A stretch of 37,013 nucleotides of DNA from positions 1 through 37,013 of the forward strand of contig JABMQA010000345.1 of NCBI GenBank assembly GCA_013203545.1, in the 5' to 3' direction. The DNA comes from Bacteroidota bacterium (GTDB lineage Bacteria; Bacteroidota; Bacteroidia; Bacteroidales; 4484-276). Numbering within the stretch: position 1 is the first letter of the stretch; each line of letters opens with the position of its first letter. Positions 1 to 37,013 of the stretch are shown here, piece by piece. The translations under genes were made by a program, and so were the position numbers. The notes below the pieces were generated by a model. The model did not search any database, was not told the origin of the DNA, and was given only the letters and a program-made list of their open reading frames with translations.

Positions 1-90
1 ATCAACAAGCAGAGGGCTTTTATTCTTGCGATTAATTGAACAGGCTGTGATAACTGAACCTGTCTCATACAAAGAAATTATAAATCAAAA

Positions 91-816
91 TCACGGGTAA
101 TGATTACATACCCCATTTATACCAATTGGCTCGTTACCACCAAGAAATATGGTGTAATTGTCATTTACGGGATCCCAGATATATTTCGCATCGTTAATGT
201 CCGATTTATCCCATCCTGCTTCCGTTAACCAATCCACAGGCGAGGGATATGGATTGCCAATCAAATTCCATCCTTTGTGGCTTTCGATTTCACCATTGGG
301 GACGTTGGTCCGCGTGATGCCAATGCTGTATCCGCCAGTATTTAACGATTGAGTAGATCTGGCCGAATAGGAAACCGTGGTTGGCCCTGGCAAAAAAACG
401 TCATACCCTTTCATTACCGTAAGCCCCCCCTGATACAATACCCACCCAAAATTCCAATCATTTAAAATGATGGTTTCGTTGTAATAAAAAACCAGATCGG
501 TACCTGTGTAAACATCGCTGGATTCATTACTCACCGGTGATGAGGTATTGTGCCACCCATTTGCGGTGAGGTATCGTTCAACCGTTTTACTTCCGGTGAT
601 GGTATAATCACCATTGTTTGTTTGATCGACAAAGTAACCGGATGATGTGGCATCGGATTTCAACAACAGGTCATCGCCAATATACAAGCTTGATCCTTGC
701 TTGATGGTAATTGCGCTGCCGGGGGATACTACAAACTGGGCACTTATAAATGATGAACCCGCTGTTACAATCAACAGGGCAAGATACAAATTAATATTTC
801 TTCTTTTCACCGCCAT
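91..816 (-). CDS. Secreted hypothetical protein (signal peptide, beta-rich)
   Basis: 241 aa ORF with an N-terminal signal-like segment (LYLALLIVTAGSSFISAQ). Its start codon abuts the stop of the upstream gene (816/817), which suggests co-transcription with the two paralogs. It carries a GWNLIGNPYPSPVDW motif but no catalytic motif I recognise. Confidence 0.6.
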   Translation of the reverse strand: MAVKRRNINLYLALLIVTAGSSFISAQFVVSPGSAITIKQGSSLYIGDDLLLKSDATSSGYFVDQTNNGDYTITGSKTVERYLTANGWHNTSSPVSNESSDVYTGTDLVFYYNETIILNDWNFGWVLYQGGLTVMKGYDVFLPGPTTVSYSARSTQSLNTGGYSIGITRTNVPNGEIESHKGWNLIGNPYPSPVDWLTEAGWDKSDINDAKYIWDPVNDNYTIFLGGNEPIGINGVCNHYP

Positions 817-1992
817 CTACCACGACCTTAAAATTCGTACAAAAAGCAAGCTTTCGTTTGGGATCAGGTTCACGACACCTTCATTTGTTTGTCCGTTGAC
901 CAATATTTCCAAATAATCATTCATATTAAGATCAACCAGAAATGAGCTGCTGACAAGGCTGCATTTATCATCAAATTGACTATAGGAAAAAGCATAGGCA
1001 GCGCTACTTACGATGTAAATACTTCCATTTTTCCTGATCCTGGACTGAAGTGTTACCTTTTTGTTTTCCTGGTTAATCAAACTAAACATGTAGTTAACTT
1101 CATAAGTGCCATTTGCCACTACCGAAATTCGGTTTGGCCTGGAAGTGATGGAATGGGTAAAGGAGGTGGAATCCTTAAACATTTCGACATCCCAGGGAAT
1201 TGCTACCGGTACCGTCAGGCTGTTTACATTAATATTTGAGGTGGAGCCCACCTGGATAACCTCTTCCTCGCTAATACTCTGGCTCACGGTAACCGTTGCC
1301 TTGTTGTTGCCGTTATCCACCACATCCACCGCTCCCTGAAAATTCAGCGTACTTACAGCAGGTGCCACAATCACGTCACTTTGTTCAACATCCAGTGGTA
1401 AGGCATCCTCCCATGTTCCGTTGCCGAGGGCATCACTGCTTAATGCTTTATCAATACCAGCATTCGTAGGCATGCTGAAGCCCGAAGTTGTGAGATTGTT
1501 TACACCGGTCATATTTCCGGCATCATCTATTATTACTGAAGAATTCTGAATCTGGGTGCCATCTGTTCCGTCAAAACGTGCAACTGCATTGTCGGTTGAA
1601 GAAGCAGGACCTTCCACATCGTTTGCATCAGCGGGTTTCAGCATGATCCACATCGAACCGTTCCAAAAATAGAACCCCTGTTCCTGATTGGGCCCGGAAT
1701 TATAAATAAGCAATCCGGTGGCAGGTGCAACAACCGGGCTTGGGCTCAGCAGGCTCGCAGACAAAGTAACCCTCGGGACAAGCAGCCCCTTATTGGATGA
1801 AACAATATCCAGTGCAGAAGAAGGATCAGGAGTATCGGTTTGGACACCTACCTGCGCAGAAACATAATTTCCTGTCAAACAAAAAATAACAAGAAATAAG
1901 GAAAACCGCAAATCTTGAACAATCTGCCATCCGGATTTATGTTTGAAAAATACGTTGTTAGTAGTTTCCCGATTCATAATTTTACCTTTCAT
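817..1992 (-). CDS. Secreted protein, tandem paralog 1, with C1q/TNF-like C-terminal region
   Basis: 391 aa with a hydrophobic signal segment ending VSAQ. It shares three blocks with the next gene: LDIVSSNKGLLVPRV...GPNQEQGFYFWNG, SSTDNAVARFDG..G..IQNS, and a beta-rich C-terminal ~130 aa (GTYEVNYMF...RKNGSIYI...SSSFLVDLNMNDYLEILV). Confidence 0.65.
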   Translation of the reverse strand: MKGKIMNRETTNNVFFKHKSGWQIVQDLRFSLFLVIFCLTGNYVSAQVGVQTDTPDPSSALDIVSSNKGLLVPRVTLSASLLSPSPVVAPATGLLIYNSGPNQEQGFYFWNGSMWIMLKPADANDVEGPASSTDNAVARFDGTDGTQIQNSSVIIDDAGNMTGVNNLTTSGFSMPTNAGIDKALSSDALGNGTWEDALPLDVEQSDVIVAPAVSTLNFQGAVDVVDNGNNKATVTVSQSISEEEVIQVGSTSNINVNSLTVPVAIPWDVEMFKDSTSFTHSITSRPNRISVVANGTYEVNYMFSLINQENKKVTLQSRIRKNGSIYIVSSAAYAFSYSQFDDKCSLVSSSFLVDLNMNDYLEILVNGQTNEGVVNLIPNESLLFVRILRSW

Positions 1993-1995
1993 TTA

Positions 1996-3210
1996 TCATT
2001 CTATCTCCCGCATTAACCTTACAAAGAATACATTTTCATAAGGCACCAAATTTAACGGGCCGGGATTGGTTTGCCCATTTGTAACCAACTCGATATAATC
2101 ATTGGCATTCAGTTCAACCAAAAATGATGAACTCACATGCGATGATTCCTGATCAGCCATATTGTAACTAAATGAATAGCAAGTTACATTTGGTATGTAT
2201 ATAGAACCATTTTTTCTCAACCTGGCTCTTAAAGTTTTCCTCATCACAGTTTTACTAATGGTATTAAACATATAATTAAATTCATAAATCCCATGTGTTA
2301 GCACCTGGACCCGGCTGGGATTATTTGATGTGGAATGCACAAAATACCCATAATCTCTTTGCTGCACAATATCCCAGGGGATAGCAACACTTGCGAACAG
2401 GTCGTTTAAATCAAGCGAATCGCTGGATGAAAGCTGAATCAGGCTACGGCTGACATTATTGGCATAAAAAGTAACCGTTGCCTTTTCATTTCCAACATCC
2501 TGTACCTGGATCCCCTCGCTAAAATTCAGGGAATTTACATTCGCACTTATGAGTATGTTGTTTTCCTCAATATCAATAGGTGGGGCACTTTGCCATGTCG
2601 CATTGCCAGAGGCATCTGAAACCAGAATATATCCCGGTGATGGGGCTGCTGTCATTCTGAAACCATCAACCGTAAGGTTATTTACATTGGTAATATCCCC
2701 GGCATCATTCAAATAAACCTGCGAATTTTGTATGACTTTCCCGGTATTTCCATCAAACCGTACCATTGCATTATCAGTGGACGACACCGGACCGCTCACA
2801 TCGTCTGCCGAAGGAGAGTTAATTAGTGTCCAGCCAGTTCCTGACCAGTAATAAAAACCCTGTTCCTGGTTAGGCCCCGTGTTAAAAACCAATAGCCCGA
2901 CAGCCGGATTGGTTACAGGGCCCGGATTTTCAAGACTAACGGTTAATACAACCCTAGGCACCAATACCCCTTTTGATGTTGACACAACATCCAATTCAGC
3001 AGATATCTCCGGGTTGGCGGTTGAAATGCCAATCTGGCAAAAAGCCGTAAAACCCAGAAATAGAAAAGTGAAAATTGATATGGATTTAGACACAGTCATA
3101 ATGCTAATTACCTTATCAATAAAGCGTTGAGGCGTAAACGCTTCATAAATTAATCCCTTATTTTTAGTTTTTCCCGAGGGTAAAGTTAATAACTTTTTGA
3201 GGTAAGTCAA
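1996..3210 (-). CDS. Secreted protein, tandem paralog 2, with C1q/TNF-like C-terminal region
   Basis: 404 aa ORF, collinear with 817..1992 (LDVVSTSKGVLVPRV, GPNQEQGFYYWSG, SSTDNAMVRFDGNTGKVIQNS, GIYEFNYMF...RKNGSIYI...SSSFLVELNANDYIELV). The true start is probably the internal Met at ~3099 (MTVSKSISIFTFLFLGFTAFCQ is the signal peptide). A 3-nt gap separates it from the next gene. Confidence 0.65.
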   Translation of the reverse strand: MTYLKKLLTLPSGKTKNKGLIYEAFTPQRFIDKVISIMTVSKSISIFTFLFLGFTAFCQIGISTANPEISAELDVVSTSKGVLVPRVVLTVSLENPGPVTNPAVGLLVFNTGPNQEQGFYYWSGTGWTLINSPSADDVSGPVSSTDNAMVRFDGNTGKVIQNSQVYLNDAGDITNVNNLTVDGFRMTAAPSPGYILVSDASGNATWQSAPPIDIEENNILISANVNSLNFSEGIQVQDVGNEKATVTFYANNVSRSLIQLSSSDSLDLNDLFASVAIPWDIVQQRDYGYFVHSTSNNPSRVQVLTHGIYEFNYMFNTISKTVMRKTLRARLRKNGSIYIPNVTCYSFSYNMADQESSHVSSSFLVELNANDYIELVTNGQTNPGPLNLVPYENVFFVRLMREIE

Positions 3211-3238
3211 GAAAAATTTCCAAAAAAGAAAATTATTC

Positions 3239-4096
3239 TTAGTAATAATATTCGATTTCCCTTAAGGTAATGGTGGTATTGCCATCTAAATCCTGGGTGA
3301 GAATACTTTCTTCAATTACCTTGTTTTCAACCCTTTTCGTCCAATTTCCTTTATCGTCGTACTCATACTCAAAAGTTGAGGTCATAGCCAGGCGATGGCT
3401 TATGATAAGTTTACAAACTTCAACATCCCCTCTTGAATTATAGGTGAATTTTTTTTTCCAGGATAACTTTCTTTCAGAGTTATAGTATTTTGCCGAAATT
3501 TTCACCCTTCTAAAATCATATCCATATACATATTTACCCGACAAATCCCCGTCAGGCTTAAAATACGCTTCGGTCTGGACATTCCCATTATAACTATTTT
3601 GATAAACAATTTTTGTATAAAGATTCTGGTAATATTTTTCGTACTCAACATCAATGGGATTCCTTTTATCATCGAACATCTTTTGTAAGGATCTGTCGTA
3701 AATTGCCTCAGTAATAAAACCTTTTTGATTCGTCGAATAGGTAACAGGCAGATAAAGTTCACCATTTGCAGTAAAATCCTTTGAACAGCTTTTATGGTTA
3801 TTCTCATCGTATTCATACTTGACGACCGAAAACAACAGGCCTTCTTTGTAAGTATATGTTTCCAATTTATTACCATCAGTATTATAAAATGTGTATTGAT
3901 CCGAGATTATTTGATCATACTGCATATTATCAAAACCACTGGAAACGGAATAAACAATTTCCTTCAGGGATCGAACAGTATCGCTCAACCCCTCCTTTTC
4001 AAGGTCATTTTTACTGCCAAACACCGGAGGTGGGTTTATAAACTCCGCGGCAATAAAAACTTTGATCAAAACCATTAAGCAGAAAAAATTTTTCAT
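3239..4096 (-). CDS. Secreted hypothetical protein with Y/D/E-rich repeats
   Basis: 285 aa with an N-terminal hydrophobic signal. Repeated YxYD-type segments are present (KYEYDENNHKS, TFEYEYDDKGNWTKRV). No confident family call. Confidence 0.6.
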   Translation of the reverse strand: MKNFFCLMVLIKVFIAAEFINPPPVFGSKNDLEKEGLSDTVRSLKEIVYSVSSGFDNMQYDQIISDQYTFYNTDGNKLETYTYKEGLLFSVVKYEYDENNHKSCSKDFTANGELYLPVTYSTNQKGFITEAIYDRSLQKMFDDKRNPIDVEYEKYYQNLYTKIVYQNSYNGNVQTEAYFKPDGDLSGKYVYGYDFRRVKISAKYYNSERKLSWKKKFTYNSRGDVEVCKLIISHRLAMTSTFEYEYDDKGNWTKRVENKVIEESILTQDLDGNTTITLREIEYYY

Positions 4097-4119
4097 TCAA
4101 CCGGCCTGATTGTGGCTTA

Positions 4120-4127
4120 CAAAGGTA
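4120..4127 (-). promoter_or_regulatory. Candidate Bacteroidota-type -7 promoter box (TACCTTTG)
   Basis: The minus strand reads TACCTTTG, matching the TAnnTTTG -7 consensus, 24-31 nt upstream of the ATG at 4096. No clear -33 TTTG was seen. Confidence 0.3.
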
Positions 4128-4239
4128 AGATTCTTTGGTTGATTGTCACTGCTATAATAAAAGTAAAACATTTCACTAATTAAAAGCACAAAAACCTGAA
4201 AAAACACTGGAAATGGTTTTTTAGTTTGTTTGTTTTTTG

Positions 4240-5148
4240 TCAGCATTCCGTCACACAATTTTCTTCAATCTTTTTGTTTTCAATTTGAAGTGTGGTATGC
4301 CCGATGCCAAATTTATCCTGCAATTGTTCCTGTAAATTTGAAATAAAATTATCATCATAACCTTCGGGCATGATAAGGTGCGCCGTTAAAGCCACCCTGG
4401 TTGTGCTCATAGCCCAAATATGCAGATCATGAATATCATCAATGCCATTGGTTGACAATAGCAATTCGCGTACTTTTTCCAGATCGATATGTTTGGGTAC
4501 GGCATCCAGGGCCAGATCTATCGAGTCGGTAAATAATCGCCATGTTCCCCAAAGTATTACAAGAATAATTATAAAGCTCATTACCGGGTCAATCCATTGA
4601 ATTCCGGTAAGGCTAATCAATAATCCTGCAATAACGACACCTAACGAAACCCCAACATCGGCGGCCATATGAAGAAAAGCTCCTTTGATGTTCAGGTCAT
4701 CTTTTTGGCCTTTCATAAACAGCAGGGCTGTCATGGTGTTGATAAGCACACCTATTCCTGCCACAATCATTACCTGAGTGCCTGCAACAGGTTCTGGATC
4801 ATTAAGTTTCCCAATGGCATCCCAGCCAATGAAAATTACGGCCCCAAACAACAAAAGCGCGTTGAGGATTGATACAAGGATGGTTGTTTTGCGCAAACCG
4901 TAGGTGTATTTTCCTTTTGGTTTTATGGTTGCAAGCCAGACTGCTGTCCACGCAAATATTAAACTTAGAACATCACTGGCATTGTGCCCTGCATCTGCTA
5001 ATAAAGCTGACGAATTGGCTATCAGTCCATAAAAAATTTCTACAGCTACAAAGGCAATATTTAAACCAATACCGATGGCAAAGGCTTTGCTATGTCCTTT
5101 GTTTATTGTATGTTCGTGTGAATGAGTCATATTAAATTCATTTTCCAA
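4240..5148 (-). CDS. czcD: Cation diffusion facilitator (CDF) Zn/Co/Cd efflux transporter
   Basis: 302 aa with a His-rich N-terminus (HSHEHTINKGH) and six predicted TM segments. TM2 carries AGHNASD and TM5 carries FLHMAAD, giving the HD-HD metal site typical of CzcD/ZitB-type CDFs. The C-terminal cytoplasmic domain contains DIHDLHIW. Confidence 0.9.
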   Translation of the reverse strand: MENEFNMTHSHEHTINKGHSKAFAIGIGLNIAFVAVEIFYGLIANSSALLADAGHNASDVLSLIFAWTAVWLATIKPKGKYTYGLRKTTILVSILNALLLFGAVIFIGWDAIGKLNDPEPVAGTQVMIVAGIGVLINTMTALLFMKGQKDDLNIKGAFLHMAADVGVSLGVVIAGLLISLTGIQWIDPVMSFIIILVILWGTWRLFTDSIDLALDAVPKHIDLEKVRELLLSTNGIDDIHDLHIWAMSTTRVALTAHLIMPEGYDDNFISNLQEQLQDKFGIGHTTLQIENKKIEENCVTEC

Positions 5149-5277
5149 GCTTCAATATCGAAAACCAAACTTTTAATAATGGAAAGCCCTTCCAGTTTCA
5201 TCCTGATGAGGGATTCCTCAAAAGGGCAATCCATTTTTAATATAATATGGTGAATTCAGTTTTGTACATTTTAAATG

Positions 5278-5739
5278 CTAAAGATTCTCAAGAGCAATTA
5301 AAAATTTATCCGTTACTTTTTGGGCTATTTTTTCAAGCTCAGTGTTCCCAAGCATTTTCATCAAAGCGGAAGGATTCACCATTACTACTTCAATACTTCC
5401 ATTTCCCATTTCTTTAACTAACACTTTACAGGGTAGAAAAAGACCTATGTTTTCTTCAATTTGAAGTGTTTGATAGGCAAAGGAAGGATTGCAGACGCCC
5501 AAAATTTTATATGGTTTCATCTCTACATCCTGCAATTTCTCTTTTAATGTAACATCCATATCAATTTCTGTAATTACTCCAAATCCTTGTTCTTTCAATA
5601 AAGATTTAACTTTACTAGTTACATCCTCAAATGATCCCTTTACAGTTTTATTAAAATAAAACTTTTGGTGTTCTTGAGCTGACAACGATTGTATTGCAAA
5701 TACAATGATTAATAATGAAATGATTTTTAAGTTTTTCAT
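5278..5739 (-). CDS. DUF302 domain protein with signal peptide
   Basis: 153 aa with signal LLIIVFAIQSLSAQ. The core (GFGVITEIDMDVTLKEKL...YKILGVCNP.FAY...LPCKVLV) is collinear with the two other DUF302-like ORFs in the window. Confidence 0.8.
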   Translation of the reverse strand: MKNLKIISLLIIVFAIQSLSAQEHQKFYFNKTVKGSFEDVTSKVKSLLKEQGFGVITEIDMDVTLKEKLQDVEMKPYKILGVCNPSFAYQTLQIEENIGLFLPCKVLVKEMGNGSIEVVMVNPSALMKMLGNTELEKIAQKVTDKFLIALENL

Positions 5740-5838
5740 TTGATTTAAATTTATTGTGAATTTTAATAATTTAATTGGATTTTCATGATTAAATCTATCA
5801 AATATCCATCGAGATTTGACAGATATATTATGTAGTAT

Positions 5839-6432
5839 TTAATTATTTTTAATTCCATCAAATACCTCAAAATAATTGGTGTTACCGTTTTGCATTGAAA
5901 AATTATAATTACATGAATTCATGGTTGGATTAAATCCACCATAATGCAAATCATTTTGACTATGCTGTGTATTCATATGATTCGTCCAGGCATTCCACTG
6001 TTGGTTACCTGCCCAATTGTCTCCATGCCAGTTGCTGTTCATCCATCCTGATTGTTGACTGTTACAAAAGTCATAATTATTAGTGTTATGCCCATATTCA
6101 TTATAAAAGTCTTGACCTGTAAAACAAACCATGATACTATCGTAGTTTTGATATAACTGTAGGATTAATGTTGAATCAAAATTTGCAGCTATACAATGCA
6201 ATTGGATTAAACTGTCATTTTGCACACTCACGGTTATTGTAGCCGTCTTACTTTCGTTTGTAGTTGAATTTTTTAATGTTCCGGTATATGTCCCCACTAC
6301 TTCAGATGCTAATAAATTTGTGACATTGGGGTCTTCATCCTTTTTACAAGAAGTAAAGATAATGGCACTAAGTACTCCAAGAACAAAAATCTTAGAGATT
6401 GCTTTTTTGAAAACTAATTTACTTTTTTTCAT
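5839..6432 (-). CDS. Lipoprotein of unknown family, His/Trp/Asn-rich C-terminal half (paralog of 19813..20328)
   Basis: 197 aa with a lipobox-like IFTSC. It shares these blocks with 19813..20328: GTYTG, DSIMVCFT, FYNEYGH, HYGGF and FDGIK. Confidence 0.7.
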   Translation of the reverse strand: MKKSKLVFKKAISKIFVLGVLSAIIFTSCKKDEDPNVTNLLASEVVGTYTGTLKNSTTNESKTATITVSVQNDSLIQLHCIAANFDSTLILQLYQNYDSIMVCFTGQDFYNEYGHNTNNYDFCNSQQSGWMNSNWHGDNWAGNQQWNAWTNHMNTQHSQNDLHYGGFNPTMNSCNYNFSMQNGNTNYFEVFDGIKNN

Positions 6433-6501
6433 GTTTTTAATTTTTAATGTTAATTTAATTTTTATGAATTGGTTTCATTTGACATCAATAAAGCTTTATT
6501 G

Positions 6502-7014
6502 TCATTCAACTTTAAAACCTGCATCCACTATTGCCTTTTCAAGATGCTCATAATTGATAAGTTCATGATTATATTCAATGTAAACCTGCAAAGAAGCATC
6601 GTAAAACTTATAATTTCTTATTCCATTTGTATTTTCAAGTAGTGTGTTCAATCTCACTTCTTCCTTTTCATCCATCTCTGTGAAACAAATGACAGTTTTA
6701 TCAATATCGGTTTTTATTTTTTTTATTCGACTTTTACCTTCAACTGTTTCTTCCAGTTCAACTTCAATGTATAAACCTGCTGGCAAGTCAATTAAACTCA
6801 CCATCTCACCATTAAGGTCTGTTTTCATACTTTCATCTATAGCCAGTGGCATGCAGGCTTTTGTCCCAAATACACACACCACAATCATGTCCTCACCCTT
6901 TTCTTTGCCTATGGTTCCTTTAGCATTTGATACTTTTTGAGAAAAAGCACCCCCGGAAAGAAAAATGAGACTAAGTGCCAAGGCGAATAACTTACTTCTT
7001 GTTTTTTTTATCAT
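6502..7014 (-). CDS. Secreted hypothetical protein with C-terminal CxxC-less HMA-like (ferredoxin-fold-like) segment
   Basis: 170 aa with signal LSLIFLSGGAFSQ. The C-terminus (IRNYKFYDASLQVYIEYNHELINYEHLEKAIVDAGFKVE) resembles the second half of an HMA domain but has no CxxC. Confidence 0.55.
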   Translation of the reverse strand: MIKKTRSKLFALALSLIFLSGGAFSQKVSNAKGTIGKEKGEDMIVVCVFGTKACMPLAIDESMKTDLNGEMVSLIDLPAGLYIEVELEETVEGKSRIKKIKTDIDKTVICFTEMDEKEEVRLNTLLENTNGIRNYKFYDASLQVYIEYNHELINYEHLEKAIVDAGFKVE

Positions 7015-7052
7015 TTTTAAAATTTTAGATTATTCAATAGAGAATTGATCAA

Positions 7053-7442
7053 TTAGATGTTTTCAATAACTTTTTCAAGTTTCGACCTTATTTCATTAGC
7101 GATATTCCCCAGGTTTTCATTTCCTATTGCTTGCATAGATGCAACAGGGTCGACAGCTGCAATTTCAATCTGAGTGTCAGATATTTGTTGCACAATGACG
7201 TTGCAGGGCAACATTGTTCCGATTTTATTTTCAGCCTGTAATGCTTTGTATGCAAAAGGAGGATTACAAGCCCCTAATATCCTGTAATTTCTGAAATCAA
7301 CATCCAACTTCTTTTTTAATGTTGCCTGCACGTCAATTTCGGTTAAGATGCCGAAACCTTCTTTTTTCAATTCTTCTGTTACTCTTTCGATGGCTTTATC
7401 GAAAGTTACATTTTCAAGTGTTTTGTTAAAATAATAGTTCAT
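7053..7442 (-). CDS. DUF302 domain protein
   Basis: 129 aa and, by eye, ~60-65% identical to 23136..23522 (GFGILTEIDVQATLKKKLDVDFRNYRILGACNPPFAYKAL...KIGTMLPCNVIVQ). Confidence 0.85.
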   Translation of the reverse strand: MNYYFNKTLENVTFDKAIERVTEELKKEGFGILTEIDVQATLKKKLDVDFRNYRILGACNPPFAYKALQAENKIGTMLPCNVIVQQISDTQIEIAAVDPVASMQAIGNENLGNIANEIRSKLEKVIENI

Positions 7443-7498
7443 AATGTTTAATTTTTAAATGTTTATTAATTTACAAATAATTATAATATCTACCGAAC

Positions 7499-9586
7499 CT
7501 ACTTCCCTTTTAAAACACGTGTAGCATTCAATATTGCTATCAAAGCAACTCCCATATCGCCAAATACGGCTTCCCACATGGTGGCAATTCCAAAAATGCC
7601 CAGAATAATAAAAACAGTCTTAACTCCCAGTGCAAAAATGATATTCTGCCAAACAATTGTCCGTGTTCGGGATGCTACATCTATTGCTGCAACAACTTTC
7701 GAAGGTGAGTCTGTCATTAAAACAACATCGGCGGTTTCAATTGCTGCATCAGAACCCAGTGCGCCCATGGCAATTCCCACATCGGCACGGGCAATTACCG
7801 GTGCATCATTAATACCATCGCCAACAAACGCGACCTTTCCTTTGTTTTCCGTTATTAAAATCTCGATATGTTTTACCTTATCTTCGGGCAAGAGCTCAGC
7901 AAAGTATTTGTCTATCTTTAATTTTTTAGCAAAAGCGGCGGCGGCAAATTTGCTATCGCCTGTAAGCATTACCGTTTGGATATTCTTTGCTTTTAATTTT
8001 TCAATTGCTTCAATGGCATCCTCTTTCAGGGTGTCCGAAATAATGATGTACCCGGCATAAATAGAATCAATTGCTATGTGAACTACTGTTCCTTCTACAT
8101 TGCAAACAGGATGCTTAATGTATTCTTTATGCAATAGTTTGTCATTGCCTGCAAGGATTATTGTCCCATCAATAATAGCTTTAATGCCATGCCCGGAAAT
8201 TTCTTCGACTTGTTTAATTCTTGATTGATCTGTCTTTTCGTTAAAAGCCTCTAAAATTGATTTCGCAACCGGGTGGTTTGAATTGGTTTCTGCATAAGCG
8301 GCATATTCCAGGATTTCTTCTTTAGAAAAACCGTTCGAAACAACAATCTCAGAAACTTTAAACTCTCCTTTTGTCAGGGTTCCGGTTTTATCAAATACCA
8401 CGGTTCTTACCTGTGTCAGTGCATCCAAAAAGTTTGAGCCTTTCACCAGAATTCCTTTTCTTGAAGCACCGCCGATACCACCAAAGTACCCGAGCGGAAT
8501 ACTGATTACCAGGGCACAGGGACAGGAAATAACCAGTACCACCAACGCCCTGTAAATCCAATCGCTAAAAGTTTCCCCACTTATTAAAAGCGGAGGTACA
8601 ACAGCAATCAGAAGGGCACCAAACACTACGACAGGAGTATAATATTTAGCAAAAGTGGTAATGAATTTTTCTGTTTCTGCTTTTTTGGATGTAGCATTTT
8701 CAACCATTTCAAGGATTTTCGATATTGAAGATTCACCAAAAAGACGTGTGACTTTAACAGTGATTAATCCGGATTGATTTATCATACCGGCTAGTACTTC
8801 ATCATTTAGTTTTATATTTCGAGGGACACTTTCCCCGGTAAGTGCTGAAGTATCAACAAAAGAATTGCCATCAACTACCAACCCGTCCAAGGGAATTTTT
8901 TCACCGGCTCTTACTACTATCTCGTCACCAATGTTTACATATTCCGGCGAAACCTTTATTATATCTCCGCCGTCTTTAAGATTAGCGTAATCAGGTTTAA
9001 TTTCAAGCAGCGATTTTATAGACCTTCGAGACCGGTTTACAGCTAAATCCTGAAATAATTCACCAACAACATAAAACAACATTACTGTAACTGCTTCGGG
9101 CATTTCATCTATTGCAAAAGCCCCCAGGGTTGCAATAGTCATTAAAAAGTGTTCATTAAAAACCTGGCCTCTTAAGATGTTTTTTACGGCCAAGGCAATA
9201 ACTTTCCAACCCACAATCAGGTATGCTGTTACAAATACCAAATATTCTGCAATTTGAAAGGGCGTATTGTGAATCTCCTCTTCAAAAATCAGTCCTGCTA
9301 TTAACAGAAGAATACCTGTAACTGCTTTTATAATTGTCCATTTGTTTTCAGCAAGTTCGTTTGACGAAACAGTTGTTTTTTCATTATTATCATCTTCAAT
9401 TTCAACTTCCGGTTCAATCTCTTTAATTAGCGCTTTGACTTTTTCAATATTTTCAGTATCTACTGTCATTGAAGAATTTGCAAAATTGACACTAACAAAT
9501 TCTACTTCATCCAATTTTGCAAGTTTATCTTCAATTTTTGAAGCACAAGATGCACAATCCATGTTATTTAATTTGTATTTTTTCAT
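7499..9586 (-). CDS. P1B-type heavy-metal ATPase, Zn/Cd/Pb (ZntA/CadA-like, P1B-2) subtype
   Basis: 695 aa with an N-terminal HMA domain (NMDCASCASKIE). Core ATPase motifs are TGES, CPCALVISIP, DKTGTLT and GDGINDAP. The last TM carries FGDMGVALIAILNATRVL, a D-x-G signature of divalent P1B-2 pumps rather than the MxxSS of Cu pumps. Confidence 0.92.
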   Translation of the reverse strand: MKKYKLNNMDCASCASKIEDKLAKLDEVEFVSVNFANSSMTVDTENIEKVKALIKEIEPEVEIEDDNNEKTTVSSNELAENKWTIIKAVTGILLLIAGLIFEEEIHNTPFQIAEYLVFVTAYLIVGWKVIALAVKNILRGQVFNEHFLMTIATLGAFAIDEMPEAVTVMLFYVVGELFQDLAVNRSRRSIKSLLEIKPDYANLKDGGDIIKVSPEYVNIGDEIVVRAGEKIPLDGLVVDGNSFVDTSALTGESVPRNIKLNDEVLAGMINQSGLITVKVTRLFGESSISKILEMVENATSKKAETEKFITTFAKYYTPVVVFGALLIAVVPPLLISGETFSDWIYRALVVLVISCPCALVISIPLGYFGGIGGASRKGILVKGSNFLDALTQVRTVVFDKTGTLTKGEFKVSEIVVSNGFSKEEILEYAAYAETNSNHPVAKSILEAFNEKTDQSRIKQVEEISGHGIKAIIDGTIILAGNDKLLHKEYIKHPVCNVEGTVVHIAIDSIYAGYIIISDTLKEDAIEAIEKLKAKNIQTVMLTGDSKFAAAAFAKKLKIDKYFAELLPEDKVKHIEILITENKGKVAFVGDGINDAPVIARADVGIAMGALGSDAAIETADVVLMTDSPSKVVAAIDVASRTRTIVWQNIIFALGVKTVFIILGIFGIATMWEAVFGDMGVALIAILNATRVLKGK

Positions 9587-9687
9587 GGTTTTATGTTTTT
9601 ATTATCTAAGATAAAGCGTATCTATTTTTCATTTGCTGGTTTCAATTCACCGATACAACTCTCAGGCTAAACATTATATTAGTCGAT

Positions 9688-10224
9688 TCAAAGTTGTCTT
9701 TTTAAAACCAATTGATCAAATTGAATATTTACGGTATCTTTAAGACCGGCCACACCAAAATTAAACTGGGAAATATTCAGTCCAACAAAGCCGTATAAAT
9801 GACAGACGTAAGTTACCGATGTCTTACTGTGTTCAATGGTGGCAACTAAAACTAATTGTTCCTGAATATTATTAGCGTTAACCGTTATAGGAACATTTAA
9901 TTTAAGCACCGGATGGTTCCATGTTATAAAATCGTCATCAGGTATTGTTCCTGAAAAATTGACCCACATCGAATTTTTATCAGATAGAATCAGCGAATCA
10001 AGAAATGCCACCCCTGTTCTAAGCGTTTTAAAATCAATTTTACCAACGAACACTTTGGTTGTATAATTGAGGAAGAAGTTAAGATTGCTGCTTTGAGCAA
10101 CAACTCTTTCCCCCTTAAACTCGCCAGTAATGGCAATATTCCCTTCAACTGTGCGATATGTGGTTTGCGCCCGGGTATAATATCCGAATTCAAAAATCAG
10201 AAATAATATCAAAGTTGCGTTCAT
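9688..10224 (-). CDS. Secreted hypothetical protein (possibly YceI-like beta-barrel)
   Basis: 178 aa with an N-terminal hydrophobic signal ending TRAQ and beta-rich composition. The YceI-like guess rests only on a weak pattern (FVGKIDFKTL...). Confidence 0.5.
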   Translation of the reverse strand: MNATLILFLIFEFGYYTRAQTTYRTVEGNIAITGEFKGERVVAQSSNLNFFLNYTTKVFVGKIDFKTLRTGVAFLDSLILSDKNSMWVNFSGTIPDDDFITWNHPVLKLNVPITVNANNIQEQLVLVATIEHSKTSVTYVCHLYGFVGLNISQFNFGVAGLKDTVNIQFDQLVLKRQL

Positions 10225-10343
10225 GGCATAAGTGGTTTTTAGTTAAACGATTAATGTAATTTAATGCTTCTTTTATATCCAGTTCGTGTGCGATTTCCCA
10301 GTCATTCAAAGTATGATTCGTGGATATTTTTGCATCTCTTTCG

Positions 10344-11219
10344 TTAATATTTGTCACTCAGTATCACCGGAGATTTTCCGTCGGTGATAATAATTTTTGC
10401 ATTTGGCGACTTCACCAGTTCTTTGGTAATATCCAGTGCTTTAAACCGAATTAGTTTATCTGTGAGCGAAGAGTTTAAAATATCCTGTGACTTTTTGATG
10501 GCTTCAGATTCTATCAATAGACGTTCTGATTCTTTCTTTTGTTTTTCAATAACAAACTCGAGCGCTATCCGCTGTTTTGTAACTTCCAATTCGGCTTCTT
10601 TTTTCTGTTTCTCAATTTGAAAATCAAGATTTTTCCTTAGAATCTCCACATCTATTTCGGTTTTCAGTGAAATCTGTTCGGCATTTAATTTTGCCTGGAT
10701 GGTTTGCTTTACGGCTTCCGGTAGGTCAATGTCTTTGATAAGCACTAAGTCTATCGAAAAGCCATACTTGCCAACGGTTTCAGTAAGTTTTTCTTTAATA
10801 GATTGTTCGATTTCGGCCCGTTGGGTTATGAGTTCGGTGGCTTTGTGATTAAGCCCTTCCTGCCGTAAGGCAGTAATCAGATTGTTTATGATAAGAGTGT
10901 TTTGGTAATAGCCATCGAATTTCTGATAAATGCTTTGCACTGAATCCGGGATTAAATGATAAAGCAGGGTTATTTCAGAAGTTACTTCGATACCTTCGAT
11001 GCTATGAAATCCAAGATTATTGGAATATTCGATAACCCGGATATCAAAACGTTTAATTTTTGTGCCAATAATCCCTCGTGCATGTGCGCCGGGCAGTAAT
11101 ATGTCAGGTTGAATTTTTCCATAACGCACTTTCAGTCCTACTTCACCTGGGCGAATGACAGAACAACTACTTATCAGAACAACGACTGCTAACAGATAAA
11201 AAATCTTAAATTTTTTCAT
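10344..11219 (-). CDS. SPFH/band-7 (prohibitin-like) lipoprotein
   Basis: 291 aa with lipobox LISSC followed by SVIRPGEVGLKVRYGKI, a typical SPFH-domain start. A long charged coiled-coil C-terminal half follows. Confidence 0.8.
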   Translation of the reverse strand: MKKFKIFYLLAVVVLISSCSVIRPGEVGLKVRYGKIQPDILLPGAHARGIIGTKIKRFDIRVIEYSNNLGFHSIEGIEVTSEITLLYHLIPDSVQSIYQKFDGYYQNTLIINNLITALRQEGLNHKATELITQRAEIEQSIKEKLTETVGKYGFSIDLVLIKDIDLPEAVKQTIQAKLNAEQISLKTEIDVEILRKNLDFQIEKQKKEAELEVTKQRIALEFVIEKQKKESERLLIESEAIKKSQDILNSSLTDKLIRFKALDITKELVKSPNAKIIITDGKSPVILSDKY

Positions 11220-11231
11220 GATTTCTAATTT

Positions 11232-11510
11232 TTAAAGTTTATAATTTATTCTATGACATATTGGACACCATCTTCCCTGTTTAATATAATCAGGAGTACT
11301 TTCAAAAATGTGTCCGGATTTACATTGCCAGTGCATTTTTGTTTTTACGTTAAAATATTTATCAGACAAGCATTTTCCACCTTTATCCAGAGCAAGTTTA
11401 CACATCACATCCAGGCCTAGGGGCTGGTTGCCCGCACAATGCGGACACCAGCTCTTCCTGACTTTTATGCTAAAAGGAGTTGAAACCCAACTATGCCCCT
11501 TACTACACAC
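11232..11510 (-). CDS. Zinc-ribbon repeat protein, probably a 5'-truncated remnant
   Basis: 92 aa with two repeats of W-x-C-x2-GH-x(13-15)-WCP-x-C (WVCSKGHSW...WCPHC; WQCKSGHIF...WCPIC). The ORF begins at a GTG inside a repeat. A further repeat fragment lies upstream in the same frame, behind a TAA at 11547..11549. Confidence 0.5.
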   Translation of the reverse strand: MCSKGHSWVSTPFSIKVRKSWCPHCAGNQPLGLDVMCKLALDKGGKCLSDKYFNVKTKMHWQCKSGHIFESTPDYIKQGRWCPICHRINYKL

Positions 11511-11620
11511 CCAAAGTAATTTATCTTTACTGTTAATGTATCTCTTTTACAAGCATTTTCCACCTCTTTGCTTTGCGATTATTTGCATTCTGGTTAAAGG
11601 TTCCATAACTTTTTTATTAG

Positions 11621-11971
11621 TTATTCTCCATTCTCCAGGCCTGTTTTTACACGGTATGCTTTTTCAACATCGGAAACGTAAATAATTCCGTCACCGTGAT
11701 TAAGTGTACACCCGTGTTCACAGATTAAACTTGTAATAGTATCAACATCAGCATCTTTTGCCACAATTTCAAGTTTAGCAATTTCACTATCAGTAATCGA
11801 AAATTTTTGTGATACAAAAGCTGTATCGTCCTGAAATTTCCCTGTGCCTTCGGCCATAGAAATAGTCATGTTGTCAAAACCTTCTTCTTTTAAGTGCTGA
11901 ATAATTTTATTCACTTTATTTGGTCGTATAAATGCTTTTATTTCTTTCATGATACTAATTTTAATGGTCAT
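11621..11971 (-). CDS. P-II (GlnB/GlnK-fold) family protein
   Basis: MKEIKAFIRPNKVNKIIQHLKEEGF...GDGIIYVSDVEKAYRVKTGLE is collinear with canonical P-II proteins. The likely true start is Met8 at 11950, 10 nt after the czcB stop, because the longer ORF overlaps czcB by 11 nt. Confidence 0.8.
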   Translation of the reverse strand: MTIKISIMKEIKAFIRPNKVNKIIQHLKEEGFDNMTISMAEGTGKFQDDTAFVSQKFSITDSEIAKLEIVAKDADVDTITSLICEHGCTLNHGDGIIYVSDVEKAYRVKTGLENGE

Positions 11972-13298
11972 GTTCAGTTTCTTCTTTGCCCATATCCGAT
12001 ATTAAATAATATGCTACGTTCATTACAATTTGTGTATTTTCCGGTAATGGGTCAATCAGTTTTATTTCGGTATAACCTTCATCTTTAAGACCAGTAATAA
12101 CCTCTACCATACGGAAAGTCATTTCATGCTTCTCATCATTTAATTCGTTAGTATGATCATCATGGTTATGACCTTCGTCATTATCATTGTCATGATTTTC
12201 AACCTCCTCATGACCTTCATCATCATCATTATCGTGATTTGCTAACTCTTCATGACTTTCATTCCCGTTATCGTGTTCATCATGGTCATGTTCATCCATA
12301 GATTCAGTATCTATTACAAAAATGAATGACTTGGTTCCTTCGGTAACAATAGCATCGTTGGGCAAAGTACGTGTATAGTTTTCATCTGTATGAATATGCC
12401 CGGAAATGTACATTCCTGAAATTAAACCCGTAGTTTTTTCATTTATTTTTGCATGAATATGAACTGCCCTTGAATTAGTCTCAAATTCTTTTCCAATTGC
12501 AAATATTGTTGCCGTTAATTCTTCTTCATGGCGGTTTGAAACAGTAAAATGTATTTTTTGCCCTTCCTTAATCAGATGAACGTCTTTTTCGTAAATCATA
12601 AAATCGGCATGAATTGCGCTGTTGTCGGTAATTCCAATTAATATGTCTTTTGCATCAACGTAAGTTCCAACTTTTATATTTACGTCATTTATGAAACCGT
12701 TAATTGGTGACTTAATACTTATTGTATTTGAAATCTCACCTTCTTTAACTTTGTCAGGTGAAAGGTTCAACAACTGCAATCGTGATTTTAAGCCTTCATA
12801 TTTAGCCTTAATTGTATTGTATTCAGATTTTGTTTGCTGATAATCCCTGCCAGCTCCCACATTATTCTCGAAAAGCTCTTTTTGGCGTGCATACTCTTTT
12901 TCTATAAATTCGAGCCTGCTGGATATTTCAGCAAAGTCTTCCTGTAAAGAGATGTAGTCGGGATGTTCGAGTATTGCAAGCTGTTGACCTTTGGATACTT
13001 TGTCGCCATGAAAAACACTAATTGCTTTTACGTTCCCACCAATAATGGCAGTAACTTCGGCACTGCTTGACGGGGGGACTTCCAGTTGGCCATTTGACTT
13101 TACAACCGTTGTTAAATTACGCATCTGAAAAGTCCCCAATTTTAAATCAAGGGCTTCACGTTGACTGGCATTTAAAACTACCGCCCCTTCAACACCATGC
13201 TCTTCGTGTTCTTCTCCTTCTTGATTATCTTTTTTTTCTGAATTACACGATAACAATGCAGCCACCATGATAAATGCTAAAAATATTTTTGTCTTCAT
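11961..13298 (-). CDS. czcB: RND efflux periplasmic adaptor (membrane fusion protein), CzcB-like, with His/Asp-rich insertion
   Basis: 445 aa with lipobox LLSC. Lipoyl/hairpin-type MFP blocks are present (G.V..I.V..GD.V.KGQ.LA; coiled-coil; INGFINDVNIKVGTYV). It lies directly downstream of the RND pump. An acidic/His-rich insert spans residues ~334-392. Confidence 0.9.
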   Translation of the reverse strand: MKTKIFLAFIMVAALLSCNSEKKDNQEGEEHEEHGVEGAVVLNASQREALDLKLGTFQMRNLTTVVKSNGQLEVPPSSSAEVTAIIGGNVKAISVFHGDKVSKGQQLAILEHPDYISLQEDFAEISSRLEFIEKEYARQKELFENNVGAGRDYQQTKSEYNTIKAKYEGLKSRLQLLNLSPDKVKEGEISNTISIKSPINGFINDVNIKVGTYVDAKDILIGITDNSAIHADFMIYEKDVHLIKEGQKIHFTVSNRHEEELTATIFAIGKEFETNSRAVHIHAKINEKTTGLISGMYISGHIHTDENYTRTLPNDAIVTEGTKSFIFVIDTESMDEHDHDEHDNGNESHEELANHDNDDDEGHEEVENHDNDNDEGHNHDDHTNELNDEKHEMTFRMVEVITGLKDEGYTEIKLIDPLPENTQIVMNVAYYLISDMGKEETEHDH

Positions 13299-13316
13299 TT
13301 TATATAATTTTTTCGA

Positions 13317-16300
13317 TTATTTACCTGTTAAATATTTCAATTGGGCAGATAATTCATAATACTCTGCCTGTTGTTTTAAAAAATCCTGTTTAGTATTGAT
13401 AGCCATTTCCATGTTCTGAATAAACTGAACATAGTCAATACTACCAAGACGATACGCCAGATTAGATGCCTGTATTTGCTCATCGGCTAGTGGCAATGCT
13501 TCCTTTTGATAATAGTCGATGACTTGCTGCAATATAAGGTATCGGCTAATTTGTTGATTATATCCGGCTTTTATTTCCAGTTGTTTTTGTTCGTATCGCC
13601 GATTCGCAATTTGGACATCAATTTTTGAAGCCTTTGTTTTGCCGGATTGGGAAAAGAACGCCAATGGAAAAGAGATACCCGCTTCCCAACCATAAAAACC
13701 AGAATTACCATCAACCGATTGCAATTTATATCCCAAGTTTAATTTGGGAAGGAAATTAGACTTTTCTGTTCTCCAAATAGATTCTGCAACATTGATTCCG
13801 GTTGAGTAATAATTTAACAAAGGGCTTCCACTCAAAGAATCGCTGCCAGGAACAATATCAAAAACCTGCTGTTCTAAGTTCTGAATGTTAACATCAAAGA
13901 TCGTCGGTAATAAAAGGTATTGATTTAGAATTTGTAAAGTTGCCAAATAGTTGCTTTCAGCTTTCTTTATATTTACCTGCAATTCTTTGTGCTTGACGGA
14001 TGCAGATAGATATTCTACTTTAGAAGTAGCCTGTGTTTTATATCTTAGTTCGGCAGCCTTCTGAAAATTAGCGTACAAGGTATCAAGTTGTTTGAAAAGC
14101 TGAAATTGTTGTTTGGCATAGACAGCATTGTACCATGCAAAACTAACATCACGGATCAGTGTAAATTCGGTAAGGTTTTGCCCTGATACAGCTTGTTGAG
14201 TACGGGCATTGGCTAATTTGCTTTTTGCTGAAATTCCAAATACATCAATATTCGTCTGTTCAATTCCAATTTTATTTTGAACCCCGGGGAAGTTATTCCC
14301 TACTTCTTCCTTTCCCGTATAAATTGAAGTGCTTCCAAATTCATAAGCCGTAGCTTTTAGTGCTTCTTGTTTGTCAACCTCCAACCGAGCTGCTTTTATA
14401 GAAGGGTATTTTTCTTTAGCCCTTTCCACCGCCAGTTGTAATGTTAGCGATGAATCCTGAGCCTGAGCGTTTCCAGAAAAGCCAAGGCCAACGATTATAA
14501 AAAGCACGGATAGTACAGCTATGGACGGTTTAGGAATTTTTATTCTTTTTCCTTTCGACTCAACAAACTTATAGAGAATAGGTAACACAATCAAGGTAAG
14601 TAAAGTGGATGTAAGCATGCCCCCAATTACAACAGTTGCTAAAGGCCGTTGAACTTCTGCACCTGCGGAAGCTGATACAGCCATCGGCAAAAAGCCCAAA
14701 ATATCGGTTGATGCGGTTAATAAAATTGGTCGGATACGTCGTATAGAGCCCTTTTTAATGATTTCGTTTATGCGGAGCTTGCCTTCAGCTTTTAGTTCAT
14801 TAAATCCACTAATCAACACCAAGCCATTGAGGACTGCGACACCAAACAAGACAATAAAACCTACCCCGGCAGAAATACTAAAAGGCATATCCCTTAAATA
14901 CAATGAAAATACACCACCTACAGCGGCAAATGGTACTGCTACATAAATCATGAGGGTTTGTTTAAACGATTTAACCGCAAAAAATACCAACATGAAAATT
15001 AATGCCAAAGCGAGTGGAACTACAAGAGACAATCTTTTTGAAGCTCTTTGGAGGTTTTCAAAAGCTCCCCCGTACCGAATATAGTAACCCGTAGGTAGTT
15101 CCAGTTTTTCATCTAAAGTTGTTTGGATTTCCTCCACGAGCGACTTAATATCCCTGCCTTCAACATTAATCCCTACATAGGTGCGCCTGTTCGTATTGTC
15201 ACGGCTAATTTGCATCGGCCCTGGCTGATAACTTATTTCAGCAACTTCTTTTAATGGTATTTGATTACCATCAGGAAGATTAACAAACAAGTTTCGGATA
15301 TCGTCAATACTTGTTCGATGTTCTTCGTCCAATCTCACCACAAGGTCGAACATGCGCTCACCTTCGTATATACTTCCGGCAACACCACCACTAAAAGCAG
15401 ATTCAACGATGGTATTTAGCTCTTTAATATTCAAGTTGTATCGACCAAGCTTATTTCTGTCGTAATTAACTGTAATCTGAGGCAATCCTCTTGTGGCTTC
15501 AGCTTTTACGGCTGCAATACCATCAATTTCAGAAATTAGCCCGGCAATTTCTTCTGCTTTATCGGCCAGCATTTCCAAATCATCGCCATATAGTTTAACG
15601 GCAACATCTTGACGAATACCCGTCAACAATTCATTAAAGCGCATTTCAACAGGCTGGGTAAACTCAAAATTGATTCCGGGCAATACACTGACTTTTTCCC
15701 TAACCTTATCAATTAATTCCTTTTTAGATTCGGCTTTTGTCCACTGGTCTTGCGGAGTTAATATCACAAAAATATCAGCAATGTCGATTGGCATAGGATC
15801 CATGGGTAAATCTGCCACCCCAATCCTGCTTTGAATACTTTCTATTTCATCGGGGAAATTCTCTATAACAATTTGCTCCAACCGTGTAGAAGCTTTAGTG
15901 ACTTCGGTTAATGAAGTACCGGGCTTTAAAAACGCCTGAAAAGCAAAATCGCCTTCATCAAGTTTCGGAATAAACTCAGCACCCATCCGTGTAAATAGAA
16001 AACCTCCTGAGATTAATAATGCCAAAGCAATAATAATTACAATAAGGCTTCTTTTAAGTGCCCATTCAATTACAGGACTATATATTTTTTCAAGTTTCCC
16101 AATGATTTTATCTCCCCATGATTTTTTATCTGTTTTAGGCGGCTGAAGAAATAAGGCTGCCATCATTGGTATGTATGTAAGACACAACACTACCACGCCC
16201 AATACGGCAAAACCGAATGTCATAGCCATAGGGATGAACATTTTACCTTCAACACCTTGTAAAGCTAATACGGGTATAAAAACAATCAAAATGATTAGCT

Positions 16301-17657
16301 GACCGAAGAATGCTGAGTTCATCATCTTACTGGCTGAATTAAAGGCTATTTCATTACGTTTTGGCTGGTCAAGCTTGGTGCCTATAAGGTTCTTTCGATG
16401 AAGGTAAAAAATCATACTTTCAACAATAATTACCGCACCATCCACCAATATTCCAAAATCCAACGCTCCTAAACTCATCAGGTTTGCCCAAACCCCAAAC
16501 AACTTCATCATGATAAATGCAAAGAGCAATGCAAGTGGAATTGTTGATGCCACAATTAAACCGCCTCTTAGATTTCCCAGAAATATTACAAGGATAAAAA
16601 TTACTATTAAAGCACCCAACGAAAGGTTTTCGGCAACTGTGGAAGTTGTACTTTTAATGAGTTTACTGCGGTCGAGAAAAGGTTTTATTACAACGCCTTC
16701 GGGCAATGATTTTTGGATTAATGTCATCCGTTCCTTTACTGCCCTAATTACATCGTTGGAGTTTTCCCCTTTCAGCATCATTACAATACCACCAACAGCC
16801 TCACCTTTCCCGTTTTTTGTAAAAGCACCATAACGGACAAAACTACCGTATTTAACTTCTGCCACATCCCTTATAAAAACAGGTTGTCCATCGATGTTTG
16901 CAACTAAAGTATTTTTAATATCATCAATCGACCTCATTAATCCTTCGCCCCTGATAAAATTGGCTTGAAAGTTTTTTTCGATATATGCACCACCGGTATT
17001 CTGATTATTGTCCTTAAGGGTTTCAAATACATCGGATATTGTCAATCCCATGCTCCGAAGTTTATCCGGGTTAATTGCAACTTCGTATTGCTTTCCCCTA
17101 CCACCAAAAGAGTTTACTTCAACAACACCAGGAAGCATTGCCATTTGCCTTTTTACAATCCATTCCTGCATGGTTCGTAATGCCATGTCATCATAAATTG
17201 TATCGTAGCCGGGTTGCACTTCAAGCGTGTATTGATATATTTCGCCTAGTCCTGTACTGATTGGGGCCATGAACGGTTCTCCAAATCCTTCTGGGATTTT
17301 TTCTTTTACCTCTGCTAAGGCTTCACTTACTAATTGCCGGGGTAAATAAGTTCCCGCACTTTCTTTAAAAACAATGGTTACAACAGAAAGCCCGAACCTT
17401 GAGACACTTCGTATTTCAGTAACGTCAGGAAGGTTTGCAACTGCCAATTCAACCTGATACGTTACAAACTGTTCAATGTCTTCTGTACCTAAGTTGGGTG
17501 CTGTTGTAATTACCAAAACCTGATTATTTGTGATATCTGGCATGGCATCAAGCGGCACTTTGGTCATGGAATATATTCCGCCAATAATCAAGCCTATTGT
17601 CATAAGCCCAATTAGTGCCTTGTTCTTTATTGAAAAAGATATTATTTTGTTTATCAT
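13317..17657 (-). CDS. czcA: Heavy-metal RND pump (CzcA-like, divalent-cation type) fused in frame to a TolC/CzcC-like outer membrane factor
   Basis: 1446 aa. Residues 1-~1034 are a full 12-TM RND pump, with TM4 LGALDFGILVDGAVIIVES (the DFG..DGA..VE signature of Zn/Co/Cd HME pumps) and RIRPILLTAS. Residues ~1067-1446 are a TolC-like OMF (two repeats, coiled-coil-rich). The joint is a signal-peptide-like segment, KGKRIKIPKPSIAVLSVLFIIVGLGFSGNAQA/QD. Confidence 0.92.
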   Translation of the reverse strand: MINKIISFSIKNKALIGLMTIGLIIGGIYSMTKVPLDAMPDITNNQVLVITTAPNLGTEDIEQFVTYQVELAVANLPDVTEIRSVSRFGLSVVTIVFKESAGTYLPRQLVSEALAEVKEKIPEGFGEPFMAPISTGLGEIYQYTLEVQPGYDTIYDDMALRTMQEWIVKRQMAMLPGVVEVNSFGGRGKQYEVAINPDKLRSMGLTISDVFETLKDNNQNTGGAYIEKNFQANFIRGEGLMRSIDDIKNTLVANIDGQPVFIRDVAEVKYGSFVRYGAFTKNGKGEAVGGIVMMLKGENSNDVIRAVKERMTLIQKSLPEGVVIKPFLDRSKLIKSTTSTVAENLSLGALIVIFILVIFLGNLRGGLIVASTIPLALLFAFIMMKLFGVWANLMSLGALDFGILVDGAVIIVESMIFYLHRKNLIGTKLDQPKRNEIAFNSASKMMNSAFFGQLIILIVFIPVLALQGVEGKMFIPMAMTFGFAVLGVVVLCLTYIPMMAALFLQPPKTDKKSWGDKIIGKLEKIYSPVIEWALKRSLIVIIIALALLISGGFLFTRMGAEFIPKLDEGDFAFQAFLKPGTSLTEVTKASTRLEQIVIENFPDEIESIQSRIGVADLPMDPMPIDIADIFVILTPQDQWTKAESKKELIDKVREKVSVLPGINFEFTQPVEMRFNELLTGIRQDVAVKLYGDDLEMLADKAEEIAGLISEIDGIAAVKAEATRGLPQITVNYDRNKLGRYNLNIKELNTIVESAFSGGVAGSIYEGERMFDLVVRLDEEHRTSIDDIRNLFVNLPDGNQIPLKEVAEISYQPGPMQISRDNTNRRTYVGINVEGRDIKSLVEEIQTTLDEKLELPTGYYIRYGGAFENLQRASKRLSLVVPLALALIFMLVFFAVKSFKQTLMIYVAVPFAAVGGVFSLYLRDMPFSISAGVGFIVLFGVAVLNGLVLISGFNELKAEGKLRINEIIKKGSIRRIRPILLTASTDILGFLPMAVSASAGAEVQRPLATVVIGGMLTSTLLTLIVLPILYKFVESKGKRIKIPKPSIAVLSVLFIIVGLGFSGNAQAQDSSLTLQLAVERAKEKYPSIKAARLEVDKQEALKATAYEFGSTSIYTGKEEVGNNFPGVQNKIGIEQTNIDVFGISAKSKLANARTQQAVSGQNLTEFTLIRDVSFAWYNAVYAKQQFQLFKQLDTLYANFQKAAELRYKTQATSKVEYLSASVKHKELQVNIKKAESNYLATLQILNQYLLLPTIFDVNIQNLEQQVFDIVPGSDSLSGSPLLNYYSTGINVAESIWRTEKSNFLPKLNLGYKLQSVDGNSGFYGWEAGISFPLAFFSQSGKTKASKIDVQIANRRYEQKQLEIKAGYNQQISRYLILQQVIDYYQKEALPLADEQIQASNLAYRLGSIDYVQFIQNMEMAINTKQDFLKQQAEYYELSAQLKYLTGK

Positions 17658-17663
17658 TTGATA

Positions 17664-17727
17664 TTATTTTTTCGAGCTATCAACTTGATTTTATTTTTTC
17701 GAGCTATCAATTTGATTTTATTTTTTT
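17664..17727. repeat. 27-nt tandem direct repeat (2 full copies plus a 10-nt partial) between the YHS-like gene stop and the czcA start
   Basis: 17664..17690 reads ttattttttcgagctatcaacttgatt and 17691..17717 reads ttattttttcgagctatcaatttgatt (1 mismatch). A partial third copy, ttattttttt, occupies 17718..17727. Confidence 0.85.
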
Positions 17728-18191
17728 GGTTTAGTCGCATAATATTTTTTGAAGTTTAGATTATTCTTGAAATAAATAACTCCCGGTTTGCCTCGCTCTT
17801 TCAATCCTATCAAAGCATCTGACTTGCAAATTGTATCACCGGAAAAAGCATCTGCTGCATAAGCAACTTCCCGAAAGTGTTTATTTAAGTGCTCTTGGCA
17901 TTTTGAGCTACACATATAGAAGGCTTTGTTCTCTTTGACGACTTTTGAGCTTTCGTGATATTGCAAACTATTATCATTCATACAAACCAGCTCACCAGGT
18001 ATTTCCTTGCCGTACAAAAAATATTTTCTATAGGCATATTTAGTATCACACCAATAGGTGAAGAAAACCAGAGTTATAATCGTACCTATGAGAAGCACGC
18101 TAAACCCGACAATCAATTGCTTTCGGAATTTTTTGTCCTCAAGAAATTGCTTTTCTTGTAATTGCTTTTTAGTTAATCTTTTAGATGACAT
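17718..18191 (-). CDS. Membrane-anchored YHS/TRASH-like domain protein
   Basis: 157 aa with one TM (LIVGFSVLLIGTIITLVFFTYW), followed by LVCMNDNSL...KAFYMCSSKCQEHLNKHF. That matches the YHS pattern (C-x-M ... Y-x-C-S-x2-C-x3-F). Confidence 0.65.
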   Translation of the reverse strand: MSSKRLTKKQLQEKQFLEDKKFRKQLIVGFSVLLIGTIITLVFFTYWCDTKYAYRKYFLYGKEIPGELVCMNDNSLQYHESSKVVKENKAFYMCSSKCQEHLNKHFREVAYAADAFSGDTICKSDALIGLKERGKPGVIYFKNNLNFKKYYATKPKK

Positions 18192-18237
18192 TATTCAGTA
18201 TTGTTACTTTAGAATTAATTATCCTTAAAATAAATAG

Positions 18238-18258
18238 GATGTATTAATTAATATTATC
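18238..18258. promoter_or_regulatory. Candidate Fur-family operator (AT-rich palindrome) upstream of the YHS-like/czc operon
   Basis: The site reads gatgTATTAATTAATAttatc and contains a perfect 12-bp palindrome at 18242..18253. The reverse complement starts GATAAT, a Fur-box hexamer. It lies ~50 nt upstream of the ATG at 18191 and ~450 nt downstream of the Fur-family gene. Confidence 0.3.
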
Positions 18259-18315
18259 ACAAAGACGCGAGAATCTATCTTGCATCTATTGTAAAAAAAA
18301 GAAAGTATAACTGAA

Positions 18316-18621
18316 TTAAATTTTGGGGGGTCGCCAAAATGAAATAGCACATTCTATTTCATCCTGAACCAAAGAAGACATTGATAAATTAAAACTTACT
18401 AAATTAATCTGAAAAATGAAGTGCTTTGTAATTTGTGATAGAGTTTGACAACAATCACAAAAACAAAATGGGGAGCATAAATCAACATCGTGTGAGTGAC
18501 TATGACTTTGTTCAAATACTTCTAAAGTAACAGAATTTGTATCAGCAGCAAAAACATCAGCACAAGGCATGGCTGTTAGAACCATGACATAAACTGATAA
18601 TATGACTGCAATGAATTTCAT
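18316..18621 (-). CDS. Small Cys-rich membrane-anchored protein, DUF6660-like
   Basis: 101 aa. The N-terminal TM ends in MPCAD, followed by HSHSHDVDLCSPFCFCDCC and a C-terminal FWRPPKI. This pattern matches my memory of the Bacteroidota DUF6660 family. Confidence 0.7.
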   Translation of the reverse strand: MKFIAVILSVYVMVLTAMPCADVFAADTNSVTLEVFEQSHSHSHDVDLCSPFCFCDCCQTLSQITKHFIFQINLVSFNLSMSSLVQDEIECAISFWRPPKI

Positions 18622-18633
18622 TCTTATGAGAAC

Positions 18634-18649
18634 TAATTATTAATTATTA
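18634..18649. promoter_or_regulatory. Second candidate Fur-family operator, next to a TATTTTTG -7 box (18656..18663, minus strand)
   Basis: taattattaattatta is a 14/16 palindrome and shares the 9-mer TATTAATTA with the 18242..18253 site. It lies between a TAnnTTTG-type box and the DUF6660-like ATG at 18621. Confidence 0.25.
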
Positions 18650-18693
18650 CAACGGCAAAAATACAACAAAGTTCATGCAACCGGATTGCAAAC

Positions 18694-19107
18694 TTAGAGC
18701 TTGCAATTTGAACACACGCCTTTCACTACCATATTCACACTTTCGAGGGAGAAGCTATTGGGAAGATTAATTGTTGGCACTGGAATATCGTTTAAACAAT
18801 ACGTTTGGTTGCACTTTGTGCAGAGAAAATGAACATGTAAATCTTCGGGGTGACAATTGCATTTTTCCTGGCATAAGGCATATTTAACGGCCCCGGTTCC
18901 ATCGTCAATACGATGGATTAGCTGATTTTCTTCAAAGGTTCTTAATGTCCTGTAAAGCGTAACCTTATCAGCTCTGTCAAATTTTAATTCCAAATCATGC
19001 AGGTTGATAGCTGTATTTTGTTCAGTCAGAACCTGTAAAACCAACTGTCTCATGGCAGTTGGCTTAATATTTTTGGACTGTAGCTTATTGTCAATATCCT
19101 TTTTCAT
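18694..19107 (-). CDS. Fur-family metalloregulator (Zur-like by context)
   Basis: 137 aa with a winged-helix N-terminus (KPTAMRQLVLQVL...VTLYRTLRTFEENQLIHRI). The C-terminal metal sites are HVHF, CTKC and CSNC. Confidence 0.85.
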   Translation of the reverse strand: MKKDIDNKLQSKNIKPTAMRQLVLQVLTEQNTAINLHDLELKFDRADKVTLYRTLRTFEENQLIHRIDDGTGAVKYALCQEKCNCHPEDLHVHFLCTKCNQTYCLNDIPVPTINLPNSFSLESVNMVVKGVCSNCKL

Positions 19108-19120
19108 GATTATTACAAAG

Positions 19121-19381
19121 TTAACAACATTTTATGGCTTGTTGAACCGGTGGGCATTTTACTGTCCCATAAGAACAATAGACGCAACAATCACCCTGCT
19201 TAGGTTTTAAGATAACAAGGCAATTTTCACATTCATAGAAAAACTGGCATGAATCCTCAGGCATGTTTTCTTCTTTCCGAATTCCGCAATTTGGACAGGT
19301 TAGAACTGATTTTAATTTAAAAAGAAAGGCCTGCCCTAATTGGCAGGCCGATCCCGTAAATAAATTAATGCTGATGCCCAT
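19121..19381 (-). CDS. GDCCVxC-domain small metal-binding protein (start uncertain)
   Basis: The C-terminal 60 aa read LTCPNCGIRKEENMPEDSCQFFYECENCLVILKPKQGDCCVYCSYGTVKCPPVQ. The track ORF (to 19483) overlaps the upstream HMA gene by 119 nt. The last in-frame ATG, at 19381, still overlaps by 17 nt and places a terminator-like hairpin inside the CDS. Confidence 0.65.
   Translation of the reverse strand: MGISINLFTGSACQLGQAFLFKLKSVLTCPNCGIRKEENMPEDSCQFFYECENCLVILKPKQGDCCVYCSYGTVKCPPVQQAIKCC
19312..19349 (-). terminator. Intrinsic-terminator-like hairpin after the HMA gene
   Basis: Perfect 8-bp GC-rich stem ggcctgcc/ggcaggcc (19328..19335 and 19342..19349) with a 6-nt loop. On the minus strand it is followed by TTTCTTTTT. 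It sits 16 nt downstream of the stop at 19365..19367. Confidence 0.4.
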
Positions 19382-19754
19382 CGTGGCCTTGTTCTTCTTT
19401 CTTATCATCACTTCTGTCGTACTGGCAGCAACCTGGCAGCGCATCATAAACTTTGTCTTCGGCTTGCGCTTTTTCGGTGTCATGGCCTACTTTGGCTATG
19501 GCCTTGTGAACGTCTAATAATTCCACGTCATCGGGATTGTATTTTACCGTGATCATTGTCGTTTCCTGGTCCCAGTCGGCAGATTCAACCCCATCAACCG
19601 ATTTTGCAGCTTTTTCGATGCGCTTTTCGCACATGCCGCAGTTGCCATACACTTTGAATTCTTCTGTTTTTGTAGTTTCCTTTTGTGCCTGAAGGTTACC
19701 AAAACCTGCCAGCACAATTGTGATTGCTAAAATTGACTTCATTAACTTTTTCAT
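19365..19754 (-). CDS. Periplasmic heavy-metal-associated (HMA) domain protein with His-rich tail
   Basis: 129 aa with signal peptide AGFGNLQAQ and an HMA motif, VYGNCGMCEKRIEKAAKSVDGV. It also carries LPGCCQYD and a C-terminal EEQGHDGHQH. Confidence 0.85.
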   Translation of the reverse strand: MKKLMKSILAITIVLAGFGNLQAQKETTKTEEFKVYGNCGMCEKRIEKAAKSVDGVESADWDQETTMITVKYNPDDVELLDVHKAIAKVGHDTEKAQAEDKVYDALPGCCQYDRSDDKKEEQGHDGHQH

Positions 19755-19812
19755 AGTTTCTCCGTTTTAAATTGTTTAAATTGTATTTGTTATTTTAAGA
19801 ATTAGTATTCGA

Positions 19813-20328
19813 TTACTCTTTTATTCCTTCAAACTGATAATAAACATCCGGTTCATTCACAGGGATGATACTGTAAGAAAACGTATGATGATCCAATTCA
19901 AATCCACCGAAATGTTCCTCACCGGTTTGATGTTGTTCCACCATGTGATGCATCCAACTCCAATCGTCGCCTTCACCCATCATATGATGTCCTTCGTCAA
20001 GTTGATGGCCATATTCTTCATAAAAGCGCTCTTCGGTAAAGCAAACCATGATACTATCTTCATTTTCGTAAAGATTCAGCATGAAGGTAGTATCAAGTAT
20101 ATCACTCATCATGTTTAAATACACCGTGTTTTCATCTGCCCTGGTAATTTCTATTATAGCATCCTGGCTTTTGTCAGGATCATTAGATGGTGTGATGCTT
20201 CCTTTGTATGTCCCGGTTACATCTGTTGTTAAGTTGGTTGGGTTTTCGGTTTTTTCCTTCTCGCATGCTACAAATAGAAATGGAATAAGGAATACTACTG
20301 TTAATAAAATTAATGCTTGTTTTTTCAT
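19813..20328 (-). CDS. Lipoprotein of unknown family, His/Met/Glu-rich C-terminal half (paralog of 5839..6432)
   Basis: 171 aa with lipobox FVAC. Shared blocks are GTYKG, DSIMVCFT, FYEEYGH, HFGGF and FEGIK. A metal-ligand-rich stretch reads GHQLDEGHHMMGEGDDWSWMHHMVEQHQTGEEH. Confidence 0.7.
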   Translation of the reverse strand: MKKQALILLTVVFLIPFLFVACEKEKTENPTNLTTDVTGTYKGSITPSNDPDKSQDAIIEITRADENTVYLNMMSDILDTTFMLNLYENEDSIMVCFTEERFYEEYGHQLDEGHHMMGEGDDWSWMHHMVEQHQTGEEHFGGFELDHHTFSYSIIPVNEPDVYYQFEGIKE

Positions 20329-20373
20329 TGTTACAAATTTTTAAAATGATTATTACTTATTGTTTTTTAATAT

Positions 20374-22806
20374 TTATTGAGTTCTTAATCGTAATGCATT
20401 CGAAATTACGGATACTGAGCTAAAGCTCATGGCAGCAGCTGCAATAATAGGACTGAGAAGGATTCCGAAAAACGGGAACAGAATCCCTGCCGCCAAAGGC
20501 ACTCCCAGGGCGTTGTAAACAAAGGCGAAGAATAGGTTTTGCTTAATGTTCCTCATCACTTTTCGGCTTAAATCCCTGGCCCGGACAATCCCATTCAGAT
20601 CGCCTTTCACCAGGGTGATTTCAGCGCTTTGCATGGCAATATCGGTACCAGTACCCATGGCAATCCCCACATTGGCTTGTTCGAGTGCCGGGGCATCATT
20701 TATTCCATCGCCTGCCATGGCAACTACGTGGCCTTGTTCCTGTAGTTCTTTCACCTTTTTATATTTGTCGTCTGGGAGGCAATCGGCCATAAAGCCATCC
20801 AGCCCCAGCTCATTGGCAACCACTTTGGCCGTTAATTGATTGTCGCCAGTTAGCATATGTACTTTCACACCCATTTTTTGCAGAGTTTTAATGGCATCGG
20901 ACGAGGTCTTCTTTATTTTGTCGGAAACACTTACAATACCCTCTATTTTATTTTTGATGATTAAAAACATGACCGTCTGACCTTTCAATTGCCATTCTTG
21001 AGTAAGGTTCTTCTGATCATCGGACAGGGAAGCCTGAAAATCGTTAATTAACCGGTGGTTTCCCAAACCGATTTTTCCACCTTCATAAACTGCCTGTACC
21101 CCTTTGCCGGTTACCGATTCAAATTTATCAAGCTTAAGAAGCTTCTGTTTATTGGCTTTTGCACCGGCCACGATGGCATCAGCCAGCGGATGTTCACTGT
21201 TTGCATCGACAGAAGCCGCCAGTTGCAGAATTTCCAGGTCACTTAGTCTCCCAAATGATTTGAATCCATTCAGGCTTGGTTTTCCTTCGGTGATGGTGCC
21301 GGTTTTATCAATAATGAGGATATCCACTTTATTCATTTCCTCGATGGCACGGGCATCTTTCACCAGTACGCCTGATTGGGCGCCCCGTGCTGTACCCACC
21401 ATAATCGACATGGGAGTCGCCAGTCCCAGGGCACAGGGGCAGGCAATAATTAATACGGCAACAGCATTAACAAAAGCATAAACATAAGCCGGTTCCGGTC
21501 CCCAGATCGCCCAAACGGCAAACGTAATAACCGCAACAGAAATAACAATCTGGACAAAATACTTTGCTACGGTATCGGCCAATTTTTGGATGGGGGCACG
21601 CGAACGGCTTGCCTTGTTTACCATTTCAATGATTTGCGCCAAAAGCGTATCACTGCCCACTTTTTCAGCCTTCATCTCAAACACTGTTTTGCCGTTAATT
21701 GTTCCCCCGGTCACCTTATCATTTTTTGCCTTCTCCACTGGAATAGGTTCACCGGAGATCATGCTTTCGTCAATTACTGCTTCCCCTTTAAAAATGATCC
21801 CGTCAACAGGAATTTTTTCCCCGGGCTTTACTTTTAGCAAGTCACCAACTTTTACTTCTTCCAATGGGATTTCAACTTCCTCGCCATTTCGGATGAGCCT
21901 GGCAATTGGGGGAACCAGCCCCAGCAAGGCTTTAATTGCTGAATTGGTTTTGCTGTGTGCGCGGAGTTCCAAAACCTGGCCGAGCAGCACCAGGGTTAAT
22001 ATCACAGCAGCCGCTTCAAAATAAATATGGACATTGCCACTTCCATCCTGAAACTGGGGTGGAAATATACCCGGCAATAAAAGGGCGACCACACTAAAAA
22101 TATAGGCAGCACCGACGCCAATGGATATTAATGTCCACATGTTTGGCGTCCAACGCACGATTGAGCTCCATCCCCTTCTGAAAAAATCCCAGCTTGAATA
22201 AAACAAAACCGGTGTAGCCAAAACAAACTCAATCCAATTCCATACTTTTTCCGGGGCAATTGATTCAGGATTTAAAAAGGGAATAAATTCTGACATCGCA
22301 ATAATCAAGACCGGCACTGCCAAAATAAGTGCAATCCAGAACTTTTTTGACATCTGTTTATAGGCTTTTTCTTCATCGCTCGTTTCTTCTCCTTTTTCAG
22401 GTACAAGGGTCATCCCGCATTTTGGACAGTCGCCCGGATGGTCTTGCCTGATTTCGGGGTGCATAGGGCAGGTATAAATAACTTTTGCCGAAGGTTTTAC
22501 ACTCTCTTCTTTCTTCAGGTCCATACCGCAAACAGGGCAGTCGCCTGGCTTATCGTAGGTTTTATCGCCCTCACAGTGCATGGGGCAGTAATATTCGCCT
22601 TTCACAGGATGACCTTCATGTTTTCGATGTGATGGTTCGTGCGTGCCAGTTTTATTACCACCGTGGTGATGATGATGCTTCTTCTTCTGTTGGGCCACTG
22701 TTATCAGGTGCATTTTGCATACCGGGCAGTCACCGGGTTTATCATAAGTTTTGTTGCCCTCACATTCCATGGGACAGTAATATTGTTCCTGTTTTTTATT
22801 GTCCAT
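20374..22806 (-). CDS. copA: Cu(I)-translocating P1B-1 ATPase (CopA-type) with three N-terminal HMBD-type Cys4 repeats
   Basis: 810 aa. Core motifs are SGEP, ACPCALGLATP, DKTGTIT, GDGINDAP, YNALGVPLAAG and MSFSSVSVISNALRL (Cu-type TM7/TM8 signatures). The N-terminus has 3x C-P-M-(H/E)...PGDCP-x-C-(G/K)-M plus an HHHHH tract. Confidence 0.95.
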   Translation of the reverse strand: MDNKKQEQYYCPMECEGNKTYDKPGDCPVCKMHLITVAQQKKKHHHHHGGNKTGTHEPSHRKHEGHPVKGEYYCPMHCEGDKTYDKPGDCPVCGMDLKKEESVKPSAKVIYTCPMHPEIRQDHPGDCPKCGMTLVPEKGEETSDEEKAYKQMSKKFWIALILAVPVLIIAMSEFIPFLNPESIAPEKVWNWIEFVLATPVLFYSSWDFFRRGWSSIVRWTPNMWTLISIGVGAAYIFSVVALLLPGIFPPQFQDGSGNVHIYFEAAAVILTLVLLGQVLELRAHSKTNSAIKALLGLVPPIARLIRNGEEVEIPLEEVKVGDLLKVKPGEKIPVDGIIFKGEAVIDESMISGEPIPVEKAKNDKVTGGTINGKTVFEMKAEKVGSDTLLAQIIEMVNKASRSRAPIQKLADTVAKYFVQIVISVAVITFAVWAIWGPEPAYVYAFVNAVAVLIIACPCALGLATPMSIMVGTARGAQSGVLVKDARAIEEMNKVDILIIDKTGTITEGKPSLNGFKSFGRLSDLEILQLAASVDANSEHPLADAIVAGAKANKQKLLKLDKFESVTGKGVQAVYEGGKIGLGNHRLINDFQASLSDDQKNLTQEWQLKGQTVMFLIIKNKIEGIVSVSDKIKKTSSDAIKTLQKMGVKVHMLTGDNQLTAKVVANELGLDGFMADCLPDDKYKKVKELQEQGHVVAMAGDGINDAPALEQANVGIAMGTGTDIAMQSAEITLVKGDLNGIVRARDLSRKVMRNIKQNLFFAFVYNALGVPLAAGILFPFFGILLSPIIAAAAMSFSSVSVISNALRLRTQ

Positions 22807-22862
22807 TATTAATATATTAGATGTGTTTCGGAAAATAAAGCGAATGTTTTAAGAGGCTTTTA

Positions 22863-23081
22863 TTAAATACTTCCCTTTTTTTCCTCATATTCTTCTTTAT
22901 CTATTTCACCCCTTGCATATCGTTCCTTTAAAATATCAAGTGCCGATTTGCTTGTTGTTTGGTTAGCGCTGTCTTTCTGATTTACAAATCTTACTATTAT
23001 CCATATTATTGTCGCGAGAACGATAAGGCCTAAAATCCAGCCCCATCCCATTCCCCAACCCATTCCATTAAAATCGTGCAT
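22863..23081 (-). CDS. SHOCT-domain small membrane protein
   Basis: 72 aa with a Gly/Trp-rich N-terminus and one TM (ILGLIVLATIIWIIV). The C-terminal ALDILKERYARGEIDKEEYEEKK matches the SHOCT pattern. Confidence 0.75.
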   Translation of the reverse strand: MHDFNGMGWGMGWGWILGLIVLATIIWIIVRFVNQKDSANQTTSKSALDILKERYARGEIDKEEYEEKKGSI

Positions 23082-23135
23082 GATTAATCTCCTTCTTTAT
23101 TGTTTATTAATTAGTTTTAAATCATATGCCCCATA

Positions 23136-23522
23136 TTATAAGGTGGCAATAACCCTCTCGAGTTTTTCTTTTATTTCTGTGGCAATTCCTGCAAGGCCAG
23201 GGTTTTCAATTGCCATCATAGAGGCAGCCGGGTCTATAGCCGCAACTTCAATTTCATTGTTTTCCAATTCCTGAACGATTACGCTGCAAGGGAGCATAGT
23301 TCCAATCTTGTCTTCCTGCTGTAATGCTTTGTATGCATAAGCAGGATTACAGGCTCCCAGAATTTTGTATTTTCGGAAATCAACATTCAGTTTTTCTTTC
23401 AGTTTTTCCTGAATGTCTATTTCAGTAAGTACTCCAAACCCTTCTACTTTCAACGATTCGGTTACAAGCTGAACAGCTTGCTCAAAATCCATACTGATTT
23501 TTTTATTGAGGTAATATTTCAT
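23136..23522 (-). CDS. DUF302 domain protein
   Basis: 128 aa, a close paralog of 7053..7442 (GFGVLTEIDIQEKLKEKLNVDFRKYKILGACNPAYAYKAL...KIGTMLPCSVIVQ). Confidence 0.85.
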   Translation of the reverse strand: MKYYLNKKISMDFEQAVQLVTESLKVEGFGVLTEIDIQEKLKEKLNVDFRKYKILGACNPAYAYKALQQEDKIGTMLPCSVIVQELENNEIEVAAIDPAASMMAIENPGLAGIATEIKEKLERVIATL

Positions 23523-23533
23523 GATTGTTAATT

Positions 23534-24037
23534 TTAGTGTTGGTGATGATGTTCTTTATTTCCTGATTGGTTTTCCGCATCCATCATTTTCATTTTACCA
23601 TCCGGTCCCATCATACCCTTGTCTTTCATTTTTTGCATGCACATTTGCATCATCCGGGGATGTTCGGTCATCATGTCTGCCATTTTGTTGCGCATTGTAG
23701 AATCCTGCTCAGACATATCCATCATATTGCCCATCATTTTTTGCATCATTTCAGGATTATCCTTCATCATGCCCATCATCTGATGTTCATCTTTCATTTC
23801 CATTTTTCCATCATTCCCCATCATTTGTTGGTTTTCTTTCATCATCATCATGGCATGTTCGTTACCTTTCATTGATTTCATGAAGTCCGTCATAAGCACA
23901 TGATCGTTTAAAATAGTGTTGAAAATCTCAGTCCGTGTTTCCGGCTTATCGAGAAGCCCTTTGATATCTACATTTTGACTATAACCATTGAAAGTCAGTA
24001 GTACTAGCATTGAAAATAAAATTGCAAGTGTTTTCAT
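23534..24037 (-). CDS. Secreted Met-rich (about 39 Met in 167 aa by hand count) protein with His-rich C-terminus
   Basis: Signal peptide LVLLTFNGYSQ is followed by runs such as HAMMMMKENQQMMG, HQMMGMMKDNPEMMQKMMGNMMDM and RMMQMCMQKM. The protein ends KEHHHQH. Confidence 0.75.
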   Translation of the reverse strand: MKTLAILFSMLVLLTFNGYSQNVDIKGLLDKPETRTEIFNTILNDHVLMTDFMKSMKGNEHAMMMMKENQQMMGNDGKMEMKDEHQMMGMMKDNPEMMQKMMGNMMDMSEQDSTMRNKMADMMTEHPRMMQMCMQKMKDKGMMGPDGKMKMMDAENQSGNKEHHHQH

Positions 24038-24107
24038 AATAATAAATTTTTAAATTGTTTTACTTAAATTGTTTTTTCATGGTGAATCACTTTAATGTTT
24101 TATGGTA

Positions 24108-24115
24108 CAAAGGTA
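24108..24115 (-). promoter_or_regulatory. Candidate -7 promoter box (TACCTTTG) upstream of the Met-rich gene, abutting an imperfect palindrome at 24116..24130
   Basis: The minus strand reads CTGGTAAGCTTCCAG-TACCTTTG. TACCTTTG fits TAnnTTTG, ~70 nt upstream of the ATG at 24037. The plus strand also shows GGTAC-AAA-GGTAC direct repeats. Confidence 0.3.
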
Positions 24116-24177
24116 CTGGAAGCTTACCAGGCAGATGTTACACAATTCATTGAATAGTTTTCATGATTCTCAGGTAT

Positions 24178-24789
24178 TTAGACATTATCAATTGATTTTA
24201 GTTTTTGATCTCCCAGCTTTTTAAAATATGAAGGCGTAAACCCGGTTATTCTTTTAAATTGGCCTGATAAGTGCGCCACACTGCTATAGCCCATGTCAAA
24301 TGCAATTTCGCTGAGTGTTTTTTCATCATAAACCAGCAGTTCTTTCACGCGTTCTATTTTCAGGTTGATCATATGCTTTTCTATTGTTGTGCCCTCCACC
24401 GAGGAATAAAGCGAGCTTAAGTAATTATAATCAAGAAGTAGCTTGTCAGAAAGATAGTCTGAGAAATTAACCTTAATTTGCTCCGGATGATGATATACAA
24501 ATTCGATTGTGATTTTTCTAATCTGCTCGATCAACCGGCTTTTACTATCATTAATGATCTCAAAACCTACTTTATTTAACCGGATTTCGAGGTTTTCATG
24601 TTTTTCCTGATCAATGGGTGTATCAATTATAACTTTTCCCATTTCCACCCGGGCATTTGCGATTCCCACATCACTGAATATTTCGGAGACCACCAGAATG
24701 CACCGGTTACATACCATGTTTTTAATGTAAATATGTTTTTGTTTATCCAGAGGGTGTGTTTTTTTCTTTTCCATGTCTATTCTTTTCAT
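24178..24789 (-). CDS. AraC-family regulator with N-terminal HMA-like CxxC domain
   Basis: 203 aa. The N-terminus reads IYIKNMVCNRCILVV...LNKVGFEI (HMA-like fold with C-x2-C). The C-terminal AraC HTH reads LSEIAFDMGYSSVAHLSGQFKRITGFTPSYF. The start overlaps the upstream stop (TAATG). Confidence 0.85.
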   Translation of the reverse strand: MKRIDMEKKKTHPLDKQKHIYIKNMVCNRCILVVSEIFSDVGIANARVEMGKVIIDTPIDQEKHENLEIRLNKVGFEIINDSKSRLIEQIRKITIEFVYHHPEQIKVNFSDYLSDKLLLDYNYLSSLYSSVEGTTIEKHMINLKIERVKELLVYDEKTLSEIAFDMGYSSVAHLSGQFKRITGFTPSYFKKLGDQKLKSIDNV

Positions 24790-25901
24790 TAGATTTTTTT
24801 ATTCATGTCTATAAGGAATTTCCGAACTGCCAGGGCTGCTTTCGCCCCTTCCCCGGACGCAATAATTATCCTTTTGCCAAATACATTGGTAACGTCGCCT
24901 GCAGCAAAAATACCCGGGTACGATGTGGAACAATCCTGATTAATAATTATTTCGCCTTTTTCATTTAAATCAACATATTTAAAAACCAAGGAAGTATCAG
25001 GACGGAGGCCAATGGCAACAAAAGCTCCTGAAACAGGCAATTTATTTGTTTCCTTATCACCTTTCTTTCGAATTTGGACTGCCGTTAAAATCTTATTTCC
25101 AATAAATTTTTCAACTTTATATTCCTCAAAAATTTCAAGGTTACTTAATGTCCTTATCCGTTCAATAATTATTGCATCTCCAGTAAGAATAGTATCTGAA
25201 ACAAGAAATACCTTTTTAGTAATTTTATGAAGATTTTCTACCATTTGCAGTGCGGAATTTCCCCCGCCTATGATAACCACATTTTTATTTTGGACGTACG
25301 ACATATCCTGAATGTTTCCGTAAAAAAGCCCTTTTCGTTGAAATTTTTCTTCTCCAGGCACATTCAGTTCCCGTCTCTTCATCCCACTCGCAATCAAAAT
25401 AGTCTTTGTGAAAAACTTTTTCCTTTTGGAGGTAATAACCATAAATCCTTTATTCTCAATTGGAATTATCAATTCAACCTCGCATAATAGATGATCGATA
25501 TAGTGTGAATTTAAAAGTTGATAATGAAACTTTTGTATTAATTCCGGGCCGGTAATAAAATCAAATCCCATGTAATTTTCAATTTTCGTGCTATCAATCG
25601 CCTGGCCACCGAGATTATCGGTAATTAAAAAAGCTTTCATCCGTAAAATTGAAGCATATACACAAGCTGTTAAGCCGGCTGGCCCACCGCCAATTATTAT
25701 TAAATCACTTGGTTCGGATTCATCAGATGCTGTATTTGATCTTTTGTTTTGAAATTTGTTTTTACACCCTTCAGAACAAAAATAAAACTCAGTTTCATCT
25801 AATTTTAAAACAATGGCATGCTCTTTATCGATTGCCATATTACAAATTGGATCAATTACTTTATTATTTCCTGGTTTCATTGGTCTGTGTTTTTCTAACA
25901 A
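24789..25901 (-). CDS. YHS-domain::thioredoxin-reductase-like FAD/NAD(P)H flavoprotein lacking the redox-active CxxC
   Basis: 370 aa. Residues 17-50 (DPICNMAID...EFYFCSEGCKNKF) form a YHS domain. The flavoprotein part has LIIIGGGPAGLTA (FAD), VVIIGGGNSALQ (NAD(P)H) and GIFAAGDV. The position of the TrxB CATC reads YGNIQD. Confidence 0.85.
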   Translation of the reverse strand: MLEKHRPMKPGNNKVIDPICNMAIDKEHAIVLKLDETEFYFCSEGCKNKFQNKRSNTASDESEPSDLIIIGGGPAGLTACVYASILRMKAFLITDNLGGQAIDSTKIENYMGFDFITGPELIQKFHYQLLNSHYIDHLLCEVELIIPIENKGFMVITSKRKKFFTKTILIASGMKRRELNVPGEEKFQRKGLFYGNIQDMSYVQNKNVVIIGGGNSALQMVENLHKITKKVFLVSDTILTGDAIIIERIRTLSNLEIFEEYKVEKFIGNKILTAVQIRKKGDKETNKLPVSGAFVAIGLRPDTSLVFKYVDLNEKGEIIINQDCSTSYPGIFAAGDVTNVFGKRIIIASGEGAKAALAVRKFLIDMNKKI

Positions 25902-25908
25902 TAGAAAT

Positions 25909-26184
25909 TTAATGTTTTCTCGCTGAAAGATTATAAATAGCTGCTATACTGGCTCCTATTATCCCACTTATAATGAAAGTCTCTGCTATTCCTATCATTG
26001 CTTCCCACCAGGGAATATTCATACGAATGATAGAAGATGTATCAAGCCCGTGCAACAGGTTGTTAAAAACCTGTACGGTTCCTTCGCGGCCTACGGTGGC
26101 CATTAGGATTATACATCCAAGGTAAAGAAGCGCGCCGGTTAAACCGAAGGCCAATCCAAAACGTTTAATGTTGATGGTTTTCAT
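25909..26184 (-). CDS. Small 2-3 TM membrane protein, DUF5676-like
   Basis: 91 aa (MKTINIKRFGLAFGLTGALLYLGCIILM...IGIAETFIISGIIGASIAAIY). Its start overlaps the upstream NDH-2-like stop by 20 nt. The family name is recalled, not verified. Confidence 0.6.
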   Translation of the reverse strand: MKTINIKRFGLAFGLTGALLYLGCIILMATVGREGTVQVFNNLLHGLDTSSIIRMNIPWWEAMIGIAETFIISGIIGASIAAIYNLSARKH

Positions 26185-27556
26185 GATTTTCTGTTTTTAA
26201 GGTTTTATTATCTGTATTTTTATGTTCATGGTTTTGTTCTTTATACCTGCGGATGATTACCCGGTCTCCTTTATCGTATGTGAAATAGCTCCACATCCAG
26301 TTAACTGCAATCACCAATTTATTTCGCATGCCCATAATACTCATCAGGTGAACAGCGGACCAGATAACCCAGGCAAAAAAACCAGCGAACTCCCTACCAT
26401 AAATACTGGCAACAGCTTTCTTTTTCCCAACTGCAGCAAGCGATCCTTTGTCGAGATAAATAAAGGGAATTAATGGTTCTCTTTGGATAAGCCTCAATAG
26501 GTTTTCAGCCAGGTTTTTGCCTTGTTGAATAGCAGGTTGTGCAACCATTGGATGACCATTAGGAAATGTTGTTGTTGGCATTTGTGCGACATCGCCAATG
26601 GCAAACACATTATCTATGGGTGAAACCCTGTTAAATTCATCAACTACAATACGTGATTGTTTATTAACTGCTGCCGAAGGAATTCCGTCGATAACAGCGC
26701 CCTTAACACCTGCAGTCCAAATAAAAGCTGCTGTTTCCAGCGTTTTCCCATTATTAAGTGTAACTGTTTTTCCATCGAACGATCTTACCAGGGTACTTAA
26801 TAAAACATCAACTTTCATTTTGGTGAGATAATGCAACGTTTTTTTCGATAATGTTTCAGGCATTCCTGAAAGAAGACGATCAGTTCCTTCTATCAAAAAA
26901 ATTTTCATCTCAACATTTTTCAGTTCCGGGTAATCTTTTCTGAAAATATATCTCTTGAACTCGGCCAATGCCCCGGCCATCTCAACACCTGCCGACCCAC
27001 CCCCAACAATAGCAACACTGCTCAGTATTTCTTTTTCTTCCTGAATACAGGTTATCGCCGCTTTTTCAAGGTTTTGAAGGAGTTTGCTCCTGATGTCCAG
27101 TGCATCTGTTACCGATTTTAACCTCAGTCCAAACCGTTCAAATCCACCATTTCCAAAAAAATTATTTGTGCTGCCGCCGGCAACCACCAGATAGTTATAG
27201 TCGATGTAACCAATACTGGTGTCAACCCTGTTATTATCGGTGTCAATACCGGTAACTTCGGCCATTCGGAAAATTACATTTTCATATTTTTCGAATATCT
27301 TCCTGAATGGGAAAACAATGCTGTCGGGTTCGGTGCCGCTGGTTGCAACCAGATAAAGCAATGGCAAAAATTGATGAAAATTGTTTTTATCAATCAACAC
27401 GACCTGAACAGGCTTATTTTTCAATACCTTAACCAGGTTTAAACCGGCAAATCCGCCTCCCACAACAACAATTCTGGGAAGATCAGAATCCGGCACACAG
27501 ATGTGCCCTTTTTCGAAACAGTTTATTTTATCGCAGCATTGCATTTCTTCAATCAA
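26165..27556 (-). CDS. Type II NADH:quinone oxidoreductase (NDH-2)-like flavoprotein with Cys-rich N-terminal and His-rich C-terminal extensions
   Basis: 463 aa with two dinucleotide folds (RIVVVGGGFAGL; VAIVGGGSAGVEMAG), IGDVA, and an NDH-2-type C-terminal amphipathic region (FFAWVIWSAVHLMSIMGMRNK). The N-terminus reads MIEEMQCCDKINCFEKGHICV and the C-terminus reads QNHEHKNTDNKTLKTENHENHQH. Confidence 0.88.
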   Translation of the reverse strand: MIEEMQCCDKINCFEKGHICVPDSDLPRIVVVGGGFAGLNLVKVLKNKPVQVVLIDKNNFHQFLPLLYLVATSGTEPDSIVFPFRKIFEKYENVIFRMAEVTGIDTDNNRVDTSIGYIDYNYLVVAGGSTNNFFGNGGFERFGLRLKSVTDALDIRSKLLQNLEKAAITCIQEEKEILSSVAIVGGGSAGVEMAGALAEFKRYIFRKDYPELKNVEMKIFLIEGTDRLLSGMPETLSKKTLHYLTKMKVDVLLSTLVRSFDGKTVTLNNGKTLETAAFIWTAGVKGAVIDGIPSAAVNKQSRIVVDEFNRVSPIDNVFAIGDVAQMPTTTFPNGHPMVAQPAIQQGKNLAENLLRLIQREPLIPFIYLDKGSLAAVGKKKAVASIYGREFAGFFAWVIWSAVHLMSIMGMRNKLVIAVNWMWSYFTYDKGDRVIIRRYKEQNHEHKNTDNKTLKTENHENHQH

Positions 27557-27580
27557 TAGATTCTGTAATTAAAAAATAAG

Positions 27581-27922
27581 TTAAATAGCCAATATCCCAC
27601 TCTCGTCAGTTCTCACCTTATACACTTCATCCACGGGGGAAATAATAATCATCCCGTCGCCCCGGTAACCCGTGCGGCCGTTTTTCCTGATAATTTCAAT
27701 TATGCTGGAAACATGTTCCTCAGCTACAAGGATCTCCAGTTTAATTACCCTGTATGCATCTGCAAAGGGATATTTGTCACTAATGTGGTCTTTTTCATGA
27801 TCAGAGTACTGGCCGGTGCCTTCGCATTCCACCATGGTCATACAACAGAAGCCGTTTTCTTTTAATGCTTTATAGACTTCATCAATTTTTCTGTGCCTGA
27901 TGTAAGCTTTTATCAGTTTCAT
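27581..27922 (-). CDS. P-II (GlnB/GlnK-fold) family protein, paralog of 11621..11971
   Basis: 113 aa. MKLIKAYIRHRKIDEVYKALKENGF...GDGMIIISPVDEVYKVRTDE is collinear with P-II. The T-loop region is replaced by the His/Asp-rich GTGQYSDHEKDHISDKYPFADAY. Confidence 0.8.
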   Translation of the reverse strand: MKLIKAYIRHRKIDEVYKALKENGFCCMTMVECEGTGQYSDHEKDHISDKYPFADAYRVIKLEILVAEEHVSSIIEIIRKNGRTGYRGDGMIIISPVDEVYKVRTDESGILAI

Positions 27923-27937
27923 GATATGCTGTTTTTT

Positions 27938-28195
27938 TTAAACTGCAATATGAAGTGCAGCCAGGTTTATGTCTTGTTTCAAAGGAAATCCGATATCTTT
28001 TAAATCTGATTTAAATGATTCAAGGTTGAATAACTTTGGGTTAAATTCCACATACAAATTCTCCGCTTCAACGCACATACTGATCATGCCTTTCGATTTC
28101 AATAAATGTTTAAGATGAACTTTAAAAGCATCTTGTTCGATTTTTGTGAGAATTAGCTGTGTGTTCATTACTTCCAGTTTAAATGTATTTTTCAT
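27938..28195 (-). CDS. Small hypothetical protein, CxxC-less HMA-like fold (inferred)
   Basis: 85 aa. GMISMCVEAENLYVEFNPKLFNLESFKSDLKDIGFPL aligns by eye with 28469..28792 and with the C-terminus of 6502..7014. It sits tightly packed in the operon. Confidence 0.5.
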   Translation of the reverse strand: MKNTFKLEVMNTQLILTKIEQDAFKVHLKHLLKSKGMISMCVEAENLYVEFNPKLFNLESFKSDLKDIGFPLKQDINLAALHIAV

Positions 28196-28231
28196 TGTTT
28201 CTAATATTTAATGATTTGTAATTTATTTCTG

Positions 28232-28441
28232 TTATTTCAGTGCCGGTTTTTCTTTGCAGTCGATAATCGCTTTAACCTTACAGTGGCCACATACCGAACT
28301 GTCAGATTCATTCTTTTCATCGAGATGGCATGAGGGCATGTTAATTTCATCTTCCTCACCAAAAAGCAGTTTTAAACTCATTGCTAAAACCAAAAAACCA
28401 GTTGAAACGATCGTTATAATTATTAGGCCTATCCAATTCAT
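28232..28441 (-). CDS. Mini membrane protein with Cys-rich tail
   Basis: 69 aa with one N-terminal TM (IGLIIITIVSTGFLVLAMSL), followed by SCHLDEKNESDSSVCGHCKVKAIIDC (4 Cys and 2 His). Confidence 0.5.
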   Translation of the reverse strand: MNWIGLIIITIVSTGFLVLAMSLKLLFGEEDEINMPSCHLDEKNESDSSVCGHCKVKAIIDCKEKPALK

Positions 28442-28468
28442 GTCTTTATTTATTTAATGGCTAAAAAA

Positions 28469-28792
28469 TTAATGTTTAACAGTAGAGCAGCATTTTGGAG
28501 GTTTTCCACCAAATGCCTTGTTGTTTTCTTGTCCAAGTTTCAAAATGAACTTCTGCCAGACCCCCTGGTTTTTTTGCATCGGTGCGAAAGGGAATCCGGC
28601 CTTTACTAAAGCGTCTTTTACCATATCAGGAGACAGTAACTGTTGATAGTACTCAATCATTACAGAATCTTCTTCAACGTTAAATGATGTTACCCCACTT
28701 AAGCCGGTTAGTCCTAACATAACCTTTATGATCTCATTCTGGCTAAGTAAATGCCCCGGATTGAATTTTTCGATTGAAGTCGGTATATCCAT
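28469..28792 (-). CDS. Small hypothetical protein, CxxC-less HMA-like fold with C-terminal KCCS motif
   Basis: 107 aa with GVTSFNVEEDSVMIEYYQQLLSPDMVKDALVKAGFPF, the beta-alpha-beta pattern of the second half of an HMA domain. The tail reads GGKPPKCCSTVKH. Confidence 0.5.
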   Translation of the reverse strand: MDIPTSIEKFNPGHLLSQNEIIKVMLGLTGLSGVTSFNVEEDSVMIEYYQQLLSPDMVKDALVKAGFPFAPMQKNQGVWQKFILKLGQENNKAFGGKPPKCCSTVKH

Positions 28793-28817
28793 AATTTATT
28801 TTTTTTAAATCATTAGT

Positions 28818-29348
28818 TTAATAGTTGTCGAAACCATAAATTTCTATATGGCTTTTGCTTTTGAAACCCATATTTTCTGTTTTATAAACAAGTAATTTGT
28901 TATTCCCATTAACCGACAATAACCTGTATTCATTCGTCTGAGGAATTTTCAGAAGAAAATTCCCATTTTCATCAATAACATTTACGGTAAATATCTGTTT
29001 GGAAAAGAAATCGGAAATCTCTTCGGTCGGATAAATTCTCTGGGGATAACACCTAAAAACTATATAAAGCTGATTTTCATTTTCTATAGAAGCAGTATTG
29101 ATAATGGCTATGCCATCAATGAAATGACCTTTTGGAATAAGTAGGTCGATTGATCTCCAAAGTGAATTATCAGCATTAAAGACTAAAAGTTTTTTCTTTT
29201 CCGGATCAACTTTGTAAAATTTTAGTGTTCCGTCTTTTAGTTGAAAAATGTTCATGTTTGCATCCAGCTTGCCCTCATACGAAATTTGAGCAAATCCAAT
29301 TGCAACACTAAATAGTAAGATTTGTGTGATTATCAGAAATTTTTTCAT
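28818..29348 (-). CDS. Secreted hypothetical beta-rich protein
   Basis: 176 aa with signal LLFSVAIGFAQ and no recognisable motif. It is the first gene after the 144-nt gap that follows the HYC_CC_PP-like gene. Confidence 0.6.
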   Translation of the reverse strand: MKKFLIITQILLFSVAIGFAQISYEGKLDANMNIFQLKDGTLKFYKVDPEKKKLLVFNADNSLWRSIDLLIPKGHFIDGIAIINTASIENENQLYIVFRCYPQRIYPTEEISDFFSKQIFTVNVIDENGNFLLKIPQTNEYRLLSVNGNNKLLVYKTENMGFKSKSHIEIYGFDNY

Positions 29349-29492
29349 GATCCTTGTTATTATAGTTGGTTAAGTAAAATGATTATTAGTGGTAGGTGAT
29401 TACATGCTCGATTGCAACTTAGCTATTCGATTTTTTTTGGAGTAATACAAGCAAGGGAATCACCTTTAGGCTGAATCTGTCACTATAGCCAA

Positions 29493-29867
29493 CTATAAGA
29501 GGTATGACTGTATTTTCGCAAGGAATAAATGTGTCCCAGGCGGCGGTGATGGATCAGTTATAATGTTTGCAGGTAAATAAAAATTAGCGTATTCGTTTAC
29601 CAGTTCTTTGTTTAATGTTCCAAATAAGTCGAGATCGGAAATGCTGAGTTCACCAGCTACCGGCTTTGTGAAATCAACCTTAAAAATAACAAGCATATTA
29701 TCATCGTGGCAGCATTCGTTTTCCATATCGTTGCAGCACGGTTCGGTGGGTAAATCAATAGAAACTGCAACAAGCTTGTCGCCGCAATAATGCCTGGATA
29801 TATTAAAACCGACCGTTGTCAGGATCAACAGGGCCGAGAGTATGATATATCCAATTTTTCTAAACAT
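29493..29867 (-). CDS. HYC_CC_PP-like small membrane-anchored Cys-rich protein
   Basis: 124 aa with an N-terminal TM. The eponymous motifs appear in order: RHYCG, EPCC/ECCHDD and PSPPPG. Confidence 0.7.
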   Translation of the reverse strand: MFRKIGYIILSALLILTTVGFNISRHYCGDKLVAVSIDLPTEPCCNDMENECCHDDNMLVIFKVDFTKPVAGELSISDLDLFGTLNKELVNEYANFYLPANIITDPSPPPGTHLFLAKIQSYLL

Positions 29868-29901
29868 AACTTTTAATTTCTTTTACAAAATTACAACAAG
29901 G

Positions 29902-30528
29902 TTACTGTAAATCTGTTACAAAATCCTGGAATTGATTTACATTATTTTTGGTTTTCAGCAATTTATCCAGCCCAAGCCGTTTATTTTTCTGAATCTTTTT
30001 AAAATGTGTCGGCGTCAGACCGGTAATTTTTTTGAATTGATTCGACAGGTACTGGACACTACTATAGTCTAATTGAATTGCGATTTCGCTCAACGACAAT
30101 TCATCGTAGACCAAAAGTTCTTTTGCCCTTTCAATTTTTTGCAGAATCAAATATTTCTCAATTGTTATTCCTTCAGTGGATGAGAACAGGCTACTGATGT
30201 AAGAATAATCGTTTCCAACTTGACGAGATAAAAAGTCCGAAAAATTAATGTTCTCACGTACCCCAACACCATAGTGAACTGCCTTTATGATTTCAGTCTT
30301 GATCTTGGAGATTATTCTGCTTTTTTTATCACTCAGTAATTCAAATCCATTAGCCTCAAGACTGAGTTTAATTGAATCGAGATCTTTTTCATCAATTGTT
30401 GAACCCAATTCTACTTTGCCCAATTCAATTGATTTAATGGTAAACCCCAGCTTTGTCAATTCCTCGTTTACAACTTTTATACACCGATTGCAAACCATAT
30501 TTTTAATATGTAATTCTTCATATGACAT
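29902..30528 (-). CDS. AraC-family regulator with N-terminal HMA-like CxxC domain (paralog of 24178..24789)
   Basis: 208 aa with LHIKNMVCNRCIKVV...LEANGFEL and an AraC HTH (LSEIAIQLDYSSVQYLSNQFKKITGLTPTHF). Confidence 0.85.
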   Translation of the reverse strand: MSYEELHIKNMVCNRCIKVVNEELTKLGFTIKSIELGKVELGSTIDEKDLDSIKLSLEANGFELLSDKKSRIISKIKTEIIKAVHYGVGVRENINFSDFLSRQVGNDYSYISSLFSSTEGITIEKYLILQKIERAKELLVYDELSLSEIAIQLDYSSVQYLSNQFKKITGLTPTHFKKIQKNKRLGLDKLLKTKNNVNQFQDFVTDLQ

Positions 30529-30547
30529 GATATAAATTTTTTCTGAT

Positions 30548-32269
30548 TTATTCTTTGATAATCTTTTTAGTATAGGTCTTGTTAGCTGAGAATAGACTAA
30601 GGATAAAAGTTCCCTGGCCTAAGGTCGTAAGGTCAATCAGTATCTGCTTATTATTTATTTCAAATCGTCGCTCAATAAGTTTATGTCCGGCCAGATCGTA
30701 GAATTTGTACCCTTCAAAAACGATGTCGTCGCTGGTAACTGTTAAGGTATTATTGCTCTCCATTAACGGATTTGGATACAAAATAATGTCGTCTGGATCA
30801 AGGTTATTCTCCCCAATTCCAATTGTCTCATCAACCACTTCAAACTGCCCCATCATGCCGTCGTCTTCGTGGGTGAGCATATGGCAATGGTACATGTAAG
30901 GTACATCATCGTTGGCATAATCGGTAAATTGCATGATCACCCTTGCCGATTGCATTGCCGGTACCAGGATCACATCTTTCCTGCCCTGCTCGCTTGCAGG
31001 CGGTGGCGCTCCATTTCTATCCAAAACATAAAAATGAACATCATGAATGTGAAAAGGATGGGCAGTTGGCGATTGATTGGTAAGTGTCCAAATTTCAATG
31101 TTGTTCAAAGGAATTGAATAATTAATGGTGTTCATATCAAAGCTGACACTATTGATATAGAATTTCCCATTCAATGCATTCGGGCCCATTGCCTCGGCTG
31201 TAAAAGTCAGTGTTCTTGTGATATTGGCTGAAGATTCGGGCAGGGAGTTTATTTCGACAAGGCTGCTTGGAATGGTGGTAACCGGATTGCTGGTGGGTGC
31301 AACCACATTTAATTCCATAATATCGAAATTTGATCCGTTCATCGGATTTGGATTGTAACCTGTAAGGGTCATCATCGACATCATACCGGGCAAGGTTGCG
31401 CCATACATTCCGTTTGGCAACTCAGCAGCATAGCTTTTCAGGTTCAGTGTTTGCCCCTGCATTCCTGAAAAATCAATAAGTATTTCAGCCCGTTCGCCCG
31501 GGGCCATCCGTGACCTTGTAACAGCATTGGGTTCGCTTAATAATCCATCGTCCGAACCAATTTGATAAAAAGTCTGGTTGCCGGATAAGCCAATATTAAA
31601 TACCCGTTGAGAGGAACCATTCAACAGCCTCAAACGAACAACCTGGGCCGGCACATCAAGTTTAGGATCGATGGTGGCGTTTACCATTAACACATCGTCA
31701 GAATTGGAAGGGACAACAATCTGGTTGGAAGCATCAAAATCTTTGGTTTGGATAACCAGGGGGAAATCATCAACACCGTAAGTCCTGGGCAATTCCAATG
31801 CCGCTTCATCTTCATCTCGTACTATGATAAAACCGGCAATCCCTTTGGAGACATGTAAATTGGTTTTTTCATGCAAATGGGGATGATACCAGTAGGTAGC
31901 TGCCCTGTCCATCACAGTAAAGGAAGGGTTCCACGAGTTGGAAGGCGCGATGATAGTGTGTGGGCCGCCATCATTTTCGGCTGAAACGTGCATTCCATGC
32001 CAGTGAATTGTAGTGGTGTCATTAAGTAGGTTATTTACTGTGATGTCAACAAATTCAGCTTTTTGCATGATCAGTGTGGGGCCGAGAATATTGCCGTTTA
32101 CACCCATTGTGTTTGTGGCCTGGCCACCATAAAATTGGACAGTCCCATTTTGAAGGTTAAGTTCAAAAGTTGTTCCCGACAGGGTATCTGGAATGATTAT
32201 ATCATTCTGCGCTGTCAGATACGTAAAAAAGAAAATTGATACAAGTGTCATTAATGTTTTACTTTTCAT
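30548..32269 (-). CDS. Multicopper oxidase with T9SS C-terminal sorting domain
   Basis: 573 aa with signal peptide FFFTYLTAQ. The four MCO copper motifs are IHWHGMH, WYHPHLH, HPFHIHDVHF and HCHMLTHEDDGMM. The last ~80 aa (ILYPNPLMESNNTLTV...GTFILSLFSANKTYTKKIIKE) fit the Por-secretion-tail pattern. Confidence 0.93.
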   Translation of the reverse strand: MKSKTLMTLVSIFFFTYLTAQNDIIIPDTLSGTTFELNLQNGTVQFYGGQATNTMGVNGNILGPTLIMQKAEFVDITVNNLLNDTTTIHWHGMHVSAENDGGPHTIIAPSNSWNPSFTVMDRAATYWYHPHLHEKTNLHVSKGIAGFIIVRDEDEAALELPRTYGVDDFPLVIQTKDFDASNQIVVPSNSDDVLMVNATIDPKLDVPAQVVRLRLLNGSSQRVFNIGLSGNQTFYQIGSDDGLLSEPNAVTRSRMAPGERAEILIDFSGMQGQTLNLKSYAAELPNGMYGATLPGMMSMMTLTGYNPNPMNGSNFDIMELNVVAPTSNPVTTIPSSLVEINSLPESSANITRTLTFTAEAMGPNALNGKFYINSVSFDMNTINYSIPLNNIEIWTLTNQSPTAHPFHIHDVHFYVLDRNGAPPPASEQGRKDVILVPAMQSARVIMQFTDYANDDVPYMYHCHMLTHEDDGMMGQFEVVDETIGIGENNLDPDDIILYPNPLMESNNTLTVTSDDIVFEGYKFYDLAGHKLIERRFEINNKQILIDLTTLGQGTFILSLFSANKTYTKKIIKE

Positions 32270-32471
32270 GTCTATAGTTTTGAAATTAATAATTCGTTAT
32301 TTATTCTCCCCGAGCCTGTCGTACAAACAACATCCCGGCAAATCGTAATAAATATCATCCGGAGAACGATTGTTTTAGGTATCATATCCCACGGCAACTT
32401 CTGCTTTTTCAACTCAAACTCACTGATTTCACCTTTTACTTATTCAATTCAAAATTATGCAGTATAATCGG

Positions 32472-34262
32472 TTAATAATTCAGTGTTTCTCTCGTTTCAC
32501 CACATTTCAGCATGGCATCACCGAAATAGGGATTCTCGATGTTTTTCTTTTCGCTGAGCCAATAAGCTCCTTTGGTGCTGAAAGCCATGGGGCAATATTG
32601 GTAATAGACAGTTTCATCCTGTAAGCCAAAGGCTTTTATGCTTTTGTGAAAGGTAAGGTTGAGTATGGAAAATTCTCTTCGCTGCGTTTCAATATCTGTG
32701 CTACCTGAGATTGAACCTAACGTTGAATTAAACACCTCCAACTGCTCCATCCAAGCCATGTGGGCATCTCCTTTCAAAAGATTCATATCCACCTTGTTTA
32801 ATGCTTCGATTACCTCTTTCGCGTCGCTACTCACTTGTTTCGCGTTGGAGGCAACAAAAGCATTTTTCATTATCAGGTATTTTTGATACACCTGCGTCAG
32901 TTGTTTTTTAAAAGCTTCATTCACCTCAAAACCCTGCTTCATGTTATCCTTGACATCCATTTGCGACATTTCCGCATTGCTCATGGTTTGTCCTCCATGA
33001 TTGTGTCCGGTCATGGCCGGGCCACCCCCGGGATTCATCATGCTCGGTTTTCCTGCAAGTTGGGCGGCGGCATCGATACTGAAGGTGCCGTTTACAGCTA
33101 TTTCTTCGCCTGCATCGAGGCCATTTTCTACAATAAAGCTATCGCCCAGGGCCTGGCCCAAGGTCACTTCCCGCATCAAAAAGCTTACCCCCTGATTGGT
33201 GGTAGATTTAATATAAACCAGGGAACGTTTTCCGGTCCACATCACAGCCGTTTTGGGCACAACAATACTTTCCGCTTTATCAGCTAATTTCGCTTCAATC
33301 GTTCCCGAGACAAACATTTCAGGTTTCAGTTTTAATCCTTTATTGTTAACTTCCACCCTTGCTTTAGCCACCCGTGTTTTCGGATCGATGACCAGGTCGA
33401 TGAAGGAAATTTCCCCTGTAAATTTTTCACCCGGAAGTGAAGCGACAGTAAACGAAACCTTGTCGCCCTTTTCTATCCAGGGCATATCCGATTCATATAC
33501 ATCAAACATTACCCAAACTTTTGAAAGATCGGCGATTTCCAAAATGGCTTCTCCCCGCCTGATATAGTCCCCAAGGTTTACCATTTTTTTTATCACATAG
33601 CCCGAAACATCCGCCGTAATCGGGAACTGTTCCCGTATTTTACCTGCATTAATCATTTCATCAATCTCAGCATCTGTCAGTTTCCAGTTTTTCAGCTTCT
33701 CCCTGGCAGCTTTGTACAGTGCCGGTTGGCTTTCTTTTAATTTCATTGCTTCCATCAACTCTTCCTGTGCAGTTGAAAGATCAGGTGAATAAATCCATGC
33801 TATTGTCTGGCCTTTCTTTACATATTCACCGGTGAAGTTGACCGCCAGTTTTTCTATCCGTCCGGGGATATGGGATGATTGTGAATAAACGTGCCGTTCG
33901 TCTGCTTCTATTTTTCCATTCAACCTGACTGATTTTAAAGGTATTGCCATACCGACTTTTGCTGTTGATACACTGGCCAGTTTCATCGCATTTGCCGACA
34001 TACTCACGGCCATTGGATTGGCCTCCCCCGCATCATTTTCCAACGGAATCAAATCCATCCCGCAAATGGGGCAGTCTCCGGGCTCGTTTTTCCGGATTTG
34101 AGGGTGCATTGAGCATGTCCAAATTTGATCTGTTGATACTTCGGTGTGCTGCCCGTGATCATTGCCTTCAGAATCTTGTTTTACCGAATTGCTAATGAGG
34201 TAGCCTGCAAAGCCACCAACAAGGAGCAAAACTATATAAATGCCAATTTTTTTAATTTTCAT
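32472..34262 (-). CDS. cusB: RND efflux periplasmic adaptor (CusB-like) with N-terminal HMBD and C-terminal DUF3347-like domain
   Basis: 596 aa with an N-terminal TM, then WTCSMHPQIRKNEPGDCPICGMDL (HMBD). The MFP core includes GRIEKLAVNFTGEYVKKGQTIAWIYS and the barrel-sandwich/beta-barrel blocks. The C-terminal ~150 aa end YYQYCPMAFSTKGAYWLSEKKNIENPYFGDAMLKCGE. Confidence 0.9.
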   Translation of the reverse strand: MKIKKIGIYIVLLLVGGFAGYLISNSVKQDSEGNDHGQHTEVSTDQIWTCSMHPQIRKNEPGDCPICGMDLIPLENDAGEANPMAVSMSANAMKLASVSTAKVGMAIPLKSVRLNGKIEADERHVYSQSSHIPGRIEKLAVNFTGEYVKKGQTIAWIYSPDLSTAQEELMEAMKLKESQPALYKAAREKLKNWKLTDAEIDEMINAGKIREQFPITADVSGYVIKKMVNLGDYIRRGEAILEIADLSKVWVMFDVYESDMPWIEKGDKVSFTVASLPGEKFTGEISFIDLVIDPKTRVAKARVEVNNKGLKLKPEMFVSGTIEAKLADKAESIVVPKTAVMWTGKRSLVYIKSTTNQGVSFLMREVTLGQALGDSFIVENGLDAGEEIAVNGTFSIDAAAQLAGKPSMMNPGGGPAMTGHNHGGQTMSNAEMSQMDVKDNMKQGFEVNEAFKKQLTQVYQKYLIMKNAFVASNAKQVSSDAKEVIEALNKVDMNLLKGDAHMAWMEQLEVFNSTLGSISGSTDIETQRREFSILNLTFHKSIKAFGLQDETVYYQYCPMAFSTKGAYWLSEKKNIENPYFGDAMLKCGETRETLNY

Positions 34263-34274
34263 TTTAATTCGTTT

Positions 34275-35516
34275 TTAATTTATTAAATAATCATACGACG
34301 TCAGGTAATTCAATTTGGCCAGGGCTACGTGGTATTGCGACAATGCCGAGGCTTTCATTTTTTGGTATTTCAACAATTGTTGTTGCATACGCAGCACCTC
34401 TTCAAAATCCTTACCTGAGTTTCCGTAAGCCGAAAATAAAAGGTTGAGCGCCTGTTTTGTTTCTGAAATCTGTTCGTTGTAAAGATTGATCAACTGATTT
34501 TGTTGCTCAGTATCAAACCAAACACTCTCGTAATTGCTCACGAGCTTATTGGCGTAGTCCACCTTTTGCAGGCTATAGCTTTGTTGCATCAGCCCGGCCT
34601 CTTTAACTGCCGCTTTGTATTTGCCCCTGAAAATGGGAATGCTTACCGATACCATAGGCATCAACACATCTTTCCCGTTATCAGCAACCGCTACATCATT
34701 TCGTTCGCCCACTATCACATAATCCAGCCCTATGCCCAGTTTGGGAAGGCCTTGTTTTGTCGCTGCCCTTGCTGCAGCTTCATTGGCCTTAACCTTCAGA
34801 TCCAATTCTTTCAGAACTGGATTGTTGGAAAGCAATGAATCTCTTCTGAAATTTTTGGCAAGCATTGCTGCTGATAAGGAATCCTGAACTTGTACCGCTT
34901 GATTTAAATCTCTGTTCAGGCGTGTATTAAAAGCGGCTAACAAGGGTTTCTCCTTTTTATTCAGGATTATCAGGTTAGTGACGGCGTCTTTCAGCAGAAT
35001 GTCCACCCTGAGTACATCTACCATTGCTTCTTTTCCGTTTTCAAAATTCTTGGTGGCAATGGTTTTATATACCTGCAGGATTTCAATGTTTTCCTGCTCA
35101 ATCTGTTTCCATTTCTTCAATTCGTAAAGTGGGTAGTATGCTGCGGCTACCTGGTAATACAATGCATTGCGCGCATCAACAAAAGCCTGGTATTTCGCCT
35201 CAGCCATTAGTGCGGCAGCATCGCCCTGCACTTTTAATGTGCCAAACCACGGAAACATCTGCGTAAGCGAAAACTTTGCCTTTTGCGGCCCTACCCGGGT
35301 TTCGACGGGTGAGATAAAATATCCGAAAGAAAAATTAGGATCAGGAAGGGTACTTACCTGGGGCACTTTTTGCAGAGCAGCTTCAAAGCTTATGTATTTC
35401 GCCTGCAAGCCCGGATTATTTTGAGCTGCTATTTTGAAATATTCTTCCAGTGTTTGCGCCCTGGAGCCATAGCTGCAAATTAATACTGTTATTATTAAAA
35501 TGATGTATTTTTTCAT
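34275..35516 (-). CDS. TolC-family outer membrane efflux factor (CusC-like)
   Basis: 413 aa with signal peptide ICSYGSRAQ and a typical OMF start, TLEEYFKIAAQNNPGLQA. Two coiled-coil/beta repeats are present. A 4-nt ATGA overlap links it to the upstream RND gene. Confidence 0.9.
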   Translation of the reverse strand: MKKYIILIITVLICSYGSRAQTLEEYFKIAAQNNPGLQAKYISFEAALQKVPQVSTLPDPNFSFGYFISPVETRVGPQKAKFSLTQMFPWFGTLKVQGDAAALMAEAKYQAFVDARNALYYQVAAAYYPLYELKKWKQIEQENIEILQVYKTIATKNFENGKEAMVDVLRVDILLKDAVTNLIILNKKEKPLLAAFNTRLNRDLNQAVQVQDSLSAAMLAKNFRRDSLLSNNPVLKELDLKVKANEAAARAATKQGLPKLGIGLDYVIVGERNDVAVADNGKDVLMPMVSVSIPIFRGKYKAAVKEAGLMQQSYSLQKVDYANKLVSNYESVWFDTEQQNQLINLYNEQISETKQALNLLFSAYGNSGKDFEEVLRMQQQLLKYQKMKASALSQYHVALAKLNYLTSYDYLIN

Positions 35517-37013
35517 GATTGTAGCTTTTTAAGTTTTCGTTCTTCCCTGATACTATACAATACCGGTACAATGAAGATGCTTACCAGCGCTACCGCCATT
35601 CCACCAAACGAAGGAATGGCCATCGGGACCATAATATCCGCACCGCGGCCTGTTGAGGTAAGTATGGGTAGCAGCGCAATCATAGTTGTAGCAACGGTCA
35701 TAAGCGCTGGTCTGATTCTCCGTAAGCCAGCTTCTACCACTGCTGCCCTGGTTTCCTTAAGGTTGCCCGGCCGGTTGCGCTCAAAACTCTGATCGAGGTA
35801 GGTGGCAATGAGCACGCCATCGTCAGTCGCAATACCAAACAGCGCAATAAAGCCAACCCAAACTGCAACACTCAGATTGATGGTATGCATCTGAAAGAGA
35901 TTCCGAAAGTTCATTCCAAACATCGAAAAATCGGCAAACCAGCCCTGTCCGTATAACCAAATCATAATAAAACCACCGCTGAATGCCATGGCTATTCCTG
36001 TAAAAACCATCATTGAGGTGGATACGGATTTGAACTGGAAATAGAGGATAAGGAATACGAGGGCCAAAACGAGGGGCACAATAATAGCCAGCCTTTTCTC
36101 TGCCCTGACCTGGTTTTCGTAGCTGCCCGAAAATTTGTAGCTGATACCCGCTGGAACCTTCAGTTCGCCATTGTCAATTTTCGCTTGAATTGCCAGTTGT
36201 GCATCATTTACAACTGTTACTTCCGAATAAGTATCTTTTTTGTCGAAGAGCACATATCCCACCAGGAAAGTCTCTTCGCTTTTTATGGCTTGCGGGCCTC
36301 TTACATATTCGATATTTATAATTTGTGATAATGGGATTTGTGCGCCCGTGGGCGTGGAAATCAAAATTTTATATAGAGACTCAGGATCATCCCTTAACTC
36401 ACGAGGATAGCGTACCCGAACCGGATAGCGCTCCCTGCCTTCCACCGTAGAAGTAATTTTCATCCCACCAATGGCGGTTTCGAGGGTTTGCTGCACATCT
36501 TCAATATTCAATCCATACCTTGAGATTTCATCGCGGTTGATATTTAAATGCAGATAAGGTTTCCCAACAATTCGATCGGCAAAAACGGCTTCTGCTTTTA
36601 CCGAAGGAACAGCTTTTAAAATTTCTTCCAGTTGCATTCCAAAATTTTCGATGGTTTCCAGATCAGGGCCATAAACTTTGATACCCATGGGTGCCCTCAT
36701 ACCGGTTTGAAGCATCACCAGACGGGTTTCGATAGGTTGCAACTTAGGTGCAGAAGTCACTCCCGGAATTTTGGCAACATTCACGATTTCCTGCCATATA
36801 TCATCAGGCGATTTGATTTGTGGCCGCCAGTTGCGGAAGTACTGACCCTTCTTATCAGGAATGAGTTCTTCATTTTTTATATCTCTTAAAAGCGCCTCTT
36901 CGTTGGTGAGTGTATCACCTGATGTTAAAATAAAACGGTCGTCCCTGTCCACCAAATACCTTATACGGTACCCTTTCTCATTCAGGGCAAATTCCGGTTT
37001 ATAGTTGATGATA
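35513..37013 (-). CDS. cusA: Heavy-metal RND pump, CusA/CzcA family, C-terminal half (5' end beyond the window)
   Basis: The frame stays open to the window edge (…IINYKPEFALNEKGYRIRYLVDRDDRF…), so the listed start at 36955 is an artefact. RND TM7-12 are present, with LRRIRPALMTVATTMIALLPIL and IALFGIATDDGVLIATYL. Confidence 0.92.
   Translation of the reverse strand, partial: IINYKPEFALNEKGYRIRYLVDRDDRFILTSGDTLTNEEALLRDIKNEELIPDKKGQYFRNWRPQIKSPDDIWQEIVNVAKIPGVTSAPKLQPIETRLVMLQTGMRAPMGIKVYGPDLETIENFGMQLEEILKAVPSVKAEAVFADRIVGKPYLHLNINRDEISRYGLNIEDVQQTLETAIGGMKITSTVEGRERYPVRVRYPRELRDDPESLYKILISTPTGAQIPLSQIINIEYVRGPQAIKSEETFLVGYVLFDKKDTYSEVTVVNDAQLAIQAKIDNGELKVPAGISYKFSGSYENQVRAEKRLAIIVPLVLALVFLILYFQFKSVSTSMMVFTGIAMAFSGGFIMIWLYGQGWFADFSMFGMNFRNLFQMHTINLSVAVWVGFIALFGIATDDGVLIATYLDQSFERNRPGNLKETRAAVVEAGLRRIRPALMTVATTMIALLPILTSTGRGADIMVPMAIPSFGGMAVALVSIFIVPVLYSIREERKLKKLQS

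Follow-up and report, generated by a model that had tools for sequence, protein, structure and literature searches.

Does a single gene that encodes an RND pump and, behind it, an outer-membrane factor (OMF) really exist as such, and does its product work as one polypeptide or as two? The gene in question lies on the minus strand of a window of 37,013 nt (the whole stretch of DNA that was analysed), at 13317..17657, and forms one unbroken frame of 1446 codons with an ATG start. Its 1446-aa product consists of a pump (aa 1-1032), a linker of 34 aa (aa 1033-1066) and an OMF (aa 1067-1446), with the following parts:

14562..17657, minus strand: RND pump core of the CusA/CzcA heavy-metal efflux family, aa 1-1032, 12 transmembrane (TM) segments
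14523..14561, minus strand: linker n-region, ESKGKRIKIPKPS, aa 1033-1045, basic and predicted to be cytoplasmic
14475..14522, minus strand: linker h-region, IAVLSVLFIIVGLGFS, aa 1046-1061, the 13th hydrophobic segment, predicted to span the membrane in N-in/C-out orientation
14460..14474, minus strand: linker c-region, GNAQA, aa 1062-1066, with a predicted signal peptidase I site between A1066 and Q1067 (between nt 14460 and 14459)
13320..14459, minus strand: mature OMF with TolC/CusC fold, aa 1067-1446, 380 aa, 43.1 kDa; stop codon at 13317..13319

Pfam ACR_tran spans aa 5-1032 of the fused ORF (E 2e-272) and NCBIfam TIGR00914 (CusA/CzcA) spans aa 1-1039 with 1137 bits (cutoff 701), while the hydropathy plot gives the 12 RND segments and a 13th at aa 1046-1064. 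In the PDB, the pump part matches ZneA (4k0e; E 3.7e-187, query aa 1-1038 against residues 1-1021 of the 1045-residue chain) and CusA (E 4e-169). Its TM4 motif, DFGILVDGAVIIVES (aa 406-420), is acidic and of the DFG...DGA...VE type, which points to proton-driven export of divalent cations as the likely function.

The OMF part is matched by Pfam OEP in two stretches, reaching aa 1445 (E 4e-30), and a profile search of the PDB with it returned OprJ, OprM, SilC, CusC and TolC (E 1.5e-16 to 5e-10 for these five). The AlphaFold2 model of the OMF (pLDDT 92.2, pTM 0.86) is structured from aa 1069 on, and its top Foldseek match is CusC (3pik; TM-score 0.77, E 2.8e-16). A lipoprotein Cys is absent from the mature OMF (aa 1067-1446). 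The original prediction, that one 1446-aa ORF holds a complete 12-TM RND pump and then a complete OMF, is borne out by Pfam, TIGR00914 and hydropathy in agreement.

Gain or loss of one base where stop and start overlap would suffice to make such a fusion, and a missed stop, a frameshift or a decaying pseudogene would therefore explain the gene as an artefact. Against this, at least 25 genome assemblies of independent origin have the same in-frame junction intact, among them the isolates Labilibaculum, Marinifilum, Balneicella, Seramator, Gaoshiqia and Plebeiibacterium; the junction also recurs in more than 100 protein clusters drawn from five data sources. Sufficient sequence is available for 32 related genome loci, all of which have an unbroken frame of about 1450 codons, and both domains are strongly conserved across related fused loci (RND 88-96% identical, OMF 73-83%), which speaks against a pseudogene. 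Sequencing error at the joint, which the original prediction had asked to exclude, is ruled out by these junctions, and by comparison of the assemblies the artefact reading is effectively refuted. The best 120 database matches (at least 80% identity) are all about 1446 aa long and stem from many assemblies made independently of each other, in line with the earlier remark on long (~1400 aa) CzcA annotations in Bacteroidota. Fusions occur in Marinilabiliales, Bacteroidales (including the gut species Phocaeicola plebeius) and Flavobacteriales. Distant fused forms, with the OMF part just 23-34% identical, were found in Brumimicrobium, Arenibacter and Phocaeicola plebeius, the last in a 90% cluster of 1147 members.

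The neighbourhood of the fusion is made up of these genes:

11621..11971, minus strand: P-II family protein, 116 aa (Pfam P-II, E 5e-16), last gene of the conserved operon
11961..13298, minus strand: periplasmic adaptor, a CzcB-type membrane fusion protein of 445 aa (HlyD_D23, E 9e-30), third pump subunit
17718..18191, minus strand: ORF of 157 aa without Pfam match, upstream of the fusion
18316..18621, minus strand: DUF6660 protein, Cys/His-rich (Pfam), upstream of the fusion
18694..19107, minus strand: FUR-family regulator (Pfam), upstream of the fusion

In every related locus the adaptor, which also exceeds the TIGR01730 cutoff (138.5 bits), is encoded immediately behind the fusion, and in most of them the P-II gene, which here shares 11 nt with the end of czcB, comes next. 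The FUR gene together with DUF6660 and/or the 157-aa ORF stands upstream of the fusion in about 25 loci. The order of A-C fusion, then B, then a P-II-like gene had been described correctly from the sequence; its description as atypical is contradicted, for this phylum, by split relatives and by another RND system of the window, which is unfused; both have the order A-C-B:

32472..37013, minus strand: second RND system, unfused, order A-C-B, used as internal comparator
35513..beyond 37013, minus strand: RND2 (Pfam ACR_tran), ending in VPVLYSIREERKLKKLQS before its stop codon
34275..35516, minus strand: OMF2, 413 aa (Pfam OEP), beginning with MKKYIILIITVLICSYGSRA followed by QT
32472..34262, minus strand: MFP2 (Pfam HlyD_D23, HMBD and DUF3347)

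The start of OMF2 overlaps the stop of RND2 as ATGA. Split czcA-OMF-czcB operons of Bacteroidota (e.g. loci L038-L041 and the second system) share the gene order and the flanking DUF6660, which lies upstream of the split version too, and fused and split operons are orthologous (RND 73%, OMF 48% and CzcB 44-48% identical). The OMF signal peptides of the split operons also carry an A-Q cleavage motif. They differ in having two ORFs with a 4-nt or 11-nt overlap and an OMF with its own Met, and their pump stops about 10-15 aa past TM12. For example, in the split orthologues P0125 and P0126 (47-48% identical; order DUF6660-czcA-OMF-czcB) the czcA stop overlaps the OMF start by 11 nt or 4 nt, and the signal peptides at their N-termini align with the linker of the fused protein.

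In a noisy neighbour-joining tree of OMF sequences that are 25-50% identical, where a few proteins scored as stand-alone (e.g. P0146) may have mis-called starts, the fused and split labels require 30 Fitch changes against a shuffled mean of 35. They are thus nearly as scattered as random, which fits two functionally equivalent gene structures. From the sequences, adjacent czcA and czcC genes with overlapping stop and start probably merged in frame many separate times.

The joint itself (aa 1035-1066, 32 aa, nt 14460..14555) reads KGKRIKIPKPSIAVLSVLFIIVGLGFSGNAQA followed by QDSS. Its sequence and coordinates had been quoted exactly, and the basic n-region, hydrophobic core and A-x-A motif (AQA) ascribed to it are present. 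The n-region ESKGKRIKIPKPS prolongs the cytoplasmic tail seen in unfused pumps (ending in VESKKFKNSRNEK and a stop codon in the split relative L038). The 13th segment peaks at 2.13 on the Kyte-Doolittle (KD) scale (aa 1046-1064). By its position in the alignment, the fused linker is the homologue of the signal peptide with which stand-alone orthologues begin.

In order to compare, 48 distant fused linkers were set against 65 stand-alone signal peptides (63 of them scored for -1/+1). The mean KD of the hydrophobic core is 2.94 in fused linkers and 2.65 in stand-alone signal peptides, and the n-region charge is +3.3 and +1.6, respectively. A small residue [A/G/S] at -1 followed by Gln was found in 40 of 48 fused linkers and 50 of 63 signal peptides, against a background of 18.7% of random 14-aa windows. 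By this crude rule 8 of the 48 linkers lack a clear pair; the Phocaeicola form reads ASASA followed by Val, with no Gln. Fused linkers and stand-alone signal peptides are similar in the length of their uncharged stretch, with a small excess in the linkers (median 17 vs 16 aa, p = 0.006).

The close family, represented by 72 unique junctions, shows a characteristic pattern of conservation. Pairwise identity is 0.91 in TM12, 0.34 in the h-region and 0.75 in the first OMF helices. The n-region has a net charge of at least +1 in the 72 variants (mean +2.8), and the h-region is hydrophobic in 72 of 72 (mean KD 1.76-2.66). All 72 have Ala at -1 as well as Gln at +1, and the -3 residue is always A, V, L, T, I, S, G or M, i.e. 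small or aliphatic. The comparison of orthologues proposed earlier yielded both fused and split forms, with the -1 Ala invariant among the 72 close variants. In this alignment, the hypervariable core next to an invariant Ala-Gln pair at -1/+1 is a pattern classic for signal peptides that are cleaved, not for packed structural helices. Gln at +1 (the "Q-rule") marks signal peptidase I substrates in Bacteroidetes/Bacteroidota (PMC5837995; PMC10653852). Like such Sec/SPI signal peptides, the linker has a basic n-region, about 17 aa of hydrophobic core plus c-region, small -3/-1 residues and +1 Gln; unlike them, it lies at residues 1033-1066 instead of the N-terminus, and after cleavage it would stay covalently on the pump and not be degraded.

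The OMF could also be made with an N-terminal signal peptide of its own if ribosomes restart within the linker, using the GTG of V1051 or some other non-ATG codon, with the read-through fusion minor or non-functional. Split relatives do use overlapping stop/start coupling, the linker contains one GTG, and cryptic starts are hard to exclude from sequence because Bacteroidota initiate translation without Shine-Dalgarno sequences. However, the frame is unbroken and, as had been noted, no Met or stop codon precedes the joint; ATG and TTG are absent from the linker, and the sole alternative start codon, the GTG at V1051, sits in the middle of the hydrophobic core and would give a signal peptide without n-region. 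Met is missing from 48 of the 72 family linkers and varies in position in the other 24. Moreover, the pump has no stop codon, so every ribosome on czcA reads into the OMF anyway. We regard independent translation as very unlikely.

Another explanation is that the fusion stays uncleaved, as a polypeptide of about 160 kDa with the 13th segment as permanent signal-anchor, which either ties both membranes together or holds the channel at the inner one. The segment is hydrophobic enough for a TM helix (KD 2.13), AlphaFold2 models it as a helix, and its uncharged stretch exceeds that of stand-alone signal peptides by about 1 aa. In the assembled pump (TolC and AcrB dimensions), the OMF N-terminus lies more than 100 Å from the inner membrane, a gap which requires at least 35-50 extended residues; these dimensions are those of E. 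coli structures that have been solved, rather than of a modelled fused complex. In fused forms only 3-18 aa lie between +1 and the OMF's first conserved helix (2-25 aa in split forms), and in the window's protein 2 residues precede the structured part. In the canonical assembly such a spacer falls far short of the OMF equatorial domain, and none of the fused lineages has acquired a long one. Conservation would also be expected of a structural helix, whereas the h-region is the least conserved part next to an invariant Ala-Gln pair, and free interconversion of fused and split genes would be surprising if the products were radically different. The uncleaved tether, one of two mechanisms originally offered, is thus improbable given the short spacing, while release by signal peptidase is strongly favoured by the linker homology, the invariant Ala-Gln and the variable core.

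We infer with good confidence that the fused gene encodes a polyprotein precursor, which signal peptidase I would cut between A1066 and Q1067 into two efflux-pump subunits. In this process, the CzcA-type pump would insert into the inner membrane during translation, with TM12 ending in the cytoplasm. The basic ESKGKRIKIPKPS would stay inside, aa 1046-1061 would enter the Sec translocon N-in/C-out like a signal peptide, and the 380-aa channel domain would be threaded into the periplasm. Cleavage behind A-Q-A would leave the spent signal peptide on the pump as a C-terminal 13th helix (117 kDa). The released 43-kDa channel would begin with Gln, probably cyclised to pyroglutamate, with the N-terminal peptide pyroGlu-DSSLTLQLAVER (or QDSSLTLQLAVER). 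The freed channel may then take the ordinary outer-membrane route, trimerise and dock onto the pump via CzcB.

Like CzcCBA, CusCBA and ZneCBA of Proteobacteria (HME-RND, TC 2.A.6.1), the system has an RND pump, a CusC/TolC-fold OMF and a CzcB-type adaptor. It differs in joining pump and OMF in one ORF through the OMF's signal peptide, in the order A-C-B instead of C-B-A, in its short OMF (380 aa mature) and in an operon that includes the P-II gene and DUF6660; unlike CusC and OprM, the fused OMF has no lipoprotein Cys. Our literature search found no paper describing the pump-channel fusion, and we know of no experimental precedent in Bacteroidota for internal signal peptide cleavage after a 12-TM protein. 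A parallel is FbcH of Bradyrhizobium japonicum, a cytochrome b-c1 precursor reportedly split at an internal signal peptide. Its ORF, too, encodes first a polytopic inner-membrane protein with a cytoplasmic C-terminus and then, behind it, a partner subunit with its signal peptide; in other organisms the two subunits have separate genes. However, both FbcH products remain in the inner membrane in one complex, whereas here the second would reach another membrane, and FbcH cleavage was reportedly demonstrated by experiment, whereas that of the fusion is predicted from sequence comparison.

The original prediction saw in the fusion a way to enforce 1:1 stoichiometry, which is plausible; the likely benefit of the fusion would be a strictly equimolar, initiation-independent synthesis of two trimer-forming partners.

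The reading frame at 13317..17657 on the minus strand is a single ATG-started frame of 1446 codons. Pfam places AcrB/ACR_tran on aa 5-1032 (E 2e-272) and PF02321 (OEP) on two C-terminal stretches, which correspond to two tandem repeats (E 4e-30; 105.5 bits, cutoff 22). In the hydropathy scan, the 12 expected RND segments are followed by a 13th at aa 1046-1064. The joint was quoted exactly in the original prediction: nt 14460..14555 encode aa 1035-1066, KGKRIKIPKPSIAVLSVLFIIVGLGFSGNAQA, and QDSS follows. The outer-membrane factor (OMF) thus lacks a gene of its own. It follows the pump in frame, and its signal peptide, instead of standing at the N-terminus of the precursor, begins at residue 1033, past 12 transmembrane (TM) segments. 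The calculated masses are 160.3 kDa for the precursor, 117.3 kDa for the pump including the linker and 43.1 kDa for the OMF.

The OMF could also be made independently by internal re-initiation within this frame. The only codon in the linker that might serve is a GTG (V1051), which falls midway along the hydrophobic core, and ATG and TTG are absent; on this absence, together with a survey of the family linkers (72 junctions), an internal start codon was rejected, and we regard re-initiation as very improbable.

The fused form is not peculiar to this contig. The best 120 matches to the fusion protein (80-90% identity), drawn from NCBI, JGI, ENA, Logan and Tara data and including isolates, e.g. 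Ancylomarina subtilis, Labilibaculum and Marinifilum, are all about 1446 aa long. A one-genome-per-species scan found 32 loci with 73-85% identity over junction and OMF, among them isolates of Gaoshiqia, Marinifilum, Balneicella, Labilibaculum, Seramator and Plebeiibacterium, and wherever a related locus has enough sequence, the frame runs on unbroken for about 1450 codons. On the 120 best matches and these intact frames, an artefact that joins two genes was rejected and its probability is negligible.

In order to compare fused and split forms, aa 1040-1446 were searched against 1.84 billion cluster representatives, which gave 2299 matches at E up to 1e-3, and the best 150 were classified.

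Classification of the best 150 matches to junction and OMF
Fused: 48 of the best 150; full length 1439-1463 aa, or N-truncated fragments retaining pump TM12
Stand-alone OMF: 65 of the best 150; about 390-420 aa, with Met and signal peptide
N-truncated: 30 of the best 150
Ambiguous: 8 of the best 150

Named members of the distant fused clusters are Brumimicrobium oceani, Arenibacter palladensis and Phocaeicola plebeius, the last in a 90%-identity cluster with 1147 members. They are annotated as “CusA/CzcA family” and nothing more, so that operons with genes labelled only in this way seem to have no outer-membrane factor, which is an annotation gap.

Around the nearest stand-alone OMFs (P0125 and P0126, 47-48% identical), the loci read DUF6660, czcA (1026-1044 aa), OMF, czcB, and the pump stop overlaps the OMF start by 11 or 4 nt. 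For example, in the split locus L038 the pump ends in MPILYMWVESKKFKNSRNEK before its stop and the OMF starts with MKNNINLAFILILLTMMSTYLRA, with the predicted cut before QNIV; compared with these ends, the fused sequence LPILYKFVESKGKRIKIPKPSIAVLSVLFIIVGLGFSGNAQA, with its predicted cut before QDSS, is simply a pump tail and an OMF signal peptide in one frame. The window itself holds an internal control for the fused gene, a second RND system (32472..37013, minus strand) that is unfused, with its pump continuing past the window end. Its pump ends in VPVLYSIREERKLKKLQS and a stop that overlaps, in ATGA, the start of a 413-aa OMF (MKKYIILIITVLICSYGSRA, predicted cut before QT), and its 596-aa adaptor carries an HMBD heavy-metal-binding domain and DUF3347. 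Pump, OMF and adaptor stand in A-C-B order in this system as in the split relatives, so the gene order of the fusion operon, initially described as atypical, is normal in this phylum.

An apparently stand-alone OMF, P0121 (417 aa, 59% identical to the OMF part), starts with MRSLLIYLSEGSLTGRR, which looks like the pump C-terminal tail (LPILYKFVESKGKR) now opening a gene of its own; a fused gene may have been split very recently here, or the start may be mis-called. When 108 OMF bodies are placed on a neighbour-joining tree, which is noisy and includes a few doubtful “stand-alone” calls (e.g. P0146), the fused/split state needs 30 changes, near random labelling (shuffled labels: mean 35, minimum 29), and this reflects only many events or a noisy tree, not a number of fusions. 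Qualitatively, fused and split gene structures seem to interconvert easily, as expected if the mature products are identical.

The pump half is a full-length HME-RND match. TIGR00914 (CusA/CzcA) scores 1136.7 bits on aa 1-1039 against a cutoff of 701.45, while the multidrug RND models of NCBIfam all stay under their cutoffs for the fusion protein. ZneA (4k0e) aligns end to end (E 3.7e-187; query 1-1038 with chain 1-1021 of 1045), and so does CusA (E 4e-169). With the 12 hydropathy segments, these alignments give the pump 12 TM segments and two large periplasmic loops, and by the sidedness of the termini in the solved structures the C-terminus would be cytoplasmic. TM4 contains DFGILVDGAVIIVES at aa 406-420, which fits DFG-x3-DGA-x3-VEN, reportedly the proton-relay motif of divalent-cation HME pumps (Nies 2003); the final residue is Ser where the motif has Asn. 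Many metal-resistance genes crowd the window, which provides a context for putative metal-cation export and resistance, and the fusion operon is predicted to be a CzcCBA/ZneCBA-type heavy-metal pump by function.

For the channel half, a simple sequence search of the OMF part alone against the PDB gave no match at E up to 1. A profile built from the window OMF and 54 stand-alone relatives matched OprJ, OprM, SilC, CusC and TolC (E 1.5e-16 to 5e-10 for these five). The AlphaFold2 model of aa 1035-1446 (pLDDT 92.2, pTM 0.86) has strands at 75-84, 92-103, 271-281 and 284-295 and helices of ~70 residues. As modelled, the layout is that of a canonical duplicated OMF (helices, two strands, ~70-residue helices), with 4 beta-strands per protomer. 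The top Foldseek match is CusC (3pik, a copper/silver OMF; TM 0.77, E 2.8e-16), followed by SilC, TolC, OprN and OprM, with E below 1e-13 for SilC, TolC and OprM. The CusC/OprM/NodT subclass has an N-terminal lipoprotein Cys, whereas the fusion's OMF has no Cys at or near +1 (AQA/QDSS), and a lipobox is missing from all 72 family linkers. Lipoprotein processing by signal peptidase II was rejected for this reason, and the lack of a Cys after the cut site makes the OMF resemble the non-lipidated TolC type.

In the 72 distinct junctions of the close family, the predicted cut, which follows the A-x-A site pointed out in the original prediction, has Ala at -1 and Gln at +1 without exception (72 of 72 each), and the residues at -3 are limited to A, V, L, T, I, S, G and M. 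The n-region carries a charge of +1 or more and the h-region is always hydrophobic (mean Kyte-Doolittle hydropathy 1.76-2.66). In pairwise identity, the loop and TM12 (0.91) and the first OMF helices (0.75) stand above the n-region (0.47) and the h-region (0.34). A hypervariable core beside an invariant cleavage motif is the pattern that selection for signal peptidase I processing would leave, and not that of a helix packed into the transporter. The fused linkers of the distant set were also set beside stand-alone signal peptides; the background rate of an [A/G/S]Q pair is 18.7% of random 14-aa windows in the same proteins.

Fused linkers and stand-alone signal peptides in the distant set
Hydrophobic core, mean Kyte-Doolittle hydropathy: fused 2.94; stand-alone 2.65
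n-region net charge: fused +3.3; stand-alone +1.6
A/G/S at -1 followed by Gln: fused 40/48; stand-alone 50/63
Uncharged stretch, median: fused 17 aa; stand-alone 16 aa

The invariant Gln agrees with the published Q-rule of Bacteroidetes, by which most signal peptidase I substrates begin, once cut, with a Gln that cyclises to pyroglutamate (PMC5837995; PMC10653852). The supplements of the Q-rule paper (PMC5837995) contain no RND or CzcA entry.

Topology and spacing bear on whether the chain is cut. By homology with solved RND pumps, the chain after TM12 would be cytoplasmic. Since the basic n-region fits the positive-inside rule, the h-region must cross N-in/C-out, and by established topology rules the A-Q-A site would then face the periplasm, the side on which signal peptidase I acts. 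The OMF model is ordered from aa 1069, two residues past the predicted cut, and between +1 and the first conserved helix the fused forms have 3-18 aa and the split forms 2-25 aa. The periplasmic helices of TolC are about 100 Å long and the AcrB headpiece measures about 70 Å; by these dimensions, the inner membrane and the OMF N-terminus would be well over 100 Å apart in the assembled pump. To tether both membranes, an uncleaved chain would need at least 35-50 extended residues, and a spacer of this size is present in no fused lineage, which leaves such a tether improbable.

Given the observed architecture, homology, conservation pattern and spacing, we infer cleavage, sorting and benefit as follows: most probably, the fusion is a polyprotein precursor that is split between A1066 and Q1067 into pump and OMF. 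The 160.3-kDa precursor would be inserted in a Sec-dependent manner and then cut; the 117.3-kDa pump would retain the signal peptide as a 13th helix, and the 43.1-kDa OMF, with an N-terminal Gln (probably pyroglutamate), would travel to the outer membrane and assemble with CzcB and the pump. The predicted neo-N-terminal peptide after the cut is pyroGlu-DSSLTLQLAVER, and the tryptic peptide spanning an uncut junction would contain GNAQAQDSSLTLQLAVER. The benefit may be equimolar synthesis independent of re-initiation. The nearest mechanistic precedent known to us is FbcH of Bradyrhizobium, reportedly a cytochrome b-c1 precursor split at an internal signal peptide. The fusion shares with the FbcH type a polytopic first part with a cytoplasmic end, a signal peptide inside the chain and separate genes for the two parts in relatives, but both FbcH products reportedly reside in one membrane.

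Downstream, the fusion is followed by genes for a CzcB-type adaptor (11961..13298) and for a P-II protein (11621..11971). The conserved operon, found in about 25 loci of the close family, reads FUR, DUF6660 and/or a 157-aa ORF, czcA::czcC, czcB, P-II, and across these loci the pump is 88-96%, the OMF 73-83% and CzcB 65-88% identical; the two halves of one gene thus differ in evolutionary rate at the same loci. The 157-aa Cys-rich ORF (17718..18191, minus strand), directly upstream of the fusion, has no Pfam match and is kept before the fusion in many related loci at 47-58% identity. Between them, upstream of the fusion ATG (17657), 17671..17716 (minus strand) carries ATCAA(A/G)TTGATAGCTCGAA twice in tandem at a spacing of 27 bp, each copy holding the palindrome ATCAANTTGAT; the chance expectation of this repeat in the window is none. 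Checked as a candidate conserved operator, the repeat is absent from all 41 related loci, and it is perhaps an operator peculiar to this strain or the scar of a duplication.

The region 4240..32269 is a dense metal-resistance island, nearly all on the minus strand, which also contains three DUF302 proteins, a FUR-family regulator and two AraC regulators.

Selected genes of the island
4240..5148: CDF transporter
7499..9586: P1B-type ATPase
19365..19754: HMA-domain protein
20374..22806: second P1B-type ATPase
24789..25901: YHS-domain pyridine-nucleotide oxidoreductase
26165..27556: NDH2-like enzyme
27581..27922 (minus strand): second P-II
30548..32269: multicopper oxidase with type IX secretion C-terminal domain

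One P-II gene ends the czc operon and is kept in most related loci, and the other stands elsewhere in the island; Sant'Anna et al. 2009 reportedly linked a P-II subgroup to heavy-metal efflux genes. At the left end of the window (91..4096, minus strand), four consecutive ORFs (241, 391, 404 and 285 aa) have no Pfam match. In loci L001-L032 of related genomes, the fused operon proteins are 76-96% identical across families and orders, with hosts such as Paludibacter, Proteiniphilum, Seramator, Balneicella, Labilibaculum and Draconibacterium, and the operon also occurs in bins labelled Flavobacteriales, Chitinophagaceae, Ignavibacteria and even Patescibacteria. This distribution points to recent horizontal spread of the island, as judged from sequence identity, and some of the contigs are probably mis-binned.

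Tripartite efflux pumps consist of three separately made subunits that meet across two membranes. Here, inner- and outer-membrane subunits are translated as a single chain in a widespread natural variant, which also occurs in one human-gut Phocaeicola species. Full-text searches of a partial library found no paper describing an RND-OMF fusion, which is not proof of novelty; it is unmentioned in the available part of the 2021 Chem Rev review of tripartite pumps and in an Elizabethkingia genome paper. The architecture is common in databases, yet unremarked and unstudied.

Bacteroidota do not use Shine-Dalgarno sequences, and one may speculate that gene fusion can replace translational coupling in such a phylum. 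It is also conceivable, at a low probability, that the fusion is more than two genes written otherwise, through delayed or absent cleavage or through a working 13th helix. With delayed or absent cleavage, a fraction would stay uncleaved or be cut only once the OMF engages the outer membrane, and the nascent channel would be passed on at its own pump trimer in a trans-periplasm assembly line. With a working 13th helix, the retained signal peptide might modulate the pump, as the small protein AcrZ does AcrB. Either version, if true, would be a new principle for assembling trans-envelope machines.

If the cleavage predicted between A1066 and Q1067 is confirmed, the fusion would be one of the rare polyproteins of bacteria that signal peptidase I processes, the first known to us with two products in different membranes, and a used signal peptide would be left permanently on the transporter. 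The family offers a natural system in which to study stoichiometric control and assembly of efflux pumps.

Follow-up and report, generated by a model that had tools for sequence, protein, structure and literature searches.

A nine-gene block in a Bacteroidota copper export island reads as a mosaic of recurring accessory modules containing two flavoproteins

Results and Discussion

The block and its setting

The nine genes at 24178-29348 are a compacted, lineage-specific string of smaller modules, which recur in other combinations in related Cu(I)/Ag(I) export islands, and do not form a fixed machine; this conclusion is well supported. The mosaic origin of the block is supported by the presence/absence matrix of the related loci, from the spread of GC3 across the block (0.29 to 0.47) and from a fusion in the tail of the NDH-2 paralogue. 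The best explanation overall, which we hold with moderate confidence, is that these are mosaic accessory modules in an export island acting as copper-gated redox support.

The window, that is the whole 37-kb stretch of DNA analysed, is a single metal island with all genes on the same strand, as judged from the ORF list and domain searches. It encodes CusCBA and CzcCBA, a multicopper oxidase, a CDF transporter and two ATPases, one of them a P1B-1 CopA, and the closest relatives of the host are Draconibacterium and Lentimicrobiaceae. The placement of the block between the cus/multicopper-oxidase genes and the CopA genes in the original prediction was correct. The block is part of a Cu(I)/Ag(I) export island, whose CopA is 73-79% identical to its relatives in related islands. 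All nine consecutive minus-strand ORFs were recovered in the ORF list at the coordinates below, where the ORF as listed is added in brackets for the two genes whose start was corrected.

30548..36955, minus strand: multicopper oxidase with a T9SS sorting tail, CusB, CusC and CusA (context genes; CusA truncated by the window end)
29902..30528, minus strand: HMA-AraC regulator, a paralogue of g9 (about 46-47% identity)
29886..29893, minus strand: TAATTTTG, Bacteroidetes-type -7 motif (TAnnTTTG), candidate promoter 26 nt upstream of ORF 29493-29867
29493..29867, minus strand: u1, HYC_CC_PP family Cys-rich membrane protein (NF047658, 52 bits, cut-off 28)
28818..29348, minus strand: g1, secreted all-beta protein from a small orphan family in which His75 and Cys100 are invariant (family alignment)
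28469..28792, minus strand: g2, CxxC-less HMA-like domain, then a helix and, at the C-terminus, a CC motif of the LDCC type (NF040898, 42 bits, cut-off 30)
28232..28441, minus strand: g3, single-TM peptide in which four Cys are invariant (C38, C51, C54, C62; alignment)
27938..28195, minus strand: g4, 85-aa relative of g2 that lacks the tail and has a single near-invariant Cys (family and pairwise comparison)
27581..27922, minus strand: g5, P-II of a Bacteroidota island clade (Pfam P-II, 68 bits, cut-off 25)
26165..27544, minus strand (listed as 26165-27556): g6, NDH-2 paralogue with an N-terminal MQCCDKINCFEKGHICVP motif (Pyr_redox_2 and NDH2_C)
26165..26255, minus strand: His-rich C-terminal tail of g6, remnant of a small, originally separate gene for a His-rich 2-TM protein
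25909..26184, minus strand: g7, DUF5676 two-TM membrane protein (PF18926, 78.6 bits)
24789..25880, minus strand (listed as 24789-25901): g8, YHS/TRASH domain (Cys-x21-Cys-x3-Cys) fused to a TrxR-fold flavoprotein without the redox CxxC (profile, alignment and structure matches)
24178..24789, minus strand: g9, regulator of the AraC family whose N-terminus is an HMA-like MVCxxC domain (HTH_18 and HTH_AraC)
24108..24115, minus strand: TACCTTTG, -7-type motif preceding the Met-rich gene (motif scan)
20374..22806, minus strand: CopA, P1B-1 Cu(I)/Ag(I) ATPase (CPC, YN and MSFSS motifs and three HMBD repeats in the translation)

The predicted spacings (gaps of 25, 27, 36, 15 and 24 nt, a 20-nt overlap, a 7-nt gap and a 1-nt TAATG overlap) hold for the ORFs as listed, but two of them change with the starts supported by homologues and the database record: the ATG of g6 at 27544 makes the g5-g6 gap 36 nt and that of g8 at 25880 makes the g7-g8 gap 28 nt. 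Nearly all of the original domain calls hold in profile searches, the exceptions being the Cys5His count of the NDH-2 tag and the reading of its His-rich tail as a tag.

There are 20 TAnnTTTG motifs on the minus strand, five of them within the 5.8% of bases that lie between genes. None lies in the 144-nt gap ahead of g1 and none between g1 and g9; the motif at 29893 is the sole one near the 5' end of the unit, and the next is at 24115, just beyond g9. It is possible that u1 is the true first gene of the transcription unit, and the TACCTTTG motif likely marks its 3' boundary. No terminator-like hairpin was found on the minus strand inside the block. From the gene spacing, the positions of the promoter motifs and the lack of such hairpins we infer that the block is co-transcribed.

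Gene content reshuffles between related islands

Every one of the nine genes has a homologue somewhere in related copper islands, and three modules recur. Module A, found only in Bacteroidota/Chlorobi copper islands, consists of the Cys4 single-TM peptide (g3), the P-II variant (g5) and the Cys-motif NDH-2 (g6); module B consists of DUF5676 (g7), the YHS::TrxR-fold flavoprotein (g8) and the HMA-AraC regulator (g9); and module C pairs the secreted beta-rich protein (g1) with the HMA-like/LDCC protein (g2). Gene order and content vary freely between related islands in the presence/absence matrix, in which g1 and g4 are rare, and each flavoprotein is found without the other (L003, L039 and L098 versus L084-87 and L093-95; L numbers denote loci). 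The two are adjacent or nearly so in the window, L002, L096, L097 and L099.

The original prediction took all nine genes to be one obligately co-operating metal redox-detoxification system, running from NAD(P)H through the two flavoproteins and the mini-proteins to a metal, with Cu(II)/Cu(I) cycling as an example. The tight same-strand packing, with neither a terminator-like hairpin nor a promoter motif inside it, is what one would expect of such a system, as are the homologues of all nine genes in related islands and the locus L082, which keeps most of the genes in the same relative order. However, the expected co-conservation was not found, as none of the other loci among the about 100 examined has the full set; in L082 the homologues are interrupted by multicopper-oxidase and DUF3347 genes, g4 occurs in one other island only and at a different position, just seven relatives of g1 were found, the flavoproteins occur separately, and the His-rich 'tag' is a fusion relic. 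We consider a single nine-gene system improbable. The remark in the original prediction that no characterised system with this gene set is known is supported, as none was found in the literature searched.

A mosaic could also arise if the flavoproteins and small ORFs were housekeeping genes that had gathered between cus and cop on a mobile element and had no tie to metal. The mosaic gene content and heterogeneous GC3 are consistent with this, as is L097, where the NDH-2, YHS and AraC genes adjoin an integrase and CopA and Cus are absent within 10 kb. What argues against it is that each flavoprotein clade is tied to Cu(I)/Ag(I) export islands elsewhere, as the metal context originally proposed for both would have it: a CopA-like tblastn match lies within 10 kb of the YHS-flavoprotein in 61 of 80 species genomes (GTDB loci) from several phyla, and nine of the ten independent contexts of the Cys-tagged NDH-2 are copper islands. 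Also, nearly all of the proteins have conserved Cys/His metal-ligand motifs and the dedicated regulator carries an HMA-like domain. Such hitch-hiking is very improbable, and we return to accessory modules of an export island as the preferred reading.

Small proteins, P-II variant and regulators

Relatives of g1 at about 30% identity are paired with a g2-like gene in L082, L084, L086 and L087; the AF2 model of g1 is poor (pLDDT 65) and a fold search with it gave no significant match. The prediction that g2 is HMA-like without a CxxC was borne out by hhalign to the HMA-like profile (94%, E 1.5e-7). Its CC pair is invariant across the family and its tail corresponds to the NCBIfam 'LDCC motif' mini-domain. 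The second such protein, g4, matches g2 weakly in pairwise comparison, which agrees with its original assignment; its family has 21 representatives in 1.84 billion proteins, one of which, P0257, bears an LECC tail, and we read g4 as a rare extra copy of the g2 type.

The P-II fold of g5 is confirmed by the Pfam score listed above, and g5 scores far under the cut-offs of the GlnB equivalog models. Its clade conserves Cys26, Cys27, Cys33, His42 and His46, reads GTGQYSDHEKxHISxKYPFADAY in the T-loop and has Met in place of the ATP-binding Lys90. Island copies of g5 are 73-84% identical, and a 113-aa P-II lies 11-32 nt upstream of NDH-2 in L002, L082/83, L084, L085-87, L095 and L099, with g3 homologues immediately upstream of the P-II/NDH-2 pair in L082-L087. 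The window has a second P-II at 11621-11971, directly upstream of CzcB.

Both g9 and its paralogue have the AraC HTH, and their N-termini match the HMA-like profile (hhalign 91%) with an invariant MVCxxC (C27, C30), so their description as HMA-AraC regulators stands. A characterised example of such a fusion was not found in the literature searched.

The two flavoproteins

The assignment of g6 as NDH-2-type is upheld by its profiles and by its nearest solved structure, NDH-2 9mqy (E 1e-63, alignment beginning at residue 18). It is a single-subunit protein without Fe-S clusters that has two Rossmann/nucleotide motifs, the NDH2_C membrane anchor and the AQxAxQ quinone motif, all the hallmarks of NDH-2, and nothing like a catalytic metal site near the flavin. 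The proposed N-terminal tag does exist, but it is composed of four Cys and one His and not Cys5His; the Cys motif is present in 82 of the 119 top NDH-2 homologues and is degenerate, with a single Cys, in L097. The His-rich tail, proposed as a metal tag, is absent from all other NDH-2 homologues. In L082 and L002 separate ORFs of 83 and 75 aa stand at the tail position and their 3' ends are homologous to the g6 tail, the one in L082 having the same 20-nt overlap with DUF5676 as the tail in the window. The tail is the 3' end of a neighbouring His-rich membrane-protein gene that was fused by deletion.

The g8 protein is, as predicted, a YHS domain on a TrxR-like core without the redox CxxC, with GNIQ where TrxR has CATC. 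An alignment of 61 sequences shows GNIQD and the Cys residues of the YHS domain to be invariant or nearly so, and the best 120 database matches to g8 are 58-86% identical and have YHS and Pyr_redox_2 in all except one. Its best sequence match is 1hyu (E 1.4e-46) and its best fold matches have a Foldseek E of about 1e-30; it scores under the TrxR and AhpF equivalog cut-offs and reaches 59.8 bits with the MerA model (cut-off 454). The PDB matches that are TrxR-fold enzymes without CxxC are ferredoxin-NADP reductases. We predict that g8 prefers NADH because it has Ser-Asp at the site of His-Arg-Arg in NADPH enzymes. A full-length P1B ATPase lies within -6 to +7 kb of the YHS-flavoprotein in 53 loci, with 58 of 66 copies co-directional, and the CopA proteins in these loci bear N-terminal YHS domains. 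An HMA-like CxxC protein is directly upstream in 12 loci, and 29 loci contain DUF5676-like ORFs; the DUF5676 call for g7 itself was sustained by its PF18926 match. Other recurrent small partners are P-II, SHOCT and LDCC proteins. The YHS-flavoprotein is about 60% identical between Nitrospirota and Bacteroidota and is most frequent in Nitrospirota/Thermodesulfovibrionia and Thermodesulfobacteriota, which are generally regarded as mostly (strict) anaerobes.

A possible role in copper export

A tentative proposal, which we regard as possible but doubtful in its details, is that the modules, working on the cytoplasmic side of the membrane, assist copper export by copper-gated redox chemistry driven by NADH. 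The HMA-AraC regulator would sense cytoplasmic Cu(I) at MVCxxC and turn the unit on. The NDH-2 paralogue would continue to oxidize NADH and reduce quinone, and possibly Cu(II) too, while copper poisons Fe-S enzymes, and its Cys motif, the Cys4 peptide and the Cys/His-rich P-II may be metal-dependent regulators or ligand sites. The Cys3 YHS arm of the YHS-flavoprotein would receive a metal ion from the HMA-like carriers, and the ion would either be reduced at the flavin or activate the enzyme, after which Cu(I) would be exported by CopA and Cus. Counting against this proposal are the missing internal CxxC of g6, the single Cys left in the L097 motif and the islands that have one flavoprotein but not the other. 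A Cu(II)-reductase role also sits uneasily with the host range of the YHS-flavoprotein, since this protein is commonest in presumed anaerobes where Cu(II) is expected to be scarce.

This tension leads to the question whether metal is reduced at all. The NDH-2 paralogue could be a copper-insensitive, Fe-S-free NADH:quinone oxidoreductase that replaces Fe-S NADH dehydrogenases under copper stress, with the P-II tuning it to energy status and the Cys motif and small proteins being regulatory; there would be no enzymatic metal reduction, and the YHS-flavoprotein would be activated by copper for an unrelated task, such as that of a ferredoxin/flavodoxin or NADH oxidase-type reductase. Such a respiratory bypass suits anaerobic hosts better than Cu(II) reduction does, and it agrees with the complete NDH-2 hallmarks of g6 and its lack of a metal site by the flavin, with the ferredoxin-NADP reductases among the matches to g8, and with the N-terminal YHS also being on the CopA proteins of the same loci. 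It leaves unexplained, however, the frequent adjacency of NDH-2 and the YHS-flavoprotein (L096, L097, L099) and the retained multi-Cys N-terminus of the NDH-2 clade, and a reliance of the host on Fe-S NADH dehydrogenases is unsupported. We judge the bypass unlikely, although it deserves serious consideration.

Comparison with known systems

According to PMC1847454 (citing Rapisarda 1999/2002 and Rodriguez-Montelongo 2006), E. coli NDH-2 (Ndh) is an NADH-linked Cu(II) reductase that affects copper tolerance. Both this enzyme, for which a link to copper tolerance has been proposed, and g6 are membrane flavoproteins of one subunit that have two Rossmann motifs, the NDH2_C anchor and the quinone motif. 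Unlike the E. coli enzyme, g6, known here from sequence alone, has an N-terminal C-C-x4-C-x6-C motif instead of the internal CxxC proposed as the Cu(I) site, and is encoded in a copper island beside a P-II variant. Like MerA, g8 is predicted to be a pyridine-nucleotide flavoprotein with an N-terminal metal-binding domain and a flexible linker in a metal-resistance cluster. However, MerA mercuric reductase belongs to the class-I disulfide reductases and has a CxxxxC active site plus a C-terminal Cys pair, whereas g8 combines a TrxR-type fold with YHS in place of the HMA domain and lacks a redox disulfide. The best sequence and fold matches of g8 are the AhpF C-terminal module, low-Mr thioredoxin reductase and TrxR-like ferredoxin-NADP reductases; as in AhpF a Cys-containing domain is appended at the N-terminus, but this domain is YHS/TRASH and not thioredoxin-like, and the CATC of AhpF/TrxR is an invariant GNIQ.

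According to PMC7726332 (citing Sant'Anna 2009), the PII-NG group is linked to czc efflux genes. Like PII-NG and CutA1, g5 has a P-II fold, lies in a heavy-metal cluster and is a proposed metal sensor, but unlike PII-NG it adjoins NDH-2 and not czc; its T-loop is longer and its Cys/His pattern is peculiar to its clade. The small proteins resemble CopZ-type HMA chaperones by profile comparison, and the AraC N-terminus retains CxxC, whereas g2 and g4 have no CxxC and g2 has the C-terminal CC motif. The island regulator, unlike CueR, CsoR and CopY, is an HMA-AraC fusion. Finally, like classical cus/cop/pco islands this one has CusCBA, a multicopper oxidase, P1B-1 CopA and Met-rich periplasmic proteins on one strand, and unlike the proteobacterial paradigms it also has the P-II variant, NDH-2 paralogue, YHS-flavoprotein, DUF5676, LDCC and Cys4 peptides, SHOCT, DUF302 and HMA-AraC.

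Layout of the block and its gene starts

The mechanical ORF list contains nine consecutive minus-strand ORFs between 24178 and 29348, and all the spacings between them are those of the original prediction. In transcription order these are g1 to g9. Most of the domain calls that had been proposed (P-II, NDH-2-type, DUF5676, YHS::TrxR-like and AraC) were confirmed by profile searches, in which no family matched g1, g3 and g4.

Block genes with family matches, and the paralogue of g9
28469-28792, minus strand: g2, C-terminal NCBIfam 'LDCC motif putative metal-binding' mini-domain
27581-27922, minus strand: g5, P-II
26165-27556 as called, minus strand: g6, NDH-2 paralogue, Pyr_redox_2 and NDH2_C
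25909-26184, minus strand: g7, DUF5676
24789-25901 as called, minus strand: g8, YHS-flavoprotein, YHS and thioredoxin-reductase-like core
24178-24789, minus strand: g9, HMA-AraC regulator, AraC HTH
29902-30528, minus strand: paralogue of g9 upstream of the block, AraC HTH

Two gene starts differ from the calls. In homologues and in the database copy g8 starts at ATG 25880, and an exact-protein look-up with the TTG-start form gave no record, the ATG form being needed for a match. NDH-2 homologues begin with MQCC, that is, with ATG 27544 for g6. With these two starts, two of the gaps change to 28 and 36 nt.

The metal island

Throughout the window the ORFs of at least 90 aa that make sense all lie on the minus strand, and the window is a single long metal island.

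Genes of the island
CusA (truncated by the window end), CusC, CusB and a multicopper oxidase with a type-IX secretion tail
HMA-AraC regulator, HYC_CC_PP protein and then the nine genes, in that order
Met-rich protein, DUF302, SHOCT and CopA
HMA and GDCCVxC proteins, Fur-like regulator and DUF6660
CzcA fused to an outer-membrane-factor domain, CzcB and a second P-II
SPFH protein, second P1B ATPase, further DUF302 proteins and a CDF transporter

When its translation was read, CopA was found to carry CPC in TM6, YN in TM7 and MSFSS (MxxSS) in TM8, which we take to be the signature of Cu(I)/Ag(I) P1B-1 pumps. With these ATPase motifs, and with CusCBA and the multicopper oxidase alongside (Pfam matches), the island is of the Cu(I)/Ag(I) P1B-1 type. 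No tRNA was found in the window, no Rfam family matched anywhere along it, and megablast of the block against plasmids gave no match.

Several other features of the island were observed. The minus-strand ORF at 13317-17657 encodes 1446 aa, with a full AcrB/CzcA-type RND pump at residues 5-1032 and an OEP outer-membrane-factor domain at the C-terminus (about 1296-1445), and looks like an RND::OMF fusion. A member of the GDCCVxC-domain '(seleno)protein' family (19121-19483, minus strand, 103 bits) overlaps the preceding HMA-protein ORF (19365-19754, minus strand) by 119 nt in the mechanical calls, and the true start is probably further downstream. An SPFH/Band-7 gene paired with a small DUF4379 treble-clef gene is present in the window (10344-11510, minus strand) and in two of the compared loci of other genomes (L086, 5440-6649; L099, 6047-7280), and this pair seems to be another conserved accessory module that recurs in several related copper islands. 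The window has three DUF302 paralogues (23136-23522, 7053-7442 and 5278-5739, all minus strand), and DUF302 recurs beside SHOCT and CopA in related islands. The N-terminus of CopA (20374-22806, minus strand) has three CPMH/C-x-G-DCP-x-C 'HMBD' copies and the His run KKKHHHHHGG and no classical HMA domains; unlike it, many CopA proteins of the Nitrospirota loci open with a YHS domain. At 91-4096 on the minus strand there are four ORFs of 241-404 aa with no Pfam family, one of them with a weak fimbrial-like NCBIfam match (E 6e-5), and these may mark the edge of the island.

Neighbourhoods of the YHS-flavoprotein

As the most distinctive protein of the block, the YHS-flavoprotein was used as the anchor for neighbourhood comparison. 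Its best 120 database matches are 58-86% identical to it, 119 of them have YHS and Pyr_redox_2, and their hosts are Bacteroidales, Nitrospirota/Thermodesulfovibrionia, Planctomycetota and others. When one genome was scanned for each GTDB species, 80 loci with homologues of 55-69% identity were obtained, mostly from Nitrospirota and Thermodesulfobacteriota and a few from Bacteroidales. When the window proteins were searched against these 80 loci with tblastn, a CopA-like match lay within 10 kb of the flavoprotein gene in 61, NDH-2, the AraC regulator and g2 were found in only two, g3 was present in a single locus, and no locus gave a match to g1 or g4. De novo clustering of the ORFs placed a full-length P1B ATPase at -6 to +7 kb in 53 of the 80 loci, with 58 of the 66 copies co-directional, and the further neighbours were histidine kinases, DUF5676-like two-TM proteins, His-rich one-TM peptides, stand-alone YHS, SHOCT and Met-rich proteins and P-II. 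A small HMA-like CxxC protein is encoded directly upstream of the flavoprotein in 12 loci. The typical Nitrospirota order, as in locus L030, is SHOCT, P-II, HMA-like protein, YHS-flavoprotein, one unrelated gene, CopA and Met-rich protein, and this order is a cross-phylum core around the flavoprotein. In L030 (9116-14868), and also in L007 and L035, the P-II is 100 aa long with a short T-loop, the HMA-like protein is the CxxC protein and the gene before CopA is SRPBCC-like.

The nine genes do not travel together, and one obligate nine-gene system is contradicted by these comparative data. All nine were found together in the window only; the nearest locus, L082, is broken by multicopper-oxidase and DUF3347 genes. 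Some islands have the YHS-flavoprotein without NDH-2 (L003, L039 and L098) and others have NDH-2 without the YHS-flavoprotein (L084-87 and L093-95). In the block, recurrent sub-modules of the Cu(I)/Ag(I) island are compacted in a lineage-specific way. The GC3 across the block ranges from 0.29 in g8 and 0.30 in g1 up to 0.47 in g5, a spread that fits a patchwork origin. Iterated HMM searches seeded with NDH-2, AraC or a 157-aa ORF drifted to generic Rossmann and HMA matches and were left out.

Domain structure of the YHS-flavoprotein

The nearest solved relatives of g8 are the C-terminal module of AhpF and low-Mr thioredoxin reductases (E 1e-46), and its AF2 model (pLDDT 85.7) has AhpF and TrxR as top Foldseek matches (E about 1e-30). 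A TrxR fold of two domains, with motifs for FAD and NAD(P)H, is thus predicted. That g8 is a true TrxR or AhpF was nevertheless rejected, since it is without the CxxC and its equivalog scores are below the NCBIfam cut-offs (TRX_reduct, 237.7 against 343.45; AhpF, 235.5 against 502.9). It has GNIQD where TrxR has CATCD, and in 61 sequences Gly188, Gln191 and Asp192 are invariant. Ser228-Asp229 stands at the position of the His-Arg-Arg of NADPH enzymes, from which we infer that g8 prefers NADH.

At the N-terminus C13, C35 and C39, spaced by 21 and 3 residues, form the YHS/TRASH pattern Cys-x19-22-Cys-x3-Cys. The second and third of these Cys are invariant in the family and C13 is present in at least 90% of the sequences. 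The Pfam YHS score of 26.8 bits is under the cut-off of 30.3, and a precomputed YHS domain is listed in 119 of the 120 best matches. This points to a YHS/TRASH domain that is putatively metal-binding.

The NDH-2 paralogue

The translation of g6 has two GxGxxG motifs for FAD and NADH (VVGGGFAG and IVGGGSAG) and the quinone-site motif AQPAIQQG. Pyr_redox_2 and Pyr_redox matched with 160 and 48.6 bits, the C-terminal NDH2_C membrane-anchor domain (PF22366) with 36.5 bits against a cut-off of 27.7, and the solved NDH-2 9mqy with E 1e-63 over residues 18-431. By its motifs, NDH2_C domain and structure match, g6 belongs to the type II NADH:quinone oxidoreductase family, with that activity as the predicted one. 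A count of the N-terminal tag, proposed as Cys5His, gave one His and four Cys. Of the 119 top homologues with a locatable Rossmann start, 82 carry the motif MQCC-x3-NC-x6-ICVP or a shorter C-x6-7-[ILV]C[VIL]P; these homologues come from Bacteroidota and 'Chlorobi' and are 53-85% identical, and in one public gene call an internal GTG start skips the motif.

Ten independent genomic contexts of NDH-2 were read (the window, L002, L082/83, L084, L085-87, L093/94, L095, L096, L097 and L099). They were obtained from exact-protein look-ups, as the metagenome scan gave only five distant loci, and the look-up for the Marinilabilia NDH-2 (P0141) was unmatched. Nine of the ten contexts are copper islands. 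Immediately upstream of NDH-2 in seven of the ten is a P-II of 113 aa with 73-84% identity to g5, and this P-II is usually preceded by a g3-like Cys4 peptide. The YHS-flavoprotein follows a few genes after NDH-2 in six of the ten; the two are directly adjacent in L096 and L097 and have one SHOCT gene between them in L099. L097 (6766-11689, GCA_021648725.1) is a bare cassette of NDH-2, YHS-flavoprotein and AraC which adjoins genes for a tyrosine integrase, an HTH_17 protein and a DUF3987/Toprim primase; neither CopA nor Cus was found near it, and this setting hints at a cassette carried by an integrative element. In the NDH-2 of L097 most of the Cys motif has been lost. Identical copies of the NDH-2 protein P0142 (L085-L087) are indexed in 39 blocks of the assembly collection and those of P0237 (L093-L094) in 53, and the places listed are JGI and ENA metagenome assemblies, TARA ocean samples among them. 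Either these proteins belong to very abundant hosts or the island is mobile.

A His-rich tail of g6 (26165-26255, minus strand) had been noted alongside the N-terminal tag. This feature is not conserved, as the tail is found in the window NDH-2 only and is missing from every homologue. In L082 (11346-11597, 83 aa) and L002 (1868-2095, 75 aa) NDH-2 and DUF5676 are separated by a distinct two-TM gene, the His-rich 3' end of which (…NHEQHQH and …TENHE) aligns with the tail of g6, and the L082 gene has the same 20-nt overlap with the DUF5676 start as is seen in the window. The aligned ends and the matching overlap indicate that an in-frame deletion fused the tail onto the window NDH-2, and a functional tag was rejected in favour of a fusion relic.

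The P-II protein, the small proteins and the regulators

The P-II fold of g5 is supported by PF00543 (68.4 bits against a cut-off of 25) and by a full-length match to 2eg1 (E 1e-17). It does not score as a canonical nitrogen regulator, the GlnB and GlnK equivalogs giving 56 bits (cut-off 202) and 51 bits (cut-off 181), respectively. The Bacteroidota island clade to which g5 belongs has conserved Cys26, Cys27, Cys33, His42 and His46 and the near-invariant T-loop GTGQYSDHEKxHISxKYPFADAY. Tyr51 is retained in g5, and the ATP-binding Lys90 (GDGKIF) is replaced by a hydrophobic residue in all 14 aligned island P-IIs, where GDG is followed by M, V, L, I or A.

Among the small proteins, g3 has a single TM segment and four Cys that are invariant. 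Pfam HMA (PF00403) gave no match at E <=0.1 in g2, g4 or the N-termini of the AraC regulators. With hhalign against an HMA-like profile built from proteins of neighbouring loci, the g2 family and the AraC N-terminus gave 94% and 91%, respectively, and g4 is tied in only via g2, to which it is linked by the LECC tail of one g4-family member. Neither g2 nor g4 has the GMxCxxC metal site; an invariant CC is found in the g2 family, and the AraC N-termini have an invariant M-x-C-x-x-C (MVCxxC). In two loci of Thermodesulfobacteriota the gene that directly follows the YHS-flavoprotein is similar to g2. The g4 family has only 21 representatives among 1.84 billion proteins. For g1, which has seven close relatives with invariant His75 and Cys100, the model was of low confidence and no significant PDB fold match was obtained, and g1 remains an orphan. 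A literature search found no paper on DUF5676, the YHS-TrxR fusion or HMA-AraC regulators.

Promoter motifs and proposed transcription unit

A sigma-70 scan gave 28 sites compared to 30 expected from shuffles. This model is unsuited to Bacteroidota and therefore the Bacteroidetes -7 motif TAnnTTTG was used instead. Of its 20 copies on the minus strand, five are in the 5.8% of the window that is intergenic, where the motif is enriched.

Intergenic copies of TAnnTTTG
32457, minus strand
29893, minus strand, 26 nt before the HYC_CC_PP gene
24115, minus strand, before the Met-rich gene
18663, minus strand
4127, minus strand

No copy was found from g1 to g9 or in the 144-nt gap before g1, and no terminator-like hairpin was found on the minus strand within the block. 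The simplest reading would be a ten-gene unit from about 29893 to about 24150, which may begin one gene upstream of g1. A search of the larger intergenic gaps of the window for a common operator gave only the promoter-like TTGTTGTAnTTTTG, at two sites, and no convincing AraC box. The extended TTGTTGTAnTTTTG is common to the TAnnTTTG copies before 29867 and 18621, and both precede Cys-rich HYC_CC_PP/DUF6660-type genes that lie after a regulator gene.

Proposed role of the block

Both flavoprotein families are tied to Cu(I)/Ag(I) islands in other genomes, and nearly every product of the block has conserved Cys or His ligand motifs. A proposed overall role is copper-gated, NADH-driven redox support for export. 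The HMA-AraC regulator would be the Cu(I) sensor, and NDH-2 would act as an Fe-S-free NADH:quinone reductase, perhaps also reducing Cu(II), that is regulated via its own Cys motif, the Cys4 peptide and the P-II variant. The YHS-flavoprotein could be loaded with metal and act as an NADH-dependent reductase, or it could be activated by copper and reduce another acceptor. The main alternative is that NDH-2 may be purely a respiratory bypass and the YHS domain merely regulatory. Hosts of the YHS-flavoprotein are mostly anaerobes, which the bypass suits better than Cu(II) reduction does.

If redox support for export is taken further, copper homeostasis in Bacteroidota/Chlorobi would include an undescribed, dedicated NADH-driven redox branch, reaching Nitrospirota and Thermodesulfobacteriota via the YHS-flavoprotein, in which the Cys/His-rich P-II would sense Cu(I) rather than nitrogen status and directly gate a specialised NDH-2, and the YHS::TrxR-fold protein would be the first dedicated cytoplasmic metal reductase of its fold, fed by CxxC-less HMA/LDCC carriers. 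Taken as one joint proposal this seems unlikely to us.

In copper-resistance islands the efflux pumps and oxidases are well understood and the role of cytoplasmic redox enzymes has been unsettled since the reports of a cupric reductase activity of E. coli NDH-2. The YHS-flavoprotein, a family of thousands of database members with about 60% identity across phyla and physically tied to copA, and the NDH-2 clade, essentially confined to copper islands and with a conserved Cys motif, are clean test cases for flavoenzymes in copper homeostasis, for which the experiments are direct and cheap. If it binds copper, the P-II variant, in which the ATP-binding lysine is lost and Cys and His are gained, would bring metals into P-II signalling. 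Caution is also needed in annotation, as these proteins should not be named thioredoxin reductase, AhpF, nitrogen regulator or respiratory NDH-2.

Comparison with known systems

The island type is already known, and its accessory redox and sensing set is uncharacterised. The core of MerA is that of a class-I disulfide reductase, with CxxxxC and with a Cys pair at the C-terminus. These features are not those of g6 and g8, and both were rejected as MerA with equivalog scores of 29.1 bits (g6) and 59.8 bits (g8) against a cut-off of 454. In the Cu(II)-reductase NDH-2 of E. coli, an internal CxxC has been proposed as the Cu(I) site (PMC1847454). Unlike that enzyme, g6 is without an internal CxxC; it has a single internal Cys (AAITCIQ) and its other four Cys are within the first 16 residues. 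P-II proteins encoded beside czc genes have been named PII-NG and have been proposed to be metal sensors (PMC7726332). The second, divergent P-II of the window (11621-11971, minus strand), which is about 40% identical to g5 and has a hydrophobic residue at the Lys90 position, overlaps the start of CzcB by 11 nt, an arrangement like that reported for PII-NG, whereas g5 is adjacent to NDH-2 instead of czc.

Follow-up and report, generated by a model that had tools for sequence, protein, structure and literature searches.

The window, the whole 37,013-nucleotide stretch of Bacteroidota DNA that was analysed, carries on its minus strand a gene (24789..25880) for a 363-residue protein that joins a YHS metal-binding domain to a thioredoxin reductase (TrxR)-like flavoprotein. 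The open reading frame list begins this gene at a TTG at 25901 (24789..25901, 370 residues); the ATG at 25880 is the start in homologues and in an identical database protein (P0001, 100% identity, 363 residues). Next to it lies the gene of an AraC-family regulator (24178..24789, minus strand) with a CopZ/HMA-like N-terminal domain containing the motif NMVCNRC. The two genes share one nucleotide, the stop codon of the first (24791..24789) and the ATG of the second (24789..24787) forming the TAATG that the initial annotation had pointed out, and the flavoprotein gene is translationally coupled to that of the regulator. The same annotation had called the regulator an HMA-AraC protein. The AraC part of this name stands, while the HMA domain yields no Pfam match in the regulator N-terminus and emerges from profile methods, with an hhalign match to HMA at 94.7% and CopZ structures at E 9e-5. 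The pair of flavoprotein and AraC regulator with CopZ-like domain also occurs at L004, L009 and L010, a pairing seen in Bacteroidales.

The genes around this pair run in the same direction. Upstream, the flavoprotein gene adjoins that of a DUF5676 two-TM protein (25909..26184), a recurrent neighbour of the family, and two genes upstream is an NDH-2-like flavoprotein (26165..27556) that repeatedly accompanies the family in Bacteroidales. A P-II family protein (27581..27922) follows, which is likewise a neighbour in repeated family loci. Located 2 kb downstream is a co-directional gene for a P1B-1 copper ATPase with a CPC motif and three HMBD domains (20374..22806). A promoter and terminator scan gave counts at shuffle level, and no terminator-like site was found on the minus strand from 22806 to 27922. 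The window as a whole is a multi-metal island, with two RND systems, a CDF transporter, a second P1B ATPase and a Fur-like regulator.

A conserved metal-binding domain on a fixed tether

The YHS (TRASH-type) domain comprises residues 8–45 (25746..25859, minus strand), and the YHS segment reads DPICNMAIDKEHAIVLKLDETEFYFCSEGCKNKF (nt about 25752..25853). The Asp and three Cys residues of the YHS pattern (DPxC ... FCSxxC) are present and conserved as D10, C13, C35 and C39, which, possibly with M15, are the candidate metal ligands. D10 and C13 are kept in 115 of 120 homologues, the remaining five having gaps, and M15, F34, C35, S36, G38, C39 and F43 are kept in all 120. The Pfam YHS model PF04945 matches the window protein with 26.8 bits (E 5e-6), just below its gathering score of 30.3; the residue conservation supports the match. 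PF04945 is also precomputed in 119 of the 120 homologues, and the YHS domain read from the window in the initial annotation is borne out. The tether to the FAD domain (25707..25745, minus strand) is fixed in length, with 18 residues from F43 to the GxGPxG motif in 112/120 homologues.

A search of the PDB with the YHS profile returned phenol hydroxylase and eL24 only, and no copper-bound YHS structure. Phenol hydroxylase, which provides the only solved YHS-like site found there, is not a copper protein, and its site presumably binds structural zinc. Copper binding by the putative YHS site of the window protein is suggested by the gene context described below and by the precedent of the Mycobacterium phlei adenylyl cyclase, whose YHS domain shows a copper-specific response for which one Asp and three Cys residues are proposed as the site (PMC4626032).

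A TrxR-like body that has lost its CxxC

The remainder of the protein matches Pyr_redox_2 (E 4e-33), AhpF (1hyu, E 1.5e-46) and TrxRs (about 1e-40). An AF2 model (pLDDT 83, with a low-confidence flavin loop) is placed by Foldseek on AhpF/TrxR, with TM scores of up to 0.82 with TrxRs. The FAD-binding motif GGGPAG (residues 64–69; 25674..25691), the pyridine-nucleotide-binding motif GGGNSA (residues 205–210; 25251..25268) and the AAGD flavin motif, which is followed by G335-K-R337-IIIASGEGAKAA (24834..24905; all minus strand), are all present, in agreement with the TrxR-like fold proposed at the outset. None of the 120 homologues departs from the FAD and NAD(P)H motifs, which suggests that these proteins are working oxidoreductases.

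The site of the former redox disulfide reads G184-LFYGNIQ-D192 (25305..25331, minus strand). Both AhpF 'kgvtyCphCdgplf' and E. coli TrxB 'GVSACATCDGFF', the TrxB reference of the pairwise alignment matching PDB 1cl0, align to 'GLFYGNIQDMSY' (nt 25296..25331) in the window protein, such that CATC of TrxB falls on GNIQ. Therefore, the two Cys residues of TrxR/AhpF are replaced by G188 and Q191, and the alignments with TrxB and AhpF that had been called for as a check of the CxxC loss confirm it, with G188-N-I-Q191 at the CxxC position. The window protein retains Y187 as well as D192, which stands at the acid-base Asp position. The only conserved Cys in the flavoprotein body is C317 ('DCSTS'); at position 73, where the window protein has Cys, most homologues have Ala. 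We considered C317 as a hidden catalytic Cys, given that it is invariant in the 120 close homologues, and rejected it because it is also found in AhpF and many CxxC-containing relatives and is missing from P0121 and P0123, two distant YHS members.

The residues that are invariant in the family and specific to it are D96, K99, M104, D107, H130, M167, R182, Q191, G335 and R337, and these presumably cluster in the segments that surround the flavin in the TrxR structure. Where the family has G335 and R337, the relatives carry an aromatic residue and a Gln (127/128), the Gln that R337 replaces being near-universal among them. In the pairwise alignment, S228-D229-T230 (25191..25199, minus strand) stands in place of the TrxB H-R-R of the 2'-phosphate site; S228 is kept in 114/120 homologues and D229 in 86/120. 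This substitution points to NADH, which the flavoprotein probably favours.

Some TrxR-like ferredoxin-NADP reductases (FNRs) have no CxxC, and homology to them can be detected (6gar, 3lzw; E 1e-21 to 1e-24); moreover, the YHS-like site of phenol hydroxylase does not serve copper trafficking. The protein might accordingly be a ferredoxin/flavodoxin-type reductase that supplies electrons to another enzyme, its YHS domain holding Fe or a structural Zn in a rubredoxin-like or zinc-ribbon site. We consider this very unlikely, as the protein is much nearer to AhpF/TrxR than to the FNRs, is without their C-terminal extension of roughly 25 residues, and lies in a context of copper export rather than beside a redox enzyme that requires a donor.

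One family and a single fusion event

The window protein belongs to a conserved, uncharacterised flavoprotein family that combines a TrxR/AhpF-type body without its catalytic Cys pair with a small copper-type metal-binding domain. The survey of the fusion that the initial annotation had proposed shows that it is not a one-off: it is found in at least 120 protein clusters (58–86% identity), with relatives encoded in 163 of 185,579 species genomes. The hosts are mostly anaerobes, among them Thermodesulfovibrionia and Thermodesulfobacteriota. Family members are at present named AhpF, thioredoxin reductase or NADH dehydrogenase in databases, and no curated NCBIfam model covers the family. Our literature search found no biochemical or genetic study of any member, nothing relevant on a YHS-flavoprotein fusion or a YHS-linked reductase, and nothing on TrxR-like ferric reductases.

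The CxxC is missing from 120/120 homologues, in which FYGN[IV]QD is nearly invariant, and no YHS-fused member with a CxxC was found down to 38% identity. The loss is common to the whole family and is therefore not a local defect. In a neighbour-joining tree the YHS-fused proteins form one clade, while 115 of 132 relatives without a YHS domain retain the CxxC; the YHS fusion arose once. At the same tethered position the nearest relatives have an N-terminal thiol carrier, either a Grx-like CPxC domain or the AhpF N-terminus, and therefore the YHS domain fills the slot of an internal electron acceptor.

A displaced redox pair, which the initial annotation had named as the finding that would speak against its view, is absent from the body of the window protein. 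Within the YHS domain and its tether, 84 of the 120 relatives carry two additional Cys residues that covary (27 or 17 with 49; Fisher p 7e-18, a value that ignores kinship among the sequences), and in these relatives they might represent such a displaced pair. Together with the relationship to disulfide relays that have an N-terminal thiol domain, this pair would suit an enzyme of thiol/disulfide maintenance, in which the YHS Cys residues (C35-x3-C39, plus the extra pair in most relatives) are redox thiols that the flavin reduces directly and that keep the copper-binding Cys of chaperones and ATPase domains reduced. The extra pair is, however, missing from the window protein and from 27/120 members and therefore cannot be the core chemistry of the family, and three Cys with Asp and Met make up a metal-ligand pattern, not a CxxC redox motif. 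Moreover, we know of no low-Mr TrxR-type enzyme that reduces the disulfide of another domain without a CxxC of its own. Thus, a thiol-maintenance role seems improbable to us.

Family members lie among copper genes

A P1B ATPase gene lies within about 10 kb of the flavoprotein gene in 29 of the 35 loci of at least 15 kb and in 52 of 80 loci overall. It is co-directional with the flavoprotein gene in 47 of these 52 and within 1 kb of it in 15. About 45 of 57 neighbouring P1B ATPases have the Cu(I)-type CPC motif, and YHS or HMBD N-termini are common on them. The loci also repeatedly contain genes for CusABC-like pumps, CsoR, multicopper oxidases, HMA proteins and small YHS proteins. Histidine kinases and regulators are also common, and ArsR-type regulators are present in some loci. 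The link to a copper pump persists in a relative of 43% identity, and no copper genes were found near one distant member (38% identity). The metal link guessed at in the initial annotation is strongly supported by this context, which narrows it to copper or silver, and we infer that the family works in copper (or silver) detoxification.

The island character of the window and the occasional ArsR-type regulators raise the alternative that the copper genes are incidental to multi-metal islands and that the enzyme reduces another metal or metalloid, such as Hg(II), Au(III), Ag(I), Fe(III), tellurite or chromate. CPC-type pumps export Ag(I) too. This alternative has little probability in our estimate: mer, ars or tellurite genes are not recurrent among the family loci, and the neighbours that do recur (CsoR, multicopper oxidases, CusABC-like pumps and CPC or CPH ATPases) are copper-specific.

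The YHS domain could also act as an allosteric copper sensor that gates NADH oxidation, with quinone, O2, free metal ions or a partner protein as the acceptor. Copper activates the M. phlei adenylyl cyclase through its YHS domain (PMC4626032), and YHS domains encoded near family members are in 8 loci part of a glucan-phosphorylase-like enzyme and elsewhere part of a PEP-utilising enzyme. The presence of YHS on such unrelated enzymes fits both a sensor role of this domain and a role in carrying the substrate, and the histidine kinases and regulators among the neighbours are in keeping with sensing. Gating by copper would nevertheless not account for the exact coincidence of CxxC loss with YHS gain, nor for the position of the domain in the tethered slot that the relatives use for an electron-accepting domain, and the context yields no candidate second substrate. 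We regard it as the foremost alternative, yet as rather unlikely.

A possible route for electrons and copper

We tentatively favour an NADH-dependent, flavin-only metal reductase-chaperone that would convert Cu(II) to Cu(I) for export. The TrxR/AhpF-type body would take hydride from nicotinamide and, as there is no dithiol to receive the electrons, the flavin would have to donate them directly. The acceptor would be a metal ion that the N-terminal YHS domain on its tether either already binds or is given, with its Asp, three Cys and Met15. Cu(II) would be reduced to Cu(I) by the flavin, and the YHS domain would then serve as a chaperone that delivers Cu(I) to the P1B-1 ATPase encoded nearby, at the metal-binding domains of this pump. 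The most specific version of this proposal, a dedicated cytoplasmic NADH:Cu(II) oxidoreductase-chaperone, MerA-like and flavin-only, in which Cu(I) would be generated on the protein's YHS domain and from there loaded onto P1B ATPases, is possible but doubtful. Doubt on a Cu(II) reductase arises because cytoplasmic Cu(II) should be scarce in anaerobic hosts, and the phenol hydroxylase YHS-like site, the YHS domains on unrelated enzymes and the 38%-identity member away from copper genes also stand against it.

Cu(I)-specific pumps and chaperones require reduced copper. According to a review of bacterial copper homeostasis, bacteria have essentially no known cytoplasmic reductase specific for Cu(II); as precedent it gives Archaeoglobus fulgidus CopZ, and the Cu(II) reductases it covers are only CcoG, an unspecific NDH-2/quinol activity and this one archaeal Fe-S CopZ, for which the electron donor is unknown (PMC7558416). 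If our reading is correct, the family would fill two gaps named in reviews, that of a specific cupric reductase in bacteria and that of the electron donor, and would represent a third rebuilding of the TrxR scaffold for disulfide-free chemistry. A soluble enzyme with an NADH site, a flavin and a copper-binding domain, whose gene neighbours copA in more than 100 species, would open the Cu(II) reduction step to direct testing, and the current database names of the family would be corrected.

Comparison with known systems

The closest known proteins in both sequence and structure are the C-terminal module of AhpF and low-Mr TrxB, which share the two-domain FAD/NAD(P)H fold and its motifs. The window protein differs from TrxB in that it is without the CxxC (G188 and Q191 instead) and without the HRRxxxR motif for the NADPH 2'-phosphate, HRR being S-D-T here; the model for low-Mr thioredoxin-disulfide reductases, TIGR01292, scores 237.7 bits against a cut-off of 343.45. 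AhpF also has an N-terminal domain on a tether, but there this is a double thioredoxin fold with a CxxC, in addition to the C-terminal CxxC, whereas the window protein has a YHS metal site and neither CxxC. The AhpF model TIGR03140 (235.5 bits; cut-off 502.9) matches only through AhpF residues 200–516, with CphC aligned to GniQ.

The initial annotation had likened the protein to MerA and to the TrxR-type FNRs. With MerA it shares a tethered metal-binding N-terminal domain on an NAD(P)H flavoprotein in a metal-resistance operon, and this part of the likeness holds. Kinship does not, as TIGR02053 scores 59.8 bits (cut-off 454.45) and covers residues 159–357 only, leaving a functional analogy. 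MerA belongs to the class I subfamily and has a dimerisation domain, a CxxxxC at the flavin, a C-terminal Cys pair and an HMA N-terminal domain. As for the FNRs, CxxC-less, flavin-only chemistry is common ground, while the body is nearest to AhpF and Grx-fused TrxR-like proteins (E 1e-46, versus 1e-21 to 1e-24 for FNRs). The YumC-type FNR 3lzw (E 4e-21) aligns over its residues 4–307 of 332, where the query ends; YumC-type FNRs have no metal-binding domain, and their C-terminal extension, which covers the flavin, is missing in the window protein. The FNR likeness is therefore one of chemistry and not of descent.

Among copper proteins, CcoG and E. coli NDH-2 represent bacterial Cu(II)-reducing activities (PMC7558416). 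The activity of NDH-2 is unspecific, and CcoG, an Fe-S protein of the membrane, has its role in oxidase assembly; a dedicated copper-binding domain joined to a flavoprotein is absent from both. A. fulgidus CopZ, in which an Fe-S/Zn domain is joined to an HMA chaperone, carries out cytosolic Cu(II) reduction for CopA (PMC7558416). Its pairing of a redox module with a copper-binding chaperone domain resembles the proposed make-up of the window protein; CopZ uses a [2Fe-2S] centre and HMA, where the window protein combines YHS with a flavin and an NAD(P)H site of its own. Finally, the M. phlei YHS domain regulates a cyclase, whereas here YHS is located on a redox enzyme and may carry the substrate.

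Domain make-up and loss of the redox disulfide

The YHS-flavoprotein gene lies on the minus strand (24789..25901), where the ORF list gives 370 residues from a TTG. The ATG at 25880 is the start of the identical database protein P0001 (363 residues, named 'FAD-dependent oxidoreductase [Bacteroidota bacterium]') and of all homologues, and our residue numbers refer to this 363-residue form. As the initial annotation noted, the stop codon shares one base with the next start codon (TAATG). Pfam YHS matches residues 8–45 (E 5e-6; 26.8 bits, the gathering score being slightly higher at 30.3) and Pyr_redox_2 matches residues 59–337 (E 4e-33). The flavoprotein body scores under the NCBIfam cut-offs for both thioredoxin reductase (TrxR; 237.7 bits, cut-off 343) and AhpF (235.5 bits, cut-off 503). 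The top match among solved structures was AhpF (1hyu, E 1.5e-46), followed by many TrxRs (~1e-40), and TrxR-like ferredoxin-NADP reductases (FNRs) matched much more weakly (1e-21 to 1e-24); a generic ferredoxin-type electron donor is one of the lesser explanations for the protein. An AF2 model, with the 120 homologues as input, reached a pLDDT of 83.4 and a pTM of 0.70, with low confidence in the flavin loop. Foldseek with this model likewise returned AhpF and TrxR structures, the best being TrxRs in the flavin-reducing (FR) conformation (TM up to 0.82).

The reported absence of a CxxC is borne out by alignment: 'GLFYGNIQDMSY' aligns to 'kgvtyCphCdgplf' of AhpF and to 'GVSACATCDGFF' of E. coli TrxB (reference sequence identical to PDB 1cl0), the two Cys being replaced by G188 and Q191. 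The former disulfide site reads F-Y-G-N-[IV]-Q-D in the family (G188 is conserved in 119/120 homologues, Q191 in 118/120), and GGGPAG, GGGNSA and AAGD are kept across all 120. Because the NADPH motif H-R-R of TrxB aligns pairwise to S-D-T, we infer a preference for NADH. Residues D96, K99, M104, D107, F108, H130, M167, R182, Q191, Q212, G335 and R337 are invariant in the family and rare in relatives, 127 of 128 of which have Gln at the position of R337. Several of them presumably lie in loops and at a helix start around the isoalloxazine. An Arg near the isoalloxazine would favour the anionic reduced flavin and one-electron chemistry.

Extent and origin of the family

How often the fusion occurs, a question raised by the initial annotation, was addressed in 5.8 billion proteins. 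The search returned at least 120 clusters (58–86% identity), all with both YHS and Pyr_redox_2 but for one N-terminally truncated entry; source names, where given, were Nitrospirota, Thermodesulfovibrionia, Bacteroidales and Planctomycetota. When each species was scanned through a single genome, 163 of 185,579 had relatives. All 80 listed loci come from metagenome-assembled genomes or environmental bacteria; Nitrospirota and Thermodesulfobacteriota predominate, alongside a few Bacteroidales, Stahlbacteria, Gammaproteobacteria and Spirochaetia. Public names of family members conflict and are partly wrong or generic (alkyl hydroperoxide reductase subunit F, NADH-dependent peroxiredoxin subunit F, AhpF, thioredoxin-disulfide reductase, NADH dehydrogenase).

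An exhaustive representative search added full-length YHS fusions at 38–51% identity, in which no CxxC was found, the site reading GVFYGNVQD, GVSHSAVQD, GVAYRLVHE, VVSFSVVQD or GVLEYHDLL. The next-best proteins are TrxR/AhpF-like and YHS-less; 115 of 132 keep the CxxC, and several have an N-terminal glutaredoxin-like CPxC domain or AhpF N-terminus. Since the YHS-fused proteins form a single clade in a simple neighbour-joining tree of the flavoprotein region, calculated without support values, and all 45 of its tips lack the CxxC, YHS gain and disulfide loss go together. The YHS domain takes the place, N-terminal and tethered, where relatives have an internal electron-accepting domain.

Within the YHS domain, D10 and C13 occur in 115/120 homologues (the other five have gaps) and M15, F34, C35, S36, G38, C39 and F43 in 120/120; the tether to the flavoprotein is 18 residues long in 112/120 members. 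A thiol-maintenance enzyme working through these YHS cysteines is another lesser explanation. The YHS hairpin and tether of 84/120 members contain an extra, covarying Cys pair (position 27 or 17 with 49). In the alignment of the window protein with its 120 homologues, these columns are L27, I17 and N49; five of six members with C49 only have the Cys at position 17 instead, and the window protein and 26 other members lack both. In its bearers the pair could provide a further site or form a disulfide; its absence from the window protein rules it out as the family's core chemistry.

Copper genes around the flavoprotein

The window is a metal island on one strand. Its gene run reads P-II, NDH-2-like, DUF5676, YHS-flavoprotein, AraC, ..., CopA, and it also holds two RND systems, a CDF transporter, a second P1B ATPase and a Fur-like regulator. 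Two AraC-family regulators (24178-24789 and 29902-30528, both minus) carry a CopZ/HMA-like N-terminus (NMVCNRC) that Pfam missed and profile methods recovered (for the regulator next to the flavoprotein, hhalign 94.7%, E 6e-8; CopZ structures E 9e-5); they are probably copper-sensing. The flavoprotein–AraC pair recurs in three Bacteroidales loci (L004, L009, L010). The NDH-2-like flavoprotein (26165-27556, minus) is Cys-rich at its N-terminus (MQCCDKINCFEKGHIC) and has a His-rich C-terminal tail. Its gene shares 20 nt with the DUF5676 gene and repeatedly accompanies the family in Bacteroidales; cupric reductase activity is reported for E. coli NDH-2 (PMC7558416). Also present are three DUF302 paralogues (23136-23522, 5278-5739, 7053-7442), two P-II family genes (27581-27922, 11621-11971), P-II being a recurrent neighbour in other phyla too, and a multicopper oxidase with a type IX secretion (T9SS, Por_Secre_tail) sorting domain (30548-32269, minus). 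A secreted Met/His-rich protein (23534-24037, minus; MMxxM repeats, HHHQH tail) gave no Pfam match, and similar Met-rich proteins occur in 25 related loci. No Pfam matches were found for four consecutive ORFs of 241-404 aa (91-4096, minus). A single polypeptide of 1446 aa (13317-17657, minus) combines a whole RND pump (ACR_tran) with an outer-membrane-factor (OEP) domain.

Neighbours in nine loci with Pfam-annotated genes include P1B ATPases with YHS or HMBD N-termini, CusABC-like RND pumps, YtkA, P-II and DUF5676 proteins, ICMT-family methyltransferases, CsoR, small YHS proteins, HMA proteins and multicopper oxidases. By our own ORF calling and BLAST clustering, a P1B ATPase lies within the fetched flanks of 52/80 loci (29/35 among loci of at least 15 kb), co-stranded with the family gene in 47/52; the gap has a median of 2.6 kb and is at most 1 kb in 15 loci. 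We roughly estimate a chance expectation of a few per cent at most, because a ±10 kb flank is <1% of a typical genome with a few such pumps. Of 57 neighbouring P1B ATPases, about 45 have CPC, the motif typical of Cu(I)/Ag(I) pumps, and four have CPH; N-termini are YHS in 25/63 and HMBD in 29. This context points to copper, and a reductase for another metal is a further lesser explanation. No copper genes were found near one 38%-identical member. The copper link is seen in a 43%-identical relative too, where the downstream gene (L090 3837-6200) encodes a CPH-type P1B ATPase that has YHS and a long His-rich N-terminus and no Pfam hit on record.

Alpha-glucan-phosphorylase-like proteins with a YHS fusion adjoin family members in eight loci (including L069 5725-7647, L087 7111-9033, L063 and L082), a PEP-utilising enzyme fused to YHS lies next to another (L090 713-2608), and the distant member P0131 adjoins a phosphorylase gene (L091). 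Copper sensing and carbon metabolism may be connected through these YHS-fused enzymes.

Proposed mechanism and comparison with known systems

We tentatively favour an NADH:Cu(II) reductase-chaperone that would supply Cu(I) to the pump. NADH would reduce the FAD. With intact cofactor sites and no remaining dithiol, the protein must release electrons from the flavin itself. The acceptor would be a metal held on the YHS domain, since this domain occupies the relatives' acceptor-domain slot, its Asp and three Cys (plus Met) are the ligands that a copper-specific YHS module has been proposed to use (PMC4626032), and the surrounding genes export Cu(I); the Cu(I) made would then go to the pump. The main rival, a copper-gated flavoenzyme, seems to us rather unlikely; in its favour, YHS switches on an M. 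phlei cyclase (PMC4626032) and is fused in family loci to glucan-phosphorylase-like and PEP-utilising enzymes.

The YHS-flavoprotein shares its fold with TrxR and AhpF but lacks the defining features of either, as it does those of YumC-type FNR. The likeness to MerA proposed in the initial annotation holds for the design logic but not for MerA's defining features. No curated family model (NCBIfam), solved structure (PDB) or literature report for the fusion was found. According to a review, hardly any specific cupric reductase is known from bacteria; its nearest precedent is A. fulgidus CopZ, a fusion of redox domain and chaperone with an unknown electron donor (PMC7558416).

Follow-up and report, generated by a model that had tools for sequence, protein, structure and literature searches.

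A cysteine-tagged clade of Bacteroidota type II NADH dehydrogenases found in copper islands, a candidate link between respiration and copper tolerance

A connection between type II NADH dehydrogenase (NDH-2) and copper has been described in Escherichia coli, where the enzyme acts as an NADH-linked Cu(II)-reductase with Cu(I)-thiolate ligation (Rapisarda 1999, 2002; Rodriguez-Montelongo 2006, cited in PMC1847454). What marks the E. coli-type copper enzyme is a CxxC that sits next to the second FAD-binding (Eggink) motif and precedes VPP (PMC1847454). The protein analyzed here, from a Bacteroidota metagenome-assembled genome (MAG), resembles E. coli Ndh in being a monotopic FAD NADH:quinone oxidoreductase with a link to copper tolerance and proposed Cys thiolate ligands. 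However, the E. coli site is an internal CxxC whereas the cluster described here is composed of an N-terminal extension plus C166, and E. coli ndh is a stand-alone housekeeping gene whereas the clade of our protein is embedded in copper islands. Given these different Cys sites and gene contexts, we regard the two copper links as convergent rather than homologous. The E. coli-type CxxC by the second FAD motif is absent from our protein, as the region after the GD motif (FAIGDVAQMPTTTFPNGHPMVAQ) contains no Cys.

Two other kinds of enzyme invite comparison. MerA, like our protein, is a flavoprotein of the two-dinucleotide-binding-domain superfamily encoded in a metal-resistance operon, and it has acquired a metal-binding module at its N-terminus, with the metal relayed by a vicinal pair of Cys. 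MerA is soluble, however, and reduces its metal at a flavin-proximal, redox-active Cys pair, which is absent from the FAD domain of our protein (there is no Cys between residues 17 and 165). Unlike MerA, our protein has kept a quinone site and a membrane anchor, and it scores 28.9 bits with the MerA model against a cut-off of 454. In the grouping of NDH-2 reportedly made by Melo, Bandeiras and Teixeira in 2004, group C consists of Ca2+-dependent EF-hand enzymes from plants and fungi. These set a precedent for a gained metal-binding insertion that regulates NDH-2 activity, but they differ from our protein in metal, motif, position and organisms. Within the phylum, the housekeeping NDH-2 of the Pedobacter, Chitinophaga, Flavobacterium and Brumimicrobium types share 36-54% identity with our protein along with the same domains, motifs and length. 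In contrast to it, they start (MNIP...) at about its residue 15, lack C9 and C16, and carry T, S, K or D in place of C166, and within 8-10 kb of them there are no copper genes.

The window, by which we mean the whole 37-kb stretch of DNA that was analyzed (37,013 nucleotides), is a metal-resistance island that also includes genes for a Czc-type RND, a CDF and a second P-type ATPase. The features that concern us are listed here in the order in which they are read.
27581..27922, minus strand: P-II-fold protein of 113 aa, 36 nt upstream of NDH-2 (Pfam 7.5e-19)
26165..27544, minus strand: NDH-2 coding sequence as corrected here, 459 aa plus stop, ATG at 27544
27491..27544, minus strand: N-terminal extension MQCCDKINCFEKGHICVP with C3, C4, C9, C16 and H14 (from Cys conservation and synonymous codons)
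27443..27460, minus strand: FAD-binding GxGxxG (GGGFAG, residues 29-34), invariant in the alignment
27047..27049, minus strand: codon of C166 (AAITCIQEE), in the linker where the long helix ahead of the NADH Rossmann fold ends
26987..27004, minus strand: NADH-binding GxGxxG (GGGSAG, residues 181-186), with G181, G183 and G186 invariant
26888-26890, minus strand: E219, the NADH-type acidic residue, invariant in the alignment
26522..26542, minus strand: quinone-site motif AQxAxQQ (AQPAIQQ, residues 335-341), with A335, Q336, A338, Q340 and Q341 invariant
26282..26380, minus strand: predicted C-terminal membrane-anchor helices (residues 389-421, NDH2_C domain; Pfam and AF2)
26168..26236, minus strand: His-rich tail QNHEHKNTDNKTLKTENHENHQH with 5 His, lineage-specific and predicted to be disordered
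26165..26184, minus strand: 20-nt overlap of the NDH-2 end with the DUF5676 start, read off the sequence
25909..26184, minus strand: DUF5676 two-TM protein of 91 aa (Pfam 7e-22)

Sequence and predicted structure agree in identifying the gene product as a genuine member of the type II NADH:quinone oxidoreductase family. Pfam finds Pyr_redox_2 (1e-46), Pyr_redox (1e-12) and, over residues 370-425, NDH2_C (36.5 bits vs a cut-off of 27.7), and a phmmer search of the PDB matched the mycobacterial NDH-2 9mqy at 1e-63. A Foldseek search with the AF2 model (pLDDT 83.8) gave a TM score of 0.84 to 9mqy, and the best matches were all NDH-2 structures (9mqy, 5na1, 4nwz and Ndi1; E 1e-37 to 1e-30). The motifs GGGFAG and GGGSAG are invariant across 85 sequences. 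Also invariant in the alignment are E219, which closes the second strand of the NADH domain and which we take to be a determinant of NADH over NADPH, and AQPAIQQ, an instance of the AQxAxQ motif that presumably functions in quinone binding. The FAD and NADH sites are intact, as are the quinone motif and the amphipathic membrane anchor at the C-terminus. A first-pass annotation of the window had described an NDH-2 core with two GxGxxG folds and a C-terminal anchor, and the Pfam domains, the motifs and two AF2 helices in the NDH2_C region (389-401 and 409-421) bear it out.

That annotation placed the gene at 26165-27556 and thereby had the correct end for this minus-strand ORF, 26165, but not the correct start, TTG 27556. 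The aligned sequences indicate that the true start is ATG 27544 (MQCC...) because homologues open with MQCC at the aligned ATG and because five loci have an in-frame stop only 2-8 codons ahead of it; the same two observations rule out TTG 27556. A start at ATG 27544 gives a protein of 459 aa and widens the gap to the upstream P-II gene, which had been rightly noted but at 24 nt, to 36 nt. The gene call in the database (P0001, 443 aa) begins at a GTG (V17), which was ruled out by the conservation of the tag at the protein level with synonymous codon changes: the Cys codons switch between TGC and TGT among homologues, which shows that the tag is translated. The possibility once raised that translation begins downstream of the Cys cluster does not hold either, as ATG 27544 precedes it. 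Gene callers often place the start of tagged NDH-2 genes downstream of the tag, a systematic annotation error, and the tagged proteins are named only 'NAD(P)/FAD-dependent oxidoreductase', so the tag is invisible in databases.

The NDH-2 has only five Cys, namely C3, C4, C9, C16 and C166. In the first 21 residues of the TTG-initiated frame we count four Cys, not five, and the one His that had been reported. C16 lies within a 14-residue N-terminal extension, and in the AF2 model the tag has a pLDDT of 60 over residues 1-10 and of 81 over residues 11-20. The island clade has C9 in 91% of its members and C16 in 97%, vs 0 of 61 housekeeping sequences, so the N-terminal decoration, proposed to supply metal ligands, has turned out to be both conserved and clade-defining. 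In a tree calculated without the tag columns, the tagged proteins form one contiguous clade nested among untagged Bacteroidota NDH-2. From alignment and tree, the tag defines a single Bacteroidota NDH-2 clade, with the cluster absent from all other NDH-2 examined. The tagged NDH-2 are a distinct, undescribed subfamily, and our literature search returned no paper on a Bacteroidota copper-island NDH-2.

The coupling between C16 and C166 had been overlooked in the first-pass annotation. Both residues are present in 152 sequences and both are missing in 123, with one exception in each direction that we attribute to chance. C166 is the best single position in the protein body for separating C16-bearing from other NDH-2 (score 1.0; runner-up 0.78), and among 150 diverse NDH-2 representatives the pair occurs once, in the representative of the island clade itself. 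Every loss of C16 within the clade is also a loss of C166 (P0090, P0096 and a 61-member Brumimicrobium-type group with R16 and S/T/D at 166), while NDH-2 sequences without C9 retain both residues. This covariation amounts to about 4-6 independent events, for which a sign test is underpowered (p 0.125). C16 plus C166 make up the core of the cluster, to which nested subclades added first C9, then C4 and then C3. By Rossmann topology, C16 and C166 each lie upstream of the first strand of their own domain. This probably puts them a long way from the flavin and speaks against a direct transfer of electrons to a metal bound at this position. We also considered that C166 might be the counterpart of the catalytic Cys in sulfide:quinone reductases. 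Going by sequence register alone we put this aside, since we would expect that residue near the second glycine-rich loop, ~15 residues downstream of C166.

Recruitment of the gene into a copper island, as first proposed for this window, is a recurrent pattern. With Cus, CopA, HMA, DUF302 and SHOCT as markers, and with loci picked for long contigs, at least two copper-island marker genes were found at all 11 other distinct C16-bearing loci with flanks and at 0 of 29 untagged loci (Fisher p 4e-10, kinship ignored). The genes that recur in all 11 loci form a copper/silver set of CusCBA with HMBD/DUF3347, CopA with HMBD, and HMA, and some tagged loci also have an MCO; Zn, Cd or Hg determinants do not recur around the tagged NDH-2 of these 11 loci. 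In these islands the tagged gene has the genes of the Cus RND pump on one side and that of the CopA ATPase on the other. In two tier-A members (L052 and L053) the gene is at the island edge beside housekeeping genes, and an R/S-type relative is located among housekeeping genes.

We plausibly have here a candidate copper-binding or copper-reducing respiratory enzyme, in which the conserved cysteines would serve either metal-responsive control or metal reduction. Our best explanation, to which we assign a probability of about 0.5 as a whole, is that the island NDH-2 has a putative Cu(I)-thiolate site through which the input of electrons from NADH to quinone would be linked to copper tolerance. 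The site would be formed by C16 and C166 with C9 as the third ligand, and the vicinal C3/C4 may act as a capture or hand-over arm. Because it would link the N-terminal arm to the inter-domain linker, copper occupancy could be coupled to the flow from NADH to quinone. Physiologically this would result in copper tolerance, along either or both of two routes: reduction of Cu(II) to Cu(I) at the expense of NADH, as reported for E. coli NDH-2, supplying the Cu(I) exporters CopA and Cus, or copper-activated, Fe-S-free NADH oxidation while the Na+-NQR is compromised. The cytoplasm is usually taken to reduce Cu(II) non-enzymatically, which counts against this explanation, as do the island-edge position in tier-A members and the genomes in which the tagged gene is the sole NDH-2 (see below). 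What makes the subfamily of interest is that it occurs in copper islands in every context examined and that its only cysteines are a clade-specific, co-varying cluster.

The same residues could instead form a thiol-disulfide switch with no metal site, in which C16 and C166 would reversibly form a disulfide that fastens the N-terminal arm onto the inter-domain linker, turning NDH-2 activity on or off upon copper-induced thiol oxidation. Copper stress does oxidize thiols, and the strict covariation of C16 and C166 as a pair, kept without C9, fits such a switch, as does the replacement of the lost pair by R plus S/T/D, which is what is expected of contacting residues. However, a two-Cys switch needs no C9, C4 or C3, and the stepwise gain of these residues with a vicinal CC is typical of thiophilic metal sites. 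The neighboring island proteins are, moreover, Cu(I)-type binders (HMA, HMBD, YHS and the Cys-rich P-II), and we consider the disulfide switch unlikely.

It also seems improbable to us that the clade constitutes a membrane-bound cupric (or argentic) reductase driven by NADH and dedicated to a copper-resistance system, with a MerA-like relay. In such a relay the vicinal C3/C4 arm would take up the metal and transfer it to the C9/C16/C166 site, where it would be reduced or kept as Cu(I) before being handed to CopA or Cus. If true, this would be the first dedicated cytoplasmic-face copper reductase encoded in a bacterial copper-resistance operon. Whether an enzyme is needed to keep copper at the cytoplasmic or membrane face as exportable Cu(I) is an old and unsettled question, as is what E. 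coli NDH-2 gains physiologically from its cupric-reductase activity.

Tagged-type NDH-2 was found in 0 of 40 family or order relatives and the closest homologues are from other Bacteroidota lineages, which indicates that the gene is accessory and island-borne. Our search of 400 sampled genomes of the phylum revealed one confirmed carrier (G429), none of the other 28 top-scoring loci examined being tagged, and 72,556 plasmids contained no tagged-type gene (best match 46% identical). Maribellus (M. mangrovi) and Ancylomarina (A. longa) have the island without a tagged NDH-2 and an ordinary NDH-2 elsewhere. These cultured genera, together with cultured carriers (Marinilabilia, with NDH-2 P0021), the tagged and untagged paralogues within one phylum, and the Brumimicrobium-type subclade that has lost the cysteines and sits among housekeeping genes, constitute a natural experiment.

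In its own 89%-complete MAG, the tagged gene is the sole NDH-2 found, and of the other NADH dehydrogenases searched for there we found no NuoD, only Nqr. It is also the only NDH-2 in G442 and G429, and must therefore serve general respiration as well in these three genomes. The first-pass annotation had thought its idea would be undone by a sole ndh gene combined with unconserved tags; the former is what we see in this MAG, and the latter is not. A plain back-up NDH-2, which would oxidize NADH without Fe-S clusters when copper damages other dehydrogenases and in which the Cys are structural (e.g. a Zn site) or neutral lineage markers, would be in line with these three genomes, with the fully intact catalytic motifs, and with the NDH-2-like genes that come last in other stress operons such as the plasmid frmR-frmA-fghA. 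This explanation nevertheless fails to account for a Cys pair kept in every island copy, for its loss exactly in the subclade among housekeeping genes, or for the fact that all five Cys belong to the cluster, and we hold it to be quite unlikely. That the enzyme reduces or senses a thiophilic species other than copper (Ag, Au, Hg, Cd, tellurite or persulfide), with the copper genes merely co-resident in a multi-metal island, is very unlikely, for although the window does have the Czc-type RND, CDF and second P-type ATPase genes and Cus and CopA systems also handle Ag(I), it is the copper/silver set that recurs in all 11 loci and not the Zn, Cd and Hg determinants.

The gene upstream of NDH-2 encodes a P-II protein (Pfam P-II 68.4 bits vs a cut-off of 25; solved P-II proteins at 1e-17) that misses the GlnB/GlnK equivalog level (NCBIfam 56 and 51 bits vs cut-offs of 202 and 181). 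PII-NG and CutA1-type P-II-fold proteins adjoin heavy-metal RND pumps (Sant'Anna 2009, Arnesano 2003, cited in PMC7726332), and CutA1 binds copper at the site equivalent to the P-II nucleotide cleft. The upstream protein can be likened to PII-NG by gene linkage, having the P-II fold and a link to HME-RND efflux genes. Unlike PII-NG and CutA1, its family has an invariant C26, C27, C33 and H46 of its own and falls far below the GlnB/GlnK cut-offs. Among the best 120 of its 565 homologues (77-88% identity), C26 is found in 100%, C27 in 98%, C33 in 97.5% and H46 in 100%. The T-loop is conserved, and the B-loop K90 is replaced by Met in an alignment to an E. coli GlnB sequence. In each of the 9 loci with 61% identity or more, the P-II gene immediately precedes NDH-2. 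Both in the window and in L043, L047, L054, L094 and L095, it comes after CusA-CusC-CusB and small ORFs. L094 and L095 are islands without NDH-2 in which the P-II protein has the same conserved T-loop, which weakens the case for P-II as a dedicated partner of NDH-2; rather, the P-II gene is a core gene of the copper island.

On the downstream side, the reported 20-nt overlap of NDH-2 with the gene for a 91-aa membrane protein is indeed present (26165-26184). This protein belongs to DUF5676 (78.6 bits vs a cut-off of 27.6; residues 5-86 on profile positions 1-81 of 82) and has the conserved residues C24 and H45; no paper on DUF5676 was found in our literature search. A DUF5676 gene is present in 5 of the other 11 tagged loci and in none of the 29 untagged ones, and in other loci it lies +1577, +2250, -350, -1422 and -2555 nt from the NDH-2 start. 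This shifting position rules out a conserved translational coupling of NDH-2 and DUF5676. DUF5676 is a recurrent component of copper islands with a variable position, and the overlap is a local peculiarity of this genome that lies outside the proposed mechanism. A sigma-70 promoter and terminator scan of 23900-30700 gave hits at chance level and is uninformative for Bacteroidota.

The His-rich C-terminal tail was counted by us at 5 His, not 6, in the last 23 residues, and residues 438-459 have a pLDDT below 50 in the AF2 model. As 181 of 220 homologue tails have no His, a functional metal tag was rejected as a family feature. The His-rich decoration emphasized in the first-pass annotation is peculiar to the genome of the window, a local feature outside the proposed mechanism, and the window tail is the extreme case among the homologues. 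It is related to the tails of P0003 and P0004, with the enrichment in His seen in the window only.

By all sequence and predicted-fold criteria, the 459-aa product of the gene at 26165–27544 on the minus strand is a bona fide NDH-2, on the combined evidence of domain searches, solved relatives, modelled fold and motifs. Pfam assigned Pyr_redox_2 (1e-46), Pyr_redox and the NDH2_C membrane-anchor domain, and the closest solved structure by sequence was the mycobacterial NDH-2 9mqy (1e-63). An AlphaFold2 model built from 85 clade members (mean pLDDT 83.8) returned only NDH-2 structures as top Foldseek matches, with 9mqy (TM 0.84) followed by those of S. aureus, C. thermarum and Ndi1. No variation is seen in the alignment at either GxGxxG loop, at E219, in the GD motif or in AQxAxQQ, so that the normal NDH-2 core described in the first-pass annotation is upheld. 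A search of NCBIfam gave no model naming the protein.

The reading frame ends at 26165 and is open to a TTG at 27556, which had been taken as the start; its first ATG is at 27544. The TTG was ruled out as nearly all close homologues open with MQCC at the aligned ATG, five loci have an in-frame stop 2–8 codons 5' of it, and codons for Cys, Gly and Pro within the N-terminal extension differ synonymously among loci. These comparisons place the start at ATG 27544, from which the protein begins MQCCDKINCFEKGHICVP... and residues are numbered. The extension (hereafter the tag) carries C3, C4, C9 and C16; the TTG ORF was said to hold five cysteines in its first 21 residues, which in fact contain four plus one His. 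The public call for this protein (P0001, 443 aa) takes the GTG codon of V17 as its start, which removes the tag, and several homologues are shortened in the same way. Calls beginning 3' of the tag, at a GTG or an internal Met, were seen for P0001, P0021, P0029, P0035 and P0069, and the tag is thus absent from many database entries.

Identity to the window protein is 36–53% for housekeeping NDH-2 of the Bacteroidota (Pedobacter, Chitinophaga, Flavobacterium, and the family and order of the window genome); these enzymes begin MNIP(E/Q)T.LPR... at about residue 15 of the window protein and have no N-terminal cysteine. In a tree built without the N-terminal columns, all tagged (C16-bearing) proteins form one contiguous clade nested among untagged ones. 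Judged by its motifs, the tag grows stepwise inside this clade, from C-[VIL]-P alone in Thermonema, through C-x6-C in Flavobacteriales-like proteins (~55% identity) and C-x4-C-x6-C, to the CC-x4-C-x6-C of the window.

The window protein has cysteines only at positions 3, 4, 9, 16 and 166, the last within AAITCIQEE between a long helix (145–164) and a short helix leading into the NADH Rossmann fold. C9, C16 and C166 occur in 91%, 97% and 98% of the clade, respectively, and in none of 61 housekeeping sequences bar one chance Cys. Of 277 sequences, 152 have C16 and C166 together and 123 have neither, the two discordant cases being misaligned N-termini or chance. Each loss of C16 within the clade is also a loss of C166: the two positions read H/P in P0090, A/S in P0096, and R16 plus S, T or D in a Brumimicrobium-type group of 61 members. 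Losses of C9 alone (to Tyr) retain both. Position 166 is the best discriminator of C16 status in the protein body (score 1.0; the next, nearby L159, scores 0.78), and among 150 diverse NDH-2 representatives drawn from 1.84 billion clusters the pair was found only in the clade's own representative. A phylogenetic sign test gave p = 0.125, being underpowered with ~4–6 independent events, and the pattern is uniform. We infer that C16 and C166 work together, as metal ligands or as a disulfide. Since residues 11–20 are modelled at pLDDT 81, the N-terminal arm is expected to pack against the protein instead of hanging free.

All genes of the window share one strand, and the entire window forms a metal-resistance island comprising CusA/C/B, a T9SS-tagged multicopper oxidase, two AraC-type regulators, three DUF302 proteins, SHOCT, CopA with three HMBD, Fur, a CzcA-OEP fusion, a second P-II, CDF and a second P-type ATPase, along with the genes around the NDH-2:

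24789–25901, minus strand: YHS-domain::thioredoxin-reductase-like flavoprotein, the operon's second flavoenzyme
25909–26184, minus strand: DUF5676 protein, 91 aa, its ATG overlapping the NDH-2 3' end by 20 nt
27581–27922, minus strand: P-II-fold protein, 113 aa, ending 36 nt upstream of ATG 27544
28232–28441, minus strand: peptide of 69 aa, single TM segment, Cys-rich tail (SCH...CGHC...C)

Placement of the enzyme in a copper island, as first proposed, was borne out by its homologues. Contexts were sampled from long contigs, using homologues with at least 8 kb of flanks, and island markers were sought with the window's proteins as tblastn queries. Each of the 11 distinct loci with C16, not counting the window, holds at least two markers (among them CusB/C with HMBD and DUF3347, CopA-HMBD, DUF302, SHOCT, DUF5676, YHS-flavoprotein, P-II), and none of 29 untagged loci has even one (Fisher p = 4e-10, kinship among loci ignored). 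The R16/S166 relative P0275 adjoins genes for SSF, PhoH, ComEC and Mg-chelatase. What is shown is a complete NDH-2 whose Cys cluster is specific to one clade and co-varies, and every context examined for it is a copper island.

The tagged type is rare. It was not found in 40 relatives of the window genome or in 72,556 plasmids, and 400 sampled genomes of the phylum gave one confirmed carrier (G429), the other 28 top-scoring loci examined there having no tag. The first-pass annotation had asked whether this is an extra ndh copy, and the answer differs by genome: the tagged gene is the only NDH-2 found in its own MAG (89% complete) and in G442 and G429, while G443 has both tagged and housekeeping copies. 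In its own MAG (G000; C963:5080-5358) at this completeness, NqrA is present and neither NuoD nor a housekeeping NDH-2 was detected, so the MAG may have no NADH:quinone oxidoreductases besides the island NDH-2 and Na+-NQR. Another accessory NDH-2 in a stress operon is the NDH-2-like gene ending the frmR-frmA-VOC-DUF3422-fghA formaldehyde-detoxification operon of large enterobacterial conjugative plasmids, such as K. pneumoniae pKP13f (L097 9040-10350; 33% identity).

Thiophilic metal sites typically gain cysteines step by step in this way, a vicinal pair among them. Given this accretion and the Cu(I)-type binders encoded nearby, the cluster is a candidate Cu(I)-thiolate site in which C16 and C166 would form the core, C9 a third ligand and C3/C4 an extra arm. 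There is also a precedent in E. coli NDH-2, which is reported to reduce Cu(II), carry thiolate-bound Cu(I) and help growth at extreme copper (PMC1847454). The E. coli copper site is an internal CxxC, which the window protein lacks, so the copper link of its clade would be convergent. C16 and C166 each lie ahead of the first strand in their respective Rossmann domains and are probably distant from the flavin. This favours a regulatory or hand-over role, in which bound copper would clamp the N-terminal arm onto the linker between the domains, over catalysis at the site. Any Cu(II) reduction would proceed via the flavin or quinone, as proposed for E. coli. The same cysteines could alternatively act as a two-Cys redox switch, in keeping with a C16–C166 disulfide, or the site could be specific for another thiophilic species; a further rival is that the enzyme is simply a back-up dehydrogenase free of Fe-S, its cysteines being incidental. 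Our literature search found no paper on DUF5676, a Bacteroidota copper-island NDH-2 or this Cys cluster; the enzyme kind and the copper-reduction precedent are known, and it is the Cys-cluster, copper-island form that is new, not a new category.

A P-II-like gene does lie upstream, although the gap is 36 nt from the ATG rather than the 24 nt first reported. Its family is uncharacterised, far under GlnB/GlnK cut-offs and very conserved (565 matches, the best 120 at 77–88% identity), with C26, C27, C33, H46 and the T-loop conserved. In a rough alignment to E. coli GlnB, C26 and C27 map to the strand lining the nucleotide cleft; the P-II-fold protein CutA1 is described as binding copper at the matching site (PMC7726332). 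P-II is directly upstream of NDH-2 in 9/9 distinct loci at ≥61% identity, window counted. It occupies the corresponding position in the islands of Maribellus mangrovi and Ancylomarina longa, where no NDH-2 follows it; their genomes have only an ordinary NDH-2 located elsewhere. P-II is therefore an island-core gene and NDH-2 an optional insert behind it; a dedicated partnership between them is possible but not indicated. The conserved T-loop implies a partner common to all islands, perhaps CusA or CopA since P-II also occurs without NDH-2. The CzcA-OEP efflux operon includes an MFP gene whose end is overlapped by a second P-II paralogue (11621-11971, minus strand; 39% identical to the first, without the three cysteines), a PII-NG-like arrangement.

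Among the remaining features, the DUF5676 overlap exists in the window but is local to its genome, as DUF5676 lies on either side of NDH-2, at varying positions, in 5/11 other tagged loci. Its homologues conserve Cys in TM1 (YLGC), His in the loop (LLHGxD) and Cys in TM2 (GACIAA), the last being Ser in the window copy; this pattern suggests a small metal-binding protein of the membrane. The His-rich NDH-2 tail is likewise present, with five His in the last 23 residues instead of the six claimed, but is unique to the window: His is missing from 181/220 homologue tails, and the closest homologue (85% identity) ends ...RKFKDEKIIEENK. AlphaFold2 predicts this tail to be disordered.

In most related islands a homologue of the 69-aa peptide (67–73 aa) immediately precedes the P-II gene; in the window, an additional 85-aa ORF (27938-28195) separates the two. 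The YHS-flavoprotein co-occurs with tagged NDH-2 in three other loci (L021, L022, L046) and not in the rest. In several islands a UbiE/MenG-like SAM methyltransferase (213–225 aa) directly follows the tagged NDH-2 (L045 10015-10659; L047-L050 9351-9992; L051 9366-10043), coming after a PEMT/ICMT-like gene in L045; its target may be the quinone pool or a metal(loid).
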